This document shows positions 1 to 64,000 of a DNA stretch of 64,000 bases, one piece after another. Both the position numbers and the translations under genes were made by a program. Within the stretch, counting starts at the first letter, position 1. The number at the start of each line of letters is the position of its first letter. The stretch is from sequence record NC_052657.1; one strand, 5' to 3'. The notes under the pieces are model-generated. The model was not told the origin of the DNA, did not search any database, and saw only the letters and a program-made list of their open reading frames with translations. The DNA is from Escherichia phage muut.

Positions 1-2
1 GC

Positions 3-884
3 TTCCTGTCTTCTATTGTAGCTGGTCGTGTTACACCAGAAGAATATGAAGATGTTGCATATTATACCGTTCTAACTATTGATAATGTTATTGAAACAAT
101 GCAGTATCCGTTTAAACATAACGAAATCACTGCTAAAGCACGTAGGTCTATCGGTGTAGGTATTACAAACCTGGCACATTATCTGGCAAGTAATTTTGTT
201 ACTTATTCAGATCCTTACGGCAAAAAACTAATTCACGAATTAGCAGAAAGACATTATTACTGGTTAGCAAGAGCTTCTCTTCGTTTGGCAAAAGAGAAAG
301 GTAATGCAGAATGGATGCATAAAACCAAATGGCCTGAAGGATGGTTGCCTATTGATACCTACGCTAAAGCTGTAGACGATATTGGCAATTTTAAACTTAA
401 AATGGATTGGGAAGGTTTACGACAAGATATCATTGCACAAGGTGGTATCCGAAATAGCGTATTAGCAGCTATTGCTCCAAATGAGTCCAGTAGTCTTGTA
501 AGTAATACGACTAACTCTGTGTATCCTGTACGTGATACTATAGTTTATAAACAAAGCCAAAAGGGTAATGTTCTGTTTATTGTGCCAGACTACGATAAAC
601 TAAAAGATATTTACCAATCGGCTTGGGATACACCAGATAAAGATATGGCTGAAGCATATGGACTGTTGACTAAATTCTTAGATCAAGGTGCATCATGTGA
701 TAAGTGGATTGACTATTCTAAGATGGAAGGTGGTCGTTTATCCATTAAATCAGAAATGCAATATATTCTTCAGTTTGCAAAACTTGGTGGTAAATCTTTG
801 TACTATCTAAATAGCAGAACAAAATCGGCAACCTCACTCGCTCAAGAGGATGAAGAATCCGGTTGTGAGGCTTGTAAGATGTAA
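3..884 (+). CDS. nrdA: Ribonucleotide reductase class Ia large subunit, C-terminal part (5' end outside window)
   Basis: Frame open from window start; C-terminal CxxC tail (ESGCEACKM) typical of NrdA; followed by nrdB. Confidence 0.8.
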   Translation, partial: FLSSIVAGRVTPEEYEDVAYYTVLTIDNVIETMQYPFKHNEITAKARRSIGVGITNLAHYLASNFVTYSDPYGKKLIHELAERHYYWLARASLRLAKEKGNAEWMHKTKWPEGWLPIDTYAKAVDDIGNFKLKMDWEGLRQDIIAQGGIRNSVLAAIAPNESSSLVSNTTNSVYPVRDTIVYKQSQKGNVLFIVPDYDKLKDIYQSAWDTPDKDMAEAYGLLTKFLDQGASCDKWIDYSKMEGGRLSIKSEMQYILQFAKLGGKSLYYLNSRTKSATSLAQEDEESGCEACKM

Positions 885-924
885 TGAAACTAGGGGGCTT
901 TGTCCCCCTTTCTTAAGGAGGAAT

Positions 925-1260
925 ATGCCTACATTAGTTGTATTACCTGGGGCAACACCACAAAGACGCTGGGGAAATTATACACTGGTAGATAGTAAAG
1001 ATTTTACATTCGATTGGTGTTGTCATTATATTGCAGGTTTTCAATTTTCCAGTGTTGAAATATGGGCTTCCAATGATCCCATAGCTACCTGGTATGCTTT
1101 AACCAGAGCAAGGTATGAGGGAGAGGTTACTATACTACTCACAAAGAGTGTATGGGACGCATTAGAGAAGGCTTACCTAGAGGATGGTATGGAGAGAGAA
1201 CACATTGATACAATAAAAGCAATGTGTGATATTGTGGAGGATTTAAATGGCAGCAATTAA
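925..1260 (+). CDS. hypothetical protein (111 aa)
   Basis: ATG at 925 preceded by AAGGAGG; ORF-track start 850 lies inside nrdA. Confidence 0.5.
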   Translation: MPTLVVLPGATPQRRWGNYTLVDSKDFTFDWCCHYIAGFQFSSVEIWASNDPIATWYALTRARYEGEVTILLTKSVWDALEKAYLEDGMEREHIDTIKAMCDIVEDLNGSN

Positions 1261-2332
1261 CTTATACAACGACACTTACAAAGAAGGTTTCTACCCTGTA
1301 TTTTTGGGAGAACAGTTAGGTATTTTTGATTCTATTAATGTAACATACCCAGAAATGCATCGTCTGTACAAACTACAAAAACAGCAAGATTGGGATGAAA
1401 ACGAAGTAAACTTAGATCAGACACGAAAAGATTTCGTAGCTTGTTCTAAAAGCAACTATGATGTTATGATCAAAAACCTATCCTTCCAATGGGAAAATGA
1501 TTCACTTGCTAAATCAATCATCACTTTGTTTGCACCATTTTTAAGCAACAACGAAGCATGTGCAATGATGATGAAGCAATCAGAAATGGAAGTTTTACAC
1601 GCTTTGACATATTCTGAAATTATTCGTCAGTGTATCCCTAATCCAAATGAAGTTATCGATCAGATTATGGAGAATGAAAGAATCTTCCAGAGGATGGGTA
1701 TAGTTGAAGAGATAATGAGTGATCTGGCAGAGGCAGGACATAAATATGCTCTAGGTCTGATTGAGAAGGATGATAACCTTCGTCTACTGATTCTGAAAGG
1801 AATGATTGCACTTATCGGTCTGGAAGGCATTCAATTCATATCATCTTTTGCTGCAACATTTGCCTTAGCAGAGCAGCAACTGTTTGTAGGTGCAGCTAAA
1901 CTCATTCAAAAAATTATGTTGGATGAACTATTGCACGTTAAAATGGATTATGCTATTATTGATGCACTGCTGAAAGATCCTGTCTGGAGAAAAGTATACG
2001 AAGATAATATCGACGTTCTGACAGAAATTCTTGACACAGTAGTTGGACAAGAGGAAGATTGGTGTGACTATCTGTTTAGTGAAGGAAGGATTATCGTTGG
2101 TGGTAACGCAGAGTTGTTCAAACTTTGGGTTTACTTCAATGCTGCGCCTATCTATCGCAGACTGAAAATGAAACACAAATTCCGTGCACCGAAGAAAAGT
2201 CCACTACCTTGGATGGATGTTTGGTTAAATCCAGATCAAATTCAAGCAGCAGCACAGGAGATCCAAATTACAGCTTACAAACTGAATTCAGCAAATAAAG
2301 ACGTAAGTGATGACGAGGAGTTAGACTTTTAA
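1247..2332 (+). CDS. nrdB: Ribonucleotide reductase class Ia small subunit
   Basis: 361 aa; di-iron/tyrosyl-radical region (EGIQFISSFA), position after nrdA. Confidence 0.9.
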   Translation: MAAINLYNDTYKEGFYPVFLGEQLGIFDSINVTYPEMHRLYKLQKQQDWDENEVNLDQTRKDFVACSKSNYDVMIKNLSFQWENDSLAKSIITLFAPFLSNNEACAMMMKQSEMEVLHALTYSEIIRQCIPNPNEVIDQIMENERIFQRMGIVEEIMSDLAEAGHKYALGLIEKDDNLRLLILKGMIALIGLEGIQFISSFAATFALAEQQLFVGAAKLIQKIMLDELLHVKMDYAIIDALLKDPVWRKVYEDNIDVLTEILDTVVGQEEDWCDYLFSEGRIIVGGNAELFKLWVYFNAAPIYRRLKMKHKFRAPKKSPLPWMDVWLNPDQIQAAAQEIQITAYKLNSANKDVSDDEELDF

Positions 2333-2550
2333 TGAAACTACTTTGTGTTGGATTAATTTCTGACTTCAAAGACGTTTTCGAAAAGGGAGCCTCTTATGAG
2401 GCTTCCGAATTACAGAATGGTTTCTGTGATGTTTACGGTAAACGTTTAAAAAAGAATGGTGATCATTGGCTAGGAGTTATGTCTTGCGGTCACATTATAG
2501 TTAATGGTGTAGCCAAGTTTGAAATTATCAAAGGAGAAAAAGATGATTGA
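2332..2550 (+). CDS. hypothetical protein (72 aa)
   Basis: ORF start overlaps nrdB stop; no motif recognised. Confidence 0.4.
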   Translation: MKLLCVGLISDFKDVFEKGASYEASELQNGFCDVYGKRLKKNGDHWLGVMSCGHIIVNGVAKFEIIKGEKDD

Positions 2551-2725
2551 TTTTGTTGATGTAGATATTAATTCTGACTTAACAGAAGATGAAGGTGGCG
2601 CTTTTGTGTGTTCAGATGGGGAAAAATGTTTTACTCTGATGGTAGAAACTTATGATGGTATCACAGAAATTCTGTTAACAGAGAATGAGTTAAAACAGAT
2701 GTTAGAAAAGATTGAGGAGCTTTAA
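2543..2725 (+). CDS. hypothetical acidic protein (60 aa)
   Basis: ATG with AAAGGAG RBS 24 nt inside ORF-track ORF 2519..2725. Confidence 0.45.
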   Translation: MIDFVDVDINSDLTEDEGGAFVCSDGEKCFTLMVETYDGITEILLTENELKQMLEKIEEL

Positions 2726-2727
2726 TA

Positions 2728-2874
2728 ATGGATGATGTAAGTATTTGTCCTATCTGCGGCGGCACTGGGAATTTTATTGTTAGTATGGAACAATTTATTC
2801 CTTGTTGGAATTGTAACGGCTTAGGTTTCGTTCATACAGAAGAAAAAGAAGAAGAGGAAGATAGTGGGAGTTGA
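2728..2874 (+). CDS. small zinc-ribbon protein (48 aa)
   Basis: CPICGG...CWNCNG two CxxC pairs; below the ORF-track size cut-off. Confidence 0.4.
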   Translation: MDDVSICPICGGTGNFIVSMEQFIPCWNCNGLGFVHTEEKEEEEDSGS

Positions 2875-3190
2875 TATTGCATGGCGTATGTTACAGGGTG
2901 CACCTTTTAATAAATGGGAAGAGGCTGTAGGAGAAGATCCTAGAATTGAAGAAGAATTTGATGGAGATTTTAATTGGTTCTTACAAGAAGGTCTTGATTT
3001 AAGCCGTATCTCACCTTTCTATGACGCTGATGCATCTTATTGCATATATGGGATTTATTTAGAAGGTGGCGAAGGAAGTATAGCTGTAGATCTTGAGCAA
3101 CTAAATAAGAATGCAAAAGAAGCCTACGCACAACTTCTTGAAAAATATAACATTGAAACGGAAACTATTATTTCTCAACACGTTTGGTAA
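2864..3190 (+). CDS. hypothetical protein (108 aa)
   Basis: GTG start with GAGGAA RBS; alternative ATG at 2888. Confidence 0.4.
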   Translation: MGVDIAWRMLQGAPFNKWEEAVGEDPRIEEEFDGDFNWFLQEGLDLSRISPFYDADASYCIYGIYLEGGEGSIAVDLEQLNKNAKEAYAQLLEKYNIETETIISQHVW

Positions 3191-3203
3191 GGAGGATAGT
3201 AGA

Positions 3204-3401
3204 ATGATGCTAGATCAACTGATCAATGCTCCTCGCGTAACAGTAAGTCCAAAAACATTTGCATCACTTTTAGAAGATGCTAGAGAGGTTTATAACTTTA
3301 CTGAAGAAGAGCTTCCTGTTCCTGTTAAAAAAGGTTCCAGATGGTTGTTTTATGAAGGTATTATTTTTACTGAAGGGAATAATTGGAAGGAGACTAAATG
3401 A
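3204..3401 (+). CDS. hypothetical protein (65 aa)
   Basis: ATG preceded by AAGGAGG; ORF-track 3111 start overlaps previous gene. Confidence 0.5.
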   Translation: MMLDQLINAPRVTVSPKTFASLLEDAREVYNFTEEELPVPVKKGSRWLFYEGIIFTEGNNWKETK

Positions 3402-4387
3402 AATACTTAGTAACAGGTGGTTTAGGCTTTATTGGAAGTGCGGTAGTTCGTTTCCTGGCTAAAAACACTAAGAATGATATTTACGTTATAGATAAATGGG
3501 GTTACGCTTCAGACCCTAGAAATTTATCAGAAACACCTAATGTAAAGTTTTGTCGTGTTGACTTGACAAATGCTCAGTTAACTGCTAAGATTGTGGCAGA
3601 TGTTAATCCAGATTATATAATGCATCTTGCAGCAGAAAGTCACGTAGATAATTCAATAGCATCACCGAGTGTTTTTATAAATTCAAATATTGTTGGAACA
3701 TTTAATCTTCTAGAAGCTGTTCGTTTAATGGGAGATAAATCAAATCTTAAAATGTTTCATCATATTTCAACAGATGAAGTGTATGGTGATCTGGAAGAAG
3801 GGGATTATCCGTTTACAGAACAGAATCCTTATAAGCCAAGTAGTCCATATGCTGCATCTAAGGCAGCAAGCGATCATTTGGTAAGAGCGTGGCATCGTAC
3901 TTATGGTATTCCGACAGTTATAACAAATTGTTCAAATAATTTTGGAGCGTATCATCATCCAGAAAAACTAATACCTAAAACGATAACAAATATTTTGATG
4001 CATAAACCAATCCCTGTTTATGGCAATGGTCTTCAAGTAAGAGATTGGTTATACGTTGACGATCACGCAGAAGCATTACACCTAGTAGTAACTAAAGGCA
4101 AATCTGGAGAAACATATAATATTGGGAGCAGAAACCCTAGAACTAATATTGATGTAATCTATATGATTTGTGATTATATGGATGCGGTGTATCCATCTGA
4201 AACAGATGCTTGTAGCCTCATTGAGATGGTTACAGATAGGCCTGGGCATGATTTAAGATATGAAGTGAATCCTTATAAGATTGAAAAGGAATTAGGGTGG
4301 AAAGCTAAAGGCACATTTGAAGAAAAACTTTATTCAACCATTGATTGGTATGTAGATAACAAAGAGTGGTGGGAAAATAAAGTTTAA
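3398..4387 (+). CDS. rmlB: dTDP-glucose 4,6-dehydratase
   Basis: 329 aa; N-terminal GGLGFIGS Rossmann motif, YAASK catalytic YxxxK. Confidence 0.9.
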
Positions 4388-4395
4388 GGAGGAGT

Positions 4396-5265
4396 ATGAA
4401 AGGTATTATCTTAGCAGGTGGTAGTGGAACAAGACTTTACCCAGTTACTAAAGGGGTTAGTAAACAACTATTACCAATTTACGATAAACCTATGATTTAT
4501 TATCCACTCTCTGTCCTAATGCTTTCTGGAATTAGGGAAATACTAATAATTACGACACCAGAAGATCAAATTAATTTTGTAAATCTTCTAGGTGATGGTT
4601 CTTCTTTTGGTATTTCCCTACAGTATGCAATACAGGACAACCCAAAAGGTTTAGCAGAAGCGTTTATTATTGGTGAGAGCTTTATTGGTGAAGATTCTGT
4701 AGCACTTGTTCTAGGTGATAATTTGTTCTTTGGTCAGAGTTTTGGTAGCATTTTAGATTCTGCTAAAGAACATATTGAAAAGAATGGTGGAGCTAATATT
4801 TTTGGGTATCACGTAAATGATCCTGAAAGATTTGGTGTTGTTGAGTTTGATTCTGAAGGTACAGTGGTAAGTATTGAAGAAAAACCAAAAGCACCAAAAA
4901 GCAATTATGCAATTACAGGCTTGTACTTTTACGATAATTCTGTTATACAGAAAGCTAAAAGCGTTAAACCTTCTGCTAGAGGGGAATTAGAGATCACAGA
5001 TATAAATGAGATGTACTGGAAAGAAAAGACTTTACGTGTCTGTAAACTAGGAAGAGGTTTCACTTGGCTGGATACAGGAACACATGAAAGTCTTATGGAA
5101 GCATCTCAATTTGTTCATGCAATAGAAAAGCAACAAGGTATGAAGGTTGCATGCCTGGAAGAGATTGCTTTTAAAAATGAATGGATTACTTTAGACTCTG
5201 TAAAAAGTTCTGGAGAGGTTTTAAGTAAAACAGACTACGGTAAGTATTTACTTAAATTAAAATAA
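4396..5265 (+). CDS. rmlA: glucose-1-phosphate thymidylyltransferase
   Basis: 289 aa; N-terminal [14 protein letters not shown] nucleotidyltransferase signature. Confidence 0.9.
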
Positions 5266-5277
5266 AGGGGGAATTAA

Positions 5278-5832
5278 ATGATTCAAGCAACAAAAATCGA
5301 AGATTTGTTGATCATTCAACCTGACGTTTACGGAGATGAACGTGGTTTTTTCTTAGAAAGTTTTAATCAGGCTTTATATGATCAATACATAGGTAAACAA
5401 AACTTTGTCCAAGATAACCATTCACGTTCTATTCGAGGAGTTCTACGTGGGCTTCATTTTCAAAAGAAAAACCCACAAGGGAAGTTAGTACGTTGTGTTC
5501 GTGGTGAAGTTTATGATGTTGCTGTAGATATTAGGGTTGATAGTCCAACATTTGGAGAATGGGTAGGTGTTCTCTTATCTGAAAAGAATAAAACACAATT
5601 TTGGATTCCTCCTGGTTTCGCTCATGGCTTTGTTGTGATTAGTGACATTGCTGATTTTGAATATAAATGTACAGAATATTACGATCCGACTTCAGAGTGT
5701 AGTCTTGCGTGGAATGATCCAGATATCAATATTGATTGGGGTTTTGATTTAATCTTTAATGATATTAATTTTAAACCTATCTTGTCACAAAAAGATCAGG
5801 AAGCCAAAACACTAAAGGAGATCATATTTTGA
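5278..5832 (+). CDS. rmlC: dTDP-4-dehydrorhamnose 3,5-epimerase
   Basis: 184 aa cupin-type; RGLHFQ and DERGFFLE segments typical of RmlC. Confidence 0.85.
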   Translation: MIQATKIEDLLIIQPDVYGDERGFFLESFNQALYDQYIGKQNFVQDNHSRSIRGVLRGLHFQKKNPQGKLVRCVRGEVYDVAVDIRVDSPTFGEWVGVLLSEKNKTQFWIPPGFAHGFVVISDIADFEYKCTEYYDPTSECSLAWNDPDINIDWGFDLIFNDINFKPILSQKDQEAKTLKEIIF

Positions 5833-6659
5833 CAAAATTTTTAATCTTTGGTTCAAAAGGTCAATTAGGACAATCTTTGGCAAAAGTTGCACCAGAAGAT
5901 GTTATTTTGATTGAAGCAAGTGATATAGACATTACCAACTTTAAAGATGTTATGAATAGTCTTGTACAGCACGTGCCTGATGTTGTTGTGAATTGTGCGG
6001 CTTACACGGCAGTAGATAAAGCTGAAGAAGATGTTAACACCTGTATAAATGTTAATGCATACGGTGCAACAAACATTGCCAAAGCATGTAATGATTTACT
6101 GATACAGTTTGTACATATTTCAACAGACTATGTTTTTGATGGGCATGTTGCTGGCACAGAAGATAGTAAAACAAACCCCTTGAACACCTACGGTTACAGT
6201 AAACAATTAGGTGAAACTTTAGTACAAACAGTTTGTCCTACAGCACTTATTATCAGAACAGCTTCTGTTTATAGTGAATTTGGACATAACTTTTTGAAAA
6301 CTATGTTGGAACGCTACAACGGTGGTCAAAAAGAATTTAATGTAGTATGTGATCATTTATCATGTCCTACTTATGCACCTGATCTTGCAGAAACAATTTT
6401 TAAACTTGTAAAAGATGGTGTAAATAGTAAAATTGTACACTATGCAGGTGCAGATTATATTTCTTGGTATGATTTTGCACGAAAGATATTTCTTGTTATA
6501 GATTTATCTGTTACAGTTAATCCTGTATCTGCTTCAACCTATAATTCCAAAGCAGTCAGACCAGCAACATCTTATTTAAAAACAGATCCTACTTTAAATC
6601 CGCGAAGTGTTGATAGCGGTATTGTAAGAACTTTAACTATACTTTTAAACAAGGAGTGA
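5829..6659 (+). CDS. rmlD: dTDP-4-dehydrorhamnose reductase
   Basis: 276 aa; N-terminal FGSKGQLGQ Rossmann motif; last gene of rml operon order. Confidence 0.8.
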   Translation: MTKFLIFGSKGQLGQSLAKVAPEDVILIEASDIDITNFKDVMNSLVQHVPDVVVNCAAYTAVDKAEEDVNTCINVNAYGATNIAKACNDLLIQFVHISTDYVFDGHVAGTEDSKTNPLNTYGYSKQLGETLVQTVCPTALIIRTASVYSEFGHNFLKTMLERYNGGQKEFNVVCDHLSCPTYAPDLAETIFKLVKDGVNSKIVHYAGADYISWYDFARKIFLVIDLSVTVNPVSASTYNSKAVRPATSYLKTDPTLNPRSVDSGIVRTLTILLNKE

Positions 6660-6922
6660 AAATGAATTTTATTATCTACGGTAAACCAAATTGTCCTTTC
6701 TGCACTAACGCTAAGATTCTACTAGAACAGCGTGAACAGGATTTTAAATACCTTACCTTAGATGAAGACTATTCTTTAGATCAGATTCAGACTCTGGTCT
6801 TAGAGAAAACAGGTGTTCTACCACGTACATTTCCTCAGATTTTTGTGGAAGATGGTGAACAGCTAACCCACGTAGGAGGTTTTTCTGAACTACGTGAATT
6901 CATGGCTCAGATTGCGGAGTAA
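6656..6922 (+). CDS. nrdC: glutaredoxin/thioredoxin-like redoxin (RNR hydrogen donor)
   Basis: 88 aa; CPFC active site; GGF near C-terminus. Confidence 0.8.
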   Translation: MKMNFIIYGKPNCPFCTNAKILLEQREQDFKYLTLDEDYSLDQIQTLVLEKTGVLPRTFPQIFVEDGEQLTHVGGFSELREFMAQIAE

Positions 6923-6926
6923 CAAT

Positions 6927-7070
6927 ATGAAAGGTAAACAGAAACGTAAGATCTTTTCTCGTGCTTTGGCAACAGAGCTTAAGTCCCAAACTAAAAAGAC
7001 GAAGCCTAAACGTGAAATGTCTCCTGAACACCTACTGTTTCAAGAGCTAGATCATGGGGAGGGCGACTAA
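6927..7070 (+). CDS. small basic protein (47 aa)
   Basis: ATG 4 nt after nrdC stop; lysine/arginine rich; below ORF-track cut-off. Confidence 0.3.
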   Translation: MKGKQKRKIFSRALATELKSQTKKTKPKREMSPEHLLFQELDHGEGD

Positions 7071-7082
7071 TATAAGGAAAAC

Positions 7083-7583
7083 ATGGCTAAAGTAGTTGAT
7101 GTGTTTGATATGTTACGTTTTGATGAAGGACTAAAGCTAACTGTATATCCTGATACCGAAGGGTATTGGACAGTTGGTATTGGACACCTTCTGACAAAAC
7201 TCAAAGATAAAGCAGAAGCTATACGTATTCTTGATAACTTAGTAGGTAGAAAAACCAATGGGGTTATTACTGAAGCGGAAGCTAGAAGAATCTTTGAGAG
7301 TGACGTAAAGAAAGCGATACAACAAATCCATTCAAGTGCCATATTATCTCCTATTTACGATAAAGTAAGTCCTAATCGTAAAATGGCTATTATTAATATG
7401 GTATTTCAAATGGGATTGAAAGGTGCAGAATCTTTCAAAAATAGCTTGACTTTAGTGAGTAATTCATATTATACTCAAGCCTCTATAAATTTACGTAAAA
7501 GTAAATGGTATCGCCAAACGCCTAATCGCGCAGAGCGTGTAATTCAGGTACTTAAAACTGGAACATTAGACGCTTATAACTAA
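7083..7583 (+). CDS. e: T4-type lysozyme (endolysin)
   Basis: 166 aa; FDMLRFDEGLKL...DTEGYWTVGIGHLLTK matches T4 gpe N-terminus with catalytic Glu/Asp/Thr. Confidence 0.9.
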   Translation: MAKVVDVFDMLRFDEGLKLTVYPDTEGYWTVGIGHLLTKLKDKAEAIRILDNLVGRKTNGVITEAEARRIFESDVKKAIQQIHSSAILSPIYDKVSPNRKMAIINMVFQMGLKGAESFKNSLTLVSNSYYTQASINLRKSKWYRQTPNRAERVIQVLKTGTLDAYN

Positions 7584-7585
7584 AC

Positions 7586-7607
7586 AAAGGGGCGAAAGCC
7601 CCTTTTA
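7586..7607 (+). terminator. rho-independent terminator
   Basis: GGGGC-GAAA-GCCCC hairpin followed by TTTT. Confidence 0.6.
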
Positions 7608-7621
7608 TAAGGAGTGCAAAC

Positions 7622-8374
7622 ATGGGAAATAAAACCGCAAAGGCTCGTCGTCAATCAGCAGCCAATGATGACAAACGTGCCAGTCGTTATGCGGCTAAAG
7701 CAGTAGGAAATGATGATTACCGTCTTGATGAATTTACCCCTGTTGGGAATCAAGAAGCTATTGTAAGAAGCATGGTTTGGAATGATTTAACCATTGTTAA
7801 TGCCCCAGCAGGAACAGGAAAAACGACAACAGCACTATGGAAAGCATTGCAAATGCTTAAAGCTGGTGATTTCAGAAAGTTGATTTTCCTTAAAAACCCG
7901 ACAGAAGTAGGTGATGATCAAATTGGTTTCTTATCTGGAGATAAGACTGATAAACTAGCAGCACATTACGAATCAACTAAAAGAATTTTCCAACAGTTTA
8001 TGACTGCAAATAAATTGGAAAACGATATTGCAAGTGGCAAAATTGAACTTAATATTCCAAACTATGCACTAGGTGCTACGTGGGATAACAGCATTATTCT
8101 TATTGATGAAGTTCAACTTATGTCACCAAATACAGTAAAACTTCTCCTTGAGCGAGCAGGTCTTAATACACGTATTGTCATTATGGGTGATGTTAATCAA
8201 ACATATGCAATTAAACGAAGAGCTAATGGGTTAGGTGATTTGTTAGATCGTGTTGTTCCTATTAACGAAGAAGGAGAAAGGGAAGCTATTGTAGATTTTA
8301 TTGGTTATGTTGAAATGACAACTGCTGATAACCAACGTTCCCGTTTGTCTCAGTTCATCACGGAAGTATATTAA
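7622..8374 (+). CDS. phoH: PhoH-like ATPase
   Basis: 250 aa; Walker A GTGKTTTA; size and context as in T4-like phages. Confidence 0.85.
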   Translation: MGNKTAKARRQSAANDDKRASRYAAKAVGNDDYRLDEFTPVGNQEAIVRSMVWNDLTIVNAPAGTGKTTTALWKALQMLKAGDFRKLIFLKNPTEVGDDQIGFLSGDKTDKLAAHYESTKRIFQQFMTANKLENDIASGKIELNIPNYALGATWDNSIILIDEVQLMSPNTVKLLLERAGLNTRIVIMGDVNQTYAIKRRANGLGDLLDRVVPINEEGEREAIVDFIGYVEMTTADNQRSRLSQFITEVY

Positions 8375-8410
8375 TAATTACAAGGCAAGGATGCCTGTTA
8401 TGGAGGTTAA

Positions 8411-8902
8411 ATGACGCTAATTGAGATTGATCGCAATGGTATTGATGAATGCTATCAAGCTGGCTTAGTTAAGCCGAATGAGTTTAGACAGATTTATATT
8501 GACAAGATTGAAAAAGAAATATCTCTTCGTTTAGAGAACATGGCAACTTTGCAAAAAGTTCAGATGTTTTTTAGTTGGTTGAAAGGAGAGGATTGGCTAA
8601 CTAAATATTACCAGGAATTATCTGATAGTCAAGAAGGCTTGTTTGAGTGTATAATAAATGTAGCTGGGTCTAATTCAGAGTTACTCCTGATTGATGAAGA
8701 AGATTCTAAACTTCTTTTTCTTAGCAGTATTTTTCACAAGAAATCTATGTTAGTAAGAAATTGCAGTGATTTACTAAATCATCCACTAACAAGAACTAAT
8801 AAAATTCTTGTGGATAAAGAAACACTAAGAGCTATTGATTACCTCCGTAAATATGTAAGCGGTGGTAAAGCAGTCCTTAAAACACTACAGGAGGAAGTAT
8901 AA
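8411..8902 (+). CDS. hypothetical protein (163 aa)
   Basis: GGAGG RBS; no motif recognised. Confidence 0.5.
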   Translation: MTLIEIDRNGIDECYQAGLVKPNEFRQIYIDKIEKEISLRLENMATLQKVQMFFSWLKGEDWLTKYYQELSDSQEGLFECIINVAGSNSELLLIDEEDSKLLFLSSIFHKKSMLVRNCSDLLNHPLTRTNKILVDKETLRAIDYLRKYVSGGKAVLKTLQEEV

Positions 8903-9555
8903 TGACAACAATTATTGCAACACGTAACAAAATTTTGTCTGACGGTAAGGTAACAGTAGGTAGTCGTGTAGACACTTTAAACTTCAAGAAAGTGCGTAAA
9001 ATTGGGGACTACCTTGTTGGTGGTGCAGGACGTCTGTCTTCTATCCTGACTTTCTTTTCTTGGTTTGAACAAAACTTACAATGCCAGGCAGCACAAGAGA
9101 CAATCCCAGGTTTGGTGATCCAGTCAGATCCCGATAAAGAAGATGAAGAGTTTGTGGCATTGGTTGTTCATCCAGACGGTAAAATTTATATGCACGAGGG
9201 TAATAATCCAACGCGAGCATATCCTTTAACTGAAGATTATTATGCTGTTGGTAGTGGGGCAGATTTTGCTTTAGCAGCTTTAGATGCAGGGGCAACTCCA
9301 GAAGAAGCGATGGAAGTTGCAAAACTGCGAGATGCTTTTTCCGGCGGTGAAACTTTTATCGAAGAGATCGAAGAACAACTGGAGTTAACAGCGGAAGATA
9401 TTCTGAACTTCAGCAAGGAGCAACTAATTAGTATGCTGTTGACTGGTGATCCTGATAGCGATGAAGCTGAAAGTATTTTAGCAGAAATGAAAGAATCACA
9501 AGAAAAAGTATTGACAGTCTCTGAAAAACTTGATAAAGTGTCCTCTGATAATTAA
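8902..9555 (+). CDS. HslV/proteasome-beta-like peptidase
   Basis: N-terminal MTTII (Thr nucleophile after Met), GG.G and AVGSGADFALAAL segments. Confidence 0.5.
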   Translation: MTTIIATRNKILSDGKVTVGSRVDTLNFKKVRKIGDYLVGGAGRLSSILTFFSWFEQNLQCQAAQETIPGLVIQSDPDKEDEEFVALVVHPDGKIYMHEGNNPTRAYPLTEDYYAVGSGADFALAALDAGATPEEAMEVAKLRDAFSGGETFIEEIEEQLELTAEDILNFSKEQLISMLLTGDPDSDEAESILAEMKESQEKVLTVSEKLDKVSSDN

Positions 9556-9565
9556 TCTAGTATAA

Positions 9566-9585
9566 ACCCCCTCAAGGGGGTTATT
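9566..9585 (+). terminator. terminator-like hairpin
   Basis: CCCCCT-CAA-GGGGG hairpin then TTATT; directly before next RBS. Confidence 0.35.
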
Positions 9586-9595
9586 AGGAGGAGAT

Positions 9596-10024
9596 ATGTT
9601 ACCAGTACCTGTAACCTTTGTAGAAAAAGCCTACTACTCTTTAGAACAAAACTGTAAAAGAGCTAAAAATTTTATTGAAAGTTTAGCAGAACAGCGTTAC
9701 ACTGTATCTAAAAAGGGATGGTTCAGAACTTCACAATATTCAGTCAACCCTTTCGGAGAAGTTCGTGTGTTGTACGGCAACACAGAAAATATCTTAGAAA
9801 GAATGTTAGAACTAGATAGGATCTCCTCCTGTGATTATCAACTGTTGAAATTTTACGATGTGTCAGAAAACATTAAAAACTTTCTTGACGATTTATGTAA
9901 ACGAAAAACAGAAGAAGATACAATACCAGTATCTATGGAAGAATTAACGTTCTTAAGAGATATTATGGTTTTTGAAGAAAACCCTGAAATCACAAAAGAG
10001 GAGATTTTAAGTAGTGGCAAATAA
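9596..10024 (+). CDS. hypothetical protein (142 aa)
   Basis: GGAGG RBS; no motif recognised. Confidence 0.5.
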   Translation: MLPVPVTFVEKAYYSLEQNCKRAKNFIESLAEQRYTVSKKGWFRTSQYSVNPFGEVRVLYGNTENILERMLELDRISSCDYQLLKFYDVSENIKNFLDDLCKRKTEEDTIPVSMEELTFLRDIMVFEENPEITKEEILSSGK

Positions 10025-10523
10025 GTATGATCGTCCACCAACTGATTACTATCCTACTCCACAAAAATGTATAAATGCATTATTTAGTGTAATAGATTTT
10101 AATAACCTTAAAGAAGAAGGTTTTATTTTTGCAGAACCGTGTAAAGGCGCTGCTGCTGCAATTTATCAACATTTTCCAGAAGGATCAGAATATTGTGAGT
10201 TAGAAGAAGGGAAGGATTATTTTAACCACGAATGGCATACTAAGCCGGATATTATAATCACAAATCCACCATTCAGACTTGCACTTGAGTTCTTGCAAAA
10301 GAGCTTAAAAGAAGCAGACGTTTGCATATACTTGTTGCGTCTTGGGTTCCTAGAGTCTATTAAACGAAGGGAATTCCATAAACAGAACCCACCAACAAAT
10401 TTGATTGTTCTTTCTGAACGACCATCTTTTGTTGCAGGTGGTACTGATAAGACAGCATATGCTTGGTACGTCTACGACCCAAAAAACAGGCTGGGTTTAA
10501 CTCAACCTTTCTATTTTGTTTAA
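10014..10523 (+). CDS. dam: DNA N6-adenine methyltransferase (small phage Dam type)
   Basis: 169 aa; IITNPPF motif IV; YYPTP N-terminal segment. Confidence 0.6.
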   Translation: MANKYDRPPTDYYPTPQKCINALFSVIDFNNLKEEGFIFAEPCKGAAAAIYQHFPEGSEYCELEEGKDYFNHEWHTKPDIIITNPPFRLALEFLQKSLKEADVCIYLLRLGFLESIKRREFHKQNPPTNLIVLSERPSFVAGGTDKTAYAWYVYDPKNRLGLTQPFYFV

Positions 10524-10536
10524 GAGGAGCATTTTT

Positions 10537-10767
10537 ATGACCGAGAAATTTATTGTTACTATGGAACTCACCTTTGATGAAGAAGATTTTGATCTTCACG
10601 TATCAACTAAAGCAGATAACATTCACACGACACAGAGTGTTGCAATCGCTATGTTCTTTAAGCAAGCAATTGCAAAACAAGCTGAAGTGTGTGCTGGTTT
10701 AGCTGTAGAGTACGCAGAAGTTGTCAAGGTTCTTGAAAGTGCTCGCAACAACGATTGGGATGAATAA
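10537..10767 (+). CDS. hypothetical protein (76 aa)
   Basis: ATG with AAGAGGAG RBS 21 nt inside ORF-track ORF. Confidence 0.45.
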   Translation: MTEKFIVTMELTFDEEDFDLHVSTKADNIHTTQSVAIAMFFKQAIAKQAEVCAGLAVEYAEVVKVLESARNNDWDE

Positions 10768-10970
10768 TGGCATACAATTACTATCTGGTATATTTTAACG
10801 AAACTAAGAAAAAAGACACAGGAACTAATGTTTATGCGGAATCGGAAGAACACGCAAAAGCTATTGGTTCAGTGCTTCTTTCTAGAATAGCAGGTGAAGA
10901 AATTCCTGTAGAGGCTATCTTTGCAGAAGTTGACCCTGGTATTCAAGAAGATGATATTACCACTACTTAA
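10767..10970 (+). CDS. hypothetical protein (67 aa)
   Basis: ATGA overlap with previous gene. Confidence 0.45.
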   Translation: MAYNYYLVYFNETKKKDTGTNVYAESEEHAKAIGSVLLSRIAGEEIPVEAIFAEVDPGIQEDDITTT

Positions 10971-10973
10971 CTG

Positions 10974-11020
10974 TTGACTTTAACATTGAGGTAGTGCATA
11001 CTTCCTGTAACAGAACAGGA
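10974..11020 (+). promoter_or_regulatory. sigma70-like promoter plus 5' stem-loop
   Basis: TTGACT-17-CATACT, then TCCTGT-AACAGAA-ACAGGA hairpin, then GGAGGG RBS. Confidence 0.45.
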
Positions 11021-11027
11021 GGGTATT

Positions 11028-11690
11028 ATGAAGTTTGTACTGTATCATCGACTTTCTAAGAAGAAACAACAAGGCAACCAGTATGGTATAGAATCACAGG
11101 AAGCAGATATCCAACGCTTCCTGGATTCACAAGAAAATTATACTATTGTAGGTAGCTTTGCAGAGTTTTATTCTGGTAAAGGCGATTGGAAGCAACGTAG
11201 AGAGCTTGTAAAAGCTGTTAATCTTTGCAAAGAAACAGGTGCTACACTTGTTGTTGCTAAGGTTGACCGTCTTGGACGTAACACAGCTTCTGTTGCAACC
11301 TTGTTAGAGATGATTAATGTACGGATAGCCACTATGCCCTCCGCTGAAAATATGATAATAAATATTTTAGCAGTTCTGGCAGAAGAAGAGGCTCGTGCAA
11401 TATCTGATCGTGTTAAGAAGAGCCTTAAGGTAGCAAAAGCGAAGGGAACGCTTCTTGGTGCAGCAAACCCTAAATACAAAAGAACAGATTATACGAAAAC
11501 GGAAGAAGCAAAACGCTCAAAAGAGTTTGCACTTTCTTTAAAAGATTCTTTAGTTGCATACAGAGCTTGTAAAACGCCATATATGACGATTGCAAAGCAT
11601 CTGAATGAATCAGGAAAGAGAACTATTCGTGGGAGTTTGTTCGATGCCAAAGCGGTACAACGTCTTTGTGCAAAATTGAATATTAAATAA
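11028..11690 (+). CDS. serine recombinase (resolvase/invertase family)
   Basis: 220 aa; YHRLSKKKQ (catalytic Ser), SGKG...R, VVAKVDRLGRN motifs. Confidence 0.7.
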   Translation: MKFVLYHRLSKKKQQGNQYGIESQEADIQRFLDSQENYTIVGSFAEFYSGKGDWKQRRELVKAVNLCKETGATLVVAKVDRLGRNTASVATLLEMINVRIATMPSAENMIINILAVLAEEEARAISDRVKKSLKVAKAKGTLLGAANPKYKRTDYTKTEEAKRSKEFALSLKDSLVAYRACKTPYMTIAKHLNESGKRTIRGSLFDAKAVQRLCAKLNIK

Positions 11691-11699
11691 GGAGGAAAC

Positions 11700-11903
11700 A
11701 TGGCAGTTCAATCTTTTGAGGAGACTGTTAAAAAACAATTCCTATCGAAGCGAGCGATGGTTGAATTTTTGCATTTTCTCGAAGTAGATAGGGTACTTAT
11801 TGAGACTACACCAGATGGTAACTGGCAAGTCTCGTATATTGCCACCAGGCATATCGTAGACAGTACGAAAGAAGAAAATTCGGAAGTTACGGTTGCTAGT
11901 TAA
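11700..11903 (+). CDS. hypothetical protein (67 aa)
   Basis: GGAGG RBS. Confidence 0.45.
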   Translation: MAVQSFEETVKKQFLSKRAMVEFLHFLEVDRVLIETTPDGNWQVSYIATRHIVDSTKEENSEVTVAS

Positions 11904-11914
11904 AGGAGTTAAAT

Positions 11915-12487
11915 ATGCGTTTAGCTTTTAACGGGAAGATAAGCACAGCAAACATATTGTCAGCAGTAGGATTATTAGGTAAAAAATTCACACCTTTCAG
12001 TTTACCAGTTTGTGTAGATTTTGATCATGTGTTTGATATTAATAATCCTTCACGTTGTATCGCCAGAAGTAATATTGATAACCCAAGTGAAAATCTGTTT
12101 TATATTACTAAACCATCCCAAGCAATTTTGAATCAATGGGAAGCAGGTCTGATTAAACCAGGTAAATATTTTGCATTACTACCTTGTAAATCATTGGCTA
12201 TAGAGGACAGTCTAAACTATGCAAACAATCTTGTTGTTACAGCATTCATTGTCTCAGAAAAAGAAGAAACTGCGGCACTTGCAAATACTGTTAAATCTTT
12301 GTATGATGCTTTGGGTGTTACTTACACTACCTTCGTTTGTGAAGATATTCCACATTGCGTTGAATTTGTGGTGAATGGTGTAACTGTATGTCGTGTAGAA
12401 ACAACTCAAGACGAAGACGTTTTTATTACTGTAGCCGATGTAATATCTGAACCTGTGTTTAGCTACGCAGTTTCATTAACACATTAA
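11915..12487 (+). CDS. hypothetical protein (190 aa)
   Basis: AAGGAG RBS. Confidence 0.5.
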   Translation: MRLAFNGKISTANILSAVGLLGKKFTPFSLPVCVDFDHVFDINNPSRCIARSNIDNPSENLFYITKPSQAILNQWEAGLIKPGKYFALLPCKSLAIEDSLNYANNLVVTAFIVSEKEETAALANTVKSLYDALGVTYTTFVCEDIPHCVEFVVNGVTVCRVETTQDEDVFITVADVISEPVFSYAVSLTH

Positions 12488-12497
12488 GGAGAAGGGG

Positions 12498-12824
12498 ATG
12501 AAAATAACGACAGAACAGGCTTTAATAGACAAAGGAAGGGAAATCTTAGAAAGTCATTTGGAGGATATTCAAAGGACTCCAGGGTATCTCGGCTGGCGTA
12601 TACAAGAAGCCGTCGATTTTCTACCCCGTAAAAATAAAGAGATTGAAGTAAGATCTCTATTCCTCCTTGTTAAAGTAGATGGTGACGCTATATACAAAGA
12701 TGTAGCGTCTCACATTGAACAAATAGAAGAAAAAGCCTACAAAGAATTTGCAGATCTTGTTGTAGAACATAATATAGAAGGTAAAGTTAATATCTTTATA
12801 CTTATGGATTTTGAGGAGAGTTGA
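12498..12824 (+). CDS. hypothetical protein (108 aa)
   Basis: AAGGAG RBS. Confidence 0.5.
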   Translation: MKITTEQALIDKGREILESHLEDIQRTPGYLGWRIQEAVDFLPRKNKEIEVRSLFLLVKVDGDAIYKDVASHIEQIEEKAYKEFADLVVEHNIEGKVNIFILMDFEES

Positions 12825-13567
12825 TGCTAGTATATCAAGAAATTAGTGTAAAAGATGATCAAGACCTGTTTATTATTGGTGATTTACATGGTTGCTTTGA
12901 TTTGTACCAGAAAGGTGTTAATACTTTAGGTATCCGAGATCAAGATGTTGTTGTATCTTTAGGAGATCTTACAGATCGCGGCAAGCAGAATTTTCGTTGT
13001 GTTGTTGAATTCACCAGAAAGCTAAATCGTTATGGTATTCGTGGAAACCATGAAGATATGATGATTAAAGGGTTGCTAGAAGGTGATAGACGATATTACG
13101 AATGTTGGTTTCAGAACGGAGGCCATACAGTTCTAGACGAGTGTGGAGAAGAGGGTGCAACTGCTCTTGCTTTGATGCTAGAAGATTTACCTGTTGTACT
13201 TGTTGTCAATTATCGTAATATGAAACTAGGCTTTATTCACGGTGGTTATCCTTCAGTTTTGGAACATTTACCAGTGACAGAAGTTTTGCCATTTTGTTTG
13301 AATATGAATAAAGAGCAAGTTTCTCGATTCACAGAATCTTTAATGTGGGATCGTGATATGATAGATTGCGCCCTTGAAGGGATTCTTCTTCCTAGAGTTT
13401 CAGGAGTAGATTATGTATTTCACGGGCATTCTTATGTTCCTAAACCTGTAATTAGCAGTAATAGGGTATATATGGATACAGGATCTTGCTTCAATGGTAA
13501 TTTAACCTTTGCATATTTTGATGATACAAATACGTTACAATTTTATTCTACTTTAGAGGAGGACTAA
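12821..13567 (+). CDS. Ser/Thr protein phosphatase (PPP-family metallophosphatase)
   Basis: GDLHGCFD, GDLTDRG, GNHE signature motifs. Confidence 0.8.
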   Translation: MMLVYQEISVKDDQDLFIIGDLHGCFDLYQKGVNTLGIRDQDVVVSLGDLTDRGKQNFRCVVEFTRKLNRYGIRGNHEDMMIKGLLEGDRRYYECWFQNGGHTVLDECGEEGATALALMLEDLPVVLVVNYRNMKLGFIHGGYPSVLEHLPVTEVLPFCLNMNKEQVSRFTESLMWDRDMIDCALEGILLPRVSGVDYVFHGHSYVPKPVISSNRVYMDTGSCFNGNLTFAYFDDTNTLQFYSTLEED

Positions 13568-13887
13568 TGTATAAAGTCACAATTAAAGAGACGGTAGGGA
13601 ATATTACGAAAGAAACTACTATTGAAACGGAAGACGTTGAGTTAGTCAAAGAGCTTTTATTTCCAAAATCAGAAATAAAAGATAATGACGAACAGTTGGA
13701 TGAAGATAACGATACAGCAAGGGATAAATGGAAGAAACAACTAGCGGAGATTTGGAAAAAGCCTCAAGTAACGCCTCCATTTGATCCTCGTACACCTTAT
13801 AGTCCTTGGGAAATTGGAAGCCCTTGGTTTACGTACCCTATTACTCCAATTGTTACTCCCAGTATTATTCCCAATATTACTTGTTAA
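13567..13887 (+). CDS. hypothetical protein (106 aa)
   Basis: ATGA overlap with phosphatase gene. Confidence 0.45.
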   Translation: MYKVTIKETVGNITKETTIETEDVELVKELLFPKSEIKDNDEQLDEDNDTARDKWKKQLAEIWKKPQVTPPFDPRTPYSPWEIGSPWFTYPITPIVTPSIIPNITC

Positions 13888-13897
13888 GGAGAAAACC

Positions 13898-14476
13898 ATG
13901 AGCGATTTATTCTACACAGGTGTTGGTAGTAGAGATATTACAGACGAAGAATGGGACACTATGGTAGCTGTTGCAAAATGGTTATCTACATGGTTCATTT
14001 TGCGATCTGGTAAAGCAGAAGGTGCAGATTCCGCATTTGAATGCGGGGTATATGATAGTGGAAACAATACAAAGAAAGAAATATACATTCCTTGGCCTTC
14101 GTTTAAAGGTAATGAGATAGATGGAGAGGTTATTGTTCTTGACAGACCAGATAGTGTAAACTATGCTCTAACCTTGCAATATGCAAAAGAATTGCATCCA
14201 GCTTGGGACAGATTATCTCAAGGTGCTAAAAAATTACATCAAAGAAATATCCACCAAGTTCTTGGAAGAGATCTTGAGAATCCAAAACCATCTTGTTTTC
14301 TTTTAGCTTGTGCAAATACAGATAAAAATGGAGATCCTTTAGGTGGTACAAGAACAGCTTGGATGTTGGCTAAAAAGTTTAATGTTCCTTGTTTTAATAT
14401 TCGAGGTAAAAGTAAAAAACAAATTTTCGAATTTATTAAGCCTATTTTAGAGGAGAATGGTCTTGTCCAGAAATAA
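13898..14476 (+). CDS. DprA/Smf-like (SLOG-fold) protein
   Basis: ATG with AAGGAGA RBS at 13898; GVGSRD...SGKAEGADSAFE and RNIHQVLG segments resemble DprA Rossmann domain. Confidence 0.45.
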   Translation: MSDLFYTGVGSRDITDEEWDTMVAVAKWLSTWFILRSGKAEGADSAFECGVYDSGNNTKKEIYIPWPSFKGNEIDGEVIVLDRPDSVNYALTLQYAKELHPAWDRLSQGAKKLHQRNIHQVLGRDLENPKPSCFLLACANTDKNGDPLGGTRTAWMLAKKFNVPCFNIRGKSKKQIFEFIKPILEENGLVQK

Positions 14477-14981
14477 TATAAGCATCATTAAAGATAGCTT
14501 TATTGATGTAACAAACGATATTGTACCTACAATACAATATATAGTTGAGGCACAAGGTTTAAACTTTATACGTGATAAAGTTAAGATTGTTTTTCATAAC
14601 ACTCCAGGTTTTGTAACAGTAGGTTCAACAAAAACGCCGTGCTCTACAGATCTGATTACTTTAGACAAAAACTTAACACAAGAAGAAGTAGAAATTCTTA
14701 ACCTCTATTGGCTAGGTTTTAAAAGATATGAGGATACAGCTTTATCCCGAATGTCAACTATTTTAGCTAACATTCTAGTTCGGAAAATTTCTAAACTATG
14801 GGATGAAGAAAACCCAGATGAAATAGTTTTACACTTTGCTAAACCGGAAGACGGGGCATATGATATAGACACATCTGAAATGGCTTATGGGTTTATTATT
14901 TCTGGTAATGTATTACAGATGGAATCTTTATTGTATGTTGAGACAGTAAAACACAATAACAACTACGAGGAGGTTGTATGA
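14457..14981 (+). CDS. hypothetical protein (174 aa)
   Basis: ORF overlapping previous stop. Confidence 0.5.
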   Translation: MVLSRNNISIIKDSFIDVTNDIVPTIQYIVEAQGLNFIRDKVKIVFHNTPGFVTVGSTKTPCSTDLITLDKNLTQEEVEILNLYWLGFKRYEDTALSRMSTILANILVRKISKLWDEENPDEIVLHFAKPEDGAYDIDTSEMAYGFIISGNVLQMESLLYVETVKHNNNYEEVV

Positions 14982-15235
14982 AAGGTTTAGAGTTTAACTT
15001 TGTAGATGCGTGGGAAGGATGGGATGAACTAGGAGTAGGGGATTTATGTTTTTATGATGTTACCTTGAAGGAAGAATACAAACATCTAGCCCCTAGTGAA
15101 GATTGCGATGTGATTCTATCTATTCTATTAAGTCAGTCTATAGTGCAATTTGATTTTCTAAAAGGTAGTGAGTGTATTGAAAGTAAAGCATTCCGTTTAG
15201 AAGTTTCTCTTGGTGAAGAAGTTCCTGTAGAATAA
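14978..15235 (+). CDS. hypothetical protein (85 aa)
   Basis: ATGA overlap. Confidence 0.5.
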   Translation: MKGLEFNFVDAWEGWDELGVGDLCFYDVTLKEEYKHLAPSEDCDVILSILLSQSIVQFDFLKGSECIESKAFRLEVSLGEEVPVE

Positions 15236-15238
15236 TAT

Positions 15239-15261
15239 AAACCCGCTTCAGCGGGTTTTTT
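15239..15261 (+). terminator. rho-independent terminator
   Basis: AAACCCGC-TTCA-GCGGGTTT followed by TTTT. Confidence 0.65.
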
Positions 15262-15262
15262 G

Positions 15263-15291
15263 TTGACAACACCAGTTTTTTCGAATAAACT
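15263..15291 (+). promoter_or_regulatory. sigma70-like promoter
   Basis: TTGACA-17-TAAACT immediately after terminator. Confidence 0.45.
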
Positions 15292-15320
15292 ACAGAAAAA
15301 CAGAAGAGGAGAAGATTAGC

Positions 15321-15731
15321 ATGTACTATAGTGACTATTTTGTAAACCCAACAAAAGAACAACTTCAATCAGCAGCGGATAAGATGCAGATTGTAGTTAA
15401 AGAATGTGAGAAAATAAGAAAACAACTACAAGAAGAGATTGTTGTTGTTAATAAATGGTTTGGTCTTAAGAAGAAAATTGTTAGTAAACACAATATCATC
15501 CTTGAAAAAGCAAAAACGACAGGAACTAGTTACGCCTTACAAGCCTTGTTACTAAATTACATTGATATAGAACAACATTCTCTTCTGCACTGTTGGCTTA
15601 ACAGCCCTAGTATTGAGAATCTCTTGTTCTGGTTATCGTGTGAATCTGTACTTTTAAATGAGAATGAGGCTTACCGTTTAAACTTCTGCCTCAAGGCAGA
15701 ATTACCAGCTAGTGTTAAGGAGAAGAAGTAA
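15321..15731 (+). CDS. hypothetical protein (136 aa)
   Basis: GAGGAG RBS. Confidence 0.5.
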   Translation: MYYSDYFVNPTKEQLQSAADKMQIVVKECEKIRKQLQEEIVVVNKWFGLKKKIVSKHNIILEKAKTTGTSYALQALLLNYIDIEQHSLLHCWLNSPSIENLLFWLSCESVLLNENEAYRLNFCLKAELPASVKEKK

Positions 15732-15733
15732 TA

Positions 15734-16723
15734 ATGAAAGTTTTAAGTCTTTTTGATGGTATGTCAGGAGGAATGCTTGCGCTAAAAAGTGCAGGTATTG
15801 AAGTAGATACATATTACGCTTCAGAATTAGACAAATTTGCCGTAGCTGAAAGCCAAGCAAATTTTCCAGATATTATTCAGTTAGGTGATGTTACAAAATG
15901 GAGAGAATGGGATATCCCGTGGGGAGAAATTGATCTTTTGTTAGGTGGTAGTCCGTGTCAAGGCTTCTCTTCTTCTGGTAAGGGTTTGAACTTTCAAGAT
16001 CCGCGATCTAAGTTATTCTTCGAATATGTTGAAATTCTTGAACATATTAAAAAGTTTAATCCTAATGTTAAGTTCATGCTTGAAAACGTTAAGATGAAAG
16101 TGGAGTGGGAAAACGTGATCACAAGTTACTTAGGTGTTGATCCCGTATTCATTAACTCCGCAGATTTCACGGCACAGAATAGACAACGTTTATACTGGTG
16201 CAACTGGGAAATAAAACCCTGGGAGATTACCAATGAAGTGTTGCAAGATATCATTGAAGATGATAGTATTGTAGACAGAGATAAGGCTTATTGCATAGAT
16301 GCAAATTATGCCAAAGGTGGTAATATAGAACAGTATTTTGAAAAGAGTCGCAGACAACTGGTTTTTTATCCGGCAGCAATATATGGGCGTAGAATTAATG
16401 AAAATGGCAAACGTAGTACATCTAAAACTGATCGTTTGGTACATTGTTTGGAAGTTCAGGACAGTGAAAAAACTCGTTGCCTCACGACTGTGCCTAAAGA
16501 CGTACTATTAGCCTACATTCCACCTGGAAGATATCTAGATGCTTTTGAAAAATTGAGTGAAGGCGTACATTATAGAAAGTTAACGGTTAAAGAGTGTTGC
16601 CGCTTGCAAGGTGTGCCAGATGATTACTTTAAAGTGAGTAGTAACACACAAGCATATAAGATGTTAGGTAACGGTTGGACTATACCTGTCATTGCACATA
16701 TTCTTAAATGTATGGAGGAATAG
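15734..16723 (+). CDS. dcm: DNA cytosine-5 methyltransferase
   Basis: LFDGMSGG (motif I), GSPCQGFS (motif IV PCQ), ENV (motif VI), GNGWTIPV (motif X). Confidence 0.85.
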   Translation: MKVLSLFDGMSGGMLALKSAGIEVDTYYASELDKFAVAESQANFPDIIQLGDVTKWREWDIPWGEIDLLLGGSPCQGFSSSGKGLNFQDPRSKLFFEYVEILEHIKKFNPNVKFMLENVKMKVEWENVITSYLGVDPVFINSADFTAQNRQRLYWCNWEIKPWEITNEVLQDIIEDDSIVDRDKAYCIDANYAKGGNIEQYFEKSRRQLVFYPAAIYGRRINENGKRSTSKTDRLVHCLEVQDSEKTRCLTTVPKDVLLAYIPPGRYLDAFEKLSEGVHYRKLTVKECCRLQGVPDDYFKVSSNTQAYKMLGNGWTIPVIAHILKCMEE

Positions 16724-16845
16724 TGGAAACATTGTGGAAAGGCTGGAAGACTGCTCTGATAGCCTTTATAATTCCATTAACTTTTCTTGGTTGGTGTTTT
16801 TGGGAATTTATCTTTTGGTTAATTTCCCATATACATTGGGGGTAA
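16723..16845 (+). CDS. small hydrophobic peptide (40 aa)
   Basis: GTG overlapping dcm stop with GGAGG RBS; single TM-like segment. Confidence 0.3.
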   Translation: METLWKGWKTALIAFIIPLTFLGWCFWEFIFWLISHIHWG

Positions 16846-16846
16846 T

Positions 16847-17458
16847 ATGACTCAAAAAGTTGCATATCAAGTAGATCGTGAAGACGGTGAAGGTAGTGTT
16901 GTAGTTTTTGATACACATGGTCTTGCAGCAAGACGCAAAGGTGCTTGTCTACTGGACATTGGTGGTGAAGATGAATACTGCACTGTACGTAGAGTAAAAG
17001 AATTTGATCAATATGCTGAAAAAGGTTTTGTACCTGCAAAAGCACTATTAGAAGCTGGATGGTGGATACCTAGTGCACATGATTATGATATTTTGGAATC
17101 AGATACAGACGATTTTAACAGTGAAGATTTTGTTTTTTCTCTGGATGAAAAATGCGTTTGGAAAGATTGGGATGAAATGGAACGCCATGCTTATTTTATA
17201 AACGAAGCATTAGATCGTAAAACTTGGTTTGAGAATACAGTTAAAGCAGCGTATCCTCAATTTACTTTTACAGAATTTTGGGGTGGCCCACACCATATTA
17301 CTCATGTGGCATACTTCGAGTTCCCAGGCTCACGCTATAAAGGTACTGTCTATTGGGATTGGGACGAGGACAAAGAACCTTCTGCTCAAGACTTCCGTTG
17401 CTATGTTTGTCAAGGTGATCAAGAAGCCCTTGACAAGTACCTTAAAAGTCTGGTATAA
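16847..17458 (+). CDS. hypothetical protein (203 aa)
   Basis: ORF only. Confidence 0.5.
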   Translation: MTQKVAYQVDREDGEGSVVVFDTHGLAARRKGACLLDIGGEDEYCTVRRVKEFDQYAEKGFVPAKALLEAGWWIPSAHDYDILESDTDDFNSEDFVFSLDEKCVWKDWDEMERHAYFINEALDRKTWFENTVKAAYPQFTFTEFWGGPHHITHVAYFEFPGSRYKGTVYWDWDEDKEPSAQDFRCYVCQGDQEALDKYLKSLV

Positions 17459-17475
17459 TCCGTAAAACTTAACCA

Positions 17476-17499
17476 AAGCCCCAAGCAGGGGCTTTATTT
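17476..17499 (+). terminator. rho-independent terminator
   Basis: AAGCCCC-AAGCA-GGGGCTT then TATTTG. Confidence 0.6.
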
Positions 17500-17512
17500 G
17501 TCTGGAGGATAT

Positions 17513-18046
17513 ATGGGTTTTGATGACATGTTATTATATGAGGAGGCTTGTGTGAAAGAAGCTATGGCTTTACCAGTTTTATCTATTGATATTACAACAG
17601 TAGACACTTTTTCAGATTGTGAAACGTGTGGATCGTATTCGTCTATTGTACATGAAGTTAGTGGGGATTTAGGCACTTACGAAGATGGAGATTATGCAAG
17701 TTGTTTAGGTGATAATCGAGATGGTGAAGTGGCGAATGTTGCAAACTGGATTGCTTCTAAGTTAAAAGAAAGAAATCGTCCGTTCCCTAATCTTCTTACA
17801 CCAGAAGCTATGCTTAAAGCTGAACAAGAGATGTATGATTATGGTTATAAAGTAGATTATGACTATAATGATCCTAAATATAAAAAATTGAGTGACAAGT
17901 ATTGGGAACTAGCTAATGCTTATGATAAATACTACTCTACAGAAAACATTGTTAAATTGTTTTTAGATTTTGGAGTAGAAATTAATTGGGATTTCGAAGA
18001 GGAAGAGCGTTACGACGCATCTTCTTGGGAGGACGAGGGTGAATGA
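17513..18046 (+). CDS. hypothetical acidic protein (177 aa)
   Basis: ATG with GGAGGA RBS 15 nt inside ORF-track ORF. Confidence 0.5.
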   Translation: MGFDDMLLYEEACVKEAMALPVLSIDITTVDTFSDCETCGSYSSIVHEVSGDLGTYEDGDYASCLGDNRDGEVANVANWIASKLKERNRPFPNLLTPEAMLKAEQEMYDYGYKVDYDYNDPKYKKLSDKYWELANAYDKYYSTENIVKLFLDFGVEINWDFEEEERYDASSWEDEGE

Positions 18047-18783
18047 TAGAACGAAAACCCTTACCAGATAGAGATTACTTGTTATCAAGGTTTAGTGTGG
18101 AGAATGGTCGTCTTGTTTGGAAACCTAAACCTTCTACAACAAAAGAGAACAAAAGGTGGAATAGCAGATACGCAGGGAAGATTGCAGGGACTATTGATAA
18201 AGCTGGTTACTCTCATGTCAAAATAGATGGTATTGTATACTTGGAGCACAGAGTTTGTTTTAAAATGTATCATAATTACTGTCCAGATGTTATAGACCAT
18301 GATGACGGCAATAAACTTAATAATGCGGAAAGTAATTTATTGGATAGTAACTATTTATTAAATAATAACAATAGACACGTGGATGGGTTAGAAGGTATTT
18401 ATGAAAAGGATGGTGTTTTTCTTTGGGTTATAAACTACAACCAAGAAACTTTCTCTGTTTCAGGTTTCAAAACTAAAGAGGAAGCTATTGTAGCTAGAGC
18501 TTTAGCAAAACAAGAAATTTTGAAAGGATCTTATATCAAAAAAGAAAAGAAGCGTATAGATAACACTTCAGGATTAAGCTGTGTGTTTGTGGCAACAAGA
18601 GAGAGAACATTCTTTTTCAAGTTTGTGTTTGACAAGATCACGTATTGCAAATATGGTTTCAACGATCCAGAGAGATGTGCTATAGCTCTGGAGAAACTAA
18701 GATTGAAGGTGATGAAAGAAAAATATAAACCTGCAAATAAAAGCATTTGCGAAAAATATAAGGAGGAGATTTATGCCGCGTAG
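18043..18783 (+). CDS. HNH homing endonuclease with AP2-type DNA-binding domains
   Basis: GY..V.IDG..YLEHRV...IDHDDGNKLNN HNH_3 pattern; two AP2-like repeats. Confidence 0.55.
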   Translation: MIERKPLPDRDYLLSRFSVENGRLVWKPKPSTTKENKRWNSRYAGKIAGTIDKAGYSHVKIDGIVYLEHRVCFKMYHNYCPDVIDHDDGNKLNNAESNLLDSNYLLNNNNRHVDGLEGIYEKDGVFLWVINYNQETFSVSGFKTKEEAIVARALAKQEILKGSYIKKEKKRIDNTSGLSCVFVATRERTFFFKFVFDKITYCKYGFNDPERCAIALEKLRLKVMKEKYKPANKSICEKYKEEIYAA

Positions 18784-19588
18784 AGTCATATTCATAACTG
18801 GTGCAGGACTATCTGTGGATAGCGGTATCCCAGCTTTTAGAACAGATACTTCTTCAGGGAAGGCGTTATGGTCTTCTTATGATCTTTTTGAGGTCTGTGA
18901 CATTTTCAACTTCCGTGACGGTTATCAGCAAGAACAAGGTGTTCTTGATGCTATGGGTGGTTTAGATGCAGAAGGATATAACCTCTACCGTAAAACTCAC
19001 GACTTTTACAATAAACGTCGCGTGGAATTAGAGAAAGTTGACCCGAATCCAGCACATCTTCAGATTGGAGAATGGTTCAAAAAATATGGCCCAGAACGAA
19101 TTATTAACATTACTACTAACGTGGATGACCTCCTTGAACGAGCAGGAGTAGATAGGGAAGAAGTGCTACATGTGCACGGTTTTCTTCCTGAAATTACTTT
19201 TCAAAGAAAAGCTGGACAACCTACAATTGTAAAAGATGTTGGTTATCAAGCCATAGATGTAGATGACTACCATTATGTAAAACCTAATGTAATTTTCTTT
19301 GGGGAAGCTGCTCCACTTTACACGGATATGTATCATATTTTTGATACTTTGACCATGCAAGATTTGGTTGTTGTAGTAGGATGTTCAAACCAAGTTATCA
19401 ATTTTAATTGGGAATTATTCCCTGCACTTAATATGGGTACAAAAATGATCGTTGTTAACCCAGGAATTAATTACGAAGAAACTCTTCTTTACGAAGACAG
19501 AGGAGTTTTTGTTTATCGAGAAAAGGCCGCAGATGCTTTTAGCAATCCTGCTTTCATAAAAATGATAGAAGATCATTTGACTAAGTAA
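18773..19588 (+). CDS. Sir2-family NAD-dependent deacylase/ADP-ribosyltransferase-like protein
   Basis: ITGAGLSVDSGIPAFR, ITTNVDDLLERAG, VVVGCS motifs. Confidence 0.75.
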   Translation: MPRRVIFITGAGLSVDSGIPAFRTDTSSGKALWSSYDLFEVCDIFNFRDGYQQEQGVLDAMGGLDAEGYNLYRKTHDFYNKRRVELEKVDPNPAHLQIGEWFKKYGPERIINITTNVDDLLERAGVDREEVLHVHGFLPEITFQRKAGQPTIVKDVGYQAIDVDDYHYVKPNVIFFGEAAPLYTDMYHIFDTLTMQDLVVVVGCSNQVINFNWELFPALNMGTKMIVVNPGINYEETLLYEDRGVFVYREKAADAFSNPAFIKMIEDHLTK

Positions 19589-19595
19589 CTTGACC

Positions 19596-19616
19596 AAGGG
19601 GCGAAAGCCCCTTTTC
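19596..19616 (+). terminator. rho-independent terminator
   Basis: GGGGC-GAAA-GCCCC then TTTT (same hairpin as after lysozyme). Confidence 0.6.
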
Positions 19617-19631
19617 TTATAGGAGAATATT

Positions 19632-19889
19632 ATGACCACAGAACAAATCGTTAAAGACCATTTTATGATGCACTACGTTTATTACTTCAATAATAATCAA
19701 CAGAAAGGTGAGGGATTTTGTTATCTATCCGCACAACAAGGTTTTGGTATCCGTCAAGCAGATATTAACGGAGCAGTGGCTGGAATTACAAAAGGCTTGG
19801 TTGCAAACCTTAAAGATAATGTTGTTGTTGTCCCAACGTGCATCTCTTATCTCTCAACCTGCCCTGAAGAAGATTTTATGCATTCCTAA
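19632..19889 (+). CDS. hypothetical protein (85 aa)
   Basis: GGAG RBS. Confidence 0.5.
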   Translation: MTTEQIVKDHFMMHYVYYFNNNQQKGEGFCYLSAQQGFGIRQADINGAVAGITKGLVANLKDNVVVVPTCISYLSTCPEEDFMHS

Positions 19890-19956
19890 AACCTCCTGTA
19901 ACGCATTCTAACGCACTTTTTATTTTAGTAATACGTTTCCCTATCTAATGCAAACA

Positions 19957-19991
19957 AAAGCCCCTAGAATCACTTCTAGGGGTTTTATTTT
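19957..19991. terminator. bidirectional terminator at convergence of rightward and leftward blocks
   Basis: CCCCTAGAA-TCAC-TTCTAGGGG hairpin flanked by A-run and T-run. Confidence 0.45.
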
Positions 19992-20064
19992 AGTCTTCTG
20001 TAAAATATCCTATGACAACAATGATAAAGATGATTAACACTACGATACTCTCTAGTAAAGTCAT

Positions 20065-20286
20065 CTATAGATCTCGTTCATATAATTCAATTATCAATTC
20101 ATCCTCTGCTGTTATCGTACCAATTTGCCAAGTATGAAGATAAACCTCTGTATAAGAGTGTATCTTACTATCTAACAAGCACAACCACGTATTGTTGCTT
20201 ACCTTTTCTTGAATATGAACCTTAACCACGAAAGGGTGAGGGTTATCTACTAAGAAACCAATACTACCTTCTACAACTACAGACAT
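20065..20286 (-). CDS. hypothetical protein (73 aa)
   Basis: AGGAGG RBS. Confidence 0.5.
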   Translation of the reverse strand: MSVVVEGSIGFLVDNPHPFVVKVHIQEKVSNNTWLCLLDSKIHSYTEVYLHTWQIGTITAEDELIIELYERDL

Positions 20287-20332
20287 AATACCTCCTATTG
20301 TTTATGCTAAGACAAATAAAAACACACATACA

Positions 20333-20358
20333 AGAAAACCCGCCGAAGCGGGTTTATG
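20333..20358 (-). terminator. rho-independent terminator
   Basis: AAACCCGC-TTCG-GCGGGTTT then TTCTTG on minus strand. Confidence 0.5.
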
Positions 20359-20360
20359 TG

Positions 20361-20684
20361 TTATACAATGTGTTTTGTTTTAACGTGCGAAGATTTAAAA
20401 ATCTTATTATGTAATGAAATACAACTATCACGGAACACATAGTAGTTAACAACATCTGGTTTATCAACACAGAGTGTAGCCACAACTTTCATAGGTATAG
20501 ATACATTCTCACGAAGAGTAACACTACCTTTCAAACGTTCAGATGAAATGTGAATCAAACCTTCTTTTTCATCAATGATAACTTCTTTAACATTTTTGAA
20601 ATTATAACAAGAGTTGTCAACATAAGATACCCTTGCTTTTGTTTGCTTCTGTTTAGGACGAGAACCAGTGTTTATTTTTTGCAT
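20361..20684 (-). CDS. hypothetical protein (107 aa)
   Basis: AAGGA RBS. Confidence 0.5.
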   Translation of the reverse strand: MQKINTGSRPKQKQTKARVSYVDNSCYNFKNVKEVIIDEKEGLIHISSERLKGSVTLRENVSIPMKVVATLCVDKPDVVNYYVFRDSCISLHNKIFKSSHVKTKHIV

Positions 20685-20692
20685 AGTTTTCC

Positions 20693-20980
20693 TTATTTGC
20701 TTTCACGAGCAAAATAATAATTTTCATATTCATTACGTGTAACGATTTCTGGATGATCAGGTTCACCGTAACTAAGTTTAATTTCAGGATACACTTTGGT
20801 GTTGAATAGACACGTAACACCTCTCATATAATATCCTGTAGGACTTAAAACAACATCATCTTCACTTACACTTGAGAATTTTATTTCACCATTAGTATCT
20901 TTGACGACAATAAGAGCATGTTCAGGCCAATCAAGATTCTCTTCTTTCAGTTTTTCATAAACTTCTTGCACTAGTTCCAT
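20693..20980 (-). CDS. hypothetical protein (95 aa)
   Basis: GAGGAGG RBS. Confidence 0.55.
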   Translation of the reverse strand: MELVQEVYEKLKEENLDWPEHALIVVKDTNGEIKFSSVSEDDVVLSPTGYYMRGVTCLFNTKVYPEIKLSYGEPDHPEIVTRNEYENYYFARESK

Positions 20981-20989
20981 ATTGCCTCC

Positions 20990-21163
20990 TCAGATTACAA
21001 ATTTTTCTTCTTCTGGTTTCTCGTAGTTGGGAGAATAAACGTGGGATGGATTAAAACCTTTAAAGCTACCTCGCCCTTTTCGTGGACAATTGAATGTTTT
21101 AGCTTTGTGATCACCAAAAGATTTACCACAATGTACACATTTATAATTGGTATCTTTGAACAT
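20990..21163 (-). CDS. small zinc-finger protein (57 aa)
   Basis: GGAG RBS; CVHCGK...CPRKG; replaces ORF-track 20995..21192 in another frame. Confidence 0.45.
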   Translation of the reverse strand: MFKDTNYKCVHCGKSFGDHKAKTFNCPRKGRGSFKGFNPSHVYSPNYEKPEEEKFVI

Positions 21164-21214
21164 TTTACTCTCCTTTGAAAGATAGGCTGCACAGCAGTAC
21201 AGCCTTTTAAAAAA

Positions 21215-21319
21215 TTAGTGTTTAAATTTTTCGATTACTTCGTCAACTTTAGCGATGATAACATCTTGGTACTTGTGACCAAAATAACCAACAACAACAC
21301 CAACAATAAACGTCATCAT
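21215..21319 (-). CDS. small hydrophobic peptide (34 aa)
   Basis: ATG directly after upstream stop, AAGGAGAAG RBS. Confidence 0.3.
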   Translation of the reverse strand: MMTFIVGVVVGYFGHKYQDVIIAKVDEVIEKFKH

Positions 21320-21919
21320 TTACTTCTCCTTTTTAACTATAATGGCTTCTTCATTCAGAGTAAACAGCAAGGAAGATGTATCACCAACACACCTTGCACC
21401 TGGAATGAGTTCTAAAATTTTAGAGGATATAGCAATAGTATCTTCATCCAGTACATATTCTCCAGGTAACAATCTTAATGTTATTGGAAAATCTACGGAT
21501 GCCAAACCAGAGAACATCCCATCATTAAGAAGAACAACTTCTAAACCGTTACCTTCTTGTTGAGCATTATGCACTTTTTCCGGTAAGAAGTCAATACATT
21601 GATTTAAAATTTCCACATTTAATTCTACACCAGTACGAGCTTTATAAACTCTAGCCAAATCTATGATCCGAGGATCAATACTGGCGTAAGGGGATTCTAG
21701 GTGTTTTGGATCAATAGGAGCAACGCGCAATTTACCATCGAGAGATATCCACGTTACAATCCACATTTCACCAATCCCAGGTTGATCTCGCGCAGTAAGG
21801 AATTCTACTAATGCTCCAGGATTAGGCATTATGTAATCTTGTGTGATCAACATGTTCTTTACTCGCAAAAGCATTCCTGGCTTTAGTAAGCCCTTCTCAC
21901 CACTCCAATATTCTTTCAT
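21320..21919 (-). CDS. hypothetical protein (199 aa)
   Basis: ATG with GCAGGAG RBS 45 nt inside ORF-track ORF. Confidence 0.5.
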   Translation of the reverse strand: MKEYWSGEKGLLKPGMLLRVKNMLITQDYIMPNPGALVEFLTARDQPGIGEMWIVTWISLDGKLRVAPIDPKHLESPYASIDPRIIDLARVYKARTGVELNVEILNQCIDFLPEKVHNAQQEGNGLEVVLLNDGMFSGLASVDFPITLRLLPGEYVLDEDTIAISSKILELIPGARCVGDTSSLLFTLNEEAIIVKKEK

Positions 21920-21932
21920 TTTTACTCCTGCT

Positions 21933-22205
21933 TTAATGTCGTAGTTCACTAAACTTACAAACAAAGTGAACGTTAAGAAAAGTTAGTTTTCGATCTGGTG
22001 TAAACTCTGTTACTGTTTTATACACCTGTGCAATACCGAACCTGTTGACAGCAGGTACTGACAATTGGCTTATACATTTCATAGCTGACAGTTTTGCCTC
22101 TTCTTCAGATGCAAAATAAGTAAACATACCTTCTTCGTCAACTATAATTTCTTGTGTAACACAATCTACAAAACAAAAGAAAACATTAGGTAATTTTTCC
22201 GACAT
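21933..22205 (-). CDS. hypothetical protein (90 aa)
   Basis: ORF, weak RBS. Confidence 0.45.
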   Translation of the reverse strand: MSEKLPNVFFCFVDCVTQEIIVDEEGMFTYFASEEEAKLSAMKCISQLSVPAVNRFGIAQVYKTVTEFTPDRKLTFLNVHFVCKFSELRH

Positions 22206-22206
22206 A

Positions 22207-22419
22207 TTAGTTGTTCCTGTACTTAGAGAACAAAGTATTGACTAACCAGTCAGCAAACAGTAATCCGAGTGTACCAATACCGTAACCGATAAGCATAATG
22301 TAAGGCACTGCCTTATTTTCATTACCTGTCATTACTTCAGGAAAAATCAAAAACACAATACCGTTACCAACGATAATCCAGAACATAAGAAACACAAACA
22401 TACGAAGCAACATTGTCAT
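22207..22419 (-). CDS. small membrane protein (70 aa)
   Basis: AAGGAGG RBS; two hydrophobic segments. Confidence 0.5.
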   Translation of the reverse strand: MTMLLRMFVFLMFWIIVGNGIVFLIFPEVMTGNENKAVPYIMLIGYGIGTLGLLFADWLVNTLFSKYRNN

Positions 22420-22420
22420 A

Positions 22421-22603
22421 TTATTCTTCCTCCTTCACTTCTTCAACTTTACGAAGCATACGTTTATCAAATGTAGCTTTCTGTAGTTGTTCATTAACAT
22501 CAAACCACACCACTTCGCAAGTATCGTAGGTAGATACCATTACAGTCATTAACATTTCTTCACTAGCAAGACGTACAATATCACCTGTTTTAATATTTAC
22601 CAT
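22421..22603 (-). CDS. hypothetical protein (60 aa)
   Basis: GGAGGAG RBS. Confidence 0.45.
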   Translation of the reverse strand: MVNIKTGDIVRLASEEMLMTVMVSTYDTCEVVWFDVNEQLQKATFDKRMLRKVEEVKEEE

Positions 22604-23007
22604 AACTCCTCCAGAAGTTTACCAAGTTTAGTTTTAAATTCATTATCCCACGCTATACGAACTATGTCAAGATCACCTTGTGCATTACGTTTTGTATCTA
22701 AGTAGTAACCACCATGCTCATAGCGGTGTTTTATATGCTCGATCAGACGTTCTTTACCACTCTTGGATAAATAGTCATCAAATTCCCCATTGAAAAGGTC
22801 TAAGATTGTTTGTCTATTATCTCCTAATTGAGTGATTCTAAAACTAATCAAAGATCCCTGTAAACCTATATCTGTTTGTTTAAGAGAAAACCCATGACCA
22901 AAGCCGCCTGTAACTATAACAAGCGGTTTTCCTGTGATAGAGCTTTTAATAACATCTTGCTTAGGTTCTGCCAAAGATGTTAGAAACTCTTTTAACCATT
23001 TGAACAT
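22597..23007 (-). CDS. hypothetical protein (136 aa)
   Basis: GGAGAG RBS. Confidence 0.5.
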   Translation of the reverse strand: MFKWLKEFLTSLAEPKQDVIKSSITGKPLVIVTGGFGHGFSLKQTDIGLQGSLISFRITQLGDNRQTILDLFNGEFDDYLSKSGKERLIEHIKHRYEHGGYYLDTKRNAQGDLDIVRIAWDNEFKTKLGKLLEELW

Positions 23008-23112
23008 AAACTCTCCTGTGTGGCGTGGCTTTGCCTAAGCGCCGAAGGCGCGGATCAAATATAAGCTGAATTTATTACGCCCAGGTAGCCAGGGCGCATA
23101 AATATCAGAAAT

Positions 23113-23361
23113 TTACCATCGAATAACTATTCGAGTAAAGTTTTCATCGTAATGAGATGTTTCTGTATCAATAAAAGTTGAAAAACCTTCAGCATCCAAG
23201 CTAACTTTTACGAAAGTTGGATAGAGCGTGTATATAGCAGCTTCTCTGTCTCCATCTTTAGCTGCTCTTTCAATATACGCGTAGACGTTTTGTAAACTCT
23301 CTTTTGCTTTGTTAAGTTCTGCGTTTTCTGCCAGTTCTCTCATTTTATCTGCTACAGTCAT
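23113..23361 (-). CDS. hypothetical protein (82 aa)
   Basis: ATGA overlap with upstream gene. Confidence 0.5.
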   Translation of the reverse strand: MTVADKMRELAENAELNKAKESLQNVYAYIERAAKDGDREAAIYTLYPTFVKVSLDAEGFSTFIDTETSHYDENFTRIVIRW

Positions 23362-23621
23362 TTGTCAGTATCCTTTTCAATAAATCCTGTGGTTTTACAA
23401 GGCACACATTCATACATTTGTCCAACATCTGCAACTACCCAACCCATTCCACTGCAATAAGGGCAGATTGTTTTGTTCTCTTTAGCATACACAGCCAGAA
23501 GTCTTTCTTCTAGCTTATTGTAATCAGCAAGAAGAACATAATCCCCTTCTGGATCTGGTACAATATCACATTGACCAGCAGCACCTTGGCTGTACACCTC
23601 TAAGTCATATCGTGTAACCAT
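23358..23621 (-). CDS. hypothetical protein with CxxC pairs (87 aa)
   Basis: ATG overlapping upstream stop (TAATG), GGAG RBS; paralog of 28765..28989. Confidence 0.45.
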   Translation of the reverse strand: MVTRYDLEVYSQGAAGQCDIVPDPEGDYVLLADYNKLEERLLAVYAKENKTICPYCSGMGWVVADVGQMYECVPCKTTGFIEKDTDK

Positions 23622-23839
23622 TATTCCCACTCCGCAATCAGTTTTGGATTTTCTGCACGAGAATAGAATGTTGTAATGTCACCGTAAGTGTACTCTTGTT
23701 CCGACAGTTTTACAAGAGAGATCATTTCACGATCTGGAGTACCGGAGATCCAATCGAACACAGCAACACCCCGAGGTGTTACATAGAAACCAGATGTATT
23801 ACCCGTAAACTTATCTTTTGCTTTATATAATTTGTACAC
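23621..23839 (-). CDS. hypothetical protein (72 aa)
   Basis: GTG start with GAGGAG RBS. Confidence 0.45.
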   Translation of the reverse strand: MYKLYKAKDKFTGNTSGFYVTPRGVAVFDWISGTPDREMISLVKLSEQEYTYGDITTFYSRAENPKLIAEWE

Positions 23840-23884
23840 TTTCTACTCCTCATAGATAAAATCTATTAAAAACCTGCTATCAAT

Positions 23885-23945
23885 CGGTACAAACAGTTTT
23901 ACTTTTCGTAAAAAACATGCTACCCTAATCTTATATACCGAGCGA
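23885..23945 (+). promoter_or_regulatory. conserved element copy A (18-mer AAAAACATGCTACCCTAA plus GAGCGAnAGCGAG)
   Basis: Near-identical to element at 52327-52433; plus orientation inside a minus-strand gene block. Confidence 0.3.
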
Positions 23946-24046
23946 TAGCGAGGTAGAGAATATTCCATGTTATACATGGAAAGAGTATATGTAATGTTAC
24001 TAACTCTATAACTAACTATATACTCTTTATACCTTACTTACTACTC

Positions 24047-24289
24047 TTATTGAAGTTCAAAGATATCCCCATCTCCATCATATCCATACTCTAACTCTCC
24101 TGTATCATATAATACAATAAAGTCTGTATCATCTTCAATAAAAGATTTAGCATAATCTACTAACTCTTCATTATCTTCATACCCTTCCAGGTACTCAATA
24201 CGACCATTGATACATTTAGCTGCAACAACTCCTGGGCCATTGCTTGGAGTCCACTCACTGTATACTCGCATACCTAATTCTTTAATCAT
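24047..24289 (-). CDS. hypothetical acidic protein (80 aa)
   Basis: ATG with GAGGAG RBS 21 nt inside ORF-track ORF. Confidence 0.45.
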   Translation of the reverse strand: MIKELGMRVYSEWTPSNGPGVVAAKCINGRIEYLEGYEDNEELVDYAKSFIEDDTDFIVLYDTGELEYGYDGDGDIFELQ

Positions 24290-24506
24290 TGTTTGTCTCC
24301 TCATAATCAATGTAGTTGTAACACTTATTCTTTAAGAAATCTTCTGCTTGTTTCTTGTGTTTTAGAATGATGCACTTCTCTTTATTCTGTTCTACATCAT
24401 TATGTAGATTGTATAAGTTAGATGCACCATACAGAATACCAATTAACAAAAGCAAAAAGATTGCTGTTGATAACAAAAATTGTTGCAACTTGTTTACAGA
24501 CTTCAT
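24282..24506 (-). CDS. small membrane-anchored protein (74 aa)
   Basis: AGGAGGG RBS; N-terminal TM; paralog of 29294..29503. Confidence 0.5.
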   Translation of the reverse strand: MKSVNKLQQFLLSTAIFLLLLIGILYGASNLYNLHNDVEQNKEKCIILKHKKQAEDFLKNKCYNYIDYEETNND

Positions 24507-24559
24507 AAACCCTCCTTATCGTTAGTACACATTGATACTAACAAGAAGTTAAGATCGTG

Positions 24560-24733
24560 TCAACATCTTTGTGTTAATTTTATCCACTGTTCACATTCTT
24601 CTTTTGTGTCGTACTCTACAGGCTTCCCTGTATCATTTCCACAACCATCTCCGAACGTAGCCCACCAGGAGAATAGAAAACAAGTTTCTCTTACTCTCCA
24701 CTTATTGGCATAGGGTACAACATAATAACTCAT
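24560..24733 (-). CDS. small protein (57 aa)
   Basis: ATGA overlap with upstream stop; below ORF-track cut-off. Confidence 0.35.
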   Translation of the reverse strand: MSYYVVPYANKWRVRETCFLFSWWATFGDGCGNDTGKPVEYDTKEECEQWIKLTQRC

Positions 24734-24981
24734 AAGATTGTGATCCTTAGCTCATTTTCTAAGGTATGTCTCACACACTCTTTGAAATTGTTATCAATAT
24801 ACACCACACGTACTCCATGAGGTGTGTCTTTACATTCAAACACATTATATACAGTATCAGATAAGACATGTTGTACGTTTACTTGTCCAATGCCATTTTT
24901 AACCACAACCATTACTTTCAGTAAACTTGTATGGTTTTTAACTTCATCTTCTACATATGCTACAACATCTTTGATATTCAT
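24730..24981 (-). CDS. hypothetical protein (83 aa)
   Basis: GGAG RBS. Confidence 0.5.
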   Translation of the reverse strand: MNIKDVVAYVEDEVKNHTSLLKVMVVVKNGIGQVNVQHVLSDTVYNVFECKDTPHGVRVVYIDNNFKECVRHTLENELRITIL

Positions 24982-25277
24982 GGTTTCTCCTGTTTAAGTA
25001 CGATATAAGATTGACGAGATTTCCATCGCCCTATCTTAACAAGGCAAATAATGCCTCTCTTTAACAGATATTTCATATCTTCGTCATAAGCTGTTTGCAA
25101 TTGCCACTTACTGTTAACAGGAAGAGAACCATGTACCCTTAAATGAGCTAACAGATACTTTCTTCGCTCCTTCCCATAAGGCAGATATTGCCATTCTTTC
25201 TTTGATACAGGTTCATGTACTTTACGATGCCAGTAAGTAAGGTGTCTTCTTTTATGTAAACCCCTATTCCTTACCAT
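24978..25277 (-). CDS. hypothetical basic protein (99 aa)
   Basis: GGAGG RBS. Confidence 0.5.
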   Translation of the reverse strand: MVRNRGLHKRRHLTYWHRKVHEPVSKKEWQYLPYGKERRKYLLAHLRVHGSLPVNSKWQLQTAYDEDMKYLLKRGIICLVKIGRWKSRQSYIVLKQEKP

Positions 25278-25516
25278 TATACCTCTACCTCCGTTACCCC
25301 AGGATCTCTAGTCCAGGTATAGTAGAGCATACCATCTTCTTTCAGTGCAATGCGATCACTTTCGTCTCGAAGATATAGGTCACATACTACGCGCAGTTGC
25401 GGATCTGATCCGAGTAGTTCTGAAACAATAAGGTCATCACCGCTCATACGAGCAACAATCACTGCATATTGACCAGTATCTGCATCAAAAATTGGTTGTC
25501 CGATGTTTAATTGCAT
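25277..25516 (-). CDS. hypothetical protein (79 aa)
   Basis: AAGGAG RBS. Confidence 0.5.
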   Translation of the reverse strand: MQLNIGQPIFDADTGQYAVIVARMSGDDLIVSELLGSDPQLRVVCDLYLRDESDRIALKEDGMLYYTWTRDPGVTEVEV

Positions 25517-25701
25517 TGTGTTGTCTCCTTATTCAGTACGTTGTTTTGTGCTGCGCACCAGCACTCATAAAAACCTTGGGTTAATGGCATAGTGTAGTTT
25601 CCAGAAGGATCTCTTTCGAGATCCCCATCTGCATAACAACCACTACCTAAGAACCATTTTTCAAAATCGGATAAATCATCCCAATCTACACTATTTTTCA
25701 T
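25507..25701 (-). CDS. hypothetical protein (64 aa)
   Basis: ATG 1 nt after upstream stop; the 5' part of the ORF-track ORF overlaps the upstream gene. Confidence 0.4.
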   Translation of the reverse strand: MKNSVDWDDLSDFEKWFLGSGCYADGDLERDPSGNYTMPLTQGFYECWCAAQNNVLNKETTQCN

Positions 25702-25702
25702 A

Positions 25703-26161
25703 TTATACTGTCTTATACCCGACAATAGCAACCTGATTCGTAGGCTTCCAACGACCAATAATCTCACCAGAAATCTCTGTGCTACCATTTATGTATTGGT
25801 AATGGGTATCATCATGATTAACCCACGCCATAACGTCAAGAGTAGGGGTTTTGACGTGTACCAGTAGTGTAGCCCATTCTGGGGCTTCTTTAATATCCAC
25901 AGAATCTTGCCAATCTTCTTCGATGTGCCAAGTAGGTTCACCATCAACATCTGTAACGAAGAAACGAGCTTTCATACGTTTAAAGAACATTGGTGTATAC
26001 CCATGATCGCACTCTGGGATAAAATCATCCATCGTCTCGTCATAGGTGAAATATTGTCCATCTTTGTAATGAAAAGATGCACAAAATAGTTCATTACGAG
26101 CAGGAACATGCCATACAGCTACAAAACTACGACCATGTGGATAATGTTTAACCTCTTTCAT
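25703..26161 (-). CDS. hypothetical protein (152 aa)
   Basis: ORF. Confidence 0.5.
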   Translation of the reverse strand: MKEVKHYPHGRSFVAVWHVPARNELFCASFHYKDGQYFTYDETMDDFIPECDHGYTPMFFKRMKARFFVTDVDGEPTWHIEEDWQDSVDIKEAPEWATLLVHVKTPTLDVMAWVNHDDTHYQYINGSTEISGEIIGRWKPTNQVAIVGYKTV

Positions 26162-26176
26162 AGTTTTCTCCTTATT

Positions 26177-26521
26177 TTATTCAAAAGAATCAATTCGATT
26201 TTGTTCTATGTCAATTGCAGCATCTAAGATAAGTTTTAATGCTTCGAATTGCAAGTCTTCCTCTAAAGAGAAGACATATAAAACAACAGATTCCAAGTAA
26301 GACAGCACCCCAAGACTAAGAGTTGCAATTTCTACTCCTGCATCGGAGAAGCCTGTTTGCAAAATTTCTTTGAAGAAACGTTGTTTATCAACAATAGCAG
26401 ATAAAATAAGCGTTTTACGCTCGTCTGCTGATCGTACTGTGCAGTATATGTTGCTAAAAGAATCTAACCACATTTTGATCATACCTTGTCGGTACATAAG
26501 GATTTCAATATCAGCCAACAT
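26177..26521 (-). CDS. hypothetical protein (114 aa)
   Basis: ATG with GGAGAA RBS 1 nt after upstream stop. Confidence 0.45.
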   Translation of the reverse strand: MLADIEILMYRQGMIKMWLDSFSNIYCTVRSADERKTLILSAIVDKQRFFKEILQTGFSDAGVEIATLSLGVLSYLESVVLYVFSLEEDLQFEALKLILDAAIDIEQNRIDSFE

Positions 26522-26522
26522 A

Positions 26523-26690
26523 TTATTTCTCCTCTGGAGAAAGGTTTGCATTAACTTGATAGTAAAAATCAAAATCCTTGTGTTGATCGCACCATTCTTG
26601 AGCTTCTTTAAATGACGCAAATTGCATAGTGAATGTTGCCATCCACGTGTTCATACTTTTATTGAACTTGTCGATAAAAAATGTTTGCAT
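26523..26690 (-). CDS. hypothetical protein (55 aa)
   Basis: ATG with GGGAGGA RBS overlapping upstream stop. Confidence 0.45.
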   Translation of the reverse strand: MQTFFIDKFNKSMNTWMATFTMQFASFKEAQEWCDQHKDFDFYYQVNANLSPEEK

Positions 26691-26908
26691 TATTCCTCCC
26701 ATTTTATCCAAAGGCAGTATTCTGGAACATAAACCTCCTTCCCTTTGTTATTTACAAAGGTGTACTCCACAAATTCTGCTTTATATGTTTTGTTATATTC
26801 CTGTGCTGCTGGCACAGGACATTTTGTAATGCGCGTTTCAGTCCAACGGCGGTGTATAACCGCCTTGTTCTTTGGATCAAACGGATGTATAAAGTGTGTT
26901 TTACTCAT
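26690..26908 (-). CDS. hypothetical protein (72 aa)
   Basis: ATG overlapping end of upstream gene. Confidence 0.4.
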   Translation of the reverse strand: MSKTHFIHPFDPKNKAVIHRRWTETRITKCPVPAAQEYNKTYKAEFVEYTFVNNKGKEVYVPEYCLWIKWEE

Positions 26909-27305
26909 GCGCCATTTCCACAAGATTTTTAATCATAGTTTCTCGACAGAGATTCCACATATCTGAAGCAACCATAGAAGCATATTCATCGGGGTTGGAT
27001 TCTGGTAAAACCTCTTTAACTGCTTCTGGCGTTGGGCTGCACATAGCAGGTAGTGCTTTAAGTGCATCTTCAATAGAGAGCTTCTTACCTTCACTGTAAA
27101 TAACTTCGTAAGCATAGTCATTTACATCTTCTGGAATATCTTGATCCAGGTAACGCACAGTCGAGTTATGCATTTTGTTCATAGCTTCACTAACACCAGC
27201 GCCACAAAGCTGTGCAACTTCTTTAGAGATACAGTCACAAATAACAACTTCGTAAGGCTTTCCACCATAATACTGCGCATTATATTTGATTTTAACAGAC
27301 CACAT
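26901..27305 (-). CDS. hypothetical protein (134 aa)
   Basis: AAGGAGAG RBS. Confidence 0.5.
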   Translation of the reverse strand: MWSVKIKYNAQYYGGKPYEVVICDCISKEVAQLCGAGVSEAMNKMHNSTVRYLDQDIPEDVNDYAYEVIYSEGKKLSIEDALKALPAMCSPTPEAVKEVLPESNPDEYASMVASDMWNLCRETMIKNLVEMAHE

Positions 27306-27315
27306 ATTACTCTCC

Positions 27316-28002
27316 TTATTTAACGTGTTTTAGCAATTCAATGTTAGCAGAATAATTTTCACCACAATTGGTAACGCTCAACAGTGACCATTTACAAGAG
27401 AATACACCTTTTAGATGATCTGGAACACACATTAGCGGAACATAAACTGTTTCTGAATCTTGTGTTTGCTCTGTTTTGTTAACATTGCAACAAAATGGCA
27501 ATACATCATCATGAATCATTTTACATTCACTCAAATTATCTAACATATGTGAAACTTGTTCTGAAGTTTCAAACATTTGTGCTTCACAAGCCAGCGCACC
27601 AACCACTTGATAAGCCTCTCCACACAAATCTTCTAGCTCTAAGATACGTTCAGACATAGCTTCAATGATGGCTGATCGTGCTTTCACCTTAGTTTCTGCT
27701 TCTTTAATTTTCTTCTCAAGTTCTGCAATGTACTTCAGTAGTGCACTAACAACATCTGGAGTATTTTCTTGATCATCTTGGGAAATTTTTACCAAAGAAG
27801 AAGCTGCTTTGCAGCGCACTTTAGGCTCTACGTAGCCAAAAGTCATATTTTCCGAAGAAGATTGTTGTGAAAACCAGTGTTTGTTCGAAGAAAACACAGG
27901 TTCATCTTCAAACCAGAACACATCTCCAGTGATATCACGAGCCATGAAATTTGCATTGTCTGGAACTTCGTAACGATGCCCTTCAAACATAATCTCTTTC
28001 AT
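27316..28002 (-). CDS. hypothetical protein (228 aa)
   Basis: GGAGGA RBS. Confidence 0.5.
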   Translation of the reverse strand: MKEIMFEGHRYEVPDNANFMARDITGDVFWFEDEPVFSSNKHWFSQQSSSENMTFGYVEPKVRCKAASSLVKISQDDQENTPDVVSALLKYIAELEKKIKEAETKVKARSAIIEAMSERILELEDLCGEAYQVVGALACEAQMFETSEQVSHMLDNLSECKMIHDDVLPFCCNVNKTEQTQDSETVYVPLMCVPDHLKGVFSCKWSLLSVTNCGENYSANIELLKHVK

Positions 28003-28586
28003 TACACATCCTCCATTTGGAACATCTCTTTGTGGTTAGAATAGATCTGTTTGAAAATCTTGTCAAGGCGTTCATATGATTCTTTATGCTCTTGTTTCCA
28101 TCCGTGATTTCGGATTTTATCTGCCAGATCATAAACCTCGCATAAAACTTTGGCAAAGTTGGTATTACCTATAGCACAAGCCTCAAAACCTTGAACTAAA
28201 CCCTCTACATCATACCACGTATAGTCAGAGTCACTAGGAGGATTCCCTGCATCGGCTAAACGTTGCCTCACCCATTCGATACGTTTTTCATTTAAATGGC
28301 ACTTACCTTCTCTACACTCTTGTTCTAATTCTTCTTTAGATTCGTTGAATGGGTGAAGGACAGGAAGTTCTGCTTTTTGCAATTGCTCCAGGTATTCACC
28401 TACAATGCGCATAGCTTCACTGTGTGTACACTTTCTGCCTGTGTGCCAATAACGGAAGATACTTTCTGTTAAACAGATGTTTTTACTAAACATCGCATTG
28501 TCTTTAACATTCGATCTATTAACCCAGTCTAAGTAATATACATAAAACTGCAATAATTCATAACTGCTTGGTATAATTTTACTCAT
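28002..28586 (-). CDS. hypothetical protein, paralog family A (194 aa)
   Basis: AAGGAGAGG RBS; shares LLQFY..W, LHPFN, ERV.WV.DRI with 29496..29864 and 31647..32021. Confidence 0.5.
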   Translation of the reverse strand: MSKIIPSSYELLQFYVYYLDWVNRSNVKDNAMFSKNICLTESIFRYWHTGRKCTHSEAMRIVGEYLEQLQKAELPVLHPFNESKEELEQECREGKCHLNEKRIEWVRQRLADAGNPPSDSDYTWYDVEGLVQGFEACAIGNTNFAKVLCEVYDLADKIRNHGWKQEHKESYERLDKIFKQIYSNHKEMFQMEDV

Positions 28587-28595
28587 AACCTCTCC

Positions 28596-28763
28596 TTAAT
28601 TGTGAAAAATGTTATCAATCAATATGACTAATAATACAAGGATAGAAGGGAGTAGGAACAGAAATCTTAACATTATGTGATGCGTGTGAGAAGCGGCTTT
28701 AGCGCCAGCCGCCAATAAGCCTACTAATCCTACAATAAAGAGCAGTTGTTCAGGGACACCCAT
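28596..28763 (-). CDS. small membrane protein (55 aa)
   Basis: ATG 1 nt after upstream stop; two hydrophobic stretches. Confidence 0.35.
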   Translation of the reverse strand: MGVPEQLLFIVGLVGLLAAGAKAASHTHHIMLRFLFLLPSILVLLVILIDNIFHN

Positions 28764-28764
28764 A

Positions 28765-28989
28765 TTATGGAACACTTGGATACTCCGTAAGTTCGGCTAA
28801 TAGTTGGATATGTGGACACGTGAATTGTTGTCCTGGATAGCGTGAGCTAATATCATCCAGTAAAGCAATCACAGCATTGTGCAATGCTTCGTAATCCTCA
28901 TAATACACCATCTCTCCATTAGGATCTTCAACAATATCACAGTGACAAGCGTGAGCAGTACACGCATCCCATTCCAGACGTTTTACCAT
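28765..28989 (-). CDS. hypothetical protein with CxxC pairs (74 aa)
   Basis: AGGAGGG RBS; paralog of 23358..23621. Confidence 0.5.
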   Translation of the reverse strand: MVKRLEWDACTAHACHCDIVEDPNGEMVYYEDYEALHNAVIALLDDISSRYPGQQFTCPHIQLLAELTEYPSVP

Positions 28990-29035
28990 AAACCCTCCTA
29001 TTTATATATCAAGAAACACAAAAGAATAACATCTA

Positions 29036-29284
29036 TCACCAAACCGTTACTACTCCGGTACGTAGCGTCTCTTCATGTCCCCAAATATCCGCTTCAATTG
29101 TAATTACAACCCACTCCGTGTTCCACTGAATACCAGTGATCTCTGTGAGATGTGCAGCTTCACGTTGTAGTGAGGCTGTGTCTGTAAGAGACGCACGTAA
29201 AGCATCCAATTCTTGTTCAATTTTGGTACGTTCTTCTTCGGTAATCGGTGTACCAACACGATCAAAGGTAAAAATATCTAACAT
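29036..29284 (-). CDS. hypothetical protein (82 aa)
   Basis: AGGAGGG RBS. Confidence 0.5.
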   Translation of the reverse strand: MLDIFTFDRVGTPITEEERTKIEQELDALRASLTDTASLQREAAHLTEITGIQWNTEWVVITIEADIWGHEETLRTGVVTVW

Positions 29285-29293
29285 ACTTCCCTC

Positions 29294-29503
29294 CTAATTA
29301 TAATTCACATAGCGCCCACAATCCTGTTCAAGAAATTTTTCAGCATCCCTTTGGTGCTTTAACACGATGCACTGTTCTTTTTTAGCTTCACTTTCACGAG
29401 CTTCTCTTGCCATATACTCACCTAAACGAATGATACTAGAGAATAACACGTATGCAAGAATAAGACAAACAGTGATTGCACAGAAAGTTTTAAACTTAAC
29501 CAT
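29294..29503 (-). CDS. small membrane-anchored protein (69 aa)
   Basis: ATG with GGAGGA RBS; paralog of 24282..24506. Confidence 0.45.
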   Translation of the reverse strand: MVKFKTFCAITVCLILAYVLFSSIIRLGEYMAREARESEAKKEQCIVLKHQRDAEKFLEQDCGRYVNYN

Positions 29504-29864
29504 TGTATTCCTCCATATCACGAATACGATCAATCACCCATTGTACACGTTCTTTATTAAGGTGTGCAATGCCTAGTTCTGTTTCCGTAAAGTAGTGCGA
29601 GAAATCCGTATTAAACGGATGTAAATGGTTCAAACCCGCTTTCTTAAATTGTTCCTTCATTTCCTCTCGTACAGAGGATTGGAGCTTTGATACATTCTCA
29701 ACATCTTTTATCCAAGCAATATTGTACAAGAAGTCTACAAGACACGTGCAAAGACCATAATGCTTTTTGCTAAAGTTTGTATCTTCTTGTTCTAACCACC
29801 ACTCATAAAATTGTAGCAAATAGGGGCTGCTTTTCATGCTACACACTTTACTATTCTCTTGCAT
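29496..29864 (-). CDS. hypothetical protein, paralog family A (122 aa)
   Basis: AAGGAGAAG RBS. Confidence 0.5.
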   Translation of the reverse strand: MQENSKVCSMKSSPYLLQFYEWWLEQEDTNFSKKHYGLCTCLVDFLYNIAWIKDVENVSKLQSSVREEMKEQFKKAGLNHLHPFNTDFSHYFTETELGIAHLNKERVQWVIDRIRDMEEYNG

Positions 29865-29873
29865 GACTTCTCC

Positions 29874-30173
29874 TTAATACCAGTCTACGATCACTGAATC
29901 TACAAAGCCCTCTTTGGTGTTTAAAGCATACACCTTACTAAGCCCATGCTCTCGTAGTGCTTCCATAGCAAGATCAATCAAATCAACTTGTCGTTTCTTT
30001 GCTTGTTCATTTTTTGGATAGTCATCCAAACCGAAAACAGATGGTTTAAATGCTTTGGAGTATTTGCCAGTCTTAGCCTGATCATAACAGTCCTGAATAA
30101 TTTCCTCAATAGGAAACCATAAACCTTCTCCACTTTGCTTTGCAATACAGCGCAGTTTTTCTGTAATAGTCAT
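29874..30173 (-). CDS. hypothetical protein (99 aa)
   Basis: AAAGGAGAGG RBS. Confidence 0.5.
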   Translation of the reverse strand: MTITEKLRCIAKQSGEGLWFPIEEIIQDCYDQAKTGKYSKAFKPSVFGLDDYPKNEQAKKRQVDLIDLAMEALREHGLSKVYALNTKEGFVDSVIVDWY

Positions 30174-30382
30174 TCTTCCTCTCCTTTCAATTTACACTCA
30201 AAGATACCATTCTTAATGTTATCTGTCAAATAAAGGCTATCTTCTATCTCTTCTTTTGTATACACATAAGCCTCCTTTTCCACGTCTGTCAGACCTTGCA
30301 TCGGAGCTAGTAGCCACCAACCCCGCCAGTCAAACATAGGAGACTTATCAGATACACGAAGAATGTATCTGTCATTACACAT
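30170..30382 (-). CDS. hypothetical protein (70 aa)
   Basis: ORF, weak RBS. Confidence 0.4.
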   Translation of the reverse strand: MCNDRYILRVSDKSPMFDWRGWWLLAPMQGLTDVEKEAYVYTKEEIEDSLYLTDNIKNGIFECKLKGEEE

Positions 30383-30385
30383 ATA

Positions 30386-30838
30386 TTATACGATGTTCAC
30401 ACTAATATCTGCAACACCAACAAGAGAATAGACTTCAACTACACTCTGTGTACGATCCAGCTTGTAACGTTTCGCCTCTTTTTCAACTTCCTCACGGGAG
30501 ATGGTTTCCATGATCGGAACTCCATCAACTACAAGCAGGTATTTTTCTTCGTGTTTACTTTTTGGTGCTTCCTCTAAGACTTCTACAAAATACTCAAACT
30601 CACTTTTTACGAGCAACGTGTAACACTGAAGAAAGTCTCCTTCATTTTGAGCGATAATTTCTTGTTCTCCTGCTAAGGATTGCAAAGCAGTGACACCATA
30701 CCAATCATCCACATCTAATACACGAAAATAGGAATCACCTAAAAAAGAAGCAATCCTGCTATTGCACTCAGACATATTAGCAAACTTACGGATATAAGAT
30801 GGGTTTTTAAAACGATACACTTTACCAATTTCAAACAT
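30386..30838 (-). CDS. hypothetical protein (150 aa)
   Basis: AAGGAG RBS. Confidence 0.5.
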   Translation of the reverse strand: MFEIGKVYRFKNPSYIRKFANMSECNSRIASFLGDSYFRVLDVDDWYGVTALQSLAGEQEIIAQNEGDFLQCYTLLVKSEFEYFVEVLEEAPKSKHEEKYLLVVDGVPIMETISREEVEKEAKRYKLDRTQSVVEVYSLVGVADISVNIV

Positions 30839-31041
30839 TACACAACTCCTTATTGTTCAAGAGTAAAAGGAATGATTTCACCATAGCTGTATTGCATGGC
30901 ATTCACTTCTGCTTCTGCACGTTGTGCTAGTTCTAATGTTGCACAGATTTTATAAGGTACAGTGCTGCATTGGCTCCAGCCTGGGGGTATTCTTTGTTAC
31001 TAAGTACACAGTAGTTTGTTTATCCATCTTCTTTTCCTCTT

Positions 31042-31257
31042 TTAAACAGTATATTCGTGTGGAAGGAAAACATAGTCTTCTCCTTCAACAACATCAACTA
31101 CTTCCCACTTCCAGCCAGGTACTTGGCTCATTGTCTTGAATGACACATAAGCAACTCCGCTGTAAGCGATATCGGCATCTAACATAAGAGGGAAAGCAAC
31201 GTGTGTCAACCCCAGATAACCACAATTATTTTCAATACACACCTGAATGCTTTTCAT
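31042..31257 (-). CDS. hypothetical protein (71 aa)
   Basis: ATG with GGAG RBS 1 nt after upstream stop. Confidence 0.45.
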   Translation of the reverse strand: MKSIQVCIENNCGYLGLTHVAFPLMLDADIAYSGVAYVSFKTMSQVPGWKWEVVDVVEGEDYVFLPHEYTV

Positions 31258-31258
31258 G

Positions 31259-31576
31259 TTATGCTCCATTAAAGACGGGGCGCGTAGCGTTACGTTCATC
31301 ATCAACTGTAATAAGGTTTTTCATAACCATAACACCCTGAATATAGCCTAGCCAACGATGGCGTTTGGTTTCAGACATACCATTACACCCATCCTGAATT
31401 TCATTCAACATCCACAGTAAGTGGGAAACACCTGTTTCACTAGTATCTGGATCTTCTACAGAACTAAGCATAGTTTCATAGCGTTCACAAATTTCTGGGT
31501 AGAATTCATAGTCCTGTTGTACATCTCGCATTTCTCGAATGGAGTGAGGATCAATATACAAAGCTAAGGTTCTCAT
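31259..31576 (-). CDS. hypothetical protein (105 aa)
   Basis: GAGAGG RBS. Confidence 0.5.
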   Translation of the reverse strand: MRTLALYIDPHSIREMRDVQQDYEFYPEICERYETMLSSVEDPDTSETGVSHLLWMLNEIQDGCNGMSETKRHRWLGYIQGVMVMKNLITVDDERNATRPVFNGA

Positions 31577-31646
31577 TTACACCTCTCATTAGTAGTTTGT
31601 TATGCGCGATATTGCATATCTTATGGAACACAGTGTACAGACATTT

Positions 31647-32021
31647 CTATTCAATGCAAGCATTATTTGCATCTTCGATTCTGTCTTTCACCCATTGAAG
31701 ACGTAACGTGTTGGTATGACACGCCAAGTCTATACACTCTGAAAGGTAATCCATGCAATCTACATTGAACGGAAGATTGTAGTCCAGTCCTGCACATGTA
31801 AATTGTTTCCTCATTTCGTATTTCAAACTATCCAACAAACGATCACGCCATCTTTTATCTTCTTCTCTAGTTGTCTCACCAACAAAATCATCTACATAAT
31901 CTACCAGACAACCACATAAGCCACTCGTTGTGCGATTCATTGCAGGATAGTTGGCAATCCATGCTTTATAGAAGCGAAGCAATGTTGCACTACTCAACGG
32001 AACATTTTTACTCTCTTGCAT
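31647..32021 (-). CDS. hypothetical protein, paralog family A (124 aa)
   Basis: GAGAGGAG RBS. Confidence 0.5.
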   Translation of the reverse strand: MQESKNVPLSSATLLRFYKAWIANYPAMNRTTSGLCGCLVDYVDDFVGETTREEDKRWRDRLLDSLKYEMRKQFTCAGLDYNLPFNVDCMDYLSECIDLACHTNTLRLQWVKDRIEDANNACIE

Positions 32022-32369
32022 GATAATCTCCTCTCATCGTTAGTCATCTTTCATGGCAATCATCAATCACCAACATCATACGATCAATCTTAGGGAATTA
32101 CAATCGAATTATCATAGGGGATTCCTATCAATTATTCTATATATACCTATTATTTTTAACACACCCCTTTGTACATAATATAGACAAATAAATATCTATG
32201 CCACAAAAATTTTCTGGTATACCCGATTTATTTCGACACACCCCCTTTTCATAAGCGTAAAGTCAATAATATCAATAACTTGCCGCAAAATACTGCTCGC
32301 TTGCGAGAGGTGCTTAACGCGATTTTCAGCGCCCCGCGATTTTTCCCGACCGTCCCCCTCAAATATCAA

Positions 32370-32400
32370 TGAGAATAATTATCATTTGCATTATCATTCA
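32370..32400. repeat. Fur-box-like palindrome
   Basis: GAGAATAATTATCATTTGC, 14/19 to GATAATGATAATCATTATC. Confidence 0.35.
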
Positions 32401-32554
32401 ATGACTTATAAGACTTTTGATTATTTTCTGAGCAAGAAAGGTACTACTCACAACAAAACAGATAAATTCTAAGTAAATCAATGGCTTGGCAAGTCTAAAC
32501 ATCTATATACACCTTGCCAAATGAAATGATCTGGCGTGAAATAGTGCTACCCGT

Positions 32555-32580
32555 GGAAGATAGCTGATAATGATTATCAT
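32555..32580. repeat. Fur-box-like palindrome
   Basis: GATAATGATTATCATTTGC, 16/19 to Fur consensus. Confidence 0.45.
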
Positions 32581-33107
32581 TTGCATATTTTCTATACTAT
32601 AAAACGCACTAAAAATCAAGATAATTCTGATTTATTGCGCTTTTAAGAAAGTAGGCTCAACAAATAGGCTATAACTATGCTCAACAAATAACAATAATAG
32701 TATGAAAAATCATTTATTCAGATATAAATAATTTTGCGCAATAGTAGTAATATTTTTCTTGACAAGAAAGATTTCTTTGTGTTCACATAGCGCCCCCTGG
32801 AAGGTGGCGCATTATGATCATCAATGTCATTATTCACCATGTTTATTATTGCATAGCTTATTATTTAGCTTATATTATAGCCAATGTTCTAAACACTAGC
32901 TAATAATAACGCACCGCAACAATGTAAGGGATACAATATACCATGTATATTGTTGCGCTTGCAATTGTTGCAAGCTACATAAGCACAAATAATAACTATC
33001 GGTGATGGTTATTATGTGGGGTGTGTAGTTGCGTTATTATTAGCCGCCTATGTGTCCGGCATAGGCTGCTAATGATACGCTTGCGAATTATATTTCTTGT
33101 TATAGTT

Positions 33108-33175
33108 ATTGTATGAAATGATTACCACATGAAATGGTTACTGTATGCAATGATTACTGTATGAAATGATTAGTT
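33108..33175. repeat. four tandem ~16-bp direct repeats (iteron-like)
   Basis: GTATGAAATGATTAC / CATGAAATGGTTAC / GTATGCAATGATTAC / GTATGAAATGATTAG. Confidence 0.55.
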
Positions 33176-33189
33176 AGGTAATAAATAGG

Positions 33190-33470
33190 AAGGTAAAGGT
33201 TAGATCATAAATAGATAGGATATGAATTATTTAGTAATGTTACTAACGATTTAATAGTTACTTTGTGCAATAATTCGATAGATTATAGTTATAGTTTTAA
33301 AGGTTAGATAGATTATATTTAGCTTAGTAATGATTTATATTAGTTATTGTTGTTTAATATAAGGTTATCAATGAGATAGTAACAGTAAGTTATAAATAAA
33401 GGTTAGATAATTAGTTTTAATTTAGTTAGATAACTTATTATTTTATAGGTTAGATGGTCATAAGTTAAGA
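33190..33470. repeat. dispersed AAAGGTTAGAT repeats (4-5 copies)
   Basis: Copies near 33196, 33297, 33408, 33434, 33446 in AT-rich context. Confidence 0.45.
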
Positions 33471-33545
33471 ATGATTATCATTATTGCATTATGCAGCTTA
33501 TTGCATAAATAATCAGCTATAAATAAGAATGATTATCATTTAAGA
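33465..33545. repeat. two Fur-box-like palindromes
   Basis: AGAATGATTATCATTATTG and AAATAAGAATGATTATCAT; second is near-identical to 43383-43405. Confidence 0.45.
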
Positions 33546-33733
33546 GGAAAGACAAGAAAAAGGCTGTTTTTGCCAGATAGTTGCATGAAGAAATTAAAAA
33601 TAAGCGGTCTAAAACACGTTGTAAGCGCCTTATGATCTTCATGGTATGGTTGTTCATCTGCTCCTTGATTAGCTCGATACCGCGATCTATTCACTTTTTT
33701 CGGTGAACGTTTTTGATAGGTAAAAGCTATCAT
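33536..33733 (-). CDS. hypothetical basic protein (65 aa), doubtful
   Basis: ORF at edge of non-coding region, poor RBS. Confidence 0.25.
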   Translation of the reverse strand: MIAFTYQKRSPKKVNRSRYRANQGADEQPYHEDHKALTTCFRPLIFNFFMQLSGKNSLFLVFPLK

Positions 33734-33744
33734 CTTTATTTAGG

Positions 33745-33771
33745 TAAAAAGAAAGGGCGCAATAAGCGCCC
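33745..33771 (-). terminator. rho-independent terminator
   Basis: GGGCGC-TTATT-GCGCCC then TTTCTTTTT on minus strand. Confidence 0.55.
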
Positions 33772-33787
33772 TTGTTTGAAATGTTAT

Positions 33788-34171
33788 TTACTGATAAGCA
33801 GGATCGTTTGTTATATCAATCCAATGAGCTAAATTAATTTTATTTTTTGCTTTCATTTTCTCGATCAAACGTTCGGCTAATGTCTCGGAACGAATATAAA
33901 CATAATCGCTAAAATCTTGCCCCGTTTCTTCGTCGATCATTTCCCTATATTCAACCTTGCCGATAAACGCATGATTCAGCGCATAAGTTTTACCCGTGTA
34001 CCAGTTGTGTAAATGAATCTCGCATTTATAATCGTCGCTATAACCTTCGGTTGTTCTAACTTCAACCAAGTCACCTTTAAACACTGATAAGCACCACATA
34101 GGATCATGATCTACAGCGCCGTTAAAATCTTTACCGTTTACAGTCGCTGCCAGGTTGATGATATTGCTCAT
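33788..34171 (-). CDS. hypothetical protein (127 aa)
   Basis: AGGAatcacc RBS. Confidence 0.5.
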   Translation of the reverse strand: MSNIINLAATVNGKDFNGAVDHDPMWCLSVFKGDLVEVRTTEGYSDDYKCEIHLHNWYTGKTYALNHAFIGKVEYREMIDEETGQDFSDYVYIRSETLAERLIEKMKAKNKINLAHWIDITNDPAYQ

Positions 34172-34246
34172 GGTGATTCCTCGTTTACCGTTTAAAATTG
34201 TTTGCCCTACACGATAACTATAAATTAACAGAGGCTATAAAGCAAG

Positions 34247-34477
34247 TTATTTTTCATAGAATTTTTCTACTGTGATATTCTTCCCAGTGGGATTAGCTAC
34301 TTTCAAAATTTTATCATGTACTGGACGCCCAAAAGAATAAGATCCGTATACAGTAAACCAATAATCGCCGTCAGGCTGTACTATTACCGCCGCATATGGT
34401 ACGCCTTTTTCGTTATTGCTGACAGAATAGATCACATTGCCGTTCAGAGCCACAGCGCGTTTAATTTGTTCGATCAT
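34247..34477 (-). CDS. hypothetical protein (76 aa)
   Basis: ATG with AGGA RBS downstream of hairpin; ORF-track N-terminus translates the hairpin (GGKWFPA). Confidence 0.5.
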   Translation of the reverse strand: MIEQIKRAVALNGNVIYSVSNNEKGVPYAAVIVQPDGDYWFTVYGSYSFGRPVHDKILKVANPTGKNITVEKFYEK

Positions 34478-34496
34478 GATATGATTCCTATATTGA

Positions 34497-34555
34497 GCGG
34501 GAAACCACTTCCCGCCTACGTGATACATCTTAGTATAAGGGCGATCCGGTGTCAA
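34497..34555 (-). promoter_or_regulatory. promoter plus stem-loop cassette
   Basis: TTGACA-17-TAAGAT then GCGGGAAACCACTTCCCGC hairpin. Confidence 0.55.
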
Positions 34556-34904
34556 TAGGTGAGATTGTAAAGATTTGATAGTTTATTTCTTTAATGTTTT
34601 GTTGTTTGATAGGTGGAAGCTATCAATATATAATAAGATCGTCCGGTGATTATCTTCCCCTGCTCCCAGGTGCCGCCCGTTCCATAATAATAATCAAAAG
34701 CAGGATAAAAGGCAAGATAAAAAGCAAATTATTTCCTATGTGCTTTAAACGCTCTAAATAGTTTTATAACAGCTTTTTCATCCTGGCAAGGTGATTAGTC
34801 ATTGTTACCTTGTTTAAGCGGTTATAATCGGTTTTAGGCTGTTTTACGCCACCTTTTACGTTTATTCTTTACGTGTTACTTCCATCGTGAAAAAAGAATA
34901 CAAA

Positions 34905-34934
34905 AAAGGGCGCTTAGTGCGCCCCTTTCTTTTA
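34905..34934. terminator. rho-independent terminator (bidirectional)
   Basis: GGGCGC-TTAGT-GCGCCC flanked by A-run and T-run. Confidence 0.5.
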
Positions 34935-34941
34935 CCGTGTA

Positions 34942-35331
34942 TTAATATTCGTTATAATACATTGCTAACTTTTCATCAAAAGCCGATTGACGATCTGCAT
35001 ACTCCCAAAACATTTCCTGATCCTGTTGTTCGTCATCGTCCATCATATTAAATTGCGCAACCTCCTGGTAAGTGATCGCCATATTATAACGATAGGTGAT
35101 CTCTTCTGCGATGTTTTCCGGTAAAGATGATTCTACACTGTCTAACAGCATATTTAACATCATTTCAGCCGCTTTTTCATCATTATCAAAGCAGTAAGCA
35201 GACCATGCCGCATGATGTTTATTTTTCATCTTTGCAATCAAGCCGTTGACTAAAAAAGGCGCTACGTTGTTAACGATACCCTGTAAAGATTGAAATTTTT
35301 CAACGTTAGAAACAGAAACCAGGTTGCGCAT
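34942..35331 (-). CDS. hypothetical acidic protein (129 aa)
   Basis: ATG downstream of hairpin; ORF-track start lies in hairpin loop. Confidence 0.5.
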   Translation of the reverse strand: MRNLVSVSNVEKFQSLQGIVNNVAPFLVNGLIAKMKNKHHAAWSAYCFDNDEKAAEMMLNMLLDSVESSLPENIAEEITYRYNMAITYQEVAQFNMMDDDEQQDQEMFWEYADRQSAFDEKLAMYYNEY

Positions 35332-35354
35332 AGTATTTACCTTTTTGATTACCT

Positions 35355-35413
35355 GGCGGGAAACCATTTCCCGCCTACGTGGTAAATAGTACCATATTGG
35401 GGATCGGTGTCAA
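35355..35413 (-). promoter_or_regulatory. promoter plus stem-loop cassette
   Basis: TTGACA-16-TACTAT then GGCGGGAAATGGTTTCCCGCC. Confidence 0.55.
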
Positions 35414-35419
35414 TACTTT

Positions 35420-35806
35420 TTATTCAATATAAATCAAATTATCTTCACCAATGTAAGCATGCACCGATGGCATTAATTTAGCTGCATTTGTTAGGCGGTT
35501 GGCGGTGTTAGTAGTGTATATTTCAGGGCGATCCCAAAAGCCTACGCCGTGACCGTTACGGGTGAAATGTAAGTCATTCCCGATCTGGTTTGCTGTTGCG
35601 CCGTCGCTCATTGCCTCAGAGATAGCAGCATCATTGGCATCACAATAAGCCGCTACGTCATGAATGATCCGCTGATGGGCTTGATCTGAAAAATCATAAT
35701 CGTCTAAGTTATCAATAAAATTACCTTCATGATCCCTAGCTGATTCAGCAAAAATAAAGGCTTCTTTATAACCGTTGATGATTTCAATAATGATTTCTGT
35801 TTTCAT
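35420..35806 (-). CDS. hypothetical protein (128 aa)
   Basis: ATGA overlap with upstream gene. Confidence 0.5.
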   Translation of the reverse strand: MKTEIIIEIINGYKEAFIFAESARDHEGNFIDNLDDYDFSDQAHQRIIHDVAAYCDANDAAISEAMSDGATANQIGNDLHFTRNGHGVGFWDRPEIYTTNTANRLTNAAKLMPSVHAYIGEDNLIYIE

Positions 35807-36018
35807 GCTGTACGCTCGACAATAATAATGGTTTGCGGTATCTCGTTTTCTACTACTAACAAGGCTTTTTTCTGTGTGATAGATATTTTAACACGTTGTA
35901 AAGTAGCGGTAAAATCTTTCATTTCATTATGCGCGGATTTAGTGCAATGCCAGATCTCAGGCTTACCTATTTGCAAGCCGCGTAAAAATTCTGTTTTACC
36001 TGTCTTATTCGTGATCAT
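35803..36018 (-). CDS. hypothetical protein (71 aa)
   Basis: ATG with AAGGTG RBS. Confidence 0.45.
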   Translation of the reverse strand: MITNKTGKTEFLRGLQIGKPEIWHCTKSAHNEMKDFTATLQRVKISITQKKALLVVENEIPQTIIIVERTA

Positions 36019-36028
36019 TTGATTCACC

Positions 36029-36133
36029 TTATCCAATACCGTGGGAAGATAGGATCATGTTAGCCATAGTTGCAACCAATCCAACCGACAACGCCAGGCC
36101 AACTATTACAACCGTGAAAATTTTCTCTAACAT
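36029..36133 (-). CDS. small hydrophobic peptide (34 aa)
   Basis: GAGGG RBS; own promoter/hairpin upstream; single TM-like segment. Confidence 0.4.
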   Translation of the reverse strand: MLEKIFTVVIVGLALSVGLVATMANMILSSHGIG

Positions 36134-36151
36134 GATTCTACCCTCATTAAT

Positions 36152-36213
36152 GGGCGTTGCCTTATTGCCCCGCCCTATGTCGTACACTTTACCAGATAAC
36201 CGCGTATTGTCAA
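36152..36213 (-). promoter_or_regulatory. promoter plus stem-loop cassette
   Basis: TTGACA-16-TAAAGT then GGGCG...CGCCC hairpin. Confidence 0.5.
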
Positions 36214-36214
36214 A

Positions 36215-36409
36215 CTATTTTTTATAAGGGATCAGTAAACTTCTTGCTACCGCTTCACGTAAACCTTCCCTTTTTATCAGGTCTATTGTTGCAGGGTGGC
36301 AAGTAAAAGCCTTTGACCATTTTTGATCACCTGGTTTACGGGCGAAAATGTAAACTTCTCCGTCGATTTCATCCCAACGAGTATTGCTTGTTAGTTTTTT
36401 AAGCGCCAT
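36215..36409 (-). CDS. hypothetical protein (64 aa)
   Basis: ATG downstream of hairpin. Confidence 0.5.
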   Translation of the reverse strand: MALKKLTSNTRWDEIDGEVYIFARKPGDQKWSKAFTCHPATIDLIKREGLREAVARSLLIPYKK

Positions 36410-36432
36410 GCTGATTTCTCTTTTAGTTGTGA

Positions 36433-36488
36433 GCGGCACTATTGCCGCCCTACGAAATACATTCTACCCGATTTATAATTGTTGTCAA
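36433..36488 (-). promoter_or_regulatory. promoter plus stem-loop cassette
   Basis: TTGACA-16-TAGAAT then GCGGCA-ATAG-TGCCGC hairpin. Confidence 0.55.
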
Positions 36489-36489
36489 A

Positions 36490-36759
36490 CTATTTTTTCA
36501 AGCTCGACCAGTCAAAACACGGGGCGATCTCGTTAAAACTTGTACCCTGTAAAGCACATAATTTTTTAGCAATAGCCGCCGTAACCTGGCGTTGTACGCG
36601 CGGATCTGCTACTGATTGGAGAAAATAGGCGGTTTTATATGTGATCATGCTTTCGCCTGTTTCCTTGTTAACGTGGTGCACGGTTTTAGCCTTATCATCT
36701 TTTACCAGGGTGTAACCGGATTCGATGGCCTTGATTGCAACGTCCAAAGATATTTTCAT
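36490..36759 (-). CDS. hypothetical protein (89 aa)
   Basis: AAGAGG RBS. Confidence 0.5.
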   Translation of the reverse strand: MKISLDVAIKAIESGYTLVKDDKAKTVHHVNKETGESMITYKTAYFLQSVADPRVQRQVTAAIAKKLCALQGTSFNEIAPCFDWSSLKK

Positions 36760-36778
36760 GATTTACCTCTTTATTGAC

Positions 36779-36799
36779 GGCGGGGAATACTCCCCCGCC
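36779..36799 (-). promoter_or_regulatory. intercistronic stem-loop (no promoter)
   Basis: GGCGGGGGAGTATTCCCCGCC between upstream stop and RBS. Confidence 0.45.
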
Positions 36800-36806
36800 T
36801 TATTAA

Positions 36807-36977
36807 TTACTCTTCATCGTCGCCGTTATAGTATTCAATGCCGTTTTCATCGGTTACGGTGATGTTAACGCCACCAATAGCAACACGATCACGGGCAAAC
36901 GTCATGGCTTCATTTAAATCTTCAGACCAAAAAATATTGTGACCTTTGCGCGATACATAAAACATAGTTGGGATCAT
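36807..36977 (-). CDS. hypothetical protein (56 aa)
   Basis: ATG downstream of hairpin. Confidence 0.45.
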   Translation of the reverse strand: MIPTMFYVSRKGHNIFWSEDLNEAMTFARDRVAIGGVNITVTDENGIEYYNGDDEE

Positions 36978-37000
36978 GATTTGTTTCTCTTCTGTTATGA

Positions 37001-37057
37001 GCGGCACTATTGCCGCCCTATGTGATAAACTTTACTACGTTGTTTGCCTAGTGTCAA
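37001..37057 (-). promoter_or_regulatory. promoter plus stem-loop cassette
   Basis: TTGACA-17-TAAAGT then GCGGCA-ATAG-TGCCGC. Confidence 0.55.
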
Positions 37058-37058
37058 A

Positions 37059-37343
37059 TTATTTTTTAATGTTTTGCCCTACAAAATTAATCACTTCCTT
37101 AAGCTGTTTCTCAGTCATGATCGTGCCTGGCAATTCTTCTTTGATTTCTTCCGGTAGATAGATATTACCGCGCCAGGTTAATAAACAACCGTTTTGATCT
37201 TCGCAGATAGAATAAGAGAAGATCCACTCATTATCATTCTCAAGCTCCCAAAAGCACAAAAAATCTTCTTTCCCCAGGTTTTCAACGGTTAAACATAAGC
37301 CGCGACGTGCTGCATAGTTGGAAAGTGCTTTTGTGATCTTCAT
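37059..37343 (-). CDS. hypothetical protein (94 aa)
   Basis: AAGAGA RBS. Confidence 0.5.
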   Translation of the reverse strand: MKITKALSNYAARRGLCLTVENLGKEDFLCFWELENDNEWIFSYSICEDQNGCLLTWRGNIYLPEEIKEELPGTIMTEKQLKEVINFVGQNIKK

Positions 37344-37363
37344 AGCTTATCTCTTCTTTTAAG

Positions 37364-37425
37364 GCGGGGAAACCATTTCCCCGCTCTATGAGATACAATA
37401 TACTACCCGTTCGGTGTGCTGTCAA
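37364..37425 (-). promoter_or_regulatory. promoter plus stem-loop cassette
   Basis: TTGACA-17-TATATT then GCGGGGAAATGGTTTCCCCGC. Confidence 0.55.
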
Positions 37426-37749
37426 TCAATAATCTTCAATATTTTCTACATTGACAAAAGCATGTTTATTTTCTAAGTTTTCGCCGTACCATTGCCCCAT
37501 GTTGATTTCTGCGGTGCGCAACCAGGACATGCCGCGCTCTATCTTTTTACTTGCAATCTCGATCCGGCTTTTGCATAGTGCTTTCGCTTGCAATGTAAAA
37601 ACACTATTGCCCTGTAATGCTTCCAGGTCATCATGTGCAAGGCGATACTCTTTAAAGCCTGATTCTATCATTTCAATCGCATCAAGGAAACGAGCGCGAT
37701 GATAGAAAAAATCAGAGTTATCCAAATAAACACCGATCACAGATTTCAT
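37426..37749 (-). CDS. hypothetical protein (107 aa)
   Basis: ATG with AAGGG RBS 60 nt inside ORF-track ORF. Confidence 0.5.
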   Translation of the reverse strand: MKSVIGVYLDNSDFFYHRARFLDAIEMIESGFKEYRLAHDDLEALQGNSVFTLQAKALCKSRIEIASKKIERGMSWLRTAEINMGQWYGENLENKHAFVNVENIEDY

Positions 37750-37759
37750 AATTTTACCC

Positions 37760-37820
37760 TTTTGTTTGCGGCCTTTGCCGTTTTCAAGATATAGTTTAAA
37801 GCATAACAAAAAATTGTCAA
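37760..37820 (-). promoter_or_regulatory. promoter with short stem-loop
   Basis: TTGACA-16-TAAACT; CGGC-AAAG-GCCG hairpin. Confidence 0.4.
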
Positions 37821-37849
37821 GCCTTTAAAGCGTACAACTATAAAACCTA

Positions 37850-37969
37850 TTAAAACACAATGCATAACAACATGGCTATAGTAGCAATACAACATAAAGC
37901 CATGCTTGTTTTCCTTCCTTCCTCGTATGCTGGATTTATTACGCTATATTGTACGGGAATAATTTTCAT
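37850..37969 (-). CDS. small hydrophobic peptide (39 aa)
   Basis: AAGGA RBS; Cys-rich hydrophobic C-terminus. Confidence 0.3.
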   Translation of the reverse strand: MKIIPVQYSVINPAYEEGRKTSMALCCIATIAMLLCIVF

Positions 37970-38078
37970 GCTGTTTCCTTAATGTCTTAAAACGTGGTTT
38001 ACAATAGAAACAAGTATACAGAAGAAAAAAGATCCTGACAATAAGATCCCGAAAAATAAATGTAAATAGGGCATGGTT

Positions 38079-38381
38079 TTACTCCTTAAAAAAATCATTG
38101 ACAATTAAACTGATAACGCCCAGCACCAGATCACCAGGTAGCGCCGCGCTTTCGTTGTTGCTTGTTTGCACTTCCTCACTAGTACCAGCATGATAGATTG
38201 CATGGTAAGCAATAGTACAATAACCTTTCGTTATTTCTTTAAGATTAATGATTAGCACGTTATTTGTTTCATCTTGAAACAATTTAGCGGTGATAGTATT
38301 GTTTTCTTTTACACTATCGACTTTTATTGATGGATCATTTACACCAGAAAAAAGAAAAAACGTTTTAGCTATGCCGTTCAT
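38079..38381 (-). CDS. hypothetical protein (100 aa)
   Basis: GGAG RBS. Confidence 0.5.
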   Translation of the reverse strand: MNGIAKTFFLFSGVNDPSIKVDSVKENNTITAKLFQDETNNVLIINLKEITKGYCTIAYHAIYHAGTSEEVQTSNNESAALPGDLVLGVISLIVNDFFKE

Positions 38382-38428
38382 GTAGTTCTCCTTTGTTGTG
38401 TGTATCTTATAACGTGCTTTCTATGTTG

Positions 38429-38830
38429 TCAATCTTTTATCTCGGTGCATTTTGCTAGGGTATACGTTGCAAGTGCTGACACTAGTTTTTCATTGCTACG
38501 ATCTGCGGCTGTACTGTGTACTTTTTGAATACTTTTTAACCACGGCGTAAAATTTTGAGTAGTCAGCACACTGGTAATAATTTCACATGGCACATCTTCA
38601 TTTAAGCCGTTAACAATAGACTTATCTATTTTTGCCGTTAGTTGTGTAACAGCACCATAAGCGATCATGTGTGAATCCTCCATGATTTCATCGGGGATCG
38701 CATTATTAATAAGCATGACGTTTTCCATTGCATCAACGGCGCTTAATTCTGCTACTGTGGAGGATATCGCCGCGCTAGATGTTCCAACCATGCCAAAATA
38801 GATTAAACCAGCGATCAATAAGTTTTTCAT
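38429..38830 (-). CDS. secreted/periplasmic protein with signal peptide (133 aa)
   Basis: ATG with GAGG RBS; N-terminal MKNLLIAGLIYFGMVGTSSA signal-like segment. Confidence 0.5.
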   Translation of the reverse strand: MKNLLIAGLIYFGMVGTSSAAISSTVAELSAVDAMENVMLINNAIPDEIMEDSHMIAYGAVTQLTAKIDKSIVNGLNEDVPCEIITSVLTTQNFTPWLKSIQKVHSTAADRSNEKLVSALATYTLAKCTEIKD

Positions 38831-38838
38831 TTCTTGCC

Positions 38839-39021
38839 TCATATATGTTTTATTGAGATTATATTGTCACTATATACAACGTTTTTCAACGTGTCAATAA
38901 AAATCTTATTGCCTTCAATCCCCAGGATCACGCCGCTAGTTATGAAGCCATATTGATCACGATATCGGGCGCATAACCTTTGCCCCTGGGCTAGTGCCTT
39001 GCTTATTTCGTCTAATTTCAT
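38839..39021 (-). CDS. hypothetical protein (60 aa)
   Basis: GGAG RBS. Confidence 0.45.
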   Translation of the reverse strand: MKLDEISKALAQGQRLCARYRDQYGFITSGVILGIEGNKIFIDTLKNVVYSDNIISIKHI

Positions 39022-39115
39022 TTTTAAAGCTCCTGTAAAGCTGTCTAACGTGGTTTATAGGCTTATCCTGGCGTTACCATTGCCTATGGGTAACAAGCCT
39101 CTATATAAGCTAAAA

Positions 39116-39139
39116 GGGCGCTTATTGCGCCCTTTTTTG
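39116..39139. terminator. rho-independent terminator (bidirectional)
   Basis: GGGCG-CTTATTG-CGCCC with T-run. Confidence 0.5.
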
Positions 39140-39277
39140 TTATTCGTTCCAGTATCTTTTTGTGCTGCGATCTCTTTTTGTTTTGTTCCGCTTATCGCCT
39201 TTTTTGGTGATCTCTTCGTTCCAATTTTTACGCGCCTTGCTGCGGTTGAATTTTTCGATCTGCTGTGATGCGTTCAT
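39140..39277 (-). CDS. small basic protein (45 aa)
   Basis: AAGGA RBS; Lys/Arg rich; plus-strand ORFs here look spurious. Confidence 0.4.
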   Translation of the reverse strand: MNASQQIEKFNRSKARKNWNEEITKKGDKRNKTKRDRSTKRYWNE

Positions 39278-39292
39278 GTTTTTTCCTTTTAA

Positions 39293-39652
39293 TCACGCCA
39301 CGTTATGCTGTTTTGCCAGGGTTACGATCATGCTTGCAATATATAACCAATAATTTTCCCGCTCACGGGTAACGGTTGTTTCTCTGCTTGTTTCTTTTAT
39401 GTACTTCCATTCAATTAACAAGTGATCGATCTCGTTATAATCAAAAGCAATATTGATTTCTGACGGTAAACCTTGTAACCAGGAGGCTATCGCCTTGATC
39501 ATGTTATGATTGTAACGTTTTTGATTATCGGGATACCAGTATTCAGAATTAAAACGGCGCATCAGTTCGGTGATTTTTTCTTTTTCGGTTGTAGTACCAT
39601 CAAAAGAAATAGCCGACAAAATGTAAGTTTTAATTGCTTTTGCTGATTTCAT
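39293..39652 (-). CDS. hypothetical protein (119 aa)
   Basis: AAAGAG RBS after hairpin. Confidence 0.5.
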   Translation of the reverse strand: MKSAKAIKTYILSAISFDGTTTEKEKITELMRRFNSEYWYPDNQKRYNHNMIKAIASWLQGLPSEINIAFDYNEIDHLLIEWKYIKETSRETTVTRERENYWLYIASMIVTLAKQHNVA

Positions 39653-39673
39653 AATCTTATCTCTTTATTGATG

Positions 39674-39732
39674 GCGGGAAACCATTTCCCGCCGTTGTTG
39701 TTACTTTACTTATAAATGATGCTACTGTCAAG
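39674..39732 (-). promoter_or_regulatory. promoter plus stem-loop cassette
   Basis: TTGACA-18-TAAAGT then GGCGGGAAATGGTTTCCCGCC. Confidence 0.55.
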
Positions 39733-39738
39733 CGAATA

Positions 39739-39909
39739 TTATTTATTTTTTAACGTTAATGTTCCCAGCTTATCAGCGTGACGCAGACCAGGAAAGATCC
39801 ATTTTCCTGATTCATCTTTCACCGGGGCTTTAAGCGTAGCGCCCAGGTTGGCGGCGTTAACTTTACGTGCAACGTTGCGAGCGGCTTCACGGGTGGCGAA
39901 AGTGATCAT
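39739..39909 (-). CDS. small protein (56 aa)
   Basis: GAGGA RBS after hairpin; below ORF-track cut-off. Confidence 0.45.
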   Translation of the reverse strand: MITFATREAARNVARKVNAANLGATLKAPVKDESGKWIFPGLRHADKLGTLTLKNK

Positions 39910-39932
39910 GATGTTTCCTCTTCTCTTTGTTA

Positions 39933-39993
39933 GGCGGTGGGCTATTCCACCGCCTTAATGAATATAGTTTACTGATTTTAGTTATCTTGTCAA
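39933..39993 (-). promoter_or_regulatory. promoter plus stem-loop cassette
   Basis: TTGACA-16-TAAACT then GGCGGTGG-AATAGC-CCACCGCC. Confidence 0.55.
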
Positions 39994-40001
39994 GATTATT
40001 T

Positions 40002-40229
40002 TTAGTTTAATCCATCCAGGCACAACAAGCGATCAACGTTTAGATCGGTTAGGCTAATCGTTGGCACCTGGTAGGATTCGATGTACTCAACGCTCGACCA
40101 TTGCCCAAAGTTAGCGACCGCCCAGCTATTCAAGGAGGAGTGAAGATCATCCCCTTTCTTCTCTGTGATAACTGCTACTACCTGAGAGATTCCAACCGTA
40201 CCGGATACGCGAACAATAACGATAGCCAT
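40002..40229 (-). CDS. hypothetical protein (75 aa)
   Basis: AAAGG RBS after hairpin. Confidence 0.5.
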   Translation of the reverse strand: MAIVIVRVSGTVGISQVVAVITEKKGDDLHSSLNSWAVANFGQWSSVEYIESYQVPTISLTDLNVDRLLCLDGLN

Positions 40230-40251
40230 AATGATAACCTTTCTTTGATTT

Positions 40252-40312
40252 GGCGGGAAACCATTTCCCCGCCTTATGTGATAAACTATACCAGATTAAA
40301 AAACGTTGTCAA
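40252..40312 (-). promoter_or_regulatory. promoter plus stem-loop cassette
   Basis: TTGACA-16-TATAGT then GGCGGGGAAATGGTTTCCCGCC. Confidence 0.55.
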
Positions 40313-40321
40313 CTGCTTTTA

Positions 40322-40561
40322 TTACATTCCTACCATAGCGGCGCGGATACTGGTTTTACTGAATTTATAGCCATCTGGCGTAGTATTTTCGCCCATTTCG
40401 TTAAGTAGTGACATCATTTCACGCGCGGCGTTATCTTTATTGTTGTTCACGGCTATAAATTCTTTTGCCATATTATAAAAACCTGGATCGTTATTAATCC
40501 AAAGGCTTACATTCCAATGAGTTTTATTTTTGTGACCGTTGTACATTTTAGATTTAGCCAT
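40322..40561 (-). CDS. hypothetical protein (79 aa)
   Basis: AAGAG RBS after hairpin. Confidence 0.5.
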   Translation of the reverse strand: MAKSKMYNGHKNKTHWNVSLWINNDPGFYNMAKEFIAVNNNKDNAAREMMSLLNEMGENTTPDGYKFSKTSIRAAMVGM

Positions 40562-40585
40562 GATGTTAATCTCTTTTTCAGTGAG

Positions 40586-40644
40586 GCGGGAACTATTCCC
40601 GCTCTCGATGTAAACTATTATACAGTACTAAGATACTTTGTCAA
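40586..40644 (-). promoter_or_regulatory. promoter plus stem-loop cassette
   Basis: TTGACA-16-TATAAT then GCGGGAATAGTTCCCGC. Confidence 0.6.
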
Positions 40645-40647
40645 TAC

Positions 40648-40923
40648 TTAAGTATTGTAAATGTCGTGAATAGTGATAAAGTTTTTACGACCGTAAACAT
40701 GTAAATCAGTATCAATGTAGTGCTTATCAAGTACATCCTCGACGCTTAACGCGGTGTCGTGAATATCTTCGTAGAATTGAGGATCTACAATCTTACTTAA
40801 ATCATCCGGCGTTAACTTATCATTAAGCCATTGAACCGCCTGGATATCTGCTTCACGTTTCCAGTCTTCCAGGTTAGTAGTCAGTACTTGTTCGATTTCG
40901 TTAGCTGTCAGTAGAATCCGCAT
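40648..40923 (-). CDS. hypothetical protein (91 aa)
   Basis: GGAA RBS. Confidence 0.5.
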   Translation of the reverse strand: MRILLTANEIEQVLTTNLEDWKREADIQAVQWLNDKLTPDDLSKIVDPQFYEDIHDTALSVEDVLDKHYIDTDLHVYGRKNFITIHDIYNT

Positions 40924-40956
40924 TTTAATGTTTCCTTATCAGTGGTTGATGTAAGT

Positions 40957-40984
40957 ATTATACTCGTTTACTTTCTATTGTCAA
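40957..40984 (-). promoter_or_regulatory. sigma70-like promoter
   Basis: TTGACA-16-TATAAT. Confidence 0.55.
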
Positions 40985-40994
40985 ACTATTTTAT

Positions 40995-41100
40995 CAGGGG
41001 GAGTTTTTCGTGTGCCTTACTCCTGGGCTACTTAACGGGGTGTTACTTCGTTCCCCCGTCCTGATATGAAACATTTTACGCTTTTTATTCGTGCTGTCAA
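40995..41100 (-). promoter_or_regulatory. second promoter followed by double stem-loop
   Basis: TTGACA-16-TAAAAT, then ACGGGG...CCCCGT and GGAGT...ACTCC hairpins. Confidence 0.45.
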
Positions 41101-41106
41101 TGCTTT

Positions 41107-41472
41107 TTATAAATCTTTTTTACGTTTAACATCGCTTGCATGGCTGTATACAGCGATCCCATTGTCACGGCAAAAACGGGAAAGATACGCGCCGCGTGAA
41201 AACTCTTTACCTTCCAGGTTGATAACCTTGCTAAACTCTTCTAGGGCAACGGTATCAAAATGATCCCCGTATCCATATTGGAACGGCACGTTTACCACTT
41301 CGATCAGTTTACCGCCGATCTCAACGTCAACCATCAAAGAGAAATAAGTATTACCATAAGACTTTTGAAACCAGCGACGGGCGCTAATATGCACCGCTTC
41401 AATGCTGGATAGTTCAATTTTAGCCGTGTTAGCCAGGGTAGCATAAGCGGAAACATTAATATTTTTAGCCAT
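41107..41472 (-). CDS. hypothetical protein (121 aa)
   Basis: AGGA RBS. Confidence 0.5.
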   Translation of the reverse strand: MAKNINVSAYATLANTAKIELSSIEAVHISARRWFQKSYGNTYFSLMVDVEIGGKLIEVVNVPFQYGYGDHFDTVALEEFSKVINLEGKEFSRGAYLSRFCRDNGIAVYSHASDVKRKKDL

Positions 41473-41509
41473 GATTTTATTCCTTAGTAACGCTTCAATT
41501 TATATAAGC

Positions 41510-41537
41510 ATTATAGCTTACTGATTTCAGTTGTCAA
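41510..41537 (-). promoter_or_regulatory. sigma70-like promoter
   Basis: TTGACA-16-TATAAT. Confidence 0.55.
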
Positions 41538-41558
41538 GTGATTTTTTATTTCACCTTT

Positions 41559-41615
41559 GAGGGGGTTGCCCCGCTCTATGTGGTACATATTACGGGGCTT
41601 GTTTGCATATGTCAA
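41559..41615 (-). promoter_or_regulatory. promoter plus stem-loop cassette (tandem with 41510-41537)
   Basis: TTGACA-17-TAATAT then GAGCGGGGCAACCCCCTC. Confidence 0.45.
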
Positions 41616-41618
41616 GCC

Positions 41619-42173
41619 TTACACAATGCAATTTTCATAATTTTTTAAGGCTTGTATTTTTTCCTCTTCTGTCGGCCTATATGGCTGGATCTCTTCCTCT
41701 TCCAGGGTGGGCATGATTTCTTCCTCTTCCTCCTGGTCGTCCTGGTCTTCCTCTTGCGCTATGGTAACAAGTTTATTGATCTTCTCCTGGGCTTTAATCA
41801 ATTTTGCATCTAGCACCATTTTAGCGGTGTTGTATACAGTCCATGCCATGCGCTTTTCTTCGTATGCCTTATCTAGTGCGGCTAATTTAGCGGGATACTC
41901 TTCTAACACCTTAAAAGCCGGATCAATGCTATATAAGGGATTATTTTTAGCATCATCGCTTGGATCTGCGGCGCTTGCAATGTCAGCGTTACCATTTGCC
42001 AGCCAACCAGGGCGAACGGATCGCGCCTTTGTGTTGCCGTTGCTCTTTGCCGCTCGATTTCCTATCTGCTCCCCGCTATACCCTACCATGTGATCGATCA
42101 TTTCATCTGGTATTATGCGCGGATCATTAGCGTCATGCTTTACCCATGACTGGATCACATATTCACGCCCCAT
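41619..42173 (-). CDS. hypothetical protein with acidic C-terminus (184 aa)
   Basis: ORF overlapping upstream gene end. Confidence 0.5.
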   Translation of the reverse strand: MGREYVIQSWVKHDANDPRIIPDEMIDHMVGYSGEQIGNRAAKSNGNTKARSVRPGWLANGNADIASAADPSDDAKNNPLYSIDPAFKVLEEYPAKLAALDKAYEEKRMAWTVYNTAKMVLDAKLIKAQEKINKLVTIAQEEDQDDQEEEEEIMPTLEEEEIQPYRPTEEEKIQALKNYENCIV

Positions 42174-42435
42174 GTTCGTTCGCCTCTTCTGTTAGTAGTT
42201 TACATACCTTAAACATGCTTGCCGCATCTTTTGACGGTAGCCAGCCTATCCGATACACTCCAGGATCTGGATTAGTTATATCAGTTAGTTGCGCGTTGCG
42301 ATGATTAAAAATAGTGTAACCGCCGCCAGCACGGGGATAAACATTATCTTTAAACCTGATAGCGTATCTCGCCAGGTCGAACGTTGTAGCATGTTCAAAA
42401 GCGATCACATTATCAAAAACTTTTAGAAAAAACAA
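42163..42435 (-). CDS. hypothetical protein (90 aa)
   Basis: TTG start with GGGGAGG RBS. Confidence 0.45.
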   Translation of the reverse strand: MFFLKVFDNVIAFEHATTFDLARYAIRFKDNVYPRAGGGYTIFNHRNAQLTDITNPDPGVYRIGWLPSKDAASMFKVCKLLTEEANEHGA

Positions 42436-42437
42436 GA

Positions 42438-42584
42438 TTATCCTCCCCAGCGTTTAAAGCCCGTTGCACGGTTGTTTTTTAGCTCTCGTTTTAGTCTCTT
42501 GCAACGGTTTACAAGTGCAAACCGTGCCGGAGTCGTAACAGTAGCGCCGTTTTTGGTGTGAATACTCATTACATATTGTTTCAT
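42438..42584 (-). CDS. small basic protein (48 aa)
   Basis: ATG after hairpin; stop overlaps RBS of next gene. Confidence 0.4.
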   Translation of the reverse strand: MKQYVMSIHTKNGATVTTPARFALVNRCKRLKRELKNNRATGFKRWGG

Positions 42585-42604
42585 AAAGTTTTATCCTATG
42601 TAAG

Positions 42605-42656
42605 CGGGAACTATTCCCGCTTTAAGATAGCTTATCAGGTTTTAGTGCAACGTCAA
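42605..42656 (-). promoter_or_regulatory. promoter plus stem-loop cassette
   Basis: TTGACG-16-TAAGCT then GCGGGAATAGTTCCCGC. Confidence 0.5.
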
Positions 42657-42690
42657 CCGTTTTTTTAATCTTTTTTCATTTCTTTTTTGC

Positions 42691-42744
42691 TTGCTATCTA
42701 TAAAGGAAACGGCTATTATCTTTCTACCGCGCCAACCAGGGCGC
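42691..42744 (+). promoter_or_regulatory. divergent promoter plus stem-loop (plus strand)
   Basis: TTGCTA-17-TATTAT then GCGCC-AACCAG-GGCGC hairpin. Confidence 0.45.
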
Positions 42745-42766
42745 ACATCAAAGAAAGGGCGATACC

Positions 42767-43033
42767 ATGACAAATACCCCTTTACATCTCATGCACTCAT
42801 TGGGCTGGCAAGGCGGCACGGTGCACCAGGTAGCAAGCGCAACGGGCTTAAAGGTTGAAACCGTTCTCAACCTGGGCGATCATAAGGTGGAAGAAATAGA
42901 TCATTTTGATACGTTCGCAAATGGTTATCTATGGGCTTGCAGTGGCGGCGGGGAAAGCAAGATCCCGCCAGGGGCGCGGGGCGACATGTATTTTTGGTTA
43001 GGTGTCCTATCCTGGCAAGAAAACAAAAAATAA
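42767..43033 (+). CDS. hypothetical protein (88 aa)
   Basis: AAGGG RBS; lone plus-strand gene between minus blocks. Confidence 0.5.
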   Translation: MTNTPLHLMHSLGWQGGTVHQVASATGLKVETVLNLGDHKVEEIDHFDTFANGYLWACSGGGESKIPPGARGDMYFWLGVLSWQENKK

Positions 43034-43035
43034 TC

Positions 43036-43064
43036 TTGACAAGCCCAGGGATCGGGCTTATACT
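43036..43064 (+). promoter_or_regulatory. sigma70-like promoter
   Basis: TTGACA-17-TATACT. Confidence 0.5.
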
Positions 43065-43070
43065 GTTTTA

Positions 43071-43170
43071 CATACAGAAGAGGAAGCGCCACCCCCACGG
43101 CGTAAAGGCGGGGCTAACATACCAGGGCACTACTGGTTGGAAGGTTGATCGCCGGTAGCTCGTCTAAAAT
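43071..43170 (+). ncRNA. candidate small structured RNA
   Basis: GC-rich hairpin-rich ~100 nt after the promoter, with no ORF and no RBS. Confidence 0.25.
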
Positions 43171-43314
43171 AAATTTGTAAAGAAATGTAAAGATAAAAAT
43201 AATCGCTTGCTTTTGTTGTTGGTTATGCTATTCTTATTGTATGGCGAGGGGATACGGGAGCGCGAGACAAACACCACCCCTGCGCGTTATTCTCTAAATG
43301 AGAAAATTCTTATT

Positions 43315-43405
43315 TGGTAATGATTCTCATTCTCTTACTGAGAATGATTATCACTTACATAATTAAATGATAATGATTCTCATTTACAAATGAGAATGAT
43401 TATCA
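43315..43405. repeat. cluster of four Fur-box-like palindromes
   Basis: TAATGATTCTCATT, GAGAATGATTATCAC, GATAATGATTCTCAT, GAGAATGATTATCAT. Confidence 0.45.
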
Positions 43406-43430
43406 TCCGCACACCCATAAAAACACGAAA

Positions 43431-43631
43431 TTGAACTTTTCATTTTTGATTTTTCTACGGAAAAAGGCAAAAAAACTTTAAATAAACTGGGGAATTTTTA
43501 AAAAATTGAAGTTTTCATTTTCAAAATCTGGACAGAAATACATACAAAAACTTTAAATAATTTTGACCAAACTTGAACTTTTCATTTTCAAAATTTGTAG
43601 CCAAAAATCTGTAAAAACTTTAAATAATTTT
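43431..43631. repeat. three tandem ~62-67 bp direct repeats
   Basis: Each unit: TTGAA(C/G)TTTTCATTTT(C/T)(A/G)A(A/T)(A/T)T ... AAAAACTTTAAATAA. Confidence 0.55.
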
Positions 43632-43845
43632 ATCCTTTTTATAAAAATGATTTTACTGTTCTGTTATAAATAGTAGTTAAGAGATAATGTGTCTTTTAAA
43701 AGCCAGATAGCATAGTCCAACAAACAAATTAAATAATTTATTAACAGAGTACAGAATAATATTTACTCTGGATATATTATTCAGAGGGTGGATTTCCGTA
43801 CATGAAACCCACACCCCTTTTATAAAAATAAAAATTTTCAAAATA

Positions 43846-44397
43846 TCAGGAAATATCAGATTGTGTTTTTAGATAAACAGCAAGGTCTGTATGCCATTTT
43901 CCTAAAAGATTTTGTCCTTTCCAACAATCCTTGTTTTCAACATTACGATCCCACATCCCCATTTTGATACCATAAATAGAATCATAAGGGCTTGCCTCTA
44001 CGAACTCCTTATCTGCGTAAGCAATAAGTTTATTTTTGAGATCTTCATTTTGTGTGTATTTAAGATACAAACCACGTTCGACAATCTTCTCCCGTAAAGA
44101 AGTCCAGGTATCTTCATCATAATCCTTAACTAATCTACCTAGTCGCTTATAATATGCTTGTTCTTTTTCTCCTGTATATCTTAGATCTCCGGTTAAAATA
44201 GAAGATGCAATATTGTAATCATAAAACAAACATGCTTTTCTCCACATCATATATTGTTCCACACAAGTAAATTCAACATAACTTGTAATAGAATTATTAT
44301 ACTTGGGAGCTAAAGGTTCAATAAAAGATGATAGATACCAGTTGCTAAATTCATCTTTTGCCGAAAAGAAGAACACATACTTATCAGTAATCCGCAT
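43846..44397 (-). CDS. NADAR (YbiA-like) domain protein
   Basis: FSNW, EQYMMWRKACLF, KYTQNEDLKNKL...EASPYDSIYGIKMG, GQNLLGK segments align with the YbiA/NADAR fold. Confidence 0.7.
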   Translation of the reverse strand: MRITDKYVFFFSAKDEFSNWYLSSFIEPLAPKYNNSITSYVEFTCVEQYMMWRKACLFYDYNIASSILTGDLRYTGEKEQAYYKRLGRLVKDYDEDTWTSLREKIVERGLYLKYTQNEDLKNKLIAYADKEFVEASPYDSIYGIKMGMWDRNVENKDCWKGQNLLGKWHTDLAVYLKTQSDIS

Positions 44398-45588
44398 TTA
44401 CACCTCCTTACTGTATACTAATTTGCCACCATATTGTGTAATAATTTTTTGAAGATTTTCCAAATCAGAAACACTTACTGTTTCTGTATAACCATCTTTC
44501 AACTCTCTTTTCGTTAAAATACCAGTTTTTAATTTTTTCTTTATAGCTCTTTCAGCAGCCTTACATTGTTTCACTGTGCTAAAATCATATAAACAAATAC
44601 GCTCCATAAAAAACAGATTACGGCTATTTTGAATGTTTAATCGCCTATCACTATCTTTAGCTATACCAAACTTAAGAGCAACTATAATATTATCATCCTT
44701 AACAATATTAATATATAACTGCTGCTGACTATGACCAGCACACATAGGACAACCTCGACAGCGGCTTAATAAATTATGAGCACTCCCTATCTGCTCACCA
44801 TGCACAAGACAAAGATATTTAAACTTACCTATAGAAGAGGGTTTGGTAATCCAATCTACCCAGACATACCCTTTCCCTTCTACTTCCTTTTTTACCCTAT
44901 AGGTGATCTGGTCTTCTGTATACTGATAGTTCCCACAACGACACGGAATGTACCCTCGTTTAAGGTTATTTCCTTCAGAGTAAAATTTACCATCACAAAC
45001 ACCTGCTTGAACATATTCATCATGAGAGCAAACAGGACATTCAACCATCCAGATACTATGCCTGCGTCCTTTACTCCGTGTTCCTGTGTTAGTGAAGATA
45101 GTGCCTTCCTTAAATTTCCCTGTAGAAAAGAAATCTGCAATATGTTGATCGTCGGGCATTGTTAGTGCCTTCCTTGTATTCTCCCCCCTACATTGTGGAC
45201 AACCTCGACCGCCTTTAAATTGATGAATTGCTGTACTTTGCCATCTATTCCCACAATGGCACAACAAATCAAGTTTTGTTTTATTCCCTTTCCATTCTCC
45301 AACGTACCCTAACACCTGATACCCCTTCTTCTGTGCTATCTCTTCCAAGATCGGCAATTCTGTTTCCCATGTTAACGGCTTCTTACCAGAACAGATAGGA
45401 CAACTGTTGCCGCGCTTGAAATTACTAATACTACAAGTCTTCCATTCATGTTCCTGCCTACAGCGTAGAATCATTTTCGTATCACAACCTATAAACGGTT
45501 CAACATATCCTAGGATCTCAATCCCTTTATTATTCGCAATAGGTTGACACTCTTCTTTATATTGTTCCCATGATTTTGGTGCTGCCAT
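44398..45588 (-). CDS. zinc-ribbon repeat protein with C-terminal T5orf172/GIY-YIG-like domain
   Basis: Repeated C..C...CP.C modules; C-terminal KFGIAKDSDRR...DGYTE segment similar to 49258..50256. Confidence 0.4.
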   Translation of the reverse strand: MAAPKSWEQYKEECQPIANNKGIEILGYVEPFIGCDTKMILRCRQEHEWKTCSISNFKRGNSCPICSGKKPLTWETELPILEEIAQKKGYQVLGYVGEWKGNKTKLDLLCHCGNRWQSTAIHQFKGGRGCPQCRGENTRKALTMPDDQHIADFFSTGKFKEGTIFTNTGTRSKGRRHSIWMVECPVCSHDEYVQAGVCDGKFYSEGNNLKRGYIPCRCGNYQYTEDQITYRVKKEVEGKGYVWVDWITKPSSIGKFKYLCLVHGEQIGSAHNLLSRCRGCPMCAGHSQQQLYINIVKDDNIIVALKFGIAKDSDRRLNIQNSRNLFFMERICLYDFSTVKQCKAAERAIKKKLKTGILTKRELKDGYTETVSVSDLENLQKIITQYGGKLVYSKEV

Positions 45589-45626
45589 CTACTACTCCTC
45601 TTATTAAATCTGGCATTAATGCAAGA

Positions 45627-45652
45627 AAACCCGCCGAAGCGGGTTTTTATTT
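45627..45652. terminator. rho-independent terminator (bidirectional)
   Basis: AAACCCGC-CGAA-GCGGGTTT flanked by T-runs. Confidence 0.55.
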
Positions 45653-45662
45653 GCTGGCTTAC

Positions 45663-46790
45663 TTAAAACACACTTGCCAAAGTTGCACCATTGGTGATAG
45701 TTGGTTCCAGAACAATACGGAAAGAATCTTCTGGATCATCACTAAACACAACGATTTTACCGCCTGTAATAAGATCTGCTTTCATTTTTGTCGCATTCAA
45801 TGGAATTCGAGCATCGCCTTCATCATCAAAAACCACGTAAGAGCTATTAGCAAGGGCTTCTTTAGAATCTGCATCACTTGGAGATGACAAGTACACGTCC
45901 AGTGTGCACGAACCACCTAAAAAGATTGCAGGTGTGAAGTTATGCCAACTAGATACCCAGCTAACTTTCTGAAGTTTCCCATTAATAACAACACTGCTGA
46001 TATCCCATTTATTACCACCACCTAAAGAAACACCCATCATAGAGATGCATTCTTTAAAGGATAAATCAGGGTAGAAATTAAGTTCTTCTACTATACCTTG
46101 GATCACATCAAAGGACAACTCTAAACTTACATCCCAAAGTCTTTGGAAATTATCAAAGTGTGCTTTGTTATCCAGGTTTTTATCTAAATAGTCCATCATA
46201 GTTTCTAGTGAGATTTTATCATAATTAAAATTATAAAACACACGACTAGGACGATTTAAAAAGAATTCAGAGATAAAGCCACTGTTTTTAGTCAGAATAA
46301 ACAGTTTATTACCACTGCCAGTACCATCTAACAAAGTGAGAAGTGCTTCTTGATCTTGTTTCTTCTCATATACTTTATCAAATTCATCAAAAATAATCAC
46401 TGCTTTGTCTGTGATCTTGCTAATAAGTTCAATGAAATTAGCATCACTGTAGGCTTGAGTAACCATAATAGTTGGAATACCTTCTTCTACAAGGTCACGA
46501 CTAATGAGTTTGGCTAACATAGTTTTACCACTGCCCTTAGTGCCTGTCAGGAGCAAACCTGTATTTTTACCTTGTGCACTCCGGCGATGGAATGTACGAA
46601 TAACGTGATTTGCTCGTTTTTCTGTTTCACCATACAGAACATCCGGTACACCTGTTAGATTACCACGGCTTAAAAAGTAATTGCCAAGGGGATCACGACT
46701 AACAGTATAGAATCCAGGTGGAAGATAGTTAGATTCCACGCCCATATCTTTATTTACACTTACAATATCACCATAAATCGTGTATTTCAT
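45663..46790 (-). CDS. P-loop ATPase, paralog 1
   Basis: Walker A GTKGSGKT, Walker B IIFDEFDK; ~50% identical to 62498..63658. Confidence 0.6.
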   Translation of the reverse strand: MKYTIYGDIVSVNKDMGVESNYLPPGFYTVSRDPLGNYFLSRGNLTGVPDVLYGETEKRANHVIRTFHRRSAQGKNTGLLLTGTKGSGKTMLAKLISRDLVEEGIPTIMVTQAYSDANFIELISKITDKAVIIFDEFDKVYEKKQDQEALLTLLDGTGSGNKLFILTKNSGFISEFFLNRPSRVFYNFNYDKISLETMMDYLDKNLDNKAHFDNFQRLWDVSLELSFDVIQGIVEELNFYPDLSFKECISMMGVSLGGGNKWDISSVVINGKLQKVSWVSSWHNFTPAIFLGGSCTLDVYLSSPSDADSKEALANSSYVVFDDEGDARIPLNATKMKADLITGGKIVVFSDDPEDSFRIVLEPTITNGATLASVF

Positions 46791-46801
46791 TTTAACCCCT
46801 T

Positions 46802-47239
46802 TTATTTTTGTTGAGATGAACGAATTAAATCAGCAGCAAATTCAATCAGATACACTTTTGGTGCAATAATGATTTTTAGCCAATCAAAATTCGAAAAGAA
46901 AATAACAAATCCTAAAAAGAAAAAGAAAGCACAGACAACAAGACCAACAATAGGTAAAGCAGATACTTCACCATAGCGATCTCGTGACCACAGGCATTCT
47001 TTATCTTTAATTGCTTTTACGAGGTTCCGTACAGCAATAAAAGTAATAAACATAAAGCAAATACTAAAAAGTTGCCATAAACCTGCGGATACTGCTTTCC
47101 ACACTAATAATTGATGAATTACTTCTGGAATTTGTTGTTTTCCAAACTCTACAACATCACTCATTGTTTGAATAGTGACGTTAACCATGTTCAGAAGTAC
47201 ATCAGTTGCTTTATCTGCGATTGCGTTTGTTTTACTCAT
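46802..47239 (-). CDS. membrane protein (145 aa)
   Basis: GAGGA RBS; several hydrophobic segments. Confidence 0.5.
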   Translation of the reverse strand: MSKTNAIADKATDVLLNMVNVTIQTMSDVVEFGKQQIPEVIHQLLVWKAVSAGLWQLFSICFMFITFIAVRNLVKAIKDKECLWSRDRYGEVSALPIVGLVVCAFFFFLGFVIFFSNFDWLKIIIAPKVYLIEFAADLIRSSQQK

Positions 47240-47253
47240 TCTTTATTCCTCAC

Positions 47254-47427
47254 TTACCTTTTAAGGAAACCAATCATAATGAAGAACCACATCCAGGCAG
47301 GAGAGATAATAAAGCCAAAGAAACCGCAAATAACCGCTTTCTTAATCTCTTCCAGACAACCCACCAGGAAAAGAACGAGTGAGACTACAATCCAGATAGC
47401 CATAAATACTGTAACAAAGAAACTCAT
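47254..47427 (-). CDS. small membrane protein (57 aa)
   Basis: GGAGAAAGG RBS; two hydrophobic segments; plus-strand ORF here looks spurious. Confidence 0.45.
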   Translation of the reverse strand: MSFFVTVFMAIWIVVSLVLFLVGCLEEIKKAVICGFFGFIISPAWMWFFIMIGFLKR

Positions 47428-47447
47428 ACCTTTCTCCCATCTGTATT

Positions 47448-47699
47448 TTAAAATTCAACCACTACTTTATCGAGATGCTCTGCTTCAACTTGATCTAAGG
47501 TTAACACCTCAACTAAACCTTTGTCAATACCTAATTTAATAACATCAACATATTGTCCAAACAGATCCTGAATAGATATCTTGTGTTCGACAACAACCAC
47601 CACTTCATTTCCTTTTGTGAATTCTCTCCATACACGTCCACATTTGAAAATAAAGTCTGCTTCGTCTTCTGTTATCATTTTAGGTTTGATACTTAACAT
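47448..47699 (-). CDS. hypothetical protein (83 aa)
   Basis: ORF. Confidence 0.45.
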   Translation of the reverse strand: MLSIKPKMITEDEADFIFKCGRVWREFTKGNEVVVVVEHKISIQDLFGQYVDVIKLGIDKGLVEVLTLDQVEAEHLDKVVVEF

Positions 47700-48250
47700 T
47701 ATAAAACTCCGTACTCCGGCTCAAAATCATATTTTTCACAAATCATATCCCAGCGTTCGTTGCCGAAGCTGCGACCACAAATTGCATCGTAAGCGTAATG
47801 CTCTGCTAACCATTTTACAACAGTGTCTACATCGTTATCAAGTGGTAATCTGAATTCTTTGCCATATCGCATACGAAGAACAAATTCATCCCCTTCTTCA
47901 AACAAGTGCATATGGCTTTTTGCATAAGAAGCCAGGTTGAAAAAAGATACCTCTTCCCAGCATTCTTTTTCCACTGCAATCCCGTGATCAACAACTAAAG
48001 CACCGATAACGCGATACATAATAGGGCTAAACAGTGCGCTTGGGCTAGGCTGCTCTTCAACTATAGACCAACCTGTTCCCTGCCAAATTTCATTTTTGAA
48101 CCATTGTTGCATGTCATTCCCTTTTTCATCTACAATGGATCGGTTACGCATTTCAAACCATTCTCCTTCGCAAAAGTATTTATGTTTAACGCGCTTGCCT
48201 TTTAACATTGCTTCTTTGGCTTCTATCCAAGTCAGATCGGTGTTTTGCAT
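47699..48250 (-). CDS. hypothetical protein (183 aa)
   Basis: ATG with GAGAGGAG RBS 60 nt inside ORF-track ORF. Confidence 0.5.
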   Translation of the reverse strand: MQNTDLTWIEAKEAMLKGKRVKHKYFCEGEWFEMRNRSIVDEKGNDMQQWFKNEIWQGTGWSIVEEQPSPSALFSPIMYRVIGALVVDHGIAVEKECWEEVSFFNLASYAKSHMHLFEEGDEFVLRMRYGKEFRLPLDNDVDTVVKWLAEHYAYDAICGRSFGNERWDMICEKYDFEPEYGVL

Positions 48251-48369
48251 TCGTTTATCTCCTCTCATTTGTGTATGCATTAAGATTAGCACAATAAAAC
48301 AGTATGTCAATACTTGATCTGAAATTAATTTCTGGTACTCTGTGTGTATCGTAACAAAAGAGGTTAGAT

Positions 48370-48660
48370 ATGAACATCACACTAGCAACTAAGAATATTA
48401 CAGAAACTTTTGATGGTTTTGGCATTATTATTGCTGTTCATGGGCATAACGAAAAATGGTTAGCCTCTTTTGAAGAGGACAAAGAACGCAATGTACGTTT
48501 GAATGCACCAATCAAAGTTTTACACCAGGTAGGTGAGAATAAGAAACAATGGAGATCATACAAAGAGTGGAACATTACGAACGAGTTAATACACAAACTT
48601 GACAAAGTGATAAACATGTTCGACAATGCACCAAGCAGTGCAAAACGTGTTTTACTATAA
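48370..48660 (+). CDS. hypothetical protein (96 aa)
   Basis: AAGAGG RBS. Confidence 0.5.
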   Translation: MNITLATKNITETFDGFGIIIAVHGHNEKWLASFEEDKERNVRLNAPIKVLHQVGENKKQWRSYKEWNITNELIHKLDKVINMFDNAPSSAKRVLL

Positions 48661-48671
48661 AGGAGAGTGAT

Positions 48672-49025
48672 ATGAAAATTGTACACGATGAAATTCAATT
48701 TGAAGAGAGTGATCTTCTTGATCTAGATGTGACACTAAGTAAACTGATCTACAATGCACTTTCTGCATATCGTGCAAAAGTGATAGCCACAAACAATGTT
48801 AAAATTCCTAGTGGGTTACTTCGTCGGATGTACCCACACACTAAAGGTGACTATCTACCTTATATGGAAGAACGAGCAGCAGAACACTGGTTAGAAATTC
48901 TTGAAAAAATGGAGTCTTCTTTTAAGGACTCAACTCCACCAGAAGAAGTTAATGAAAAACAGCGGCAAGATCGTTTAGAAGGTCGTATTTTGTTTGCTAA
49001 GTATTTCCATAATCTGTGGATGTAA
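48672..49025 (+). CDS. hypothetical protein (117 aa)
   Basis: AAGGAGAG RBS. Confidence 0.5.
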   Translation: MKIVHDEIQFEESDLLDLDVTLSKLIYNALSAYRAKVIATNNVKIPSGLLRRMYPHTKGDYLPYMEERAAEHWLEILEKMESSFKDSTPPEEVNEKQRQDRLEGRILFAKYFHNLWM

Positions 49026-49038
49026 TAAGGAGAAAACT

Positions 49039-49206
49039 ATGAGCGAAACCAAGAAACCAATTCCGCGCACTTACCTACACGTTGACCCTGAAATCTTCAA
49101 GGTTTTATTTGCTGAAGCCAAGAAAAGGCAAATTATGGTCAGTGATTTGATGTTAGAAATCATTACTGAAGCAGCAGAGAACATCAAACAAAAAAAGGGT
49201 AAGTGA
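49039..49206 (+). CDS. ribbon-helix-helix-like small DNA-binding protein (55 aa)
   Basis: ATG with AAGGAG RBS; beta-strand then two helices pattern (TYLHVDPEIFKVLFAEAKKRQIMVSDLMLEIITEA). Confidence 0.4.
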   Translation: MSETKKPIPRTYLHVDPEIFKVLFAEAKKRQIMVSDLMLEIITEAAENIKQKKGK

Positions 49207-49257
49207 TCCTCATTCACTTTAGTAGCGCATTAAGCGTGATTTATAAGGAGATTTTTA

Positions 49258-50256
49258 ATGATTAAACATACAAAACCTTTTTTAGGAATAGATTATGACT
49301 TACTAGCAATCACTTCCCTGGTGATTAACGGCAAAACAAAAGAAGTAAAACTACACCATAAGATCATTTATTCTTATTTGTTAAGTTTATCTGGCACATA
49401 CCAAAAGGTAACACCATCTTTGAAAGGTATTGGTGAGCGGTTAGGAGTAGGTACAGATCAGACGGTACGCCGTCATATCAAAGATCTTGTTTCTTTTGGA
49501 TGGTTGAAGATTGAGGAAAGGGCAGGTAGCACAAATGCTTATATTGTCCTTCCTTATGAACAAGAAGCCCAGACACAACAAGAAGCTACTGTTAAAGCTG
49601 TTCCTGATCAGCTTCCCCCTACAGAATGGAAAATGTTTAAAAAATGGTATTCACCATCTGGTAATGAATACACCGCTACACTGCCAGCCGTTGAAATCTA
49701 TAGCTATATAGCTGGATTCAATGAACAAGGGCAAGAATGTTACGCTACTCAAAAAACATTAGCTAATATTGGAATGGTTAGTGATCGTCAGGTACGCAAT
49801 ATTATAAATATGTTTGTTGATATGGGAGTTCTTTCTGTAGAGACACGCCACGGTCAAACATCACTCTATAAAGCATTACCCTTTACAGAGATGAATGTTA
49901 AAAAGCAAAAAAGAGTAAAAGAAATTCCGTACACCGAAAACCAACAATCAAATTGGTGTTTTTATATACAAAAATTGGTTTCTCCGTTTTATACCTGCTT
50001 GAAAGCAGGGATTACGGTAGATATTGATCGTAGAATCAAAGAGCAAAGTAAAAACAGCATGTTTAAGCATTATCTACTTGACAGTTTCAGTGGAGATTAT
50101 GCTACTATTTTCGCTTTGGAGAAAGAAGTTAAAAAATGTTTTAACCGCTCTTTATGCTTAAAAGAGTGGCTACCGGATGGATATACAGAAACATATAATC
50201 TAGAAGATTATGAAAATATAAAAAATTTTGTTAGTGAAAAATTGATTAAGGAGTAA
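49258..50256 (+). CDS. winged-HTH protein with C-terminal T5orf172/GIY-YIG-like domain
   Basis: Two wHTH-like segments; C-terminal LKAGITVDIDRR...DGYTE. Confidence 0.4.
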   Translation: MIKHTKPFLGIDYDLLAITSLVINGKTKEVKLHHKIIYSYLLSLSGTYQKVTPSLKGIGERLGVGTDQTVRRHIKDLVSFGWLKIEERAGSTNAYIVLPYEQEAQTQQEATVKAVPDQLPPTEWKMFKKWYSPSGNEYTATLPAVEIYSYIAGFNEQGQECYATQKTLANIGMVSDRQVRNIINMFVDMGVLSVETRHGQTSLYKALPFTEMNVKKQKRVKEIPYTENQQSNWCFYIQKLVSPFYTCLKAGITVDIDRRIKEQSKNSMFKHYLLDSFSGDYATIFALEKEVKKCFNRSLCLKEWLPDGYTETYNLEDYENIKNFVSEKLIKE

Positions 50257-50258
50257 AC

Positions 50259-50408
50259 ATGGTTATCTACAAAAATAAGTTCACTGGCTGTCTGCGTAAA
50301 TTTATTGACAAAAAAGGGTATGTTTCTGTTGACAATGGTGTTACGTGGGTACAAAATGGCACTTCAGAACAACTGATCAAGGCTTTACCTTACTATGAGG
50401 AGGTTTAA
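50259..50408 (+). CDS. small protein (49 aa)
   Basis: ATG 2 nt after upstream stop; fills gap to next gene exactly. Confidence 0.4.
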   Translation: MVIYKNKFTGCLRKFIDKKGYVSVDNGVTWVQNGTSEQLIKALPYYEEV

Positions 50409-50732
50409 ATGTCCAACAATCTGTTTAGCGTGTCAATTGCACCGCGTGTTAATATTCGCTGTCAGTTTGTTAACTTACCAGGTGTGACACATATCACTTT
50501 AGAGTATGATCCTCGTTCACAAGAGAACCCAATTACAGGCAAGATTGATTCAGCCTACGGCGACTTTCTGATGGATCACCAAGCAATCTTATGTTGTGTG
50601 CAACGCTTACAAGCAGGGTCTTTATACATCTTCAAGAAATCTGTGTTCCAGGAGATTGCTCAAGCGGTTGAGAGTGGTATGGAAACACTTAACAACATGA
50701 TCGAAGCCGCTAACAAAAAGGAGGTTTTATGA
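50409..50732 (+). CDS. hypothetical protein (107 aa)
   Basis: GAGGAGG RBS. Confidence 0.5.
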   Translation: MSNNLFSVSIAPRVNIRCQFVNLPGVTHITLEYDPRSQENPITGKIDSAYGDFLMDHQAILCCVQRLQAGSLYIFKKSVFQEIAQAVESGMETLNNMIEAANKKEVL

Positions 50733-50986
50733 CACTTTATCATGTAACTACCGAAGGTGATTGCGAAGGTCGTACCACAAAAGATTTAGGGTATGTCGAA
50801 GCAGATTCGCCTGAACATGCAATTAAGTATCTGCACTCTATTGGTAAGTATGCTTATTATGAATATTATATCCATGAAATTGAGGAAAATCCTATACAAG
50901 TAGCAACACCTATGGTAGAGTTGGAACATCTTAAAGCAAAAGTTAAAACTGGCAGCACATCTGGATTTAAGGGGGTAGTACAATGA
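50729..50986 (+). CDS. hypothetical protein (85 aa)
   Basis: AAGGAGG RBS. Confidence 0.5.
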   Translation: MTLYHVTTEGDCEGRTTKDLGYVEADSPEHAIKYLHSIGKYAYYEYYIHEIEENPIQVATPMVELEHLKAKVKTGSTSGFKGVVQ

Positions 50987-51252
50987 AAATTCGTGATAAT
51001 ATTGCAGACTACATTGTAACTTGTGAAGATGGTACAGACGTTTTGCTTCCGCAACCAATTGTTTGGGAGGATGGTGAAATGTACCGTATAGCTACGGAAC
51101 ATTATAAAGGTATTGACATTAAAGCTCTTTGTGCTATGCTTGTCGAAGATCAAGAATCTGATCTCTCAGTTGTAACATATCAAGATGTGTATGAAATCTG
51201 TGAAACTTTACTACAAATGCATGAAGATGGACAAGAGGTGTTTCCAAAATGA
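50983..51252 (+). CDS. hypothetical protein (89 aa)
   Basis: ATGA overlap. Confidence 0.5.
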   Translation: MKIRDNIADYIVTCEDGTDVLLPQPIVWEDGEMYRIATEHYKGIDIKALCAMLVEDQESDLSVVTYQDVYEICETLLQMHEDGQEVFPK

Positions 51253-51449
51253 CAGAATGGGTAAAAGTAGAAGACCCATACGATATCCCACTAGGTGAGT
51301 ATGTGGTGGTAATGGAAGATGGTGGAAAAGGGTATTGTGAAGTGCATAAAAGTATGTCTGGTAAGATTATTGTGGTGAACCATCATTTTCACTTTGATTA
51401 CCCTCCTATTGTGGCATATATGCCTTTACCTAAATATGAAGGGGATTAA
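51249..51449 (+). CDS. hypothetical protein (66 aa)
   Basis: ATGA overlap. Confidence 0.5.
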   Translation: MTEWVKVEDPYDIPLGEYVVVMEDGGKGYCEVHKSMSGKIIVVNHHFHFDYPPIVAYMPLPKYEGD

Positions 51450-51596
51450 ATGTTATTCTTTAGACTTAATATTGCTTTTTGTTTGTTTGCAAACATTGCA
51501 TTCTGGGTATTGGGTAGTGTAAAATTAGGCTACTTCTTTATTGTACTACAAGCTATTTGTTTAGCTGGTCAAATAATCACTAAGGGGCGAGTATGA
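51450..51596 (+). CDS. small membrane protein (48 aa)
   Basis: ATG directly after upstream stop; hydrophobic; stop overlaps next ATG. Confidence 0.4.
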   Translation: MLFFRLNIAFCLFANIAFWVLGSVKLGYFFIVLQAICLAGQIITKGRV

Positions 51597-52021
51597 CACA
51601 ACAAATCCAAGATAAATTTAATGAACTCTATCCAGCAAGCGAAAGCGGCACTCATAACGTGCGTAAATCGCTCTATAACGTCTTTAAAGCAGGATGGGAG
51701 GCTTGCCTTCAGGCTCAAGAAAAACCAGTGTCAGGGACGCGTAACGGCTTTTATATCCCGATTGTTGAAAGTGAGGAAGGATGGGGTAGCAAACATGATG
51801 GTTATATGGTAGGATTCACCATAGAAGATCTTGAAGAACGCCGTAAAGTCTTTGAGGCAGCTAATACAGAAAAGTATGGCTACTATTATGAACGACCTGT
51901 TCGTTACATTCCTGTTGTGCTTAGTCCTAAAGCTGTTGAAACAATGTCTGCAACAGAAAAAGAAAGGACTCGCCATTGTGTATGGTTTGATGATATTGAC
52001 GATTTTCGATTTGGAGAATAA
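51593..52021 (+). CDS. hypothetical protein (142 aa)
   Basis: AAGGGG RBS. Confidence 0.5.
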   Translation: MTQQIQDKFNELYPASESGTHNVRKSLYNVFKAGWEACLQAQEKPVSGTRNGFYIPIVESEEGWGSKHDGYMVGFTIEDLEERRKVFEAANTEKYGYYYERPVRYIPVVLSPKAVETMSATEKERTRHCVWFDDIDDFRFGE

Positions 52022-52024
52022 TTT

Positions 52025-52297
52025 ATGAAAAATAAACACCCTTACTATCAACTATTGCATGTACTGCGCCGATTGCGCAATAAGCAGATTGAAGATTTCC
52101 GTCACTTCAAGCGTGATCGTGTGAATCGTCAATGGATGGATCATCGTTTCTTCTCTTTAACTGTACGTAAGTTCCGTGAAGAGATTAAGAAGACAGACCA
52201 GGTAATTGCAGGTGCTAAACGTGCAATCTCTATGTCAAAAATCACAGGTGTAAATCATATGTACGACTTCAAAACAGATTCTGTTGTACCTATGTAA
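52025..52297 (+). CDS. hypothetical basic protein (90 aa)
   Basis: GGAG RBS. Confidence 0.5.
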   Translation: MKNKHPYYQLLHVLRRLRNKQIEDFRHFKRDRVNRQWMDHRFFSLTVRKFREEIKKTDQVIAGAKRAISMSKITGVNHMYDFKTDSVVPM

Positions 52298-52326
52298 AAG
52301 TATTTTGTAAAGTTTTGTGGAGAGTA

Positions 52327-52433
52327 TTGACTTTTTCAGAAAAACATGCTACCCTAAACCTGAAAGGTGACGAGCGAAGCGAGTTAGTATTCTCTATAGA
52401 TATTGTTCCTGTCACTCATGGAGGGGCAGGAAC
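52327..52433 (+). promoter_or_regulatory. conserved element copy B: promoter-like box plus stem-loop
   Basis: TTGACT-17-TACCCT inside the shared 18-mer AAAAACATGCTACCCTAA, GAGCGAAGCGAG box, GTTCCTG...CAGGAAC hairpin. Confidence 0.4.
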
Positions 52434-52461
52434 AGAGTATATTACTGTATAGGAGAATACT

Positions 52462-52728
52462 ATGGATGTTACTACACTAAGGTTTATACTTCTCTTCTTA
52501 CTTATAGTTATAGGTTTAATTGTTATACCATATCTATATGTCTACATGTTATCTCGTAAGTATGGTTATGATCGTATACCATTTTACTATTTAATACCTG
52601 TCTTAGTTATCTATCTATTTCTCTTTTGTAGATATTGTCCTGAACTAGTTCCTGAACACTGGAAGTTAGAACCTGTTGAAGTTTACCATTGTGAATGGAA
52701 GACAGAATACAGATCTAACAGTAATTAG
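52462..52728 (+). CDS. membrane protein (88 aa)
   Basis: GGAG RBS; two TM-like segments. Confidence 0.5.
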   Translation: MDVTTLRFILLFLLIVIGLIVIPYLYVYMLSRKYGYDRIPFYYLIPVLVIYLFLFCRYCPELVPEHWKLEPVEVYHCEWKTEYRSNSN

Positions 52729-52731
52729 TTA

Positions 52732-52760
52732 TTGACTCTATCTACTAAATAATCTAGACT
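52732..52760 (+). promoter_or_regulatory. sigma70-like promoter
   Basis: TTGACT-17-TAGACT. Confidence 0.45.
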
Positions 52761-52788
52761 CTATGTAAAATTTACTAAGGAGACTACT

Positions 52789-52953
52789 ATGCAAAACATT
52801 TCTATCACTAAAACAAAAAGATCTGTACCTAAACTTACTCACTCTACATATCCTGTTATCATCCGTAAAGGAAAAGAATGGATTAAAGATGATCATGGTG
52901 GTTATGTAGAAGTGTCAAAGCTGAAAGAAGCAGAAGTTAACTTTGTACGCTAA
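52789..52953 (+). CDS. small protein (54 aa)
   Basis: AAGGAG RBS; below ORF-track cut-off. Confidence 0.45.
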   Translation: MQNISITKTKRSVPKLTHSTYPVIIRKGKEWIKDDHGGYVEVSKLKEAEVNFVR

Positions 52954-52963
52954 GGAGTAGATT

Positions 52964-53245
52964 ATGACCGAAGAATTTAAGCAATGGTTTGATAAAACCT
53001 TCCCACCACATATGTGGCCTAACGAAGAAGAACGTCAAGAAGTGATGATCTACACTTGGCTTGCTTGGCGGGATGGTATCCGTAGCAAAGAAGCCCAGGA
53101 AGAGGAACCTATTGCTTACATCTTTAAACATCCAGCAGGTAAGTTGTTTTGGGCTTTAACAGATGAAAGTAATAAAGATCACAATGATGTTATTCCTGTG
53201 TATGCCAAGAACAATGTAAAGGATCAATCAGATGATAATGTATAG
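52964..53245 (+). CDS. hypothetical protein (93 aa)
   Basis: AAGGAG RBS. Confidence 0.5.
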   Translation: MTEEFKQWFDKTFPPHMWPNEEERQEVMIYTWLAWRDGIRSKEAQEEEPIAYIFKHPAGKLFWALTDESNKDHNDVIPVYAKNNVKDQSDDNV

Positions 53246-53564
53246 CATATGGGGTAGAATGGGCGAAGACCATGATTACTATTGTTTGAAAAGTAATGTT
53301 GAACAGACAGATGTTGATAAAATCATAAAGCACTACCTGAAAACATGGCGTGAAGTGGAGTTTAGAGAGTTTGCTATCCTCCATAGTCAAGAAGGAGAAA
53401 AGGAGATAGACATGAGTACACTAACTAAAGCAGTACAAACGCATAAAGAATATGAGGAAGCAGTTAAAGATGAAGTAAACCACGAGGATCAACTATACAA
53501 AGATATAAAGAGTGGTTGTGGGAACAAATTCGTTGTGGTAAAATCACTCTTGAGGGTTTGTTAG
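53232..53564 (+). CDS. hypothetical protein (110 aa)
   Basis: AAGGA RBS. Confidence 0.5.
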   Translation: MIMYSIWGRMGEDHDYYCLKSNVEQTDVDKIIKHYLKTWREVEFREFAILHSQEGEKEIDMSTLTKAVQTHKEYEEAVKDEVNHEDQLYKDIKSGCGNKFVVVKSLLRVC

Positions 53565-53734
53565 AATTAGAAGGGAAAGACTTAGTTTGCTTCTGCGCAC
53601 CTCAACCTTGTCATGGTGATGTGTTGGTAGCAGCGGTTGCTTGGGCTAGAACAGAGTGGGATAAAAGGCATCCTACTTACACAGATGATTATTGGATTTG
53701 GGAGGATATTTATGAAGACTACACAAGAAATTAA
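53516..53734 (+). CDS. hypothetical protein (72 aa), doubtful
   Basis: Overlaps both neighbours; non-ATG start. Confidence 0.3.
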   Translation: MWEQIRCGKITLEGLLELEGKDLVCFCAPQPCHGDVLVAAVAWARTEWDKRHPTYTDDYWIWEDIYEDYTRN

Positions 53735-54077
53735 CGTATTTGATCTGTCAGGTTTAGATATGGAAAAAGCAACCCTGTATCATCACGATAAAGATAACAT
53801 TACGTACATCTACATCGGAGCAGATAAATATAACATTCCTGAAAACTCCTTGGCAGTAGCGAAGAAAGGGAATATGCCTTTGCAAGAGAAGATGATTGGT
53901 TTTTCCTTTCGTCAAGATGTTAAGCTGGATGGCGTTATTGCTATCTTCCAGGTGGACGAGTTTTATATGGTTACTTTTGTCACACCAAATTTCACCAATA
54001 TCAATGGGGAAGAGGCAGCAAACGATGTTATTGTTCTAAATTTGGGTAATGCCTTAAAAGATTTAGAAAACGTTTAA
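53712..54077 (+). CDS. hypothetical protein (121 aa)
   Basis: ATG with GGGAGGA RBS 75 nt inside ORF-track ORF. Confidence 0.5.
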   Translation: MKTTQEINVFDLSGLDMEKATLYHHDKDNITYIYIGADKYNIPENSLAVAKKGNMPLQEKMIGFSFRQDVKLDGVIAIFQVDEFYMVTFVTPNFTNINGEEAANDVIVLNLGNALKDLENV

Positions 54078-54098
54078 TAAACCAATAAGGAAAATATA

Positions 54099-54614
54099 AT
54101 GTTTTTTGATGCTCAATCTCCACTTGTTGACTCTGTAAGCAGAGCGGTAATATACCCAGACTTTGATGAAAGAGAAATATGGCTTAAGGAACACCACTAT
54201 GATCCAGAAAATGTCAACTGGTGTAATCTGGATGTTGGTAAGTATCCGCGAGATAAGGGCATCTTGAAATATTATGCTTGCTACACGGTGGATAACATCT
54301 ATGAATACTACGTGTTTCGTAGTTTGATTATCCATCTAAATAAATTGGGTGCTCTAACAGGGGATTCTCAATTCACTCTAGGCCACTATAAACCATTTAA
54401 AAAAGGTGGAGAGCACTTTCCAAGCAATTGGATTATACAAACATTAAAAGATAATTCTCGTGCTAGTGATGTTATACCGGACAAAAAAGAAAAGTGGACA
54501 TGGCATGAGCAAATGGAGTATATTATACAACATATGCCACAACGTGTATTGTACGAGGAAAAGTTGGTCAACCGTTGTGCCGAGTTAATACAAATTGTTA
54601 AGGGGTTTTACTAG
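54099..54614 (+). CDS. hypothetical protein (171 aa)
   Basis: AAGGAA RBS. Confidence 0.5.
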   Translation: MFFDAQSPLVDSVSRAVIYPDFDEREIWLKEHHYDPENVNWCNLDVGKYPRDKGILKYYACYTVDNIYEYYVFRSLIIHLNKLGALTGDSQFTLGHYKPFKKGGEHFPSNWIIQTLKDNSRASDVIPDKKEKWTWHEQMEYIIQHMPQRVLYEEKLVNRCAELIQIVKGFY

Positions 54615-54622
54615 GGGGAAAT

Positions 54623-55099
54623 ATGTCTAAACGTTTTGGTCGTAATCAAAAAAGAAAGTTAAGTGCTCAACTAGCAGCTTTGCAAAAAGAGGTTAACACT
54701 TTACAAAAAAGTGTTTGTGAACTTAAGGAACAAAACCAACTTGAAAAAGAGTGTATCCAGCTTACACAGGAAGTTATTGGTGAGTATTTTCCTTCACTAG
54801 TTCCTAAGAAGGTGGCTCTTAGGGAAAATCTACCTTTTACCTTGTCCTTGATGCAAGCAAATAATAGATTCCAAACTGAAACTGATGATTTGATGTTTGC
54901 AATGCATCAATTACATGGTTTAGAATATACAGCACAAGTGGATAAACTTCGTAACATGTTATATGTGCGGGTAGAAACACCTAAAGGTGAGACAGTAGCT
55001 TTTAATTATAATTTCCAACAGCTACCTGATCATATTATTGAACAAATTTTAAAACGAGATTTTGTTCCTATGCTTGTTAAACAAATTAAGAGAGGTTGA
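54623..55099 (+). CDS. hypothetical protein with coiled-coil N-terminus (158 aa)
   Basis: GGGGGA RBS. Confidence 0.5.
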   Translation: MSKRFGRNQKRKLSAQLAALQKEVNTLQKSVCELKEQNQLEKECIQLTQEVIGEYFPSLVPKKVALRENLPFTLSLMQANNRFQTETDDLMFAMHQLHGLEYTAQVDKLRNMLYVRVETPKGETVAFNYNFQQLPDHIIEQILKRDFVPMLVKQIKRG

Positions 55100-55100
55100 A

Positions 55101-57875
55101 ATGGCTAAGAAAGAGTTGAGCTTCACTCCAACAGAAGAGCAAACAGCTATTAAGGAGGCTTTTCCAGACCATCGCTTTTTAACTATCCAAGCTAAATCTG
55201 GATCAGGCAAAACGTCAACACTTTATTTGCTGGCTAACAGTACAGAAGATCGCATTCTTTACTTAGCTTTCAATAAAAGCATGGCAGAAGAAGCACGACG
55301 TAAGATGCCACCAAATGTAGAATGCCGTACATTGCATTCTATTTGCTATCAATTCCTGGATCATCGTTTACGTGCAAAACTGTCACGACCAGAAGGACAG
55401 TATGTTAACGTTGCAGGTACAGGTAGTGAGATAGCAAAGAAATTTAAGATTAATAATCTTATTGATAAACGAGGGAAAACACTTTTAACTCGTGCCATGA
55501 TTGGTTTAATGATCAAGCAAACAGTAGGTAAGTTTGAATTTTCGGATGATCCTTTTATCAGCCGTAAACATTTTCCTAGTGTACATCTTGCAGATATTAA
55601 AAGAAAAGGTATTAACGAACACAAACTAATTACAGAAGTAGTTAAGTATGCAAAACAATTGTGGCGAGAGCGCATTGATCCTAATACAGATACTTTGATG
55701 ACGCATGACACCTATGTAAAATTGTTTGAATTGTCTGGTGCTGATCTTGGTTATGATATTATTTTTGGTGATGAATTCCAGGATGTTAACCCTGCATTCT
55801 TGTCTATTTTGCGAAATGCTAAATCTGCAAAACAAATTGTGGTAGTTGGCGATGAATTCCAATGTGTGTCAGAAAACACGGTACTTAATACCGAGAATGG
55901 TCAGGTTACAATGAAAGACCTGCAAATCGGTGATAAGGTAGAGTCTTATTCTAATGGTAAAGTTACATTTAGAAAAGTAACAAATAAAACTTTATCTACA
56001 CGTACAAAAGGTAGGAATATTATTACTACTAAAGGTAAAACTTTAGATATGACACATAATCATCGTATTTGGGCTTCACCTTATGTTCTGAAAGATGATC
56101 AAATGGTGGTATATCTAATGTGGAGGAAAGATTTAGGTTTCCGAGTAGGAATTACTAACAAATTCGATGATAAAGAAGGTTTTTCTAAACTGGGGCAACG
56201 TACACGTTCTGAAAAAGCACAGAAATTATGGGTGTTGGATATTGTTGAAAATCGCGAAGCTGCTATGGAAAAAGAAATGGCATACAGTTTACAATATGGC
56301 ATTCCTACTTGTGTATTTGAAGCAAGTTCACGCGGCATTAATCAAGAAAGGATCAATAACATCTTTGAACAATTCGGACAAAATGGTTTTAAACTTTTAG
56401 AGGATAAAGATTATCATTTTGCTTATCCACACTGGCACAGCATCAATTGTGCAGTAGATGAAAGAAAAATGCTAACAGTGACTTTGCGAGCACAAGGTTG
56501 TAAAGGAACACAAGTTAGTTTTGAGTGGACAGAAAGTGAAATGCCGATCTATTCTTCACTGATTAAAGCAGGTGTAAGCGTAAGTGCTGCTAAATTGGAA
56601 GGTCGTTACCGTGTACGTAAATATTTCAATTCTTATCGTGAAGCATTGAGTTTTGCACAAAAGATCCTTGAAATAGTTCCGTTTGCATCTTTAAAAGAAT
56701 GCATGTCCTCTGTGAACAGTGCCAAATATAACTTAATTCCGGCAGCGGGTTTGTTTAAAGGCATGTCTGTGTTGGTAAAAGATGGTGATACTGTAACGGC
56801 AGAAGAGATTGTGGACATTGTAGATAGTGAGGGTATCTATTATGATATTGAAGTAGAGGATACTGCTAACTTCTTTGGCAATGAAATTCTTAGCCACAAC
56901 TGCATTTATCAATTTAGAGGTAGCTCTAATATGATGATTGAAACAGCTAAGTATGGGGCAGAACTTCCATTAACTGCTTGCTTCCGTTTTGGCCCCAAAG
57001 TGGCAAACATTGCCAATATGATTTTAAGCGATAAAGAACCTTTGCGTCATCCTTTGGTTGGTAAAGGCTTTGATACTGTAGTAGGTAGCTACAAATCAGA
57101 TGTTGTAGACTATACAAAACCTTACACTATCATCTTTCGCAAGAATTTAACCTTGCTTATGGAGGCAATGGATCGTATTGCAGATGGGGAAGAAATTATT
57201 ATTAACGTAGATACCAGGGATTTTATCTCTATGGTAGATAGTGTTAATGCTCTTCGGAGAGGAGATATTGAGAAAGTAAAACATGAAACTGTATTACCTT
57301 ACGCAGACTGGGATGAATTTGTTGAGTGTGCAGAGGCTGATCCAGATGCTAAACGCTTGTTAAACATCGTAGTTTCTGGTAAGGCGAACACTATAGCACA
57401 TACACTTAGAACGCATAGAAATTCTCCTACAGCAAAAGTCACACTTACTACAGCACACAAGTCTAAAGGTTTGGAGTGGGATCAGGTTATTGTTGCTAAT
57501 GATTTTCCTTCCAACTATGATAAAAAGACTGGTGAATGGGTAGGACTGGAAGAGGCAGAGCGAAACCTACTGTATGTAGCGCATACCCGTTGTGTTAAAT
57601 GCTTACAATGGAACACAACCGTACAGGAGATTATAGATATCAATCGTGTTGCAACAGAGAAAGTACCAACAAGCACCACTTTACCGATCAATGGTATTAA
57701 ACTTGGTGTATTTGGCGCTGGCACATCTCGAAAAACTGTAGAAAAATTTGTTGCAGATTCTTTTGATGGTAACTATAATCATGCACAAGCATATGAGAGT
57801 TGGCTAGAGGAAGGTGAAGGTGATTTCTTAGGTGAAATAAATCTTTTACCAGACATAAATAAACTGGTAAACTAA
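55101..57875 (+). CDS. UvrD/Rep-like SF1 DNA helicase interrupted by an intein (precursor 924 aa)
   Basis: Walker A SGSGKT; motif II FGDEFQD; motif III VVVGDEFQ / CIYQFRG split by the intein; motif V/VI TTAHKSKGLEWD, YVAHTRC. Confidence 0.75.
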   Translation: MAKKELSFTPTEEQTAIKEAFPDHRFLTIQAKSGSGKTSTLYLLANSTEDRILYLAFNKSMAEEARRKMPPNVECRTLHSICYQFLDHRLRAKLSRPEGQYVNVAGTGSEIAKKFKINNLIDKRGKTLLTRAMIGLMIKQTVGKFEFSDDPFISRKHFPSVHLADIKRKGINEHKLITEVVKYAKQLWRERIDPNTDTLMTHDTYVKLFELSGADLGYDIIFGDEFQDVNPAFLSILRNAKSAKQIVVVGDEFQCVSENTVLNTENGQVTMKDLQIGDKVESYSNGKVTFRKVTNKTLSTRTKGRNIITTKGKTLDMTHNHRIWASPYVLKDDQMVVYLMWRKDLGFRVGITNKFDDKEGFSKLGQRTRSEKAQKLWVLDIVENREAAMEKEMAYSLQYGIPTCVFEASSRGINQERINNIFEQFGQNGFKLLEDKDYHFAYPHWHSINCAVDERKMLTVTLRAQGCKGTQVSFEWTESEMPIYSSLIKAGVSVSAAKLEGRYRVRKYFNSYREALSFAQKILEIVPFASLKECMSSVNSAKYNLIPAAGLFKGMSVLVKDGDTVTAEEIVDIVDSEGIYYDIEVEDTANFFGNEILSHNCIYQFRGSSNMMIETAKYGAELPLTACFRFGPKVANIANMILSDKEPLRHPLVGKGFDTVVGSYKSDVVDYTKPYTIIFRKNLTLLMEAMDRIADGEEIIINVDTRDFISMVDSVNALRRGDIEKVKHETVLPYADWDEFVECAEADPDAKRLLNIVVSGKANTIAHTLRTHRNSPTAKVTLTTAHKSKGLEWDQVIVANDFPSNYDKKTGEWVGLEEAERNLLYVAHTRCVKCLQWNTTVQEIIDINRVATEKVPTSTTLPINGIKLGVFGAGTSRKTVEKFVADSFDGNYNHAQAYESWLEEGEGDFLGEINLLPDINKLVN
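55863..56900 (+). mobile_element. intein (346 aa) with central endonuclease-size insert
   Basis: Begins Cys (CVSENTVL), block B TLDMTHNH, ends ...FFGNEILSHN followed by Cys+1; in frame. Confidence 0.7.
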
Positions 57876-57885
57876 GGGGGTTAAA

Positions 57886-58137
57886 GTGGCAGGGTATCAT
57901 CTGAAGGAGATTAGCAAAGAGGAATATGGTTCTGTTGCTAAGATTCAAGAAGAGCTTTATGAACTTCAGGATGCTATTGATCAAGATTGCAAGCTGATGC
58001 AACTTATTGAGTTATCAGATATTGTAGGCGCTGTTGAAGGTGTTCTTGAACAGCATTTTCCTGATATGACGCTTCAAGATTTGATCACTATGTCGAACAT
58101 TACTAAACGTGCATTCCGCAATGGAGGTCGCTCATGA
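57886..58137 (+). CDS. MazG-like all-alpha NTP pyrophosphohydrolase (83 aa)
   Basis: GTG start with AAGGGGG RBS; EE..S...IQEELYELQDAI...LSDIVGAVEGVLEQ pattern. Confidence 0.4.
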   Translation: MAGYHLKEISKEEYGSVAKIQEELYELQDAIDQDCKLMQLIELSDIVGAVEGVLEQHFPDMTLQDLITMSNITKRAFRNGGRS

Positions 58138-58706
58138 ATGTTGAAGTAATAGCTCAAGCTATTGATTACTATGGTCGGTTTGCACAAATGTTGGAAGTTC
58201 CATATCTCGTGGATGCTGATATACTGGCGTACACACTACCAGAAAATAAAGAGGATCGCCCATTAGGGCATCCTAACGGTAAATATTATGTAGCCAGTGC
58301 AGAACAATCTTTCCTGCAAATGGAGAAGGATGGTTTTGAATTTGCAGCAGGTAATCCTTATATGGCACTAACACCATGTTACCGTACAGAAGAAAATTTA
58401 GATGATACTCATTTTAATATTTTCTTGAAATTGGAGTTGATTGAGTTCTATCCTGATGCTACAATTGAAGAGTATGCTAACTCTATGCGCTGTTTCTTCT
58501 CTACTTACTATGGAGTTAAAACATATTTAGTACCCACTAATATTGGGGTTGACGTAGAAGATGAATATGGTTTAGAATTAGGTTCATTCGGTATAAGGGA
58601 GTCTCCAAAAGGTCATCCTTATATCTATGCAACAGGTATTGCGGAGCCTAGGGCTTCACTGGCAATAAACCGTGTTGTAAATAAGATTCAAAGCATTAGC
58701 AAATAA
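58134..58706 (+). CDS. hypothetical protein with weak class II ligase-like motifs (190 aa)
   Basis: GGAGG RBS; CYRTEE and GIAEPR segments only. Confidence 0.4.
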   Translation: MNVEVIAQAIDYYGRFAQMLEVPYLVDADILAYTLPENKEDRPLGHPNGKYYVASAEQSFLQMEKDGFEFAAGNPYMALTPCYRTEENLDDTHFNIFLKLELIEFYPDATIEEYANSMRCFFSTYYGVKTYLVPTNIGVDVEDEYGLELGSFGIRESPKGHPYIYATGIAEPRASLAINRVVNKIQSISK

Positions 58707-58718
58707 GAGGAGAATAGA

Positions 58719-59153
58719 ATGTCTATTGTGACACAAATGAAAGCAGATCGTATCTTAGCACGTACAACCGATAAGGGTGCTTTTGCTTTGTTAACTAATA
58801 TTATTGGTGAGTTTGACCTTGCTCGTACTCAAAAGGCAAATCTAAATAAATCAGAAGATGATATTATGATTAACATTGTTAAGATTGGTATTGCACACGC
58901 TAAAGAGGAACTAGACTCGCTTAAGAAAGTTAATGCCTCCATTAGCAAATGTGAGCGAGCTATGCGTGATATCACCATTCTGGAAAAATATTTGCCAGAA
59001 ATGCTATCTGAAGATGATCTTCGAGCTATTGCTGAAGAATTTGCCTTGACAGGCAAGAAAATGCCAGATATGATGAAACACCTTAAAGCAGAGTATCCGA
59101 ATCAATATGATGGAAAACTTGCTTCTACCATTGCAAAAGAAATTTTAAACTAA
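58719..59153 (+). CDS. GatB/YqeY-domain protein
   Basis: LEKYLPEMLSEDDLRAIAEE and DGKLASTIAKEIL match the YqeY family pattern. Confidence 0.65.
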   Translation: MSIVTQMKADRILARTTDKGAFALLTNIIGEFDLARTQKANLNKSEDDIMINIVKIGIAHAKEELDSLKKVNASISKCERAMRDITILEKYLPEMLSEDDLRAIAEEFALTGKKMPDMMKHLKAEYPNQYDGKLASTIAKEILN

Positions 59154-59170
59154 TTTAGAAGGAGAACATA

Positions 59171-60121
59171 ATGATTGCATTTTACGCTAATAAACTGGAA
59201 GTTAAAAAAGCAGCAGAAGAGATGGGTATCCTGCATATTCTTAACGAAGCAATTCACAAGAGTTTTGGTTACACAACTGAAGCAGAAATCAATGATCTGA
59301 TTCACAGTGTTAATGATTTGTTCTTCTACCCTAACTTTCTACAGCAGTTAGATGGTTGTGGATTTGAATATATGGAGCTTCATCCTGAATATACATTTAT
59401 GGAAGTAACACCTGAAGGTTTTCTGGAGATTATTCGTACTGAATATCTTGCTAAAGAGGATAAAGAAAAAGATATGGCTGAAAAAGTACAACTGACTGTG
59501 CATAATACGTGTTTCCTGGATACTGAGGCCACGGAAGAAAATATTAATTATCTGCTTTCCGTTTGTAATCCTCGTTGTCCACAACCACATTGGAAAAATG
59601 CAGATCATTATCTAATGTATTCAACTGAAGAAAACATTACTTTCTTCGATGAAAACAGTGGTATTAATGGTGCACATAAGAATTCTCCATATAGGAAAGA
59701 TCGGTTTGTAGTTGATGTAAAAACATTTACTAAACTGTTTGAGGAGTATTATTCAAAAAATGAAAGTAAGACTGAATCTTCACCAAAACCACGTTTTCGC
59801 CGACCGCGTAAACCTGTGCCTACTCGTTCTGTAAGTTATGTTCGTATCATTTACACTACGCAGCAGGTATATACTCTTAAGAACGTAAGCACTCTTACTG
59901 TACAAGAAGATGTAATTAATATTGTGCGTAATAATGTTATTACAGAGGGTATTGAGGAAAAGATTATGTCTGTTATCGATCCTAAACTTGTTATGGCAAT
60001 CATTATTAATGAACCAAAAGGTGTAACAACATTGTTCCGAAATATTCATGGTACTTGGGAAACTCAAGTTGACGGTTTGACTTCTGACGGTTGTACACGT
60101 ATTACCAAAAACCTTGACTAA
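59171..60121 (+). CDS. hypothetical protein (316 aa)
   Basis: AAGGAG RBS. Confidence 0.5.
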   Translation: MIAFYANKLEVKKAAEEMGILHILNEAIHKSFGYTTEAEINDLIHSVNDLFFYPNFLQQLDGCGFEYMELHPEYTFMEVTPEGFLEIIRTEYLAKEDKEKDMAEKVQLTVHNTCFLDTEATEENINYLLSVCNPRCPQPHWKNADHYLMYSTEENITFFDENSGINGAHKNSPYRKDRFVVDVKTFTKLFEEYYSKNESKTESSPKPRFRRPRKPVPTRSVSYVRIIYTTQQVYTLKNVSTLTVQEDVINIVRNNVITEGIEEKIMSVIDPKLVMAIIINEPKGVTTLFRNIHGTWETQVDGLTSDGCTRITKNLD

Positions 60122-60169
60122 GATCAAGGACAATCTTACGAAAAAGATTTAAAATAAAGATCCACCCTA

Positions 60170-60198
60170 AAGCCAGCTTAATGCTGGCTTTTATTTTC
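60170..60198 (+). terminator. rho-independent terminator
   Basis: AAGCCAGC-TTAAT-GCTGGCTT then TTATTTTC. Confidence 0.55.
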
Positions 60199-60210
60199 CA
60201 CGGAGGATTA

Positions 60211-62010
60211 ATGACCCAAAAACTATATGAGGATGTAATCGGATTCCTCGAACAAACATCCGAAGAATTTACTCGTGAAAATGCAAACAAACCTGCAATG
60301 ATTGTTAATACTCACCGAGACTTACTAGCAGGTATCCTAAGCAAGCACATGGCAATGACCCATATTTTACCGGAAGATCTAGCAGAATGGCATAAAAGTG
60401 GGTATGGTCACATTCACGATTTAGATTATTTACTCTCACCTCTAACTAATTGTTGCCTGGTAAATTACCAAGATATGCTTGAGAACGGTTTCCGTATTGG
60501 TAATGCACATATTGAAAAACCAAAATCTATTGGCGTAGCAACTACTGTCCTAACTCAAATTATTCAAGCAGTAGCTTCTAGCCAATATGGTGGACAAACT
60601 TGTGCACATATTGATACTGGGCTTAGTCAATACGTTAAAGCAAGTTTTAACAAAATATATGCCGATGTTGGCGATTATGATATTGCTATGCGTATGGTAG
60701 ATAAACAGGTTTACGATGCAATGCAAACTTTAATCTACCAGGTGAACACCCTAATGAGTGTAAATGGTCAGTCACCTTTTATAACAATTAGTTTAGGTTT
60801 GGATACCTCTGCTTTTGGTAGAATGATCACTAAAAACTACCTAATGGTGCACAAACAAGGATTAGGAAAAGATAGGGTAACTCCTGTGTTTCCTAAAGTT
60901 ATCTTCTTCTTGGAAGATGGTGTTAACATGAAAGCTGGCGATCCAAACTATGATTTGAAGCAACTGGCAATGGAGTGTTGTGCTGAACGCATTTATCCTG
61001 ATTTTATCTCTGTACCTTTAAACAAAGAAGTTACAGGATCTTCAGATGGTCGCGTCACAAGCATGGGTTGCCGTAGTTTCTTGTCATACTATGCAACAGA
61101 GCAAGGTGAAAAATATGATGGTCGTTTCAATTTAGGCGTAGTTTCTTTAAACTTACCTATCATTGCAGCAGAGTCCCGTGAAAAGGGCATCTTATTTACT
61201 GAACTGTTGGAACAACATATGGAGATGGCGTATAAGGCACATATGCTACGTGTTAACCGTATTAGACATACCAAAGCATCTCAAAACCCTACATTGTTTA
61301 TGGAAGGGGCTTTAGCTCGACTAGAAGCTAATGAAGAGATTGGTAAACTATTCGAAGGTGGTTATGCCTCTATTAGTATCGGTTATGTAGGTTTAGCAGA
61401 AGCTATGGAGATTTTATACCCAGGTAACACCAATCCAAAAGCAATGGGTAAAAACATCCTTCAATATATGAAGGATATCTGTGGCACATTTAAAGAACGT
61501 TCTGGTTTAGCTTTTAGTTTGTATGGAACACCAGCAGAATCCTTGTGCTATAAATTTGCCAAAGCATTAAATGATCGCTATCCTGGTTCTATTGATCGTG
61601 ACTACTTGACAAACTCTTTCCATCAACCTGTGTGGATGCACACTACCCCGTTCCAAAAGTGGGATTATGAGGAAGGTTTTGCACAAATCAGTAATGGTGG
61701 GAACATAGGTTATGTAGAAACACCAAACCTTAAAAATAACTTGCAAGCACTGGAAACTCTTGTAGATTATGCCTACAACAAAATTCCTTATTTTGGCGTG
61801 AACCAACCTGTAGATCAGTGTTTCAAATGTGGTTTTCATGGTGAATTTAAGGCAACAGCTAAAGGCTTCGAGTGTCCAAGTTGTGGCAATCATGAGGAAG
61901 AATCTATATCTGTAATCAGAAGAGTGTCAGGATATCTTTCTGCCCCTAACTCTCGCCCTTATAATAAAGGTAAAATGCAAGAGGTATTAGAAAGGGAGAA
62001 ACATTTTTGA
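60211..62010 (+). CDS. nrdD: anaerobic ribonucleoside-triphosphate reductase (class III)
   Basis: ATG with GGAGG RBS; C-terminal glycyl-radical motif RVSGYL and CxxC...CxxC zinc site. Confidence 0.9.
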   Translation: MTQKLYEDVIGFLEQTSEEFTRENANKPAMIVNTHRDLLAGILSKHMAMTHILPEDLAEWHKSGYGHIHDLDYLLSPLTNCCLVNYQDMLENGFRIGNAHIEKPKSIGVATTVLTQIIQAVASSQYGGQTCAHIDTGLSQYVKASFNKIYADVGDYDIAMRMVDKQVYDAMQTLIYQVNTLMSVNGQSPFITISLGLDTSAFGRMITKNYLMVHKQGLGKDRVTPVFPKVIFFLEDGVNMKAGDPNYDLKQLAMECCAERIYPDFISVPLNKEVTGSSDGRVTSMGCRSFLSYYATEQGEKYDGRFNLGVVSLNLPIIAAESREKGILFTELLEQHMEMAYKAHMLRVNRIRHTKASQNPTLFMEGALARLEANEEIGKLFEGGYASISIGYVGLAEAMEILYPGNTNPKAMGKNILQYMKDICGTFKERSGLAFSLYGTPAESLCYKFAKALNDRYPGSIDRDYLTNSFHQPVWMHTTPFQKWDYEEGFAQISNGGNIGYVETPNLKNNLQALETLVDYAYNKIPYFGVNQPVDQCFKCGFHGEFKATAKGFECPSCGNHEEESISVIRRVSGYLSAPNSRPYNKGKMQEVLEREKHF

Positions 62011-62477
62011 ATTACGCCGGATATGAACCTGTTGACATGCTCAACGGTGACGGTGTAAGATGCTCTTTGTGGGTGAGCGGTTGTAGCCACGGTTGCCGTG
62101 GCTGCTTTAACCAGAAAGCCTGGTCGTATAACTACGGACAAGAGTTCACTACTGAAACATTAGATCTTATCTTGAAAGATTTATCTCGACCTTTCATTAA
62201 AGGATTAACAGTTTTAGGTGGTGAACCTCTTGACAAAGAGAACATTGACACTGTAGCGTATGTTCTTGAGAAGGTAAGAGATTGTTTTGGAAACAAAAAA
62301 GATATTGTCTTATACACAGGATATCTTTTTGAAGAAATTCCAGAGAAAATTAAAAAACTGGTTGACATAGTGATAGATGGTAAGTATGATATGAATCAAC
62401 CAACAACGAAACGTTATAGAGGCTCAGATAATCAACGAATGTGGGTTAAGAAAGACAACATTTGGGAATCTGACTAA
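62007..62477 (+). CDS. nrdG: anaerobic RNR activating enzyme (radical SAM)
   Basis: TTG start overlapping nrdD stop; MNYAGYEPVD N-terminus; cysteine cluster CSHGCRGC. Confidence 0.85.
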   Translation: MNYAGYEPVDMLNGDGVRCSLWVSGCSHGCRGCFNQKAWSYNYGQEFTTETLDLILKDLSRPFIKGLTVLGGEPLDKENIDTVAYVLEKVRDCFGNKKDIVLYTGYLFEEIPEKIKKLVDIVIDGKYDMNQPTTKRYRGSDNQRMWVKKDNIWESD

Positions 62478-62497
62478 ATTAAATAGAGGAGAAAACT

Positions 62498-63658
62498 ATG
62501 TTTACAGTATTCGGCAATCAAATCTTCCTGCGTCAGAAATCTGGTACAGATATTGAAGAAATTCCAGCAGGAACTTTTGGTGTAGGTGTTACTCAAAGTG
62601 GTGAGTTCTTCCTGTATCCTAAAAACGATATGGAAGTGCCTTCAGTAACATACGGTGATACTGATGATAAATCAGAACGTATTATCAAAACGTTCCTTAG
62701 CCGCAAAGGTAAAAACACAGGTGTTCTCCTTGAGGGTACGAAAGGTAGCGGTAAAACTTTGCAAGCTAAAATGCTGTCTTCTGCTCTTCGTGAAATGGGT
62801 ATTCCTACTATTTCTATCGGCAGTGCTTTTAATGGCGAAGGTTTTATCAATTTTATGTCTAAAATCACACAACCTGTGATGATTATGATCGATGAATTTG
62901 ATAAACTGTATGCTGAAAAAGATGCACAAGATGGTTTGCTTACCCTGTTGGATGGTGTTGGTGGCTACGACAAACTGTTTGTATTGACTAAAAATGATGG
63001 TTATGTATCAGAATTTTTGCGTAATCGTCCTAGCCGTATTTTCTACAGTTTTAGCTATAAGAAACTACCTAAAGCTACTATGGATGATTATCTGGCTAAA
63101 AATCTGGAGAACAAAGCCTTCTTACCAGATTTTGAAACGCTTTATAATCTCTCCGTGGATTTGAACTTTGATATTGTTCAGTCATTAGTAGAAGAACTTA
63201 ACCGTTACCCTAATGACAAATTCTCTGATGCACTTGCATTGATGGGTATCAGTATTACTGAACACCGCTATGCTGCAAAAGAGGTTAAACTTCTGAAAGT
63301 TAACGGTGTAGATCGTACAGGAGATGTTTCGTCAGATACCGATATTGACGGTATGACAGCACAAGGTTTGTTTAGCGGTAATCGTTATGTTGTAGCTGTA
63401 GACCATAAACTAGGTGAAGAGCATCTTCCTGAAATGGAAGGGATTGTTACCGTAGAAGATAAAGATGAAGAAGGTGACTACTACTGGGGTGTAGACCGTA
63501 TCTTGCTAACGTATGATGAAAAACACATTCGTACAATGGGTGGTGACGGTTATCACTTTATGTTCACCGATGATAAAGGTAACAACATTGAAGTTGTTAT
63601 TAAAAACAAAGAACGTAAAAACTACACAGAGTATGTGTTTGGTGGTCGTTCTTACTAA
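62498..63658 (+). CDS. P-loop ATPase, paralog 2
   Basis: Walker A GTKGSGKT, Walker B IMIDEFDK; paralog of 45663..46790. Confidence 0.6.
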   Translation: MFTVFGNQIFLRQKSGTDIEEIPAGTFGVGVTQSGEFFLYPKNDMEVPSVTYGDTDDKSERIIKTFLSRKGKNTGVLLEGTKGSGKTLQAKMLSSALREMGIPTISIGSAFNGEGFINFMSKITQPVMIMIDEFDKLYAEKDAQDGLLTLLDGVGGYDKLFVLTKNDGYVSEFLRNRPSRIFYSFSYKKLPKATMDDYLAKNLENKAFLPDFETLYNLSVDLNFDIVQSLVEELNRYPNDKFSDALALMGISITEHRYAAKEVKLLKVNGVDRTGDVSSDTDIDGMTAQGLFSGNRYVVAVDHKLGEEHLPEMEGIVTVEDKDEEGDYYWGVDRILLTYDEKHIRTMGGDGYHFMFTDDKGNNIEVVIKNKERKNYTEYVFGGRSY

Positions 63659-63663
63659 GTGAT

Positions 63664-63692
63664 AAAAGGAGGCGAAAGCCTCCTTTATTTAT
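63664..63692 (+). terminator. rho-independent terminator
   Basis: AGGAGGC-GAAA-GCCTCCT then TTATTTAT. Confidence 0.55.
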
Positions 63693-63704
63693 ATGGAGGG
63701 TATT

Positions 63705-63896
63705 ATGGATCATTATTTTGTTTTTAAAGATAAAGTTGATACCGCAGGTGGTCACGTTGCTAAAAATGATCGTGACATTAAAGAAGTATTAGGAGATCTG
63801 ATTAACATTTTAGAACAAAAAGAGTTGCTTTTAGATAAGGATATTGCTAGACTTCTGGGTGTGGGGATAAGTGACATACAAAGATTACCATTCTAA
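63705..63896 (+). CDS. hypothetical protein (63 aa)
   Basis: ATG with GGAGGG RBS. Confidence 0.45.
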   Translation: MDHYFVFKDKVDTAGGHVAKNDRDIKEVLGDLINILEQKELLLDKDIARLLGVGISDIQRLPF

Positions 63897-63907
63897 AGGG
63901 GAAGAAA

Positions 63908-64000
63908 ATGCTTACAGATGATGAATATAAAGCTATCCAGGAAAAACTAACGGAGCTTGAAATTCTTGCTGTCAATATTAAAGATCAATCACATGCTGGA
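63908..64000 (+). CDS. hypothetical protein, 5' part (3' end outside window)
   Basis: ATG with AAGGGGAAG RBS; open to window end. Confidence 0.4.
   Translation, partial: MLTDDEYKAIQEKLTELEILAVNIKDQSHAG

Follow-up and report, generated by a model that had tools for sequence, protein, structure and literature searches.

Tandem promoters at probable cassette joints in a phi92-like coliphage, one pair enclosing a conserved RNA structure

The strong promoters A1-A3 of phage T7 are usually read as a means of obtaining more transcription or of capturing host RNA polymerase early. In E. coli mRNA decay, a hairpin near the 5' end can protect a transcript against decay that depends on that end. Promoters and stem-loops are combined in the promoter-early stem-loops (PeSLs) of the T4-type phages RB49/phi1, PST/T4 and nt-1/KVP40 (Arbiol et al. 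2010, PMC2839356; Comeau et al. 2014, PMC4122927). In phi1 the PeSL stem-loop mostly lies between the promoter hexamers or overlaps the -10, and in PST it lies upstream of the promoter (PMC2839356, PMC4122927). A further described system is that of the put RNAs of the lambdoid phage HK022, which are about 70-75 nt long and fold into two stem-loops; putL starts at +2/+3 of an early host-polymerase promoter and acts without a protein of its own, and put is characterized by processive antitermination, in which it binds RNA polymerase and suppresses pausing and termination, by dependence on the beta' zinc-binding domain and by a downstream pause site (PMC9378689).

The stretch of DNA analysed here, 64,000 nt long and called the window below, comes from a phi92-like coliphage (Justusliebigvirus) and carries an array of small early genes on its minus strand, at 34.5-41.6 kb. 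Most of these genes are preceded by a unit consisting of an A-rich tract, a near-consensus sigma-70 promoter, a G+C stem-loop that begins at about +4 of the predicted transcript, a Shine-Dalgarno (SD) sequence and the ATG. Between 34000 and 42500 on the minus strand, 18 sites match the promoter consensus at 10 or more of 12 positions, whereas the chance expectation, taken from first-order Markov simulations of this region, is 2.1 +/- 1.4; eight sites match at 11 or more (0.16 expected). A G+C hairpin of -12 to -19 kcal/mol stands 10-13 nt past the -10 in 12 of the 18 promoter-like sites. The sense and antisense folds of these ordinary stem-loops are equally stable, with 8 G-U pairs among 242, and their MAFFT/RNAalifold consensus is shortened by misalignment. 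On the transcribed strand the stems lack a U-tract behind them and are not called by a terminator scan, so that a role as terminators is doubtful. Each cassette would bring along a strong promoter of the host (sigma-70) type, a transcript that opens with a G+C stem-loop, and a ribosome-binding site, and because the units, of about 80 nt, are alike among cassettes and in other large coliphages, they could act as patches of homology for cassette exchange.

The first-pass annotation had placed two consensus promoters upstream of each of two neighbouring genes in this array, with one or two hairpins in between. Both parts of this description hold, as four promoter-like sites matching 10-12 of 12 consensus positions are found there on the minus strand, and the two members of each pair are separated by hairpins, one short and G+C-rich plus a weak A/U-rich one in the upstream pair and two in the downstream pair. 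From their consensus and homology, all four promoters are predicted to be active. The explanation that we consider best for the locus as a whole, with a probability of roughly 0.7, is that the promoter pairs are joints between cassettes and that the downstream pair forms a module of a first promoter (P1), a structured RNA and a second promoter (P2).

The downstream pair occupies the 183-nt gap 5' of a 276-nt gene of the ORF list (40648..40923, minus strand; 91 aa, phrog_14947). P1 is P41100 (41073..41100, minus strand; TTGACA-16-TAAAAT, 11/12), a resident promoter of phi92 type whose -35 and spacer match those of phi92, SD2, A150 and outra; from 41106 to 41050, all 56 bases aligned with outra are identical. 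P2 is P40984 (40957..40984, minus strand; TTGACA-16-TATAAT, 12/12), which has no stem-loop and is identical to the copy in vB_Ec-M-J. The RNA between them, about 80 nt in length, contains a UAAGUAG motif and a hairpin with the loop AAGNCNNACGAAA. Its fold, a covariance-model match (96 bits at 40985-41067), homologues and covariation mark it as a structured RNA element (40992..41066, minus strand). In the window it folds as a three-way junction, with a third helix that closes off the two hairpins (41066..40992, -22.6 kcal/mol, z -2.7). In the closing helix, UAUCAGG/CCUGAUA, 41066-41060 pairs with 40998-40992; hairpin 1 has the stem ACGGGG/CCCCGU, the conserved linker UAAGUAG lies at 41034-41028, and hairpin 2, GGAGU/ACUCC, pairs 41023-41019 with 41004-41000 around the conserved loop AAGGCACACGAAAA. 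Positions 41034-41000 fit a motif that consists of UAAGUAG followed by a hairpin of 4-6 bp with the loop (AU)AAGNCNNACGAAAR, and an alignment of the motif contains invariant columns.

The element gave no match in Rfam 15 at E<=1 over window positions 33000-44000, nor did the first 1300 nt of T7 or T3 at E<=5. ARAGORN found no tRNA genes in the whole window, so the element is not tRNA-like by this program. A copy of a host or prophage sRNA was considered and set aside, as BLAST returned no match of the element in 5,426 E. coli genomes. We also considered an "empty cassette", made of a stem-loop, an SD-like AGGAG and a stop-like TGATAA, on the ground that CCCAGGAGTAAG is the SD region elsewhere in 121Q; the covariation seen in other lineages argues against this as the main explanation.

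The module of promoter, RNA and promoter is present in two copies per Asteriusvirus genome, before different genes, and modules of the window type also occur in A73, in outra and in metagenome contigs. Diverged copies, again with P1 and P2, are present in Munch, a 366-kb IMG/VR phage, RaK2 and the Erwinia jumbo phage Hallingskeid. The motif further lies between the annotated promoters A1 and A2 of T7 and T3 (at nt ~535-595 in T7), and between the A1/A2 promoters in 485 records of T7/T3-like phages. One exception to the two-promoter setting is a third copy in a contig (L012), which has a single promoter. Two hits of the pattern scan of IMG/VR and metagenomes (L025 and L029) were rejected as chance matches in other sequence. 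Most Justusliebigviruses do not have the element, which is therefore dispensable in this genus.

The nine window-type copies show no compensatory changes, since they are too similar to each other, and a covariation signal appeared only once diverged copies had been found with a covariance model. Among 17 T7-like variants, 97.1% of cells are paired and compensatory changes occur at 10 of 14 pairs, a level that none of 500 shuffles reached and that compares with 15-37% in slid controls. For hairpin 2, taken over all lineages including the window, 91.6% are paired and four of the five pairs show compensatory changes. G-U pairs, which at one pair number 7 against 9 G-C, suit the transcribed strand only. 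Only in the T7-like phages is there support for a pseudoknot, in which the hairpin 1 loop and the 3' flank pair with each other; in the types of the window, Munch and RaK2 the partner of the 3' flank is sequence 5' of hairpin 1, which gives the three-way junction and no pseudoknot.

P1 would in effect serve a small leader RNA that codes for no protein and is made by host RNA polymerase at the onset of infection, and P2 would be the promoter of the next protein gene. No terminator was found after the inter-promoter RNA, which would therefore be either processed free or kept as the 5' part of a read-through transcript. The single-stranded UAAGUAG and ACGAAA most likely offer a binding surface for a host component. 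By analogy with the put RNA of HK022, our leading guess for this partner is the transcribing RNA polymerase, and a host RNA-decay or defence factor would be the alternative. We propose, tentatively and with the balance still somewhat against it, that the RNA represents an undescribed immediate-early class, folded as a compact pseudoknot or three-way junction with UAAGUAG and ACGAAA as invariant single strands, that acts on a host machine, either through a put-like modification of RNA polymerase or as a decoy for an RNase or a defence sensor. In such a class the tandem promoters would serve to make the RNA separately from the downstream mRNA, and the RNA would be transcribed within the first seconds, from the first strong promoter in T7-like phages and from the early arrays in jumbo and phi92-like phages. 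If the RNA were put-like, early transcription, and with it the transcription-driven genome entry of T7, would be spared pausing and Rho.

A simpler account is that the tandem arrangement only raises transcription or captures host RNA polymerase early, the hairpins being generic stabilizers of mRNA 5' ends. The near-consensus quality of the four sites is in keeping with it, as are the standard units, in which the predicted 5' end is followed after about 4 nt by a G+C hairpin, and the A1 transcripts of T7, which start with a hairpin of the same kind. As a full explanation we nevertheless find it rather unlikely, because it leaves unexplained the unpaired UAAGUAG and the loop AAGNCNNACGAAA, which are conserved where all the stems have changed; a gain in transcription is, moreover, compatible with the module of P1, RNA and P2 and does not exclude it.

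The surroundings of the downstream pair form a mosaic. Positions 41106-40985 are identical to phage outra (120/120); 40984-40604 are identical to the jumbo Asteriusvirus vB_Ec-M-J (381/381), within a backbone of phi92 type; and 40603-40322 match phage SD2 at 280 of 282 positions. By its match to vB_Ec-M-J, the imported segment (40604..40984, minus strand) comprises P2, the 5'UTR, the 276-nt gene and the next promoter to about +13. This last promoter, P40644, together with its standard 5' stem-loop GAG-CGGGAAUAGUUCCCG-CCUC, spans 40583..40644 on the minus strand (12/12), and the right-hand crossover of the imported segment falls directly after tttacatcgaga and before gcggg. Beyond it, the gp232 homologue (40322..40561, minus strand; 79 aa) is assigned to the resident backbone by the ORF list, the phi92 annotation and the comparison of the mosaic parts. 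The 91-aa protein is 95-100% identical in 29 records, and all those listed are jumbo phages of ~310-385 kb; myoviruses of ~140-160 kb gave only far more distant matches, of at most 89% identity, and no close copy of the 276-nt gene was found in phi92-like records. Over 40300-42300, the greatest coverage by any one relative is 84%. The interval from gp230 to gp232 exists in six arrangements among the window and five relatives, and of the nine breakpoints, seven are located within promoters, stem-loops or 5'UTRs. In phi92, the three promoters have collapsed to one hybrid promoter.

These data bear on the origin that the first-pass annotation had given to the promoter pairs, namely recombination that inserts cassettes next to each other and leaves promoter relics behind. 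The recombination itself stands, as insertion, deletion and replacement inside the units are documented by the six arrangements, the seven of nine breakpoints and the mosaic. That the downstream pair is a mere leftover of an insertion is, in contrast, not supported, because P1, the hairpins and P2 already form one module in the lineage of the donor and do so in further groups of phages, T7/T3 included, and because the hairpins belong to a covarying RNA family. The proposed comparison with a relative that lacks one of the flanking genes could be made with outra, which carries P1, hairpins and P2 directly before gp232. On sequence comparison, the tandem promoters of the recipient predate the arrival of the 276-nt gene. 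An outra-like ancestor already had P1, the RNA and P2 when it acquired the 276-nt gene from a jumbo phage of the genus Asteriusvirus; two crossovers brought the gene in, one within the shared ctgataaaatagtTTGACA and the second within tttacatcgaga. The idea that the RNA element travels with the 276-nt gene was discarded, since RaK2, Munch and UPEC06 carry distant homologues of this gene behind only one promoter.

The upstream pair lies between the gp230 homologue (41619..42173, minus strand; 184 aa, phrog_16605) and the gp231 homologue (41107..41472, minus strand; 121 aa, phrog_6246), both identified from the ORF list and the phi92 annotation, and its two promoters sit in the 146-nt gap 5' of the latter. 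P41615 (41587..41615, minus strand; TTGACA-17-TAATAT, 10/12) begins 3 nt past the gp230 stop codon, which is the standard position in the array. It is followed by the short G+C hairpin GAGCGGGGCAACCCCCUC at 41576..41559 (-10.6 kcal/mol and z -2.1 for a 44-nt stretch) and then by an SD-like AAAGG and a TGA; judged by its fold and by comparison with other units, the whole (41551..41576, minus strand) has the appearance of an array unit reduced to its stem-loop and SD, with the ORF missing. P41537 (41510..41537, minus strand; TTGACA-16-TATAAT, 12/12) has no G+C stem-loop and a 5'UTR of 37 nt up to the ATG at 41472. All 54 phage records that match, each of phi92 type, keep the gap with P41615 and P41537 intact, and it was found in no other group; none of the 54 has an ORF between the two promoters. 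In outra, inny and A150, a promoter and 5'UTR of the P41537 type drive an extra 180-nt gene. In rV5-like phages, Phapecoctavirus phages and 121Q, one ordinary promoter unit stands in front of this gene, which for that reason yields no intermediate for the upstream pair.

It could be supposed that both double promoters are inert by-products, each cassette having come with a promoter of its own, in which an older promoter and the hairpins are relics and only one promoter per pair matters. Cassette shuffling at promoters is demonstrated, and the upstream pair reads as such a remnant would, with a promoter, a short hairpin, AAAGG, TGA, the next A-rich tract and a promoter but no ORF. The 3' half of the GAGCGGGGCAACCCCCUC stem, which exists in four versions among six genomes, also varies with no consistent compensation. 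For the upstream pair the relic reading is plausible. Extended to both pairs it is unlikely, as the downstream RNA is conserved with covariation in several groups of phages that are not related to each other, where a promoter precedes it in every case and a second one follows in almost all, and as even the upstream pair keeps both hexamer pairs in 54 of 54 records. Within our preferred reading of the pairs as cassette joints, the upstream pair is most likely an orphan unit of promoter, stem-loop and SD that has lost its ORF and has become joined to a promoter without a stem-loop, an arrangement now fixed throughout the genus, and P41615 and P41537 probably both fire and add to the expression of gp231.

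That the downstream element works instead as DNA, whether as an operator for a phage or host protein, a cruciform, or a target for recombination or homing, or that it regulates P2 by its closeness to the -35, is very improbable. In its favour, the 3' strand of the T7/T3 pseudoknot is the -35 hexamer of A2, the A-tract of the T7/T3 loop sits where a proximal UP subsite would be, and ordinary array stem-loops lack strand asymmetry. Against it, the distance between motif and P2 ranges from 2 nt in T7 to about 65-70 nt in RaK2, a pseudoknot with compensatory changes at five of five pairs is meaningless for duplex DNA, the G-U pairs, which are frequent, would turn into C-A mismatches in the opposite strand, and three T7-like variants preserve the pairing with a 3' strand that does not form a -35.

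We found no publication that describes the UAAGUAG motif of T7 or that reports cassettes of promoter and stem-loop in phages of the rV5, phi92 or 121Q type. Linkers of promoter and stem-loop that both express and shuffle small early genes had been described only for T4-type phages and are seen here in three other groups of large coliphages. The cassettes cross families, with 381 bp identical between a phi92-like phage of the 148-kb class and a jumbo phage of 378 kb, and such transfer bears on how "ORFan" genes for host takeover and anti-defence spread. Between the textbook tandem early promoters of T7 lies an RNA structure with covariation that is common to unrelated giant phages, and in T7, the best-developed phage system, it becomes testable why several strong promoters stand in a row and what leader RNAs do. 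The motif is also a candidate for a new RNA family in Rfam and a marker for immediate-early regions in unannotated phage genomes.

In comparison with known systems, the array units resemble PeSLs in their composition (A/T-rich tract, near-consensus sigma-70 promoter, polyG/polyC stem-loop, SD and ATG), in being repeated between the small ORFans of a hyperplastic region, and in that breakpoints of insertions, deletions and replacements fall within the elements, with degraded or "half" elements adjoining indels. They differ from PeSLs in occurring in phages unrelated to the T4-types (Stephanstirmvirinae, Vequintavirinae, Asteriusvirus), in exchange that crosses phage families, and in a stem-loop that is always downstream of the -10 and inside the transcript, an arrangement found in one of the five PeSL subclasses. 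As the host genome is a Justusliebigvirus and not a T4-type phage, we regard the array units as analogues and do not file them as PeSL members. The RNA of the window resembles HK022 putL in its size, its two stem-loops and its start near an early host-polymerase promoter; no relationship to put, which is known here by its published description, is evident, and the analogy is a functional one only.

The downstream pair compares most directly with A1-A2-A3 of T7 and T3. The T7 motif is located at the left end of the genome, before the first gene, whereas that of the window is located in the middle of the array and is absent from most relatives. In the T7-like phages the hairpin 1 loop has the 3' flank as its partner, in most cases the -35 of A2, whereas in the window the transcript's 5' end closes the junction. 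In both cases strong host-polymerase promoters stand in tandem and co-oriented, about 110-130 bp apart, and the first transcript opens with a G+C hairpin. P40984 takes the position of A2 of T7, and the first 13 bases of its spacer, ATAGAAAGTAAACGAG, agree with the spacer of T7 A3 at 10 positions (ungapped, by eye). Finally, in T7 and T3 as in the window, UAAGUAG followed by a hairpin with the loop AAGUCNNACGAAAAA lies between the first and the second promoter.

The first-pass annotation had described tandem promoters separated by hairpins at 40957-41615, and had explained them as relics of adjacent cassette insertions by recombination. All four sites were recovered on the minus strand as strong promoter-like sequences: P41615 (10/12) and P41537 (12/12), upstream of the gp231 homologue (41107..41472), and P41100 (P1, 11/12) and P40984 (P2, 12/12), upstream of a 276-nt gene (40648..40923). 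We infer that the four are active promoters. Hairpins folded in both intervals. That between P41615 and P41537 holds a single short G+C hairpin and a weak A/U-rich one; in the P41100-P40984 interval a third helix encloses two hairpins (-22.6 kcal/mol, z -2.7).

The window was assigned by BLAST to the phi92 group (Justusliebigvirus, Stephanstirmvirinae; 92-96% identity), and any single record covers at most 84% of 40300-42300. Its minus strand carries, from about 34.5 to 41.6 kb, a run of consecutive small genes of unknown function, nearly all preceded by a repeated unit: an A-rich tract, TTGACA, 16-17 nt, a TAnnnT hexamer, a G+C-rich hairpin about 10-13 nt further on (e.g. GGCGGGAAAUGGUUUCCCGCC), an AAAGAG-type Shine-Dalgarno sequence and ATG. 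On the minus strand of 34000-42500, 18 sites score at least 10/12 and 8 at least 11/12, against 2.1 ± 1.4 and 0.16 expected from first-order Markov simulations, and 12 of the 18 have a 3' hairpin with a folding energy of -12 to -19 kcal/mol. Terminator-like sites are few in the array. One of them, at 39112-39136 between ORFs 39140..39277 and 38839..39021, is a symmetric intrinsic-terminator-like hairpin (AAAAGGGCGC-TTATT-GCGCCCTTTT) that could terminate on both strands, since it has an A-run 5' and a T-run 3'.

We compared the gp230-gp232 interval of the window with that of five relatives (phi92, outra, SD2, A150 and inny) and found six arrangements among the six genomes. Phi92 has gp231, a single promoter with stem-loop, and gp232; its promoter is a hybrid, with the -35 and spacer of P41100, a -10 and first transcribed bases similar to P40984, and the stem-loop of the predicted minus-strand promoter P40644. 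In SD2 and inny the stem-loop 3' of P1 is intact and a different 183-nt gene follows, while A150 carries yet another gene at this site; outra, inny and A150 have an extra 180-nt gene 3' of the P41537-type promoter. The order in outra is gp231, P1, two hairpins, P2 with stem-loop, gp232: a tandem promoter without the 276-nt gene, in the kind of relative where the first-pass annotation had proposed to look. Local alignments place breakpoints at 39362, 39685, 39950-80, 40320, 40622-61, 40948, 41049-63, 41466-82 and 42649-64 of the window, seven of the nine, by our reading, within a promoter, stem-loop or 5'UTR. In phage vB_Ec-M-J the 276-nt gene is followed by the 183-nt gene found here in SD2 and inny, and the 180-nt gene is common to rV5-like, Phapecoctavirus and Asteriusvirus phages too. 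These families therefore share one cassette pool, joined by similar promoter units, which supports the recombination part of the earlier proposal.

Further cassette losses were seen. Compared with other Justusliebigviruses, about 0.8-1.1 kb (gp226/gp227-type cassettes) is absent from the window at 42649-42664, at the array's upstream end; local alignments of the two flanks overlap by about 16 nt. SD2 (L003, minus strand from ~4183; window 39363-39684) has lost the 360-nt gene at window 39293..39652 by an illegitimate deletion with one end in the loop of the stem-loop 3' of the P39731-type promoter and the other inside the 3' end of the gene, so that half a stem-loop remains. Several 'UNVERIFIED Campylobacter phage' records (A150, A145, C3, A110a and others) show 95% identity to this group of E. 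coli phages, and their host labels look doubtful.

Around the downstream pair the window is an exact mosaic. P1 and the hairpins (41106-40985) best match outra (120/120 identical); P2, its 5'UTR, the 276-nt gene and the next promoter to about +13 (40984-40604) best match vB_Ec-M-J, a 378-kb Asteriusvirus (381/381); and the stem-loop, Shine-Dalgarno sequence and gp232 (40603-40322) best match SD2 (280/282). We consider this recombination mosaic solid. The 91-aa product of the 276-nt gene occurs at 95-100% identity in 29 records, all of them, among the matches listed, jumbo phages of about 310-385 kb, and those checked are classified as Asteriusvirus. No copy at 95-100% was found in phi92-like records, and myoviruses of about 140-160 kb gave only distant matches, at 89% identity or less. 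On these results, the simplest history would be that an outra-like genome recently received the segment from a jumbo phage, with crossovers at two points, the shared 'ctgataaaatagtTTGACA' and 'tttacatcgaga'.

In the upstream pair, P41615 has the usual position, 3 nt past the gp230 stop; 3' of it come a shortened hairpin and, at the Shine-Dalgarno position, AAAGG. No ATG follows, only TGAAATAAAAAATCAC and then P41537, which has a 37-nt 5'UTR and no stem-loop. The stretch reads like a unit whose ORF was lost. All 168 nt of the region are uninterrupted, at 91-98% identity, in each of the 54 records holding it, and in no phage group beyond these. The 3' half of the hairpin has four versions among the six genomes, not all able to pair, a pattern consistent with decay or with a recombination hot spot. 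In no relative was an ORF found between P41615- and P41537-type promoters, so a relic origin is a reasonable inference rather than demonstrated.

For the downstream pair, the earlier interpretation holds as regards cassette recombination at the units and fails as regards the pair being an accident of insertion: P41100, P40984 and the RNA element between them (~80 nt, with linker UAAGUAG and hairpin 2 as its conserved motif) belong to a conserved promoter-RNA-promoter module. Across at least 80% of its length, the ~100-nt sequence from the P1 -10 to the P2 -35 is matched in 40 phage records: outra, EmilieFrey, the Vequintavirinae A73 and W70, and about 36 jumbo phages, each of which matches at 2-4 places. 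In PBECO4, 121Q, E9.1, vB_Ec-M-J, A73 and five metagenome stretches the order is constant (promoter, element, 'aaaatagt', TTGACA-16-TATAAT), and the genes 3' of it vary (612-nt, 201-nt or 276-nt gene, gp232 or gp233). Nine distinct window-type copies showed no covariation, being too alike to show it. A covariance model built from them gave weak matches to Salmonella jumbo phage Munch and to a third copy in an Asteriusvirus-like contig. Read directly, both keep UAAGUAG and the loop AAGUCNNACGAAA with all helices replaced: hairpin 2 is CCAGU/ACUGG against GGAGU/ACUCC in window-type copies, and the closing helix CGGC/GCCG or GACG/CGUC against AUCAGG/CCUGAU. Hairpin 1 is GGGAUG/CAUUCC. More variants, each with a promoter 5' and a second one 35-70 nt downstream, occur in a 366-kb IMG/VR phage, RaK2 and Erwinia phage Hallingskeid.

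The third copy (metagenome contig OERM01000014.1; L012, 5665-5728, minus strand) is the sole one seen as a plain 5'UTR, without hairpin 1 or second promoter and with a Shine-Dalgarno sequence and ATG about 50 nt downstream. Jumbo phages also have an extra promoter-like site upstream of the module, followed by another conserved non-coding stretch (PBECO4, L006, 1620-1860, minus strand; vB_Ec-M-J, L016, 890-1010; Munch, L024, 3290-3480) with long-range pairing, e.g. TAGCCCACC...GGTGGCTA. This may be a second non-coding RNA, making three promoters in a row.

Searched by BLAST, the Munch copy found matches at the left ends of about 170 T7/T3-like genomes. The T3 motif occupies 533-570, with the annotated promoters A1 (-10 at 467-472) and A2 (-35 at 572-577) on either side; in T7 it reads CCGGGGUCAACCGG-A-UAAGUAG-ACAG-CCUG-AUAAGUCGCACGAAAAA-CAGG-UA-UUGACA, the final hexamer being the A2 -35. 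A 68-nt T7 query matched 485 phage records at one site each, and a pattern scan of IMG/VR gave 34 stretches, yielding with previously found loci 28 distinct true variants. We tested hairpin 1, hairpin 2 and a pseudoknot between the hairpin 1 loop and the 3' flank on 17 T7-like variants. Paired cells made up 97.1%, with compensatory changes in 10 of 14 pairs, including all five pseudoknot pairs; the pseudoknot helix varies as GUCAA/UUGAC, GAUUAG/CUAAUC, GUCAUC/GAUGAC and GUCGGU/ACCGAC. None of 500 shuffles attained these values, and sliding the partners by 1-3 columns lowered pairing to 15-37%. One pair, GC in nine variants and GU in seven, fits the transcribed strand only. Hairpin 2 across all lineages, the window included, is 91.6% paired, with four of five pairs compensatory. 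In the window the fold is a three-way junction, closed by a helix that begins only a few bases from the predicted 5' end; the T7-likes have the pseudoknot in its place. A structured RNA family is thus well supported (probability about 0.85). Neither the window copy nor the left ends of T7 and T3 match an Rfam family. A full-text literature search with the sequence returned only uses of the T7 promoter, and the papers searched contain no description of the motif.

Most economically, P1 would produce a small structured leader RNA, with P2 serving the next gene. Since its unpaired segments are invariant, we argue for a specific partner. The element resembles in position and size putL of HK022, a ~73-nt two-stem RNA that begins at +2/+3 and enables RNA polymerase to resist both pausing and termination (PMC9378689); by this analogy a put-like action on RNA polymerase is our leading guess, albeit a long shot. 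Alternatively, the element could act as decoy for a host RNase or a defence factor, or it could be a signal for stabilisation or processing. It is missing from most Justusliebigviruses and so is dispensable in this genus.

The combination of promoter and 5' hairpin seems common well beyond this phage. The initial transcribed sequence of T7 A1 is famous; it (AUCGAGAGGGACACGGCGAAUAGCCAUCCC; L028, 498-535) starts like the standard units of the array (ACAUCGAGAGCGGGAAUAGUUCCCGCCUC, window 40611-40583) and, as they do, forms a 5' hairpin. The genome papers of rV5 and CBB list promoters and not these promoter/stem-loop cassettes. The PeSLs of T4-type phages are like the array units in composition, location and association with indels, as published. 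The units occur in unrelated phages, have the stem-loop within the transcript and lack a U-tract, and we treat them as analogues rather than members. For the tandem-promoter module, the closest relative is the A1-A2 region of T7 and T3.

Follow-up and report, generated by a model that had tools for sequence, protein, structure and literature searches.

Two candidate structured non-coding RNAs behind tandem promoters in a conserved early-region locus of phi92-like and related phages

The putL and putR elements of phage HK022 are structured, untranslated RNAs that lie after early promoters in two copies per genome and cause antitermination independently of proteins; the put elements are formed of two stem-loops, and early genes and terminators follow them. 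The preQ1-I and SAM-II riboswitches are small H-type pseudoknot aptamers, in which a short GC stem and an invariant core of about 30 nt are combined with a variable periphery. For the Fur-regulated sRNAs RyhB and PrrF, the Fur box lies on the sRNA promoter, and the Fur consensus of E. coli is GATAATGATAATCATTATC. Initiation linked to transcription is found at the primary origin of T7 (promoters 1.1A/1.1B), at oriF/oriG of T4, at the R-loop origins of T4, and with RNA II of ColE1. Among the small RNAs carried by phages, pseudo-ToxI is encoded by phage phiTE (PMC3475682), and another is the subject of the preprint 'Phage-encoded small RNA hijacks host replication machinery' (bioRxiv 10.1101/2024.10.31.621285), as its title states.

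The window analyzed here is a stretch of 64,000 nt from Escherichia phage muut (NC_052657.1), in which an earlier note had marked a strong promoter with a candidate small RNA behind it and a second, similar unit. Megablast analysis with positions 42400-44000 matched 138 phage records, and 53 of them covered at least 80% of the query at no more than 97% identity. All 53 were phi92-like myoviruses of the genera Justusliebigvirus and Phapecoctavirus (subfamily Stephanstirmvirinae); judged by these matches, the 64-kb window is that of a phi92-like myovirus (Justusliebigvirus). The surroundings of the locus form an early-gene region with genes on the minus strand, and the module is a short plus-strand island inside it, which begins with an 88-aa ORF and continues for about 800 nt with no conserved ORF.

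In the loci compared, the order of the module was a small plus-strand ORF, the promoter P1 (with a GC hairpin within or close to the spacer), unit 1, a tandem TGTAAAGA, the promoter P2, unit 2, two to four Fur-box-like palindromes, and AT-rich repeats. This synteny spanned the Stephanstirmvirinae and most of the Vequintavirinae. The 88-aa ORF lies outside the RNAs and belongs to the context of the module; syntenic small CDSs on the plus strand were present in alia, EmilieFrey, BIS47, PVP-SE1, GAP31, KP12, Mydo, and W70. The features of the locus are listed in Table 1.

Table 1. Features of the locus and their positions in the window.
Feature	Position	Strand	Description
Small ORF	42767..43033	+	88 aa, phrog_19316, function unknown; found ahead of the module in every relative
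P1	43036..43064	+	TTGACA 43036-43041, 17-nt spacer, TATACT 43059-43064; A-rich tract 43026-43035
GC hairpin in P1 spacer	43041..43059	+	AAGCCC/GGGCTT, then a U-rich stretch; overlaps the promoter
Unit 1 RNA (candidate)	about 43070..43165	+	predicted 5' end 6-8 nt past the -10 box
H-type pseudoknot (predicted)	43087..43113	+	S1 43087-43090/43099-43102; loop C-run 43092-43096/GGGG 43110-43113; A-rich loop 3 43103-43109
P3 variable hairpin (predicted)	43118..43139	+	C43118-G43139, A43119-U43138, bulged U43120, 43121-43125/43133-43137
3' segment GAAGGUUGAUCGCCGGUAGCUCG	43140..43162	+	conserved; AUCGCCGG almost invariant; also given as GAAGGU.GAUCGCCGGUAGCUCG
Tandem TGTAAAGA motif	43175..43193	+	directly upstream of P2; conserved as DNA sequence; unique in the window
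P2	43207..43234	+	TTGCTT 43207-43212, 16-nt spacer, TATTCT 43229-43234
Unit 2 RNA (candidate)	43241..43290	+	irregular hairpin; AUGGCG 43241-43246 paired with CGUUAU 43285-43290
A/C-rich motif GAGACAAACACC	43264..43275	+	conserved, near the apex of unit 2; shared by the two unit-2-like copies of rV5
Four Fur-box-like palindromes	43316..43407		directly after unit 2; same position kept in every relative, rV5 included
Three direct repeats of about 63 nt	43427..43631		spacing 75 and 67 nt; AT-rich; P1 and P2 point towards them

The hexamers of P1 scored 11/12. Together with the A-rich tract, P1 was the best match in the window (one mismatch) to AAAA-N4-TnTTGACA-N17-TATAAT, a pattern derived from the early-promoter consensus AAAA-N4-TGTTGAC-N17-TATAAT published for the related genus Certrevirus (PMC7344957), and eight such sites were found in the 64-kb window vs. 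1.5 expected. General promoter-like hexamers were not enriched in the surrounding 5-kb stretch (18 found vs. 14.4 expected); the sequence alone is therefore weak evidence, and the promoter call for P1 rests on conservation. Every true homologue carried TTGACA, TTGCAA, or TTGACG, a spacer of 17–18 nt, and TATACT, TATATT, CATAAT, or TATAGT, and the distance from the end of the -10 box to the first RNA helix was 19–22 nt in all of them. The promoter reported in the earlier note, TTGACA-17-TATACT, was thus confirmed by its score and by its conservation in position and hexamers across homologues.

The counterpart of P2 in relatives was TTGCAA or TTGATC, a spacer of 16 or 17 nt, and TATATT or TATTAT. 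The match of P2 to the consensus was weak in the window, with 7/12 by manual count vs. 9/12 in relatives; the second unit at 43207-43290, which had been called from TTGCTT-16-TATTCT, nevertheless proved to be real and conserved. Both promoters were kept at fixed distances from the RNA helices, and their hexamers were conserved too. The GC hairpin in the P1 spacer had a folding energy of -8.8 kcal/mol (z -1.2 against shuffles) and is a terminator-like end for the upstream ORF 42767-43033. By eye, the arms of this hairpin changed among the phages but remained complementary (GCCCC/GGGGC in KP12, GGCCCC/GGGGCC in W70).

The segment between fixed anchors measured 105, 104, 106, 102, and 103 nt in near-identical phages, and the differences consisted of a C-run of 4 or 5 and of hairpin loops of varying length. 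Because of these 1–2-nt indels among close relatives, the ORFs 42931-43158 (75 aa) and 43002-43148 (48 aa) are broken and not conserved, and both also run through P1. The first of them had already been suspected to be spurious, and this was borne out; about 100 nt past P1 (43070-43165) were free of any conserved ORF, as had been proposed. Small protein genes, namely these two ORFs or a leaderless 18-aa ORF from AUG 43241, might still be considered, since these ORFs exist in the window and unit 2 opens with an AUG at its predicted +1, which starts a frame of 18 codons. However, this AUG was AUA or ACG in 11 of 22 unit 2 sequences (9 AUA, 2 ACG), the changing base covaried with its pairing partner, and the frame shifted after six codons in PVP-SE1. 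By this comparison the 18-codon frame at the +1 of unit 2 is not a gene, and a coding role of the island is hardly credible.

Unit 1 was aligned from 27 distinct sequences, and a covariance model made from these then aligned 36 copies (35 distinct rows). The sole match of the model in the window was 43065-43169 with 106.8 bits. In the first part of unit 1, S1 is a 4-bp hairpin (CGCC/GGCG) that was invariant except for the first pair in two divergent copies, and its loop pairs with a strand 6–7 nt downstream across an A-rich linker. A pseudoknot with a stem 2 of 3–4 bp and an A-rich loop 3 of 6–7 nt could be formed in 36/36 copies. The strands of stem 2 were CCCC/GGGG in 28 copies, CCAA/UUGG in four copies, CUCC/GGGG in 4MG, CCAG/CUGG in L124, and a shortened form in two further copies (CCA/UGG in one, CCC/GGG in the other); at columns 33-47 of the 27-sequence alignment, 23 sequences had a C-G pair and 4 had A-U. 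With these compensatory forms, the S1 loop pairing is, as read from the alignment, a classical H-type pseudoknot. The variants may reflect few evolutionary events, and recombination could carry both strands together.

The pair of P3 equivalent to 43119-43138 was A-U in 12 and G-C in 12 sequences of the 27-sequence alignment (A-U 19 and G-C 13 among the 36), and this switch occurred within genera and between genera. Another P3 pair took the forms A-U, C-G, U-A, and G.U, and other pairs also changed on both sides. In L125, in pEa56, and in the KP12 type, P3 was replaced by unrelated sequence, which still formed a hairpin at the same place. For the whole structure of unit 1, 90.8% of the cells paired vs. 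24–47% when the partners were slid. Covariation reached 0.140 vs. 0.050 ± 0.009 in shuffled controls, of which 0/500 reached the observed value, and slid partners gave at most 0.058; the result also held on the 36 sequences. Invariant helices such as S1 gave no support from covariation because they showed no sequence variation.

Two further pairings of the 3' segment bear on this structure. An alternative helix, GGGCUA/UAGCUC (43111-43116 with the 3' segment), was paired in 93% of cases, with one-sided changes only and a near-invariant G.U; it shares G residues with the pseudoknot, and the two pairings exclude each other. In addition, the CGCCG of the 3' segment is a possible competing partner of the GGCG strand in S1. 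Other proposals were rejected. RNAalifold on the raw MAFFT alignment missed P3 through loop misalignment and proposed GGC/GCU pairs instead, and the support for these pairs was lost in L148 and L144, which have no such GGC. A closing stem of the purine-rich 5' leader with the 3' tail of unit 1 was, by eye, not consistently pairable across sequences.

Unit 2 was studied in an alignment of 22 sequences. It starts 7 nt past the -10 box with AUGGCG or AUAGCG, the partner CGYYAU lies about 45 nt downstream, and the closing stem begins at the predicted +1. In this stem, 95.5% of the cells were paired across the 22 sequences; the pair at columns 4-50 was G-C in 8, A-U in 6, and G.U in 5, and in Kashira the innermost pair was changed to A-U. 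RNAalifold recovered the closing stem unaided. The stem contained 27 G.U cells vs. 5 A.C or C.A cells, and this excess indicates that the structure belongs to the plus-strand RNA. The window type had inner helices of GGGG/CCCC or AGG/CCU plus CGG/CCG, the BIS47/CR3 type had CCGG/CCGG, and no single inner fold was derived for both subtypes. The motif GAGACAAnCACC was conserved near the tip (43264-43275), and a target search in the window found its reverse complement only at its own site. Downstream, unit 2 was followed by only a weak U-rich tail, UAUUCU.

The folding energy of unit 1 was -27.9 kcal/mol vs. -28.0 ± 3.3 kcal/mol for shuffles (z = 0.04), and that of unit 2 was likewise not above shuffles (z = +0.38); the case for structured RNAs therefore rests on the comparison between phages. 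The hairpin-forming character ascribed to the sequence in the earlier note did not exceed chance by energy, but its helices were kept by covariation. The covariation from homologous regions that the earlier note had named as a check was clear in P3, and compensatory changes were also seen in the unit 2 stem and the pseudoknot.

A purely DNA-level region would consist of promoters and protein-binding sites, including a Fur-repressed leftward promoter, and its RNA would be incidental. S1, AUCGCCGG, the TGTAAAGA repeats, and the Fur boxes were indeed conserved as sequence without covariation, and promoter-like hexamers overlapped the Fur boxes on the minus strand. However, the unit 2 stem, P3, and the pseudoknot stayed paired through compensatory changes, the replacements of P3 were unrelated hairpins at the same place, and the G.U excess was strand-specific, and this explanation is very unlikely. 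The covariation and the indels together contradicted both the DNA-level and the coding explanations.

Sensitive blastn analysis with positions 43000-43330 gave 233 phage records, and the whole query aligned in close relatives. In distant genera (Mydovirus, Certrevirus, Seunavirus, and unclassified Vequintavirinae), whose hosts were Klebsiella, Proteus, Cronobacter, Pectobacterium, and Enterobacter, only 43067-43193 (query 68-194) still aligned, with about 84% identity; most records had no annotation over the aligned stretch. The W70 version of the locus matched 348 records. Phage phiTE (L016) carried both unit 1 and unit 2.

The rV5-like phages matched only the 3' end of unit 2 and the Fur box, and the syntenic region of an rV5-like Vequintavirus was without unit 1 (best model score 8 bits). 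In rV5, a unit-2-like hairpin (...GGGGGAGACAACCACCGGGG... and ...GGGAGACAAUCACCGGG...) lay behind each of two tandem promoters, and a Fur-box-like palindrome came directly after each hairpin. This arrangement indicates that the most widely conserved unit is a promoter with a GAGACAAnCACC hairpin and a Fur box, which is present twice in rV5. On the distribution found, unit 1 is an addition common to the Stephanstirmvirinae and the other Vequintavirinae genera.

No blastn match to the module was found in 5,426 complete E. coli genomes, and host origin or mimicry was rejected because there was no E. coli homologue. A species-representative genome collection contained four exact pattern matches, and the module was present only in a 4-kb phage-like MAG contig (L096). 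A scan of viral contigs with GGAGACAANCACCGG gave chance matches only, 0/118 of which were followed by a Fur-like box. Scans with two other 15-mers gave mostly chance matches and six true variants, L056 (4MG), L110, L124, L125, L144, and L148.

The preferred explanation, to which a probability of about 0.55 was given, is that units 1 and 2 are two conserved, structured non-coding RNAs made early by the host sigma-70 polymerase, which would stand alone and bind a host or phage factor. The comparison between phages established the promoter geometry, the conservation, the lack of coding potential, the covarying helices, and the strandedness, and it is inferred that both units give early transcripts whose function lies in the RNA itself. 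An own promoter, no conserved reading frame, and a conserved structure with covariation, as expected for a stand-alone sRNA gene, were found for these units. P1 would start a transcript at about 43070-43072 through the host sigma-70 polymerase early in infection, and the first 95 nt of this transcript would fold into the H-type pseudoknot as an invariant core, followed by the variable hairpin and the conserved 3' segment. P2 would start at about 43241 and give an irregular hairpin of about 50 nt, with the closing stem from +1 and the invariant GAGACAAACACC near the tip. Transcripts that are not stopped would run on into the Fur boxes and the repeats.

An invariant pseudoknot core with a freely varying peripheral hairpin is what would be expected if the RNA bound a protein or a small ligand; antisense regulators do not show this pattern. 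In unit 2, the invariant A/C-rich motif has the look of a site that a protein or a complementary RNA would recognise. The invariant core of unit 1 and the motif of unit 2 are thus the grounds for preferring early, stand-alone RNAs with a host or phage factor as their binding partner. The small RNA proposed in the earlier note stood in one part, since an ORF-free, structured plus-strand transcript behind each promoter had comparative support; its small size was only an extrapolation, as the window scan called no plus-strand intrinsic terminator after unit 1 or unit 2 that would define a 3' end. Several points speak against stand-alone RNAs: the intrinsic terminators are missing, unlike in typical trans-acting sRNAs; the folding energy is shuffle-like, and P2 matches the consensus poorly in the window; the promoters point into AT-rich repeats, which would fit a cis role equally well; the pseudoknot conflicts with GGGCUA/UAGCUC; and the two subtypes of unit 2 do not have the same inner helices.

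Because terminators are lacking and the promoters point into the Fur boxes and repeats, two rival explanations, by leaders and by an origin, were kept. As cis-acting leaders, units 1 and 2 would modify their own polymerase or switch conformation and so set transcription into the Fur-box and repeat region, in the form of a processive antiterminator (comparable to HK022 put), an attenuator, or a riboswitch-like element. Each unit lies immediately after its promoter, unit 1 has exclusive pairings (the pseudoknot vs. GGGCUA/UAGCUC, and S1 vs. the invariant CGCCG), and the unit 2 hairpin followed by UAUUCU could be a weak terminator. No terminator was called for 600 nt downstream, and none was called on the plus strand between unit 1 and the convergent NADAR gene ending at 43846. 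However, no conserved plus-strand ORF was found downstream of units 1 and 2 in the window or in the loci of relatives that could serve as the target; the downstream plus-strand ORFs annotated in W70, A5-4, and rV5 were dismissed as repeat-derived, with no homologue in the window. No riboswitch or leader family of Rfam matched even at E up to 10. A role as cis-acting leaders is possible but not likely.

The four palindromes after unit 2 matched the Fur consensus or its TGAGAATnATTCTCA form. Fur-like matches with at most 3 mismatches numbered 6 in the window vs. 0.02 expected, and those outside the locus lay in a second ORF-free region at 32.0–33.5 kb. Across phages, the Fur-like sites kept the consensus and showed no covariation, so they look like protein-binding DNA (predicted).

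In the second rival explanation, the island without ORFs would be an origin of replication or some other DNA site that acts in cis, where P1 and P2 would open or prime the AT-rich repeats and the RNA structure would serve primer formation. The tandem promoters face an AT-rich stretch (GC 0.326 for 43001-44000) with three direct repeats, the configuration expected of a transcription-activated origin, and repeats with a GAAAAyGAAAA theme also followed the module in W70 and rV5. Fur-like sites for a host factor lie between the promoters and the repeats, and the island points against the surrounding minus-strand genes. However, the compensatory pseudoknot and the conserved loop motif exceed the needs of transcriptional activation; the second ORF-free region (32030-33530), which is larger, has short repeats at a higher density, and contains Fur boxes of its own, is at least an equal candidate; and the cumulative GC skew had no extremum at 43 kb. 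An origin at this locus is accordingly regarded as unlikely.

A further proposal, put forward tentatively and rated as rather unlikely, is that unit 1 represents a new class of compact pseudoknot RNA (aptamer, catalytic, or protein-trapping), which together with unit 2 and the Fur boxes would form an iron-linked early switch in virulent enterobacterial phages. Such a switch could, for example, gate transcription into the repeat region or the firing of this region. One idea raised by the constant link to Fur-type boxes is that the iron status of the host is read by lytic phages.

Myoviruses of the phi92-like and PVP-SE1-like groups and their relatives rank among the most frequent phage isolates in work on therapy and biocontrol, and in their records the locus was unannotated or covered by spurious small ORFs. 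If units 1 and 2 are functional RNAs, two new families would be added to the very short list of non-coding RNAs of virulent phages, and an early, strongly conserved pair of structured RNAs would, if true, be a concrete handle on host takeover. The covariance model and the coordinates permit immediate annotation in several hundred genomes.

Analysis against Rfam 15 gave no match in the whole window at gathering thresholds, and with E up to 10 on 42900-43900 nothing was found within 43036-43300. ARAGORN predicted 0 tRNA or tmRNA genes in the window. Compared with a tRNA acceptor helix, which has a wobble of the G3.U70 type and a 3' CCA, GGGCUA/UAGCUC has a near-invariant G.U, is preceded by a G.G pair, has no CCA, and competes with the pseudoknot, so that the likeness is a resemblance only. 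Likenesses noted by eye to an HDV-like or pistol-like topology, a type I-E CRISPR repeat, SRP RNA helix 8, the tRNA-Ala acceptor, and CsrA GGA sites were dropped; none fitted the variants or had support from a tool. The only PrrF match was at chance level, with 17 bits vs. a gathering score of 90, and lay on the minus strand inside the palindromes. A literature search found no description of the RNAs of units 1 and 2, and the LL12 host-factor screen made no mention of fur, hfq, rnc, or csrA.

Compared with the preQ1-I and SAM-II riboswitches, unit 1 likewise has a short GC stem whose loop pairs 6–7 nt downstream across an A-rich loop 3, and it also has an invariant core of about 30 nt with a variable periphery. 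It differs from them in that it has no Rfam match, no downstream ORF, no recognisable expression platform, and no indicated ligand; because no model matched and no regulated gene lies downstream, unit 1 was not assigned to the preQ1-I-like riboswitches. Like the put elements of HK022, as these are described, units 1 and 2 lie directly after early promoters, are two per genome, and are untranslated; in contrast to put, the two units are unlike each other, one of them contains a pseudoknot, and the strand has no genes behind them.

With RyhB and PrrF, the locus shares a short non-coding transcript (predicted here) linked to high-scoring Fur boxes. However, no Fur box overlapped the promoter of either RNA; the boxes lie downstream at 43316-43407, which is +75 to +167 from the start of unit 2. 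The tandem P1 and P2, which face an AT-rich, repeat-bearing, ORF-free stretch, resemble the origins of T7 and T4, but the known origins need no conserved pseudoknotted RNA, and origin activity is hypothetical here.

Pseudo-ToxI was considered as a lead because phiTE is a relative, and it was rejected: it comes from a different locus, and L016 contained no tandem 36-nt ToxI-like repeats and no match. No sequence or structural relation of units 1 and 2 to any described phage sRNA was found. In common with the known phage sRNAs, units 1 and 2 are phage-carried non-coding RNAs with promoters of their own (predicted here). On the comparative evidence, they are probably two new RNA families of a known general kind, the phage-encoded structured non-coding RNA.

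Six sites in the window matched the E. coli Fur-box consensus (GATAATGATAATCATTATC) with at most three mismatches, where 0.02 were expected. The genome is that of a virulent phage, and the Fur-box-like palindromes that it carries are high-scoring. The location of the cluster 3' of unit 2 (the second of the two predicted structured RNAs) was kept in all relatives, rV5 included. Since promoter-like hexamers on the minus strand overlapped the Fur-like boxes, a leftward promoter repressed by Fur is possible.

The two copies in the tandem motif before P2, the promoter of unit 2, were spaced by one helical turn. The sequence of this motif was kept in both Stephanstirmvirinae and Vequintavirinae, and the window has no other copy of it; some regulator may bind here. 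Beyond the Fur boxes, each of the direct repeats ended in AAAAACTTTAAATAA, and phages W70 and rV5 had repeats of a related GAAAAyGAAAA theme in the same relative position.

Features of the window
Feature	Position	Strand	Remarks
ORF-free region, ~1.5 kb	32030-33530		second such region; low GC, own Fur-like boxes, short repeats
TTGACA with spacer hairpin, then CACATAGCGCC..GGAAGGTGGCGC, then hydrophobic ORF	32759-32830
Further Fur-box-like palindromes	32368-32386, 32566-32584, 33467-33485, 33522-33540		match to GATAATGATAATCATTATC
Tandem TGTAAAGA-N3-TGTAAAGA motif	43175-43193		just 5' of P2 -35 box
Fur-box-like palindrome cluster	43316-43407		3' of unit 2; match to GATAATGATAATCATTATC
Three direct repeats, each ~63 nt	43427-43631		spacing 75 and 67 nt
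NADAR gene	43846-44397		adjoins 396-aa protein gene
396-aa protein	44398-45588	-	three CapR-homology repeats, treble-clef zinc finger

In the second ORF-free region, the short repeats were ATGAAATGATTAC (about four copies near 33113-33170) and AGGTTAGAT (about five copies, 33198-33450). The region could serve as an origin of replication or as a cis-acting site of another kind. The stretch 32759-32830 within it shared the string GGAAGGUGG with unit 1, and its hydrophobic ORF had 29 codons, with the start ATG near 32815.

Comparison of 42584-42767 with 2685-3939 of the related phage alia showed that, relative to its relatives, the window lacked about 1.07 kb between the leftward genes and a small plus-strand ORF. 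The missing stretch held two minus-strand genes of alia, alia_105 and alia_106 (annotated "membrane protein"). The 396-aa protein had a weak match to T5orf172 (PHROG "endonuclease"), and its gene is probably a mobile endonuclease-like gene.

Raoultella phage Ro1 had an HNH-like endonuclease ORF inside unit 1 (minus strand, 7135-6163). The insertion point lay towards the 3' end of the unit, between ...GGATCGC and TGGTAC, and the ORF was followed by a second complete promoter and unit 1 of the other variant (CCAA/UUGG, named by pseudoknot pairing). An insertion of this type with a second unit 1 may be the reason for the differing unit 1 variants in phages that are otherwise near-identical, for example BIS47 and KP12. 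The rV5-like phages had no unit 1; they carried two tandem modules (rV5_ev168, ~1295-1545), each consisting of a promoter, a unit-2-like hairpin and a Fur-box.

Follow-up and report, generated by a model that had tools for sequence, protein, structure and literature searches.

A conserved three-unit array of paired sequence boxes in a non-coding module of phi92-like phages: a candidate protein-binding element and possible replication origin

The window (the whole stretch of DNA that was analysed, 64,000 nucleotides of Escherichia phage muut, NC_052657.1) is from a phi92-like phage of the genus Justusliebigvirus. The 1-kb stretch around the repeat array considered here is 97% identical to Escherichia phage phi92 (FR775895.2, 136396-137399, reverse strand), and 137 phage records match it, mostly of Justusliebigvirus and Phapecoctavirus (Stephanstirmvirinae). 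Four other labels in this sequence set merit mention: MG065639, MG065645, MG065656 and MG065689 are entered as 'Campylobacter phage' with C. jejuni as host, and since they are ~97% identical over the query to an E. coli phage, that host label looks doubtful. Further along the window (55062-57875), a 937-aa ORF for a UvrD-like helicase is interrupted by an intein, with matches to the Intein_splicing and Hint domains.

The array sits in a gap of 812 nts between genes, 43034-43845, and is the last part of a conserved non-coding module of ~0.8 kb. The layout is as follows.

42767-43033, plus strand: 88-aa ORF, homologue of phi92 gp224; the left flank and the sole plus-strand gene in this part of the genome
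43036-43064, plus strand: P1, a near-consensus sigma-70 site, TTGACA-17-TATACT, pointing at the repeats
~43071-43165, plus strand: conserved GC-rich segment, 'RNA1', 3′ of P1
43177-43191, plus strand: GTAAA-N5-GTAAA direct repeat
43207-43234, plus strand: P2, a weak promoter-like sequence, TTGCTT-16-TATTCT, pointing at the array
within 43177-43300, plus strand: second conserved GC-rich segment, 'RNA2', 3′ of P2
43316-43410: four Fur-box-like palindromes, starting at 43316, 43340, 43369 and 43392, directly upstream of unit 1
43427-43489, plus strand: repeat unit 1, 71% identical to the unit 2 reference; box A 43431-43446 TTGAACTTTTCATTTT, box B 43471-43485 AAAAACTTTAAATAA, then ACTGGGGAATTTTT
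43502-43564, plus strand: repeat unit 2; box A 43506-43521 TTGAAGTTTTCATTTT, box B 43546-43560
43569-43631, plus strand: repeat unit 3, 81% identical to unit 2; box A 43573-43588, box B 43613-43627
43632-43800: AT-rich stretch of ~170 nt, 26% G+C, poorly conserved
43811-43859: conserved right edge, ACACCCCTTTT and two AAATATCAG overlapping the stop codon of the NADAR gene (itself on the minus strand)
43846-44397, minus strand: NADAR-domain gene, the right flank, its 3′ end towards the gap

Relative to phi92, ~1.4 kb with gp225, gp226 and gp227 is absent at 42585-42766. The edge motifs of both non-coding regions and of relatives are ACACCCCTTT and AAATATCA, the latter occurring twice, 10 nt apart, and overlapping the NADAR stop; they are found at 43811-43859 and also at 32161, 32238 and 32361. 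In GenBank the stretch corresponding to the array is annotated as 'repeat_region' in phages inny and alia, with no function given, and in phage tuntematon only the neighbouring palindromes are annotated. A literature search found neither a description of the array or an experiment on it, nor a transcriptome of this phage group.

The three units are arranged head-to-tail and span 43427-43631. A previous sequence-only reading had tandem repeats near 43431, 43506 and 43573 with a period of 62-67 bp; the three copies, their positions and the exactness of both motifs stand, but the period does not, the start-to-start distances being 75 and then 67 nt. With unit 2 (43502-43564) as a 63-nt reference, a repeat search recovers three in-register copies, and Tandem Repeats Finder reports 43502-43631 at period 67 (1.9 copies, score 177). 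No unit departs from box A (TTGAASTTTTCATTTT), which starts at 43431, 43506 and 43573, or from box B (AAAAACTTTAAATAA), which starts at 43471, 43546 and 43613. From the start of one to the start of the other is exactly 40 nts in each unit, and the 24 nts separating the boxes differ from unit to unit. An exact 15-mer and an exact 16-mer, in register and in three copies each, are far beyond chance: shuffled sequence yields box matches with 3 mismatches only, at a rate equal to the observed background. When up to 2 mismatches are allowed, both boxes are confined to the array within the window, save for one 2-mismatch box B at 27316, and in a complete 148-kb genome of a close relative only two 2-mismatch box B matches lie outside the array.

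The array is best read as a cis-acting DNA element and not as a gene. A coding role was rejected: the ORFs that cross the array are all of 36 aa or less, most of them lack an ATG start, and a period of 67 nt does not keep the frame. A CRISPR array was considered and rejected, as two different boxes of 15-16 nt alternate with gaps of 24 and 12-20 nt, and the would-be spacers are conserved along with the block in relatives. A search for tRNA and tmRNA found none.

Comparison of copy number across relatives, which had been proposed as a check, bears the repeats out. Each of the 54 Justusliebigvirus records aligns to the three units as a single piece with coverage of 96-100%, so copy number is invariant there, and three units are also present in the distant genera represented by Citrobacter phage Tr1 and Klebsiella phages KP2025 and phi1_175008. 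Fourteen units from five lineages (the window, Tr1, KP2025, phi1_175008 and phAPEC8) align without a gap, giving the consensus aAA.TTtAaaTTTTg.TTTT, 24 variable positions, AAAAacTTTAAATAA. In most relatives box A is AAAyTTTAAATTTTG, so that each unit has two TTTAAAT cores 40 bp apart and each array six. Column identity for 12 units of four lineages is 81% over the boxes (89% for box B) and 47% over linkers and tails; the 40 nts from box A to box B, and unit spacings of 75-76 and 66-67 nt, are kept in all four. The linkers of same-numbered units in different phages are 0.49 identical, as against 0.45 for different-numbered units (p = 0.054). Between the window and five distant relatives, identity over the boxes is 0.6-0.8, and conservation stops at the end of unit 3, falling from 0.81 in the bin at 43614 to 0.21 in the bin at 43634. 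These alignments indicate that purifying selection acts on the short blocks and the distances, and not on the sequence between.

The whole module is common to Tr1, KP2025, phi1_175008, Klebsiella phage 05F01, and phAPEC8 and its relatives. Vequintavirinae and related contigs keep P1 with RNA1, P2 with RNA2 and the palindromes, but the repeats downstream of them differ:

W70 (Vequintavirinae), after the Fur-like palindromes: 4 x GAAAAACCTCTCAAGTTC
PhiTE and CB7 (Vequintavirinae), after the Fur-like palindromes: 5 x GATCGAGACCC
an IMG/VR contig, after the palindromes: many copies of GATCGAGAAC

Replacement of the motif with retention of its position is what co-evolution of a protein with its iterons would bring about. 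Likewise, conserved host-type sites beside lineage-specific repeats are to be expected of palindromes that are bound by a conserved host protein and repeats that are bound by a diverging phage protein. Outside these phages, the repeats had no match among 5,426 E. coli genomes. A plasmid search matched only the Fur-like part, in Moraxella plasmids, and left the repeats unmatched. Pattern scans of IMG/VR (three gapped copies of TTTAAATAA; box B followed by box A) returned almost only chance matches in AT-rich viral contigs.

Several elements of the module upstream of the array are of interest in themselves. RNA1 (in the zone 43036-43165) is ~100 nt long and, over two subfamilies, better conserved than the neighbouring protein. 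Its predicted consensus fold has one compensatory pair, A-U in 5 sequences and G-C in 4. The segment corresponds to no Rfam family and may be a non-coding RNA of the phage. RNA2 is also conserved, with a fold z of -2.5. P2 is closer to consensus in relatives than in the window (in Tr1 it is TTGACC-16-TAATAT with TG). The GTAAA-N5-GTAAA repeat, which matches the CpxR box consensus, adjoins the upstream side of P2 and is kept in most relatives.

Each of the four palindromes beside the array differs at 3-4 positions from the 19-nt consensus of E. coli Fur, GATAATGATAATCATTATC (a 7-1-7 inverted repeat), and all four are candidate Fur operators. A scan of the window with this consensus gave 43 matches with 5 or fewer mismatches, as against 7.0 in shuffles. 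The cluster, of 3-4 sites mostly spaced at 29 nt, is kept in every relative examined, from Justusliebigvirus to PhiTE and CB7. No report of Fur sites in phi92/rV5-like phages was found in the literature. [Further Fur-like sites are at 32371, 32566, 33467 and 56403 (2-4 mismatches) and at 33525 (5 mismatches), two of them inside the terminal repeat.]

The module coincides with a transcriptional border. On the minus strand, 17 sigma-70-like sites lie between 34.5 and 41.6 kb (34500-41650), in an early cluster of small genes, and there are none on that strand from 41.6 to 47.5 kb; for the leftward gp217-223 operon, promoter-like sites are confined to 47.5 and 48.3 kb. P1 is the sole plus-strand sigma-70-like site of this zone, and with the weaker P2 it makes up the promoter-like sites on that strand. 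From the gap in minus-strand promoters and the orientation of P1, it follows that P1 and P2 converge on the gp217-223 operon. The promoters of the early cluster are ~300-400 bp apart, one upstream of most of the small genes, and several are followed by a conserved GC hairpin, ACATAGGGCGG...CCGCC, which in the annotation of phAPEC8 is a PHIRE 'promoter'.

Three functions had been offered for the repeats by the sequence-only reading: tandem promoters, iterons for a DNA-binding protein, and a signal for packaging or replication. Packaging is disfavoured by distance. The 343-bp direct terminal repeat (DTR) of phi92 (1-343) maps to 32657-32315, which means that the window spans the physical ends of the genome, and this DTR is ~10.8 kb from the array. 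The proposal of promoters is disfavoured too: the units contain no -35/-10 pair, relatives share no promoter at a matching position, and the rest of the genome makes no use of the motif. Iterons or a replication signal fit best, with a unique locus, conserved boxes and spacing beside free linkers, a fixed copy number, other repeats at that position in a sister subfamily, and easily melted DNA in their favour and the lack of DnaA and IHF sites against them.

Of what is expected at an iteron origin, the array has three same-strand units (with six cores in relatives) of a motif that is unique in 148 kb, and it adjoins an AT-rich stretch of the unwinding type, with G+C of 22-26%. Only one other 300-bp duplex of the window is less stable than positions 43479-43778, which take in units 2 and 3 with DNA of the AT-rich stretch; the corresponding segment takes second place also in phage alia when its full genome is ranked, at ~3.6 SD from the mean. 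First place, in window and genome, goes to 33.1-33.5 kb (33075-33480), beside the DTR and flanked by Fur-like sites, a second control region rich in repeats and an equally good origin candidate. It carries a 16-nt tandem repeat in 4.2 copies, TTACTGTATGAAATGA, and, counted by eye, about five AGGTTAGAT. At the array, spacings of 75 and 67 bp mean that the boxes are not all on one face of the helix. The DnaA box (at most 1 mismatch) and the IHF consensus are matched no more often than in shuffles, and across 8 lineages the matches do not keep their positions. GC and AT skews show no origin-like switch at the array; they are dominated by gene orientation and gene class, and follow transcription. 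None of the neighbouring products (the NADAR protein, a CapR/HNH-like endonuclease, a generic AAA ATPase and the 88-aa five-helix protein) is recognisable as an initiator. The gp224-like protein was considered as the repeat binder and rejected: KP2025 has the repeats although that gene is replaced there, and W70 has the gene (65% identity) but other repeats. A confident AlphaFold model of the gp224-like protein (pLDDT 93) gave no informative structural match.

The array is probably a protein-binding DNA array, acting in cis through boxes held at fixed distances, as its pattern of conservation suggests. A sequence-specific DNA-binding protein, most likely phage-encoded, would assemble on the ordered short boxes; with two AAAnTTTAAAT cores per unit, 40 bp apart, as is mostly the case in relatives, it would have six sites. 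Such proteins on the boxes and the Fur-box-like palindromes next to them would jointly organise the DNA, with the duplex opening at the adjoining very AT-rich stretch, and transcription from P1 and P2 towards the array may help to activate or prime the origin. That the function is specifically a replication origin we put forward tentatively, by analogy: the array resembles iteron origins and transcription-activated origins in its repeats, its melt-prone segment, its inward promoters and its sites for host factors. The same proposal is weakened by the failure to recognise an initiator, the lack of DnaA and IHF sites, the uninformative skews and the competing region beside the DTR. For the explanation as a whole, a protein-binding array whose most likely role is that of a replication origin, we would give a probability of roughly 0.4. 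An elaboration, that the array is the core of an origin, or of a switch for genome entry or transcription, which is gated by Fur through the four operators and by an envelope-stress regulator through GTAAA-N5-GTAAA, and is served by two deeply conserved non-coding RNAs, is quite improbable; were it true, a strictly lytic myovirus would be timing its replication, or the completion of infection, by the iron or stress state of its host.

The main rival, unlikely but ahead of the others, is a regulatory nucleoprotein array with no part in replication. A phage or host protein on the six cores, joined by Fur on the adjacent palindromes, would form a switch, a roadblock or an insulator beside the promoter-dense early cluster, at the point where rightward transcripts from P1 and P2 run up against the leftward gp217-223 operon. 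Conserved boxes with free linkers are the pattern that it predicts, just as the origin does, and the position of the module between the 17 early-cluster promoters and an operon served only from 47.5 and 48.3 kb, the convergence of P1 and P2 on that operon, the adjoining Fur-like operators, and the absence of a found initiator or DnaA sites would all suit it. However, no regulated promoter can be placed beside the array, the extreme AT-richness downstream is not needed for such a role, and no cognate protein was identified. Somewhat less likely again are three tandem plus-strand promoters in which TTTAAATAA of box B serves as a -10-like element, the purine run 2-4 nt later as the start and T-rich box A as an UP-like element, for host RNA polymerase alone or with a phage factor. 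Box B contains TTTAAATA, which agrees at 7/8 positions with the T4 late promoter consensus, TATAAATA. (PMC3606486 gives this consensus too.) In many units box B is followed by a run rich in G, and unit 3 of phAPEC8 and unit 3 of Tr1 score 9/12 as sigma-70 sites. Yet a sigma-70 scan of 42400-44000 places no site within any unit, and the promoter-like sites in relatives (phAPEC8, Tr1 and W70) reach only 9/12 and are inconsistent in strand and position; TAAATA lacks the key final T; and the 100-nt stretches preceding 245 crude gene calls contain, in all, no copy of TATAAATA and 4 of TTTAAATA, which is no enrichment. Given the lack of register and of enrichment, and boxes that in their extended form are unique in 148 kb, the units are not members of a promoter class. 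In addition, transcription to the right would serve no gene and would proceed into the NADAR gene in antisense, and homologues of gp55, gp33 and gp45 are not reported in the related phage rV5 (PMC3606486). Informal inspection by eye of boxes A and B for consensus sites of sigma-28, sigma-E, sigma-32, FNR, OmpR, PhoP, TyrR and Fis gave no convincing match.

That the repeats act as a transcribed repeat RNA, a decoy for a host endoribonuclease or RNA-binding protein, is very improbable. There is a precedent in the pseudo-ToxI of the related phage PhiTE (PMC3475682), and a promoter-like sequence overlapping the Fur boxes, TTCTCA-18-TATCAT (43377-43406), aims into the array. But folding of the array as RNA is no better than for shuffles on either strand (z = +0.84 for plus, -0.30 for minus), the 24-nt linkers differ with no consistent compensating helix on manual inspection, and the units are of 67-75 nt and 71-81% alike, as against the 36-nt units of ToxI (PMC3475682). 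Synteny with the pseudo-ToxI locus of PhiTE was ruled out, that locus being elsewhere. Rfam gave nothing relevant for the array at the gathering threshold or even at E up to 1. Scarcely credible is a non-functional relic of an old triplication in an AT-rich spacer: the bare excess of identity between same-numbered linkers (0.49 over 0.45) is as a relic would have it, but box B is 89% identical between units, and the spacings are kept, where the neighbouring protein is only 42-61% identical and the DNA to the right of the array is essentially unalignable, and 0 of the 54 close genomes have lost or gained a copy. Phage T5 has an injection stop, and in T7 the entry of DNA is driven by transcription. 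A comparable boundary signal for stepwise genome entry, either a T5-like injection stop or the inner edge of a first-entering 8%, with P1 and P2 pulling in the remaining genome as in T7, has just as slight a chance. The module is ~10.8-12 kb (~8% of the genome) from a defined physical end (for which the DTR of BME3 may be cited; PMC12210895), and the small genes from that end to the module each have a sigma-70-like promoter, all aimed at the end, with P1 and P2 facing inward. The argument is a purely positional one, however, and PhiTE has the same module yet is reported to be circularly permuted (PMC3475682), so that the distance from module to end would not be fixed there.

Phi92/rV5-like phages (Stephanstirmvirinae and Vequintavirinae) are widely isolated and are present in therapy collections, and a literature search found no mapped origin and no characterised cis control region for them. 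The module, with its promoter-like sites, two conserved segments, Fur-like operators and repeats, is a concrete and testable candidate for such a control region. If the array binds a phage protein, the two would be a new pair of initiator or regulator and site; if the palindromes bind Fur, a virulent phage would be reading the iron status of its host. For genome engineering of these phages, the seemingly 'empty' 0.8 kb is better not taken for a neutral site for insertion.

Among known systems, iteron origins (lambda ori and those of P1, F, R6K, RK2 and pSC101) share with the array direct repeats in the same orientation, a single locus and conserved distances, and further an adjoining AT-rich, melt-prone DNA, sites for host factors, inward promoters and a motif that varies between replicons. 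The known iterons, however, are single and of ~17-22 bp, whereas the units of the array are bipartite, two boxes of ~15 bp 40 bp apart, recurring every 67-75 bp, and the array differs also in that no initiator gene was identified beside it. The primary origin of T7 is downstream of promoters 1.1A and 1.1B, and T4 oriF and oriG each consist of a promoter and a DNA unwinding element. The promoter-like sites of the module, which read into a very AT-rich unstable segment, are akin to these transcription-activated origins; those origins, though, are not known to need sequence-specific repeats, and the boxes of the array would imply an extra recognition step. The centromere of the F plasmid, sopC, is made of 12 tandem repeats of 43 bp. 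The hr regions of baculoviruses have 3-8 repeats of ~64 bp and are both origins and enhancers (PMC4535591). Like the array, sopC and hr act in cis and have repeats of tens of bp, each with one short protein-binding core and a spacer, but their cores are palindromic, unlike the asymmetric box A and box B; a baculovirus genome has several hr loci, against a single locus for the array, and the partition role of sopC is one for which a lytic phage has no evident need. The pseudo-ToxI of PhiTE is likewise a set of tandem non-coding repeats in an rV5-like phage genome, but its units are of 36 nt, with 1.5 copies in the wild type, it forms a pseudoknot RNA and it expands under selection (PMC3475682); the array has units of 67-75 nt with divergent linkers, no signal of RNA structure, a fixed copy number and another locus. 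By its architecture the array is a novel version of an iteron-like binding array, and its function is inferred.
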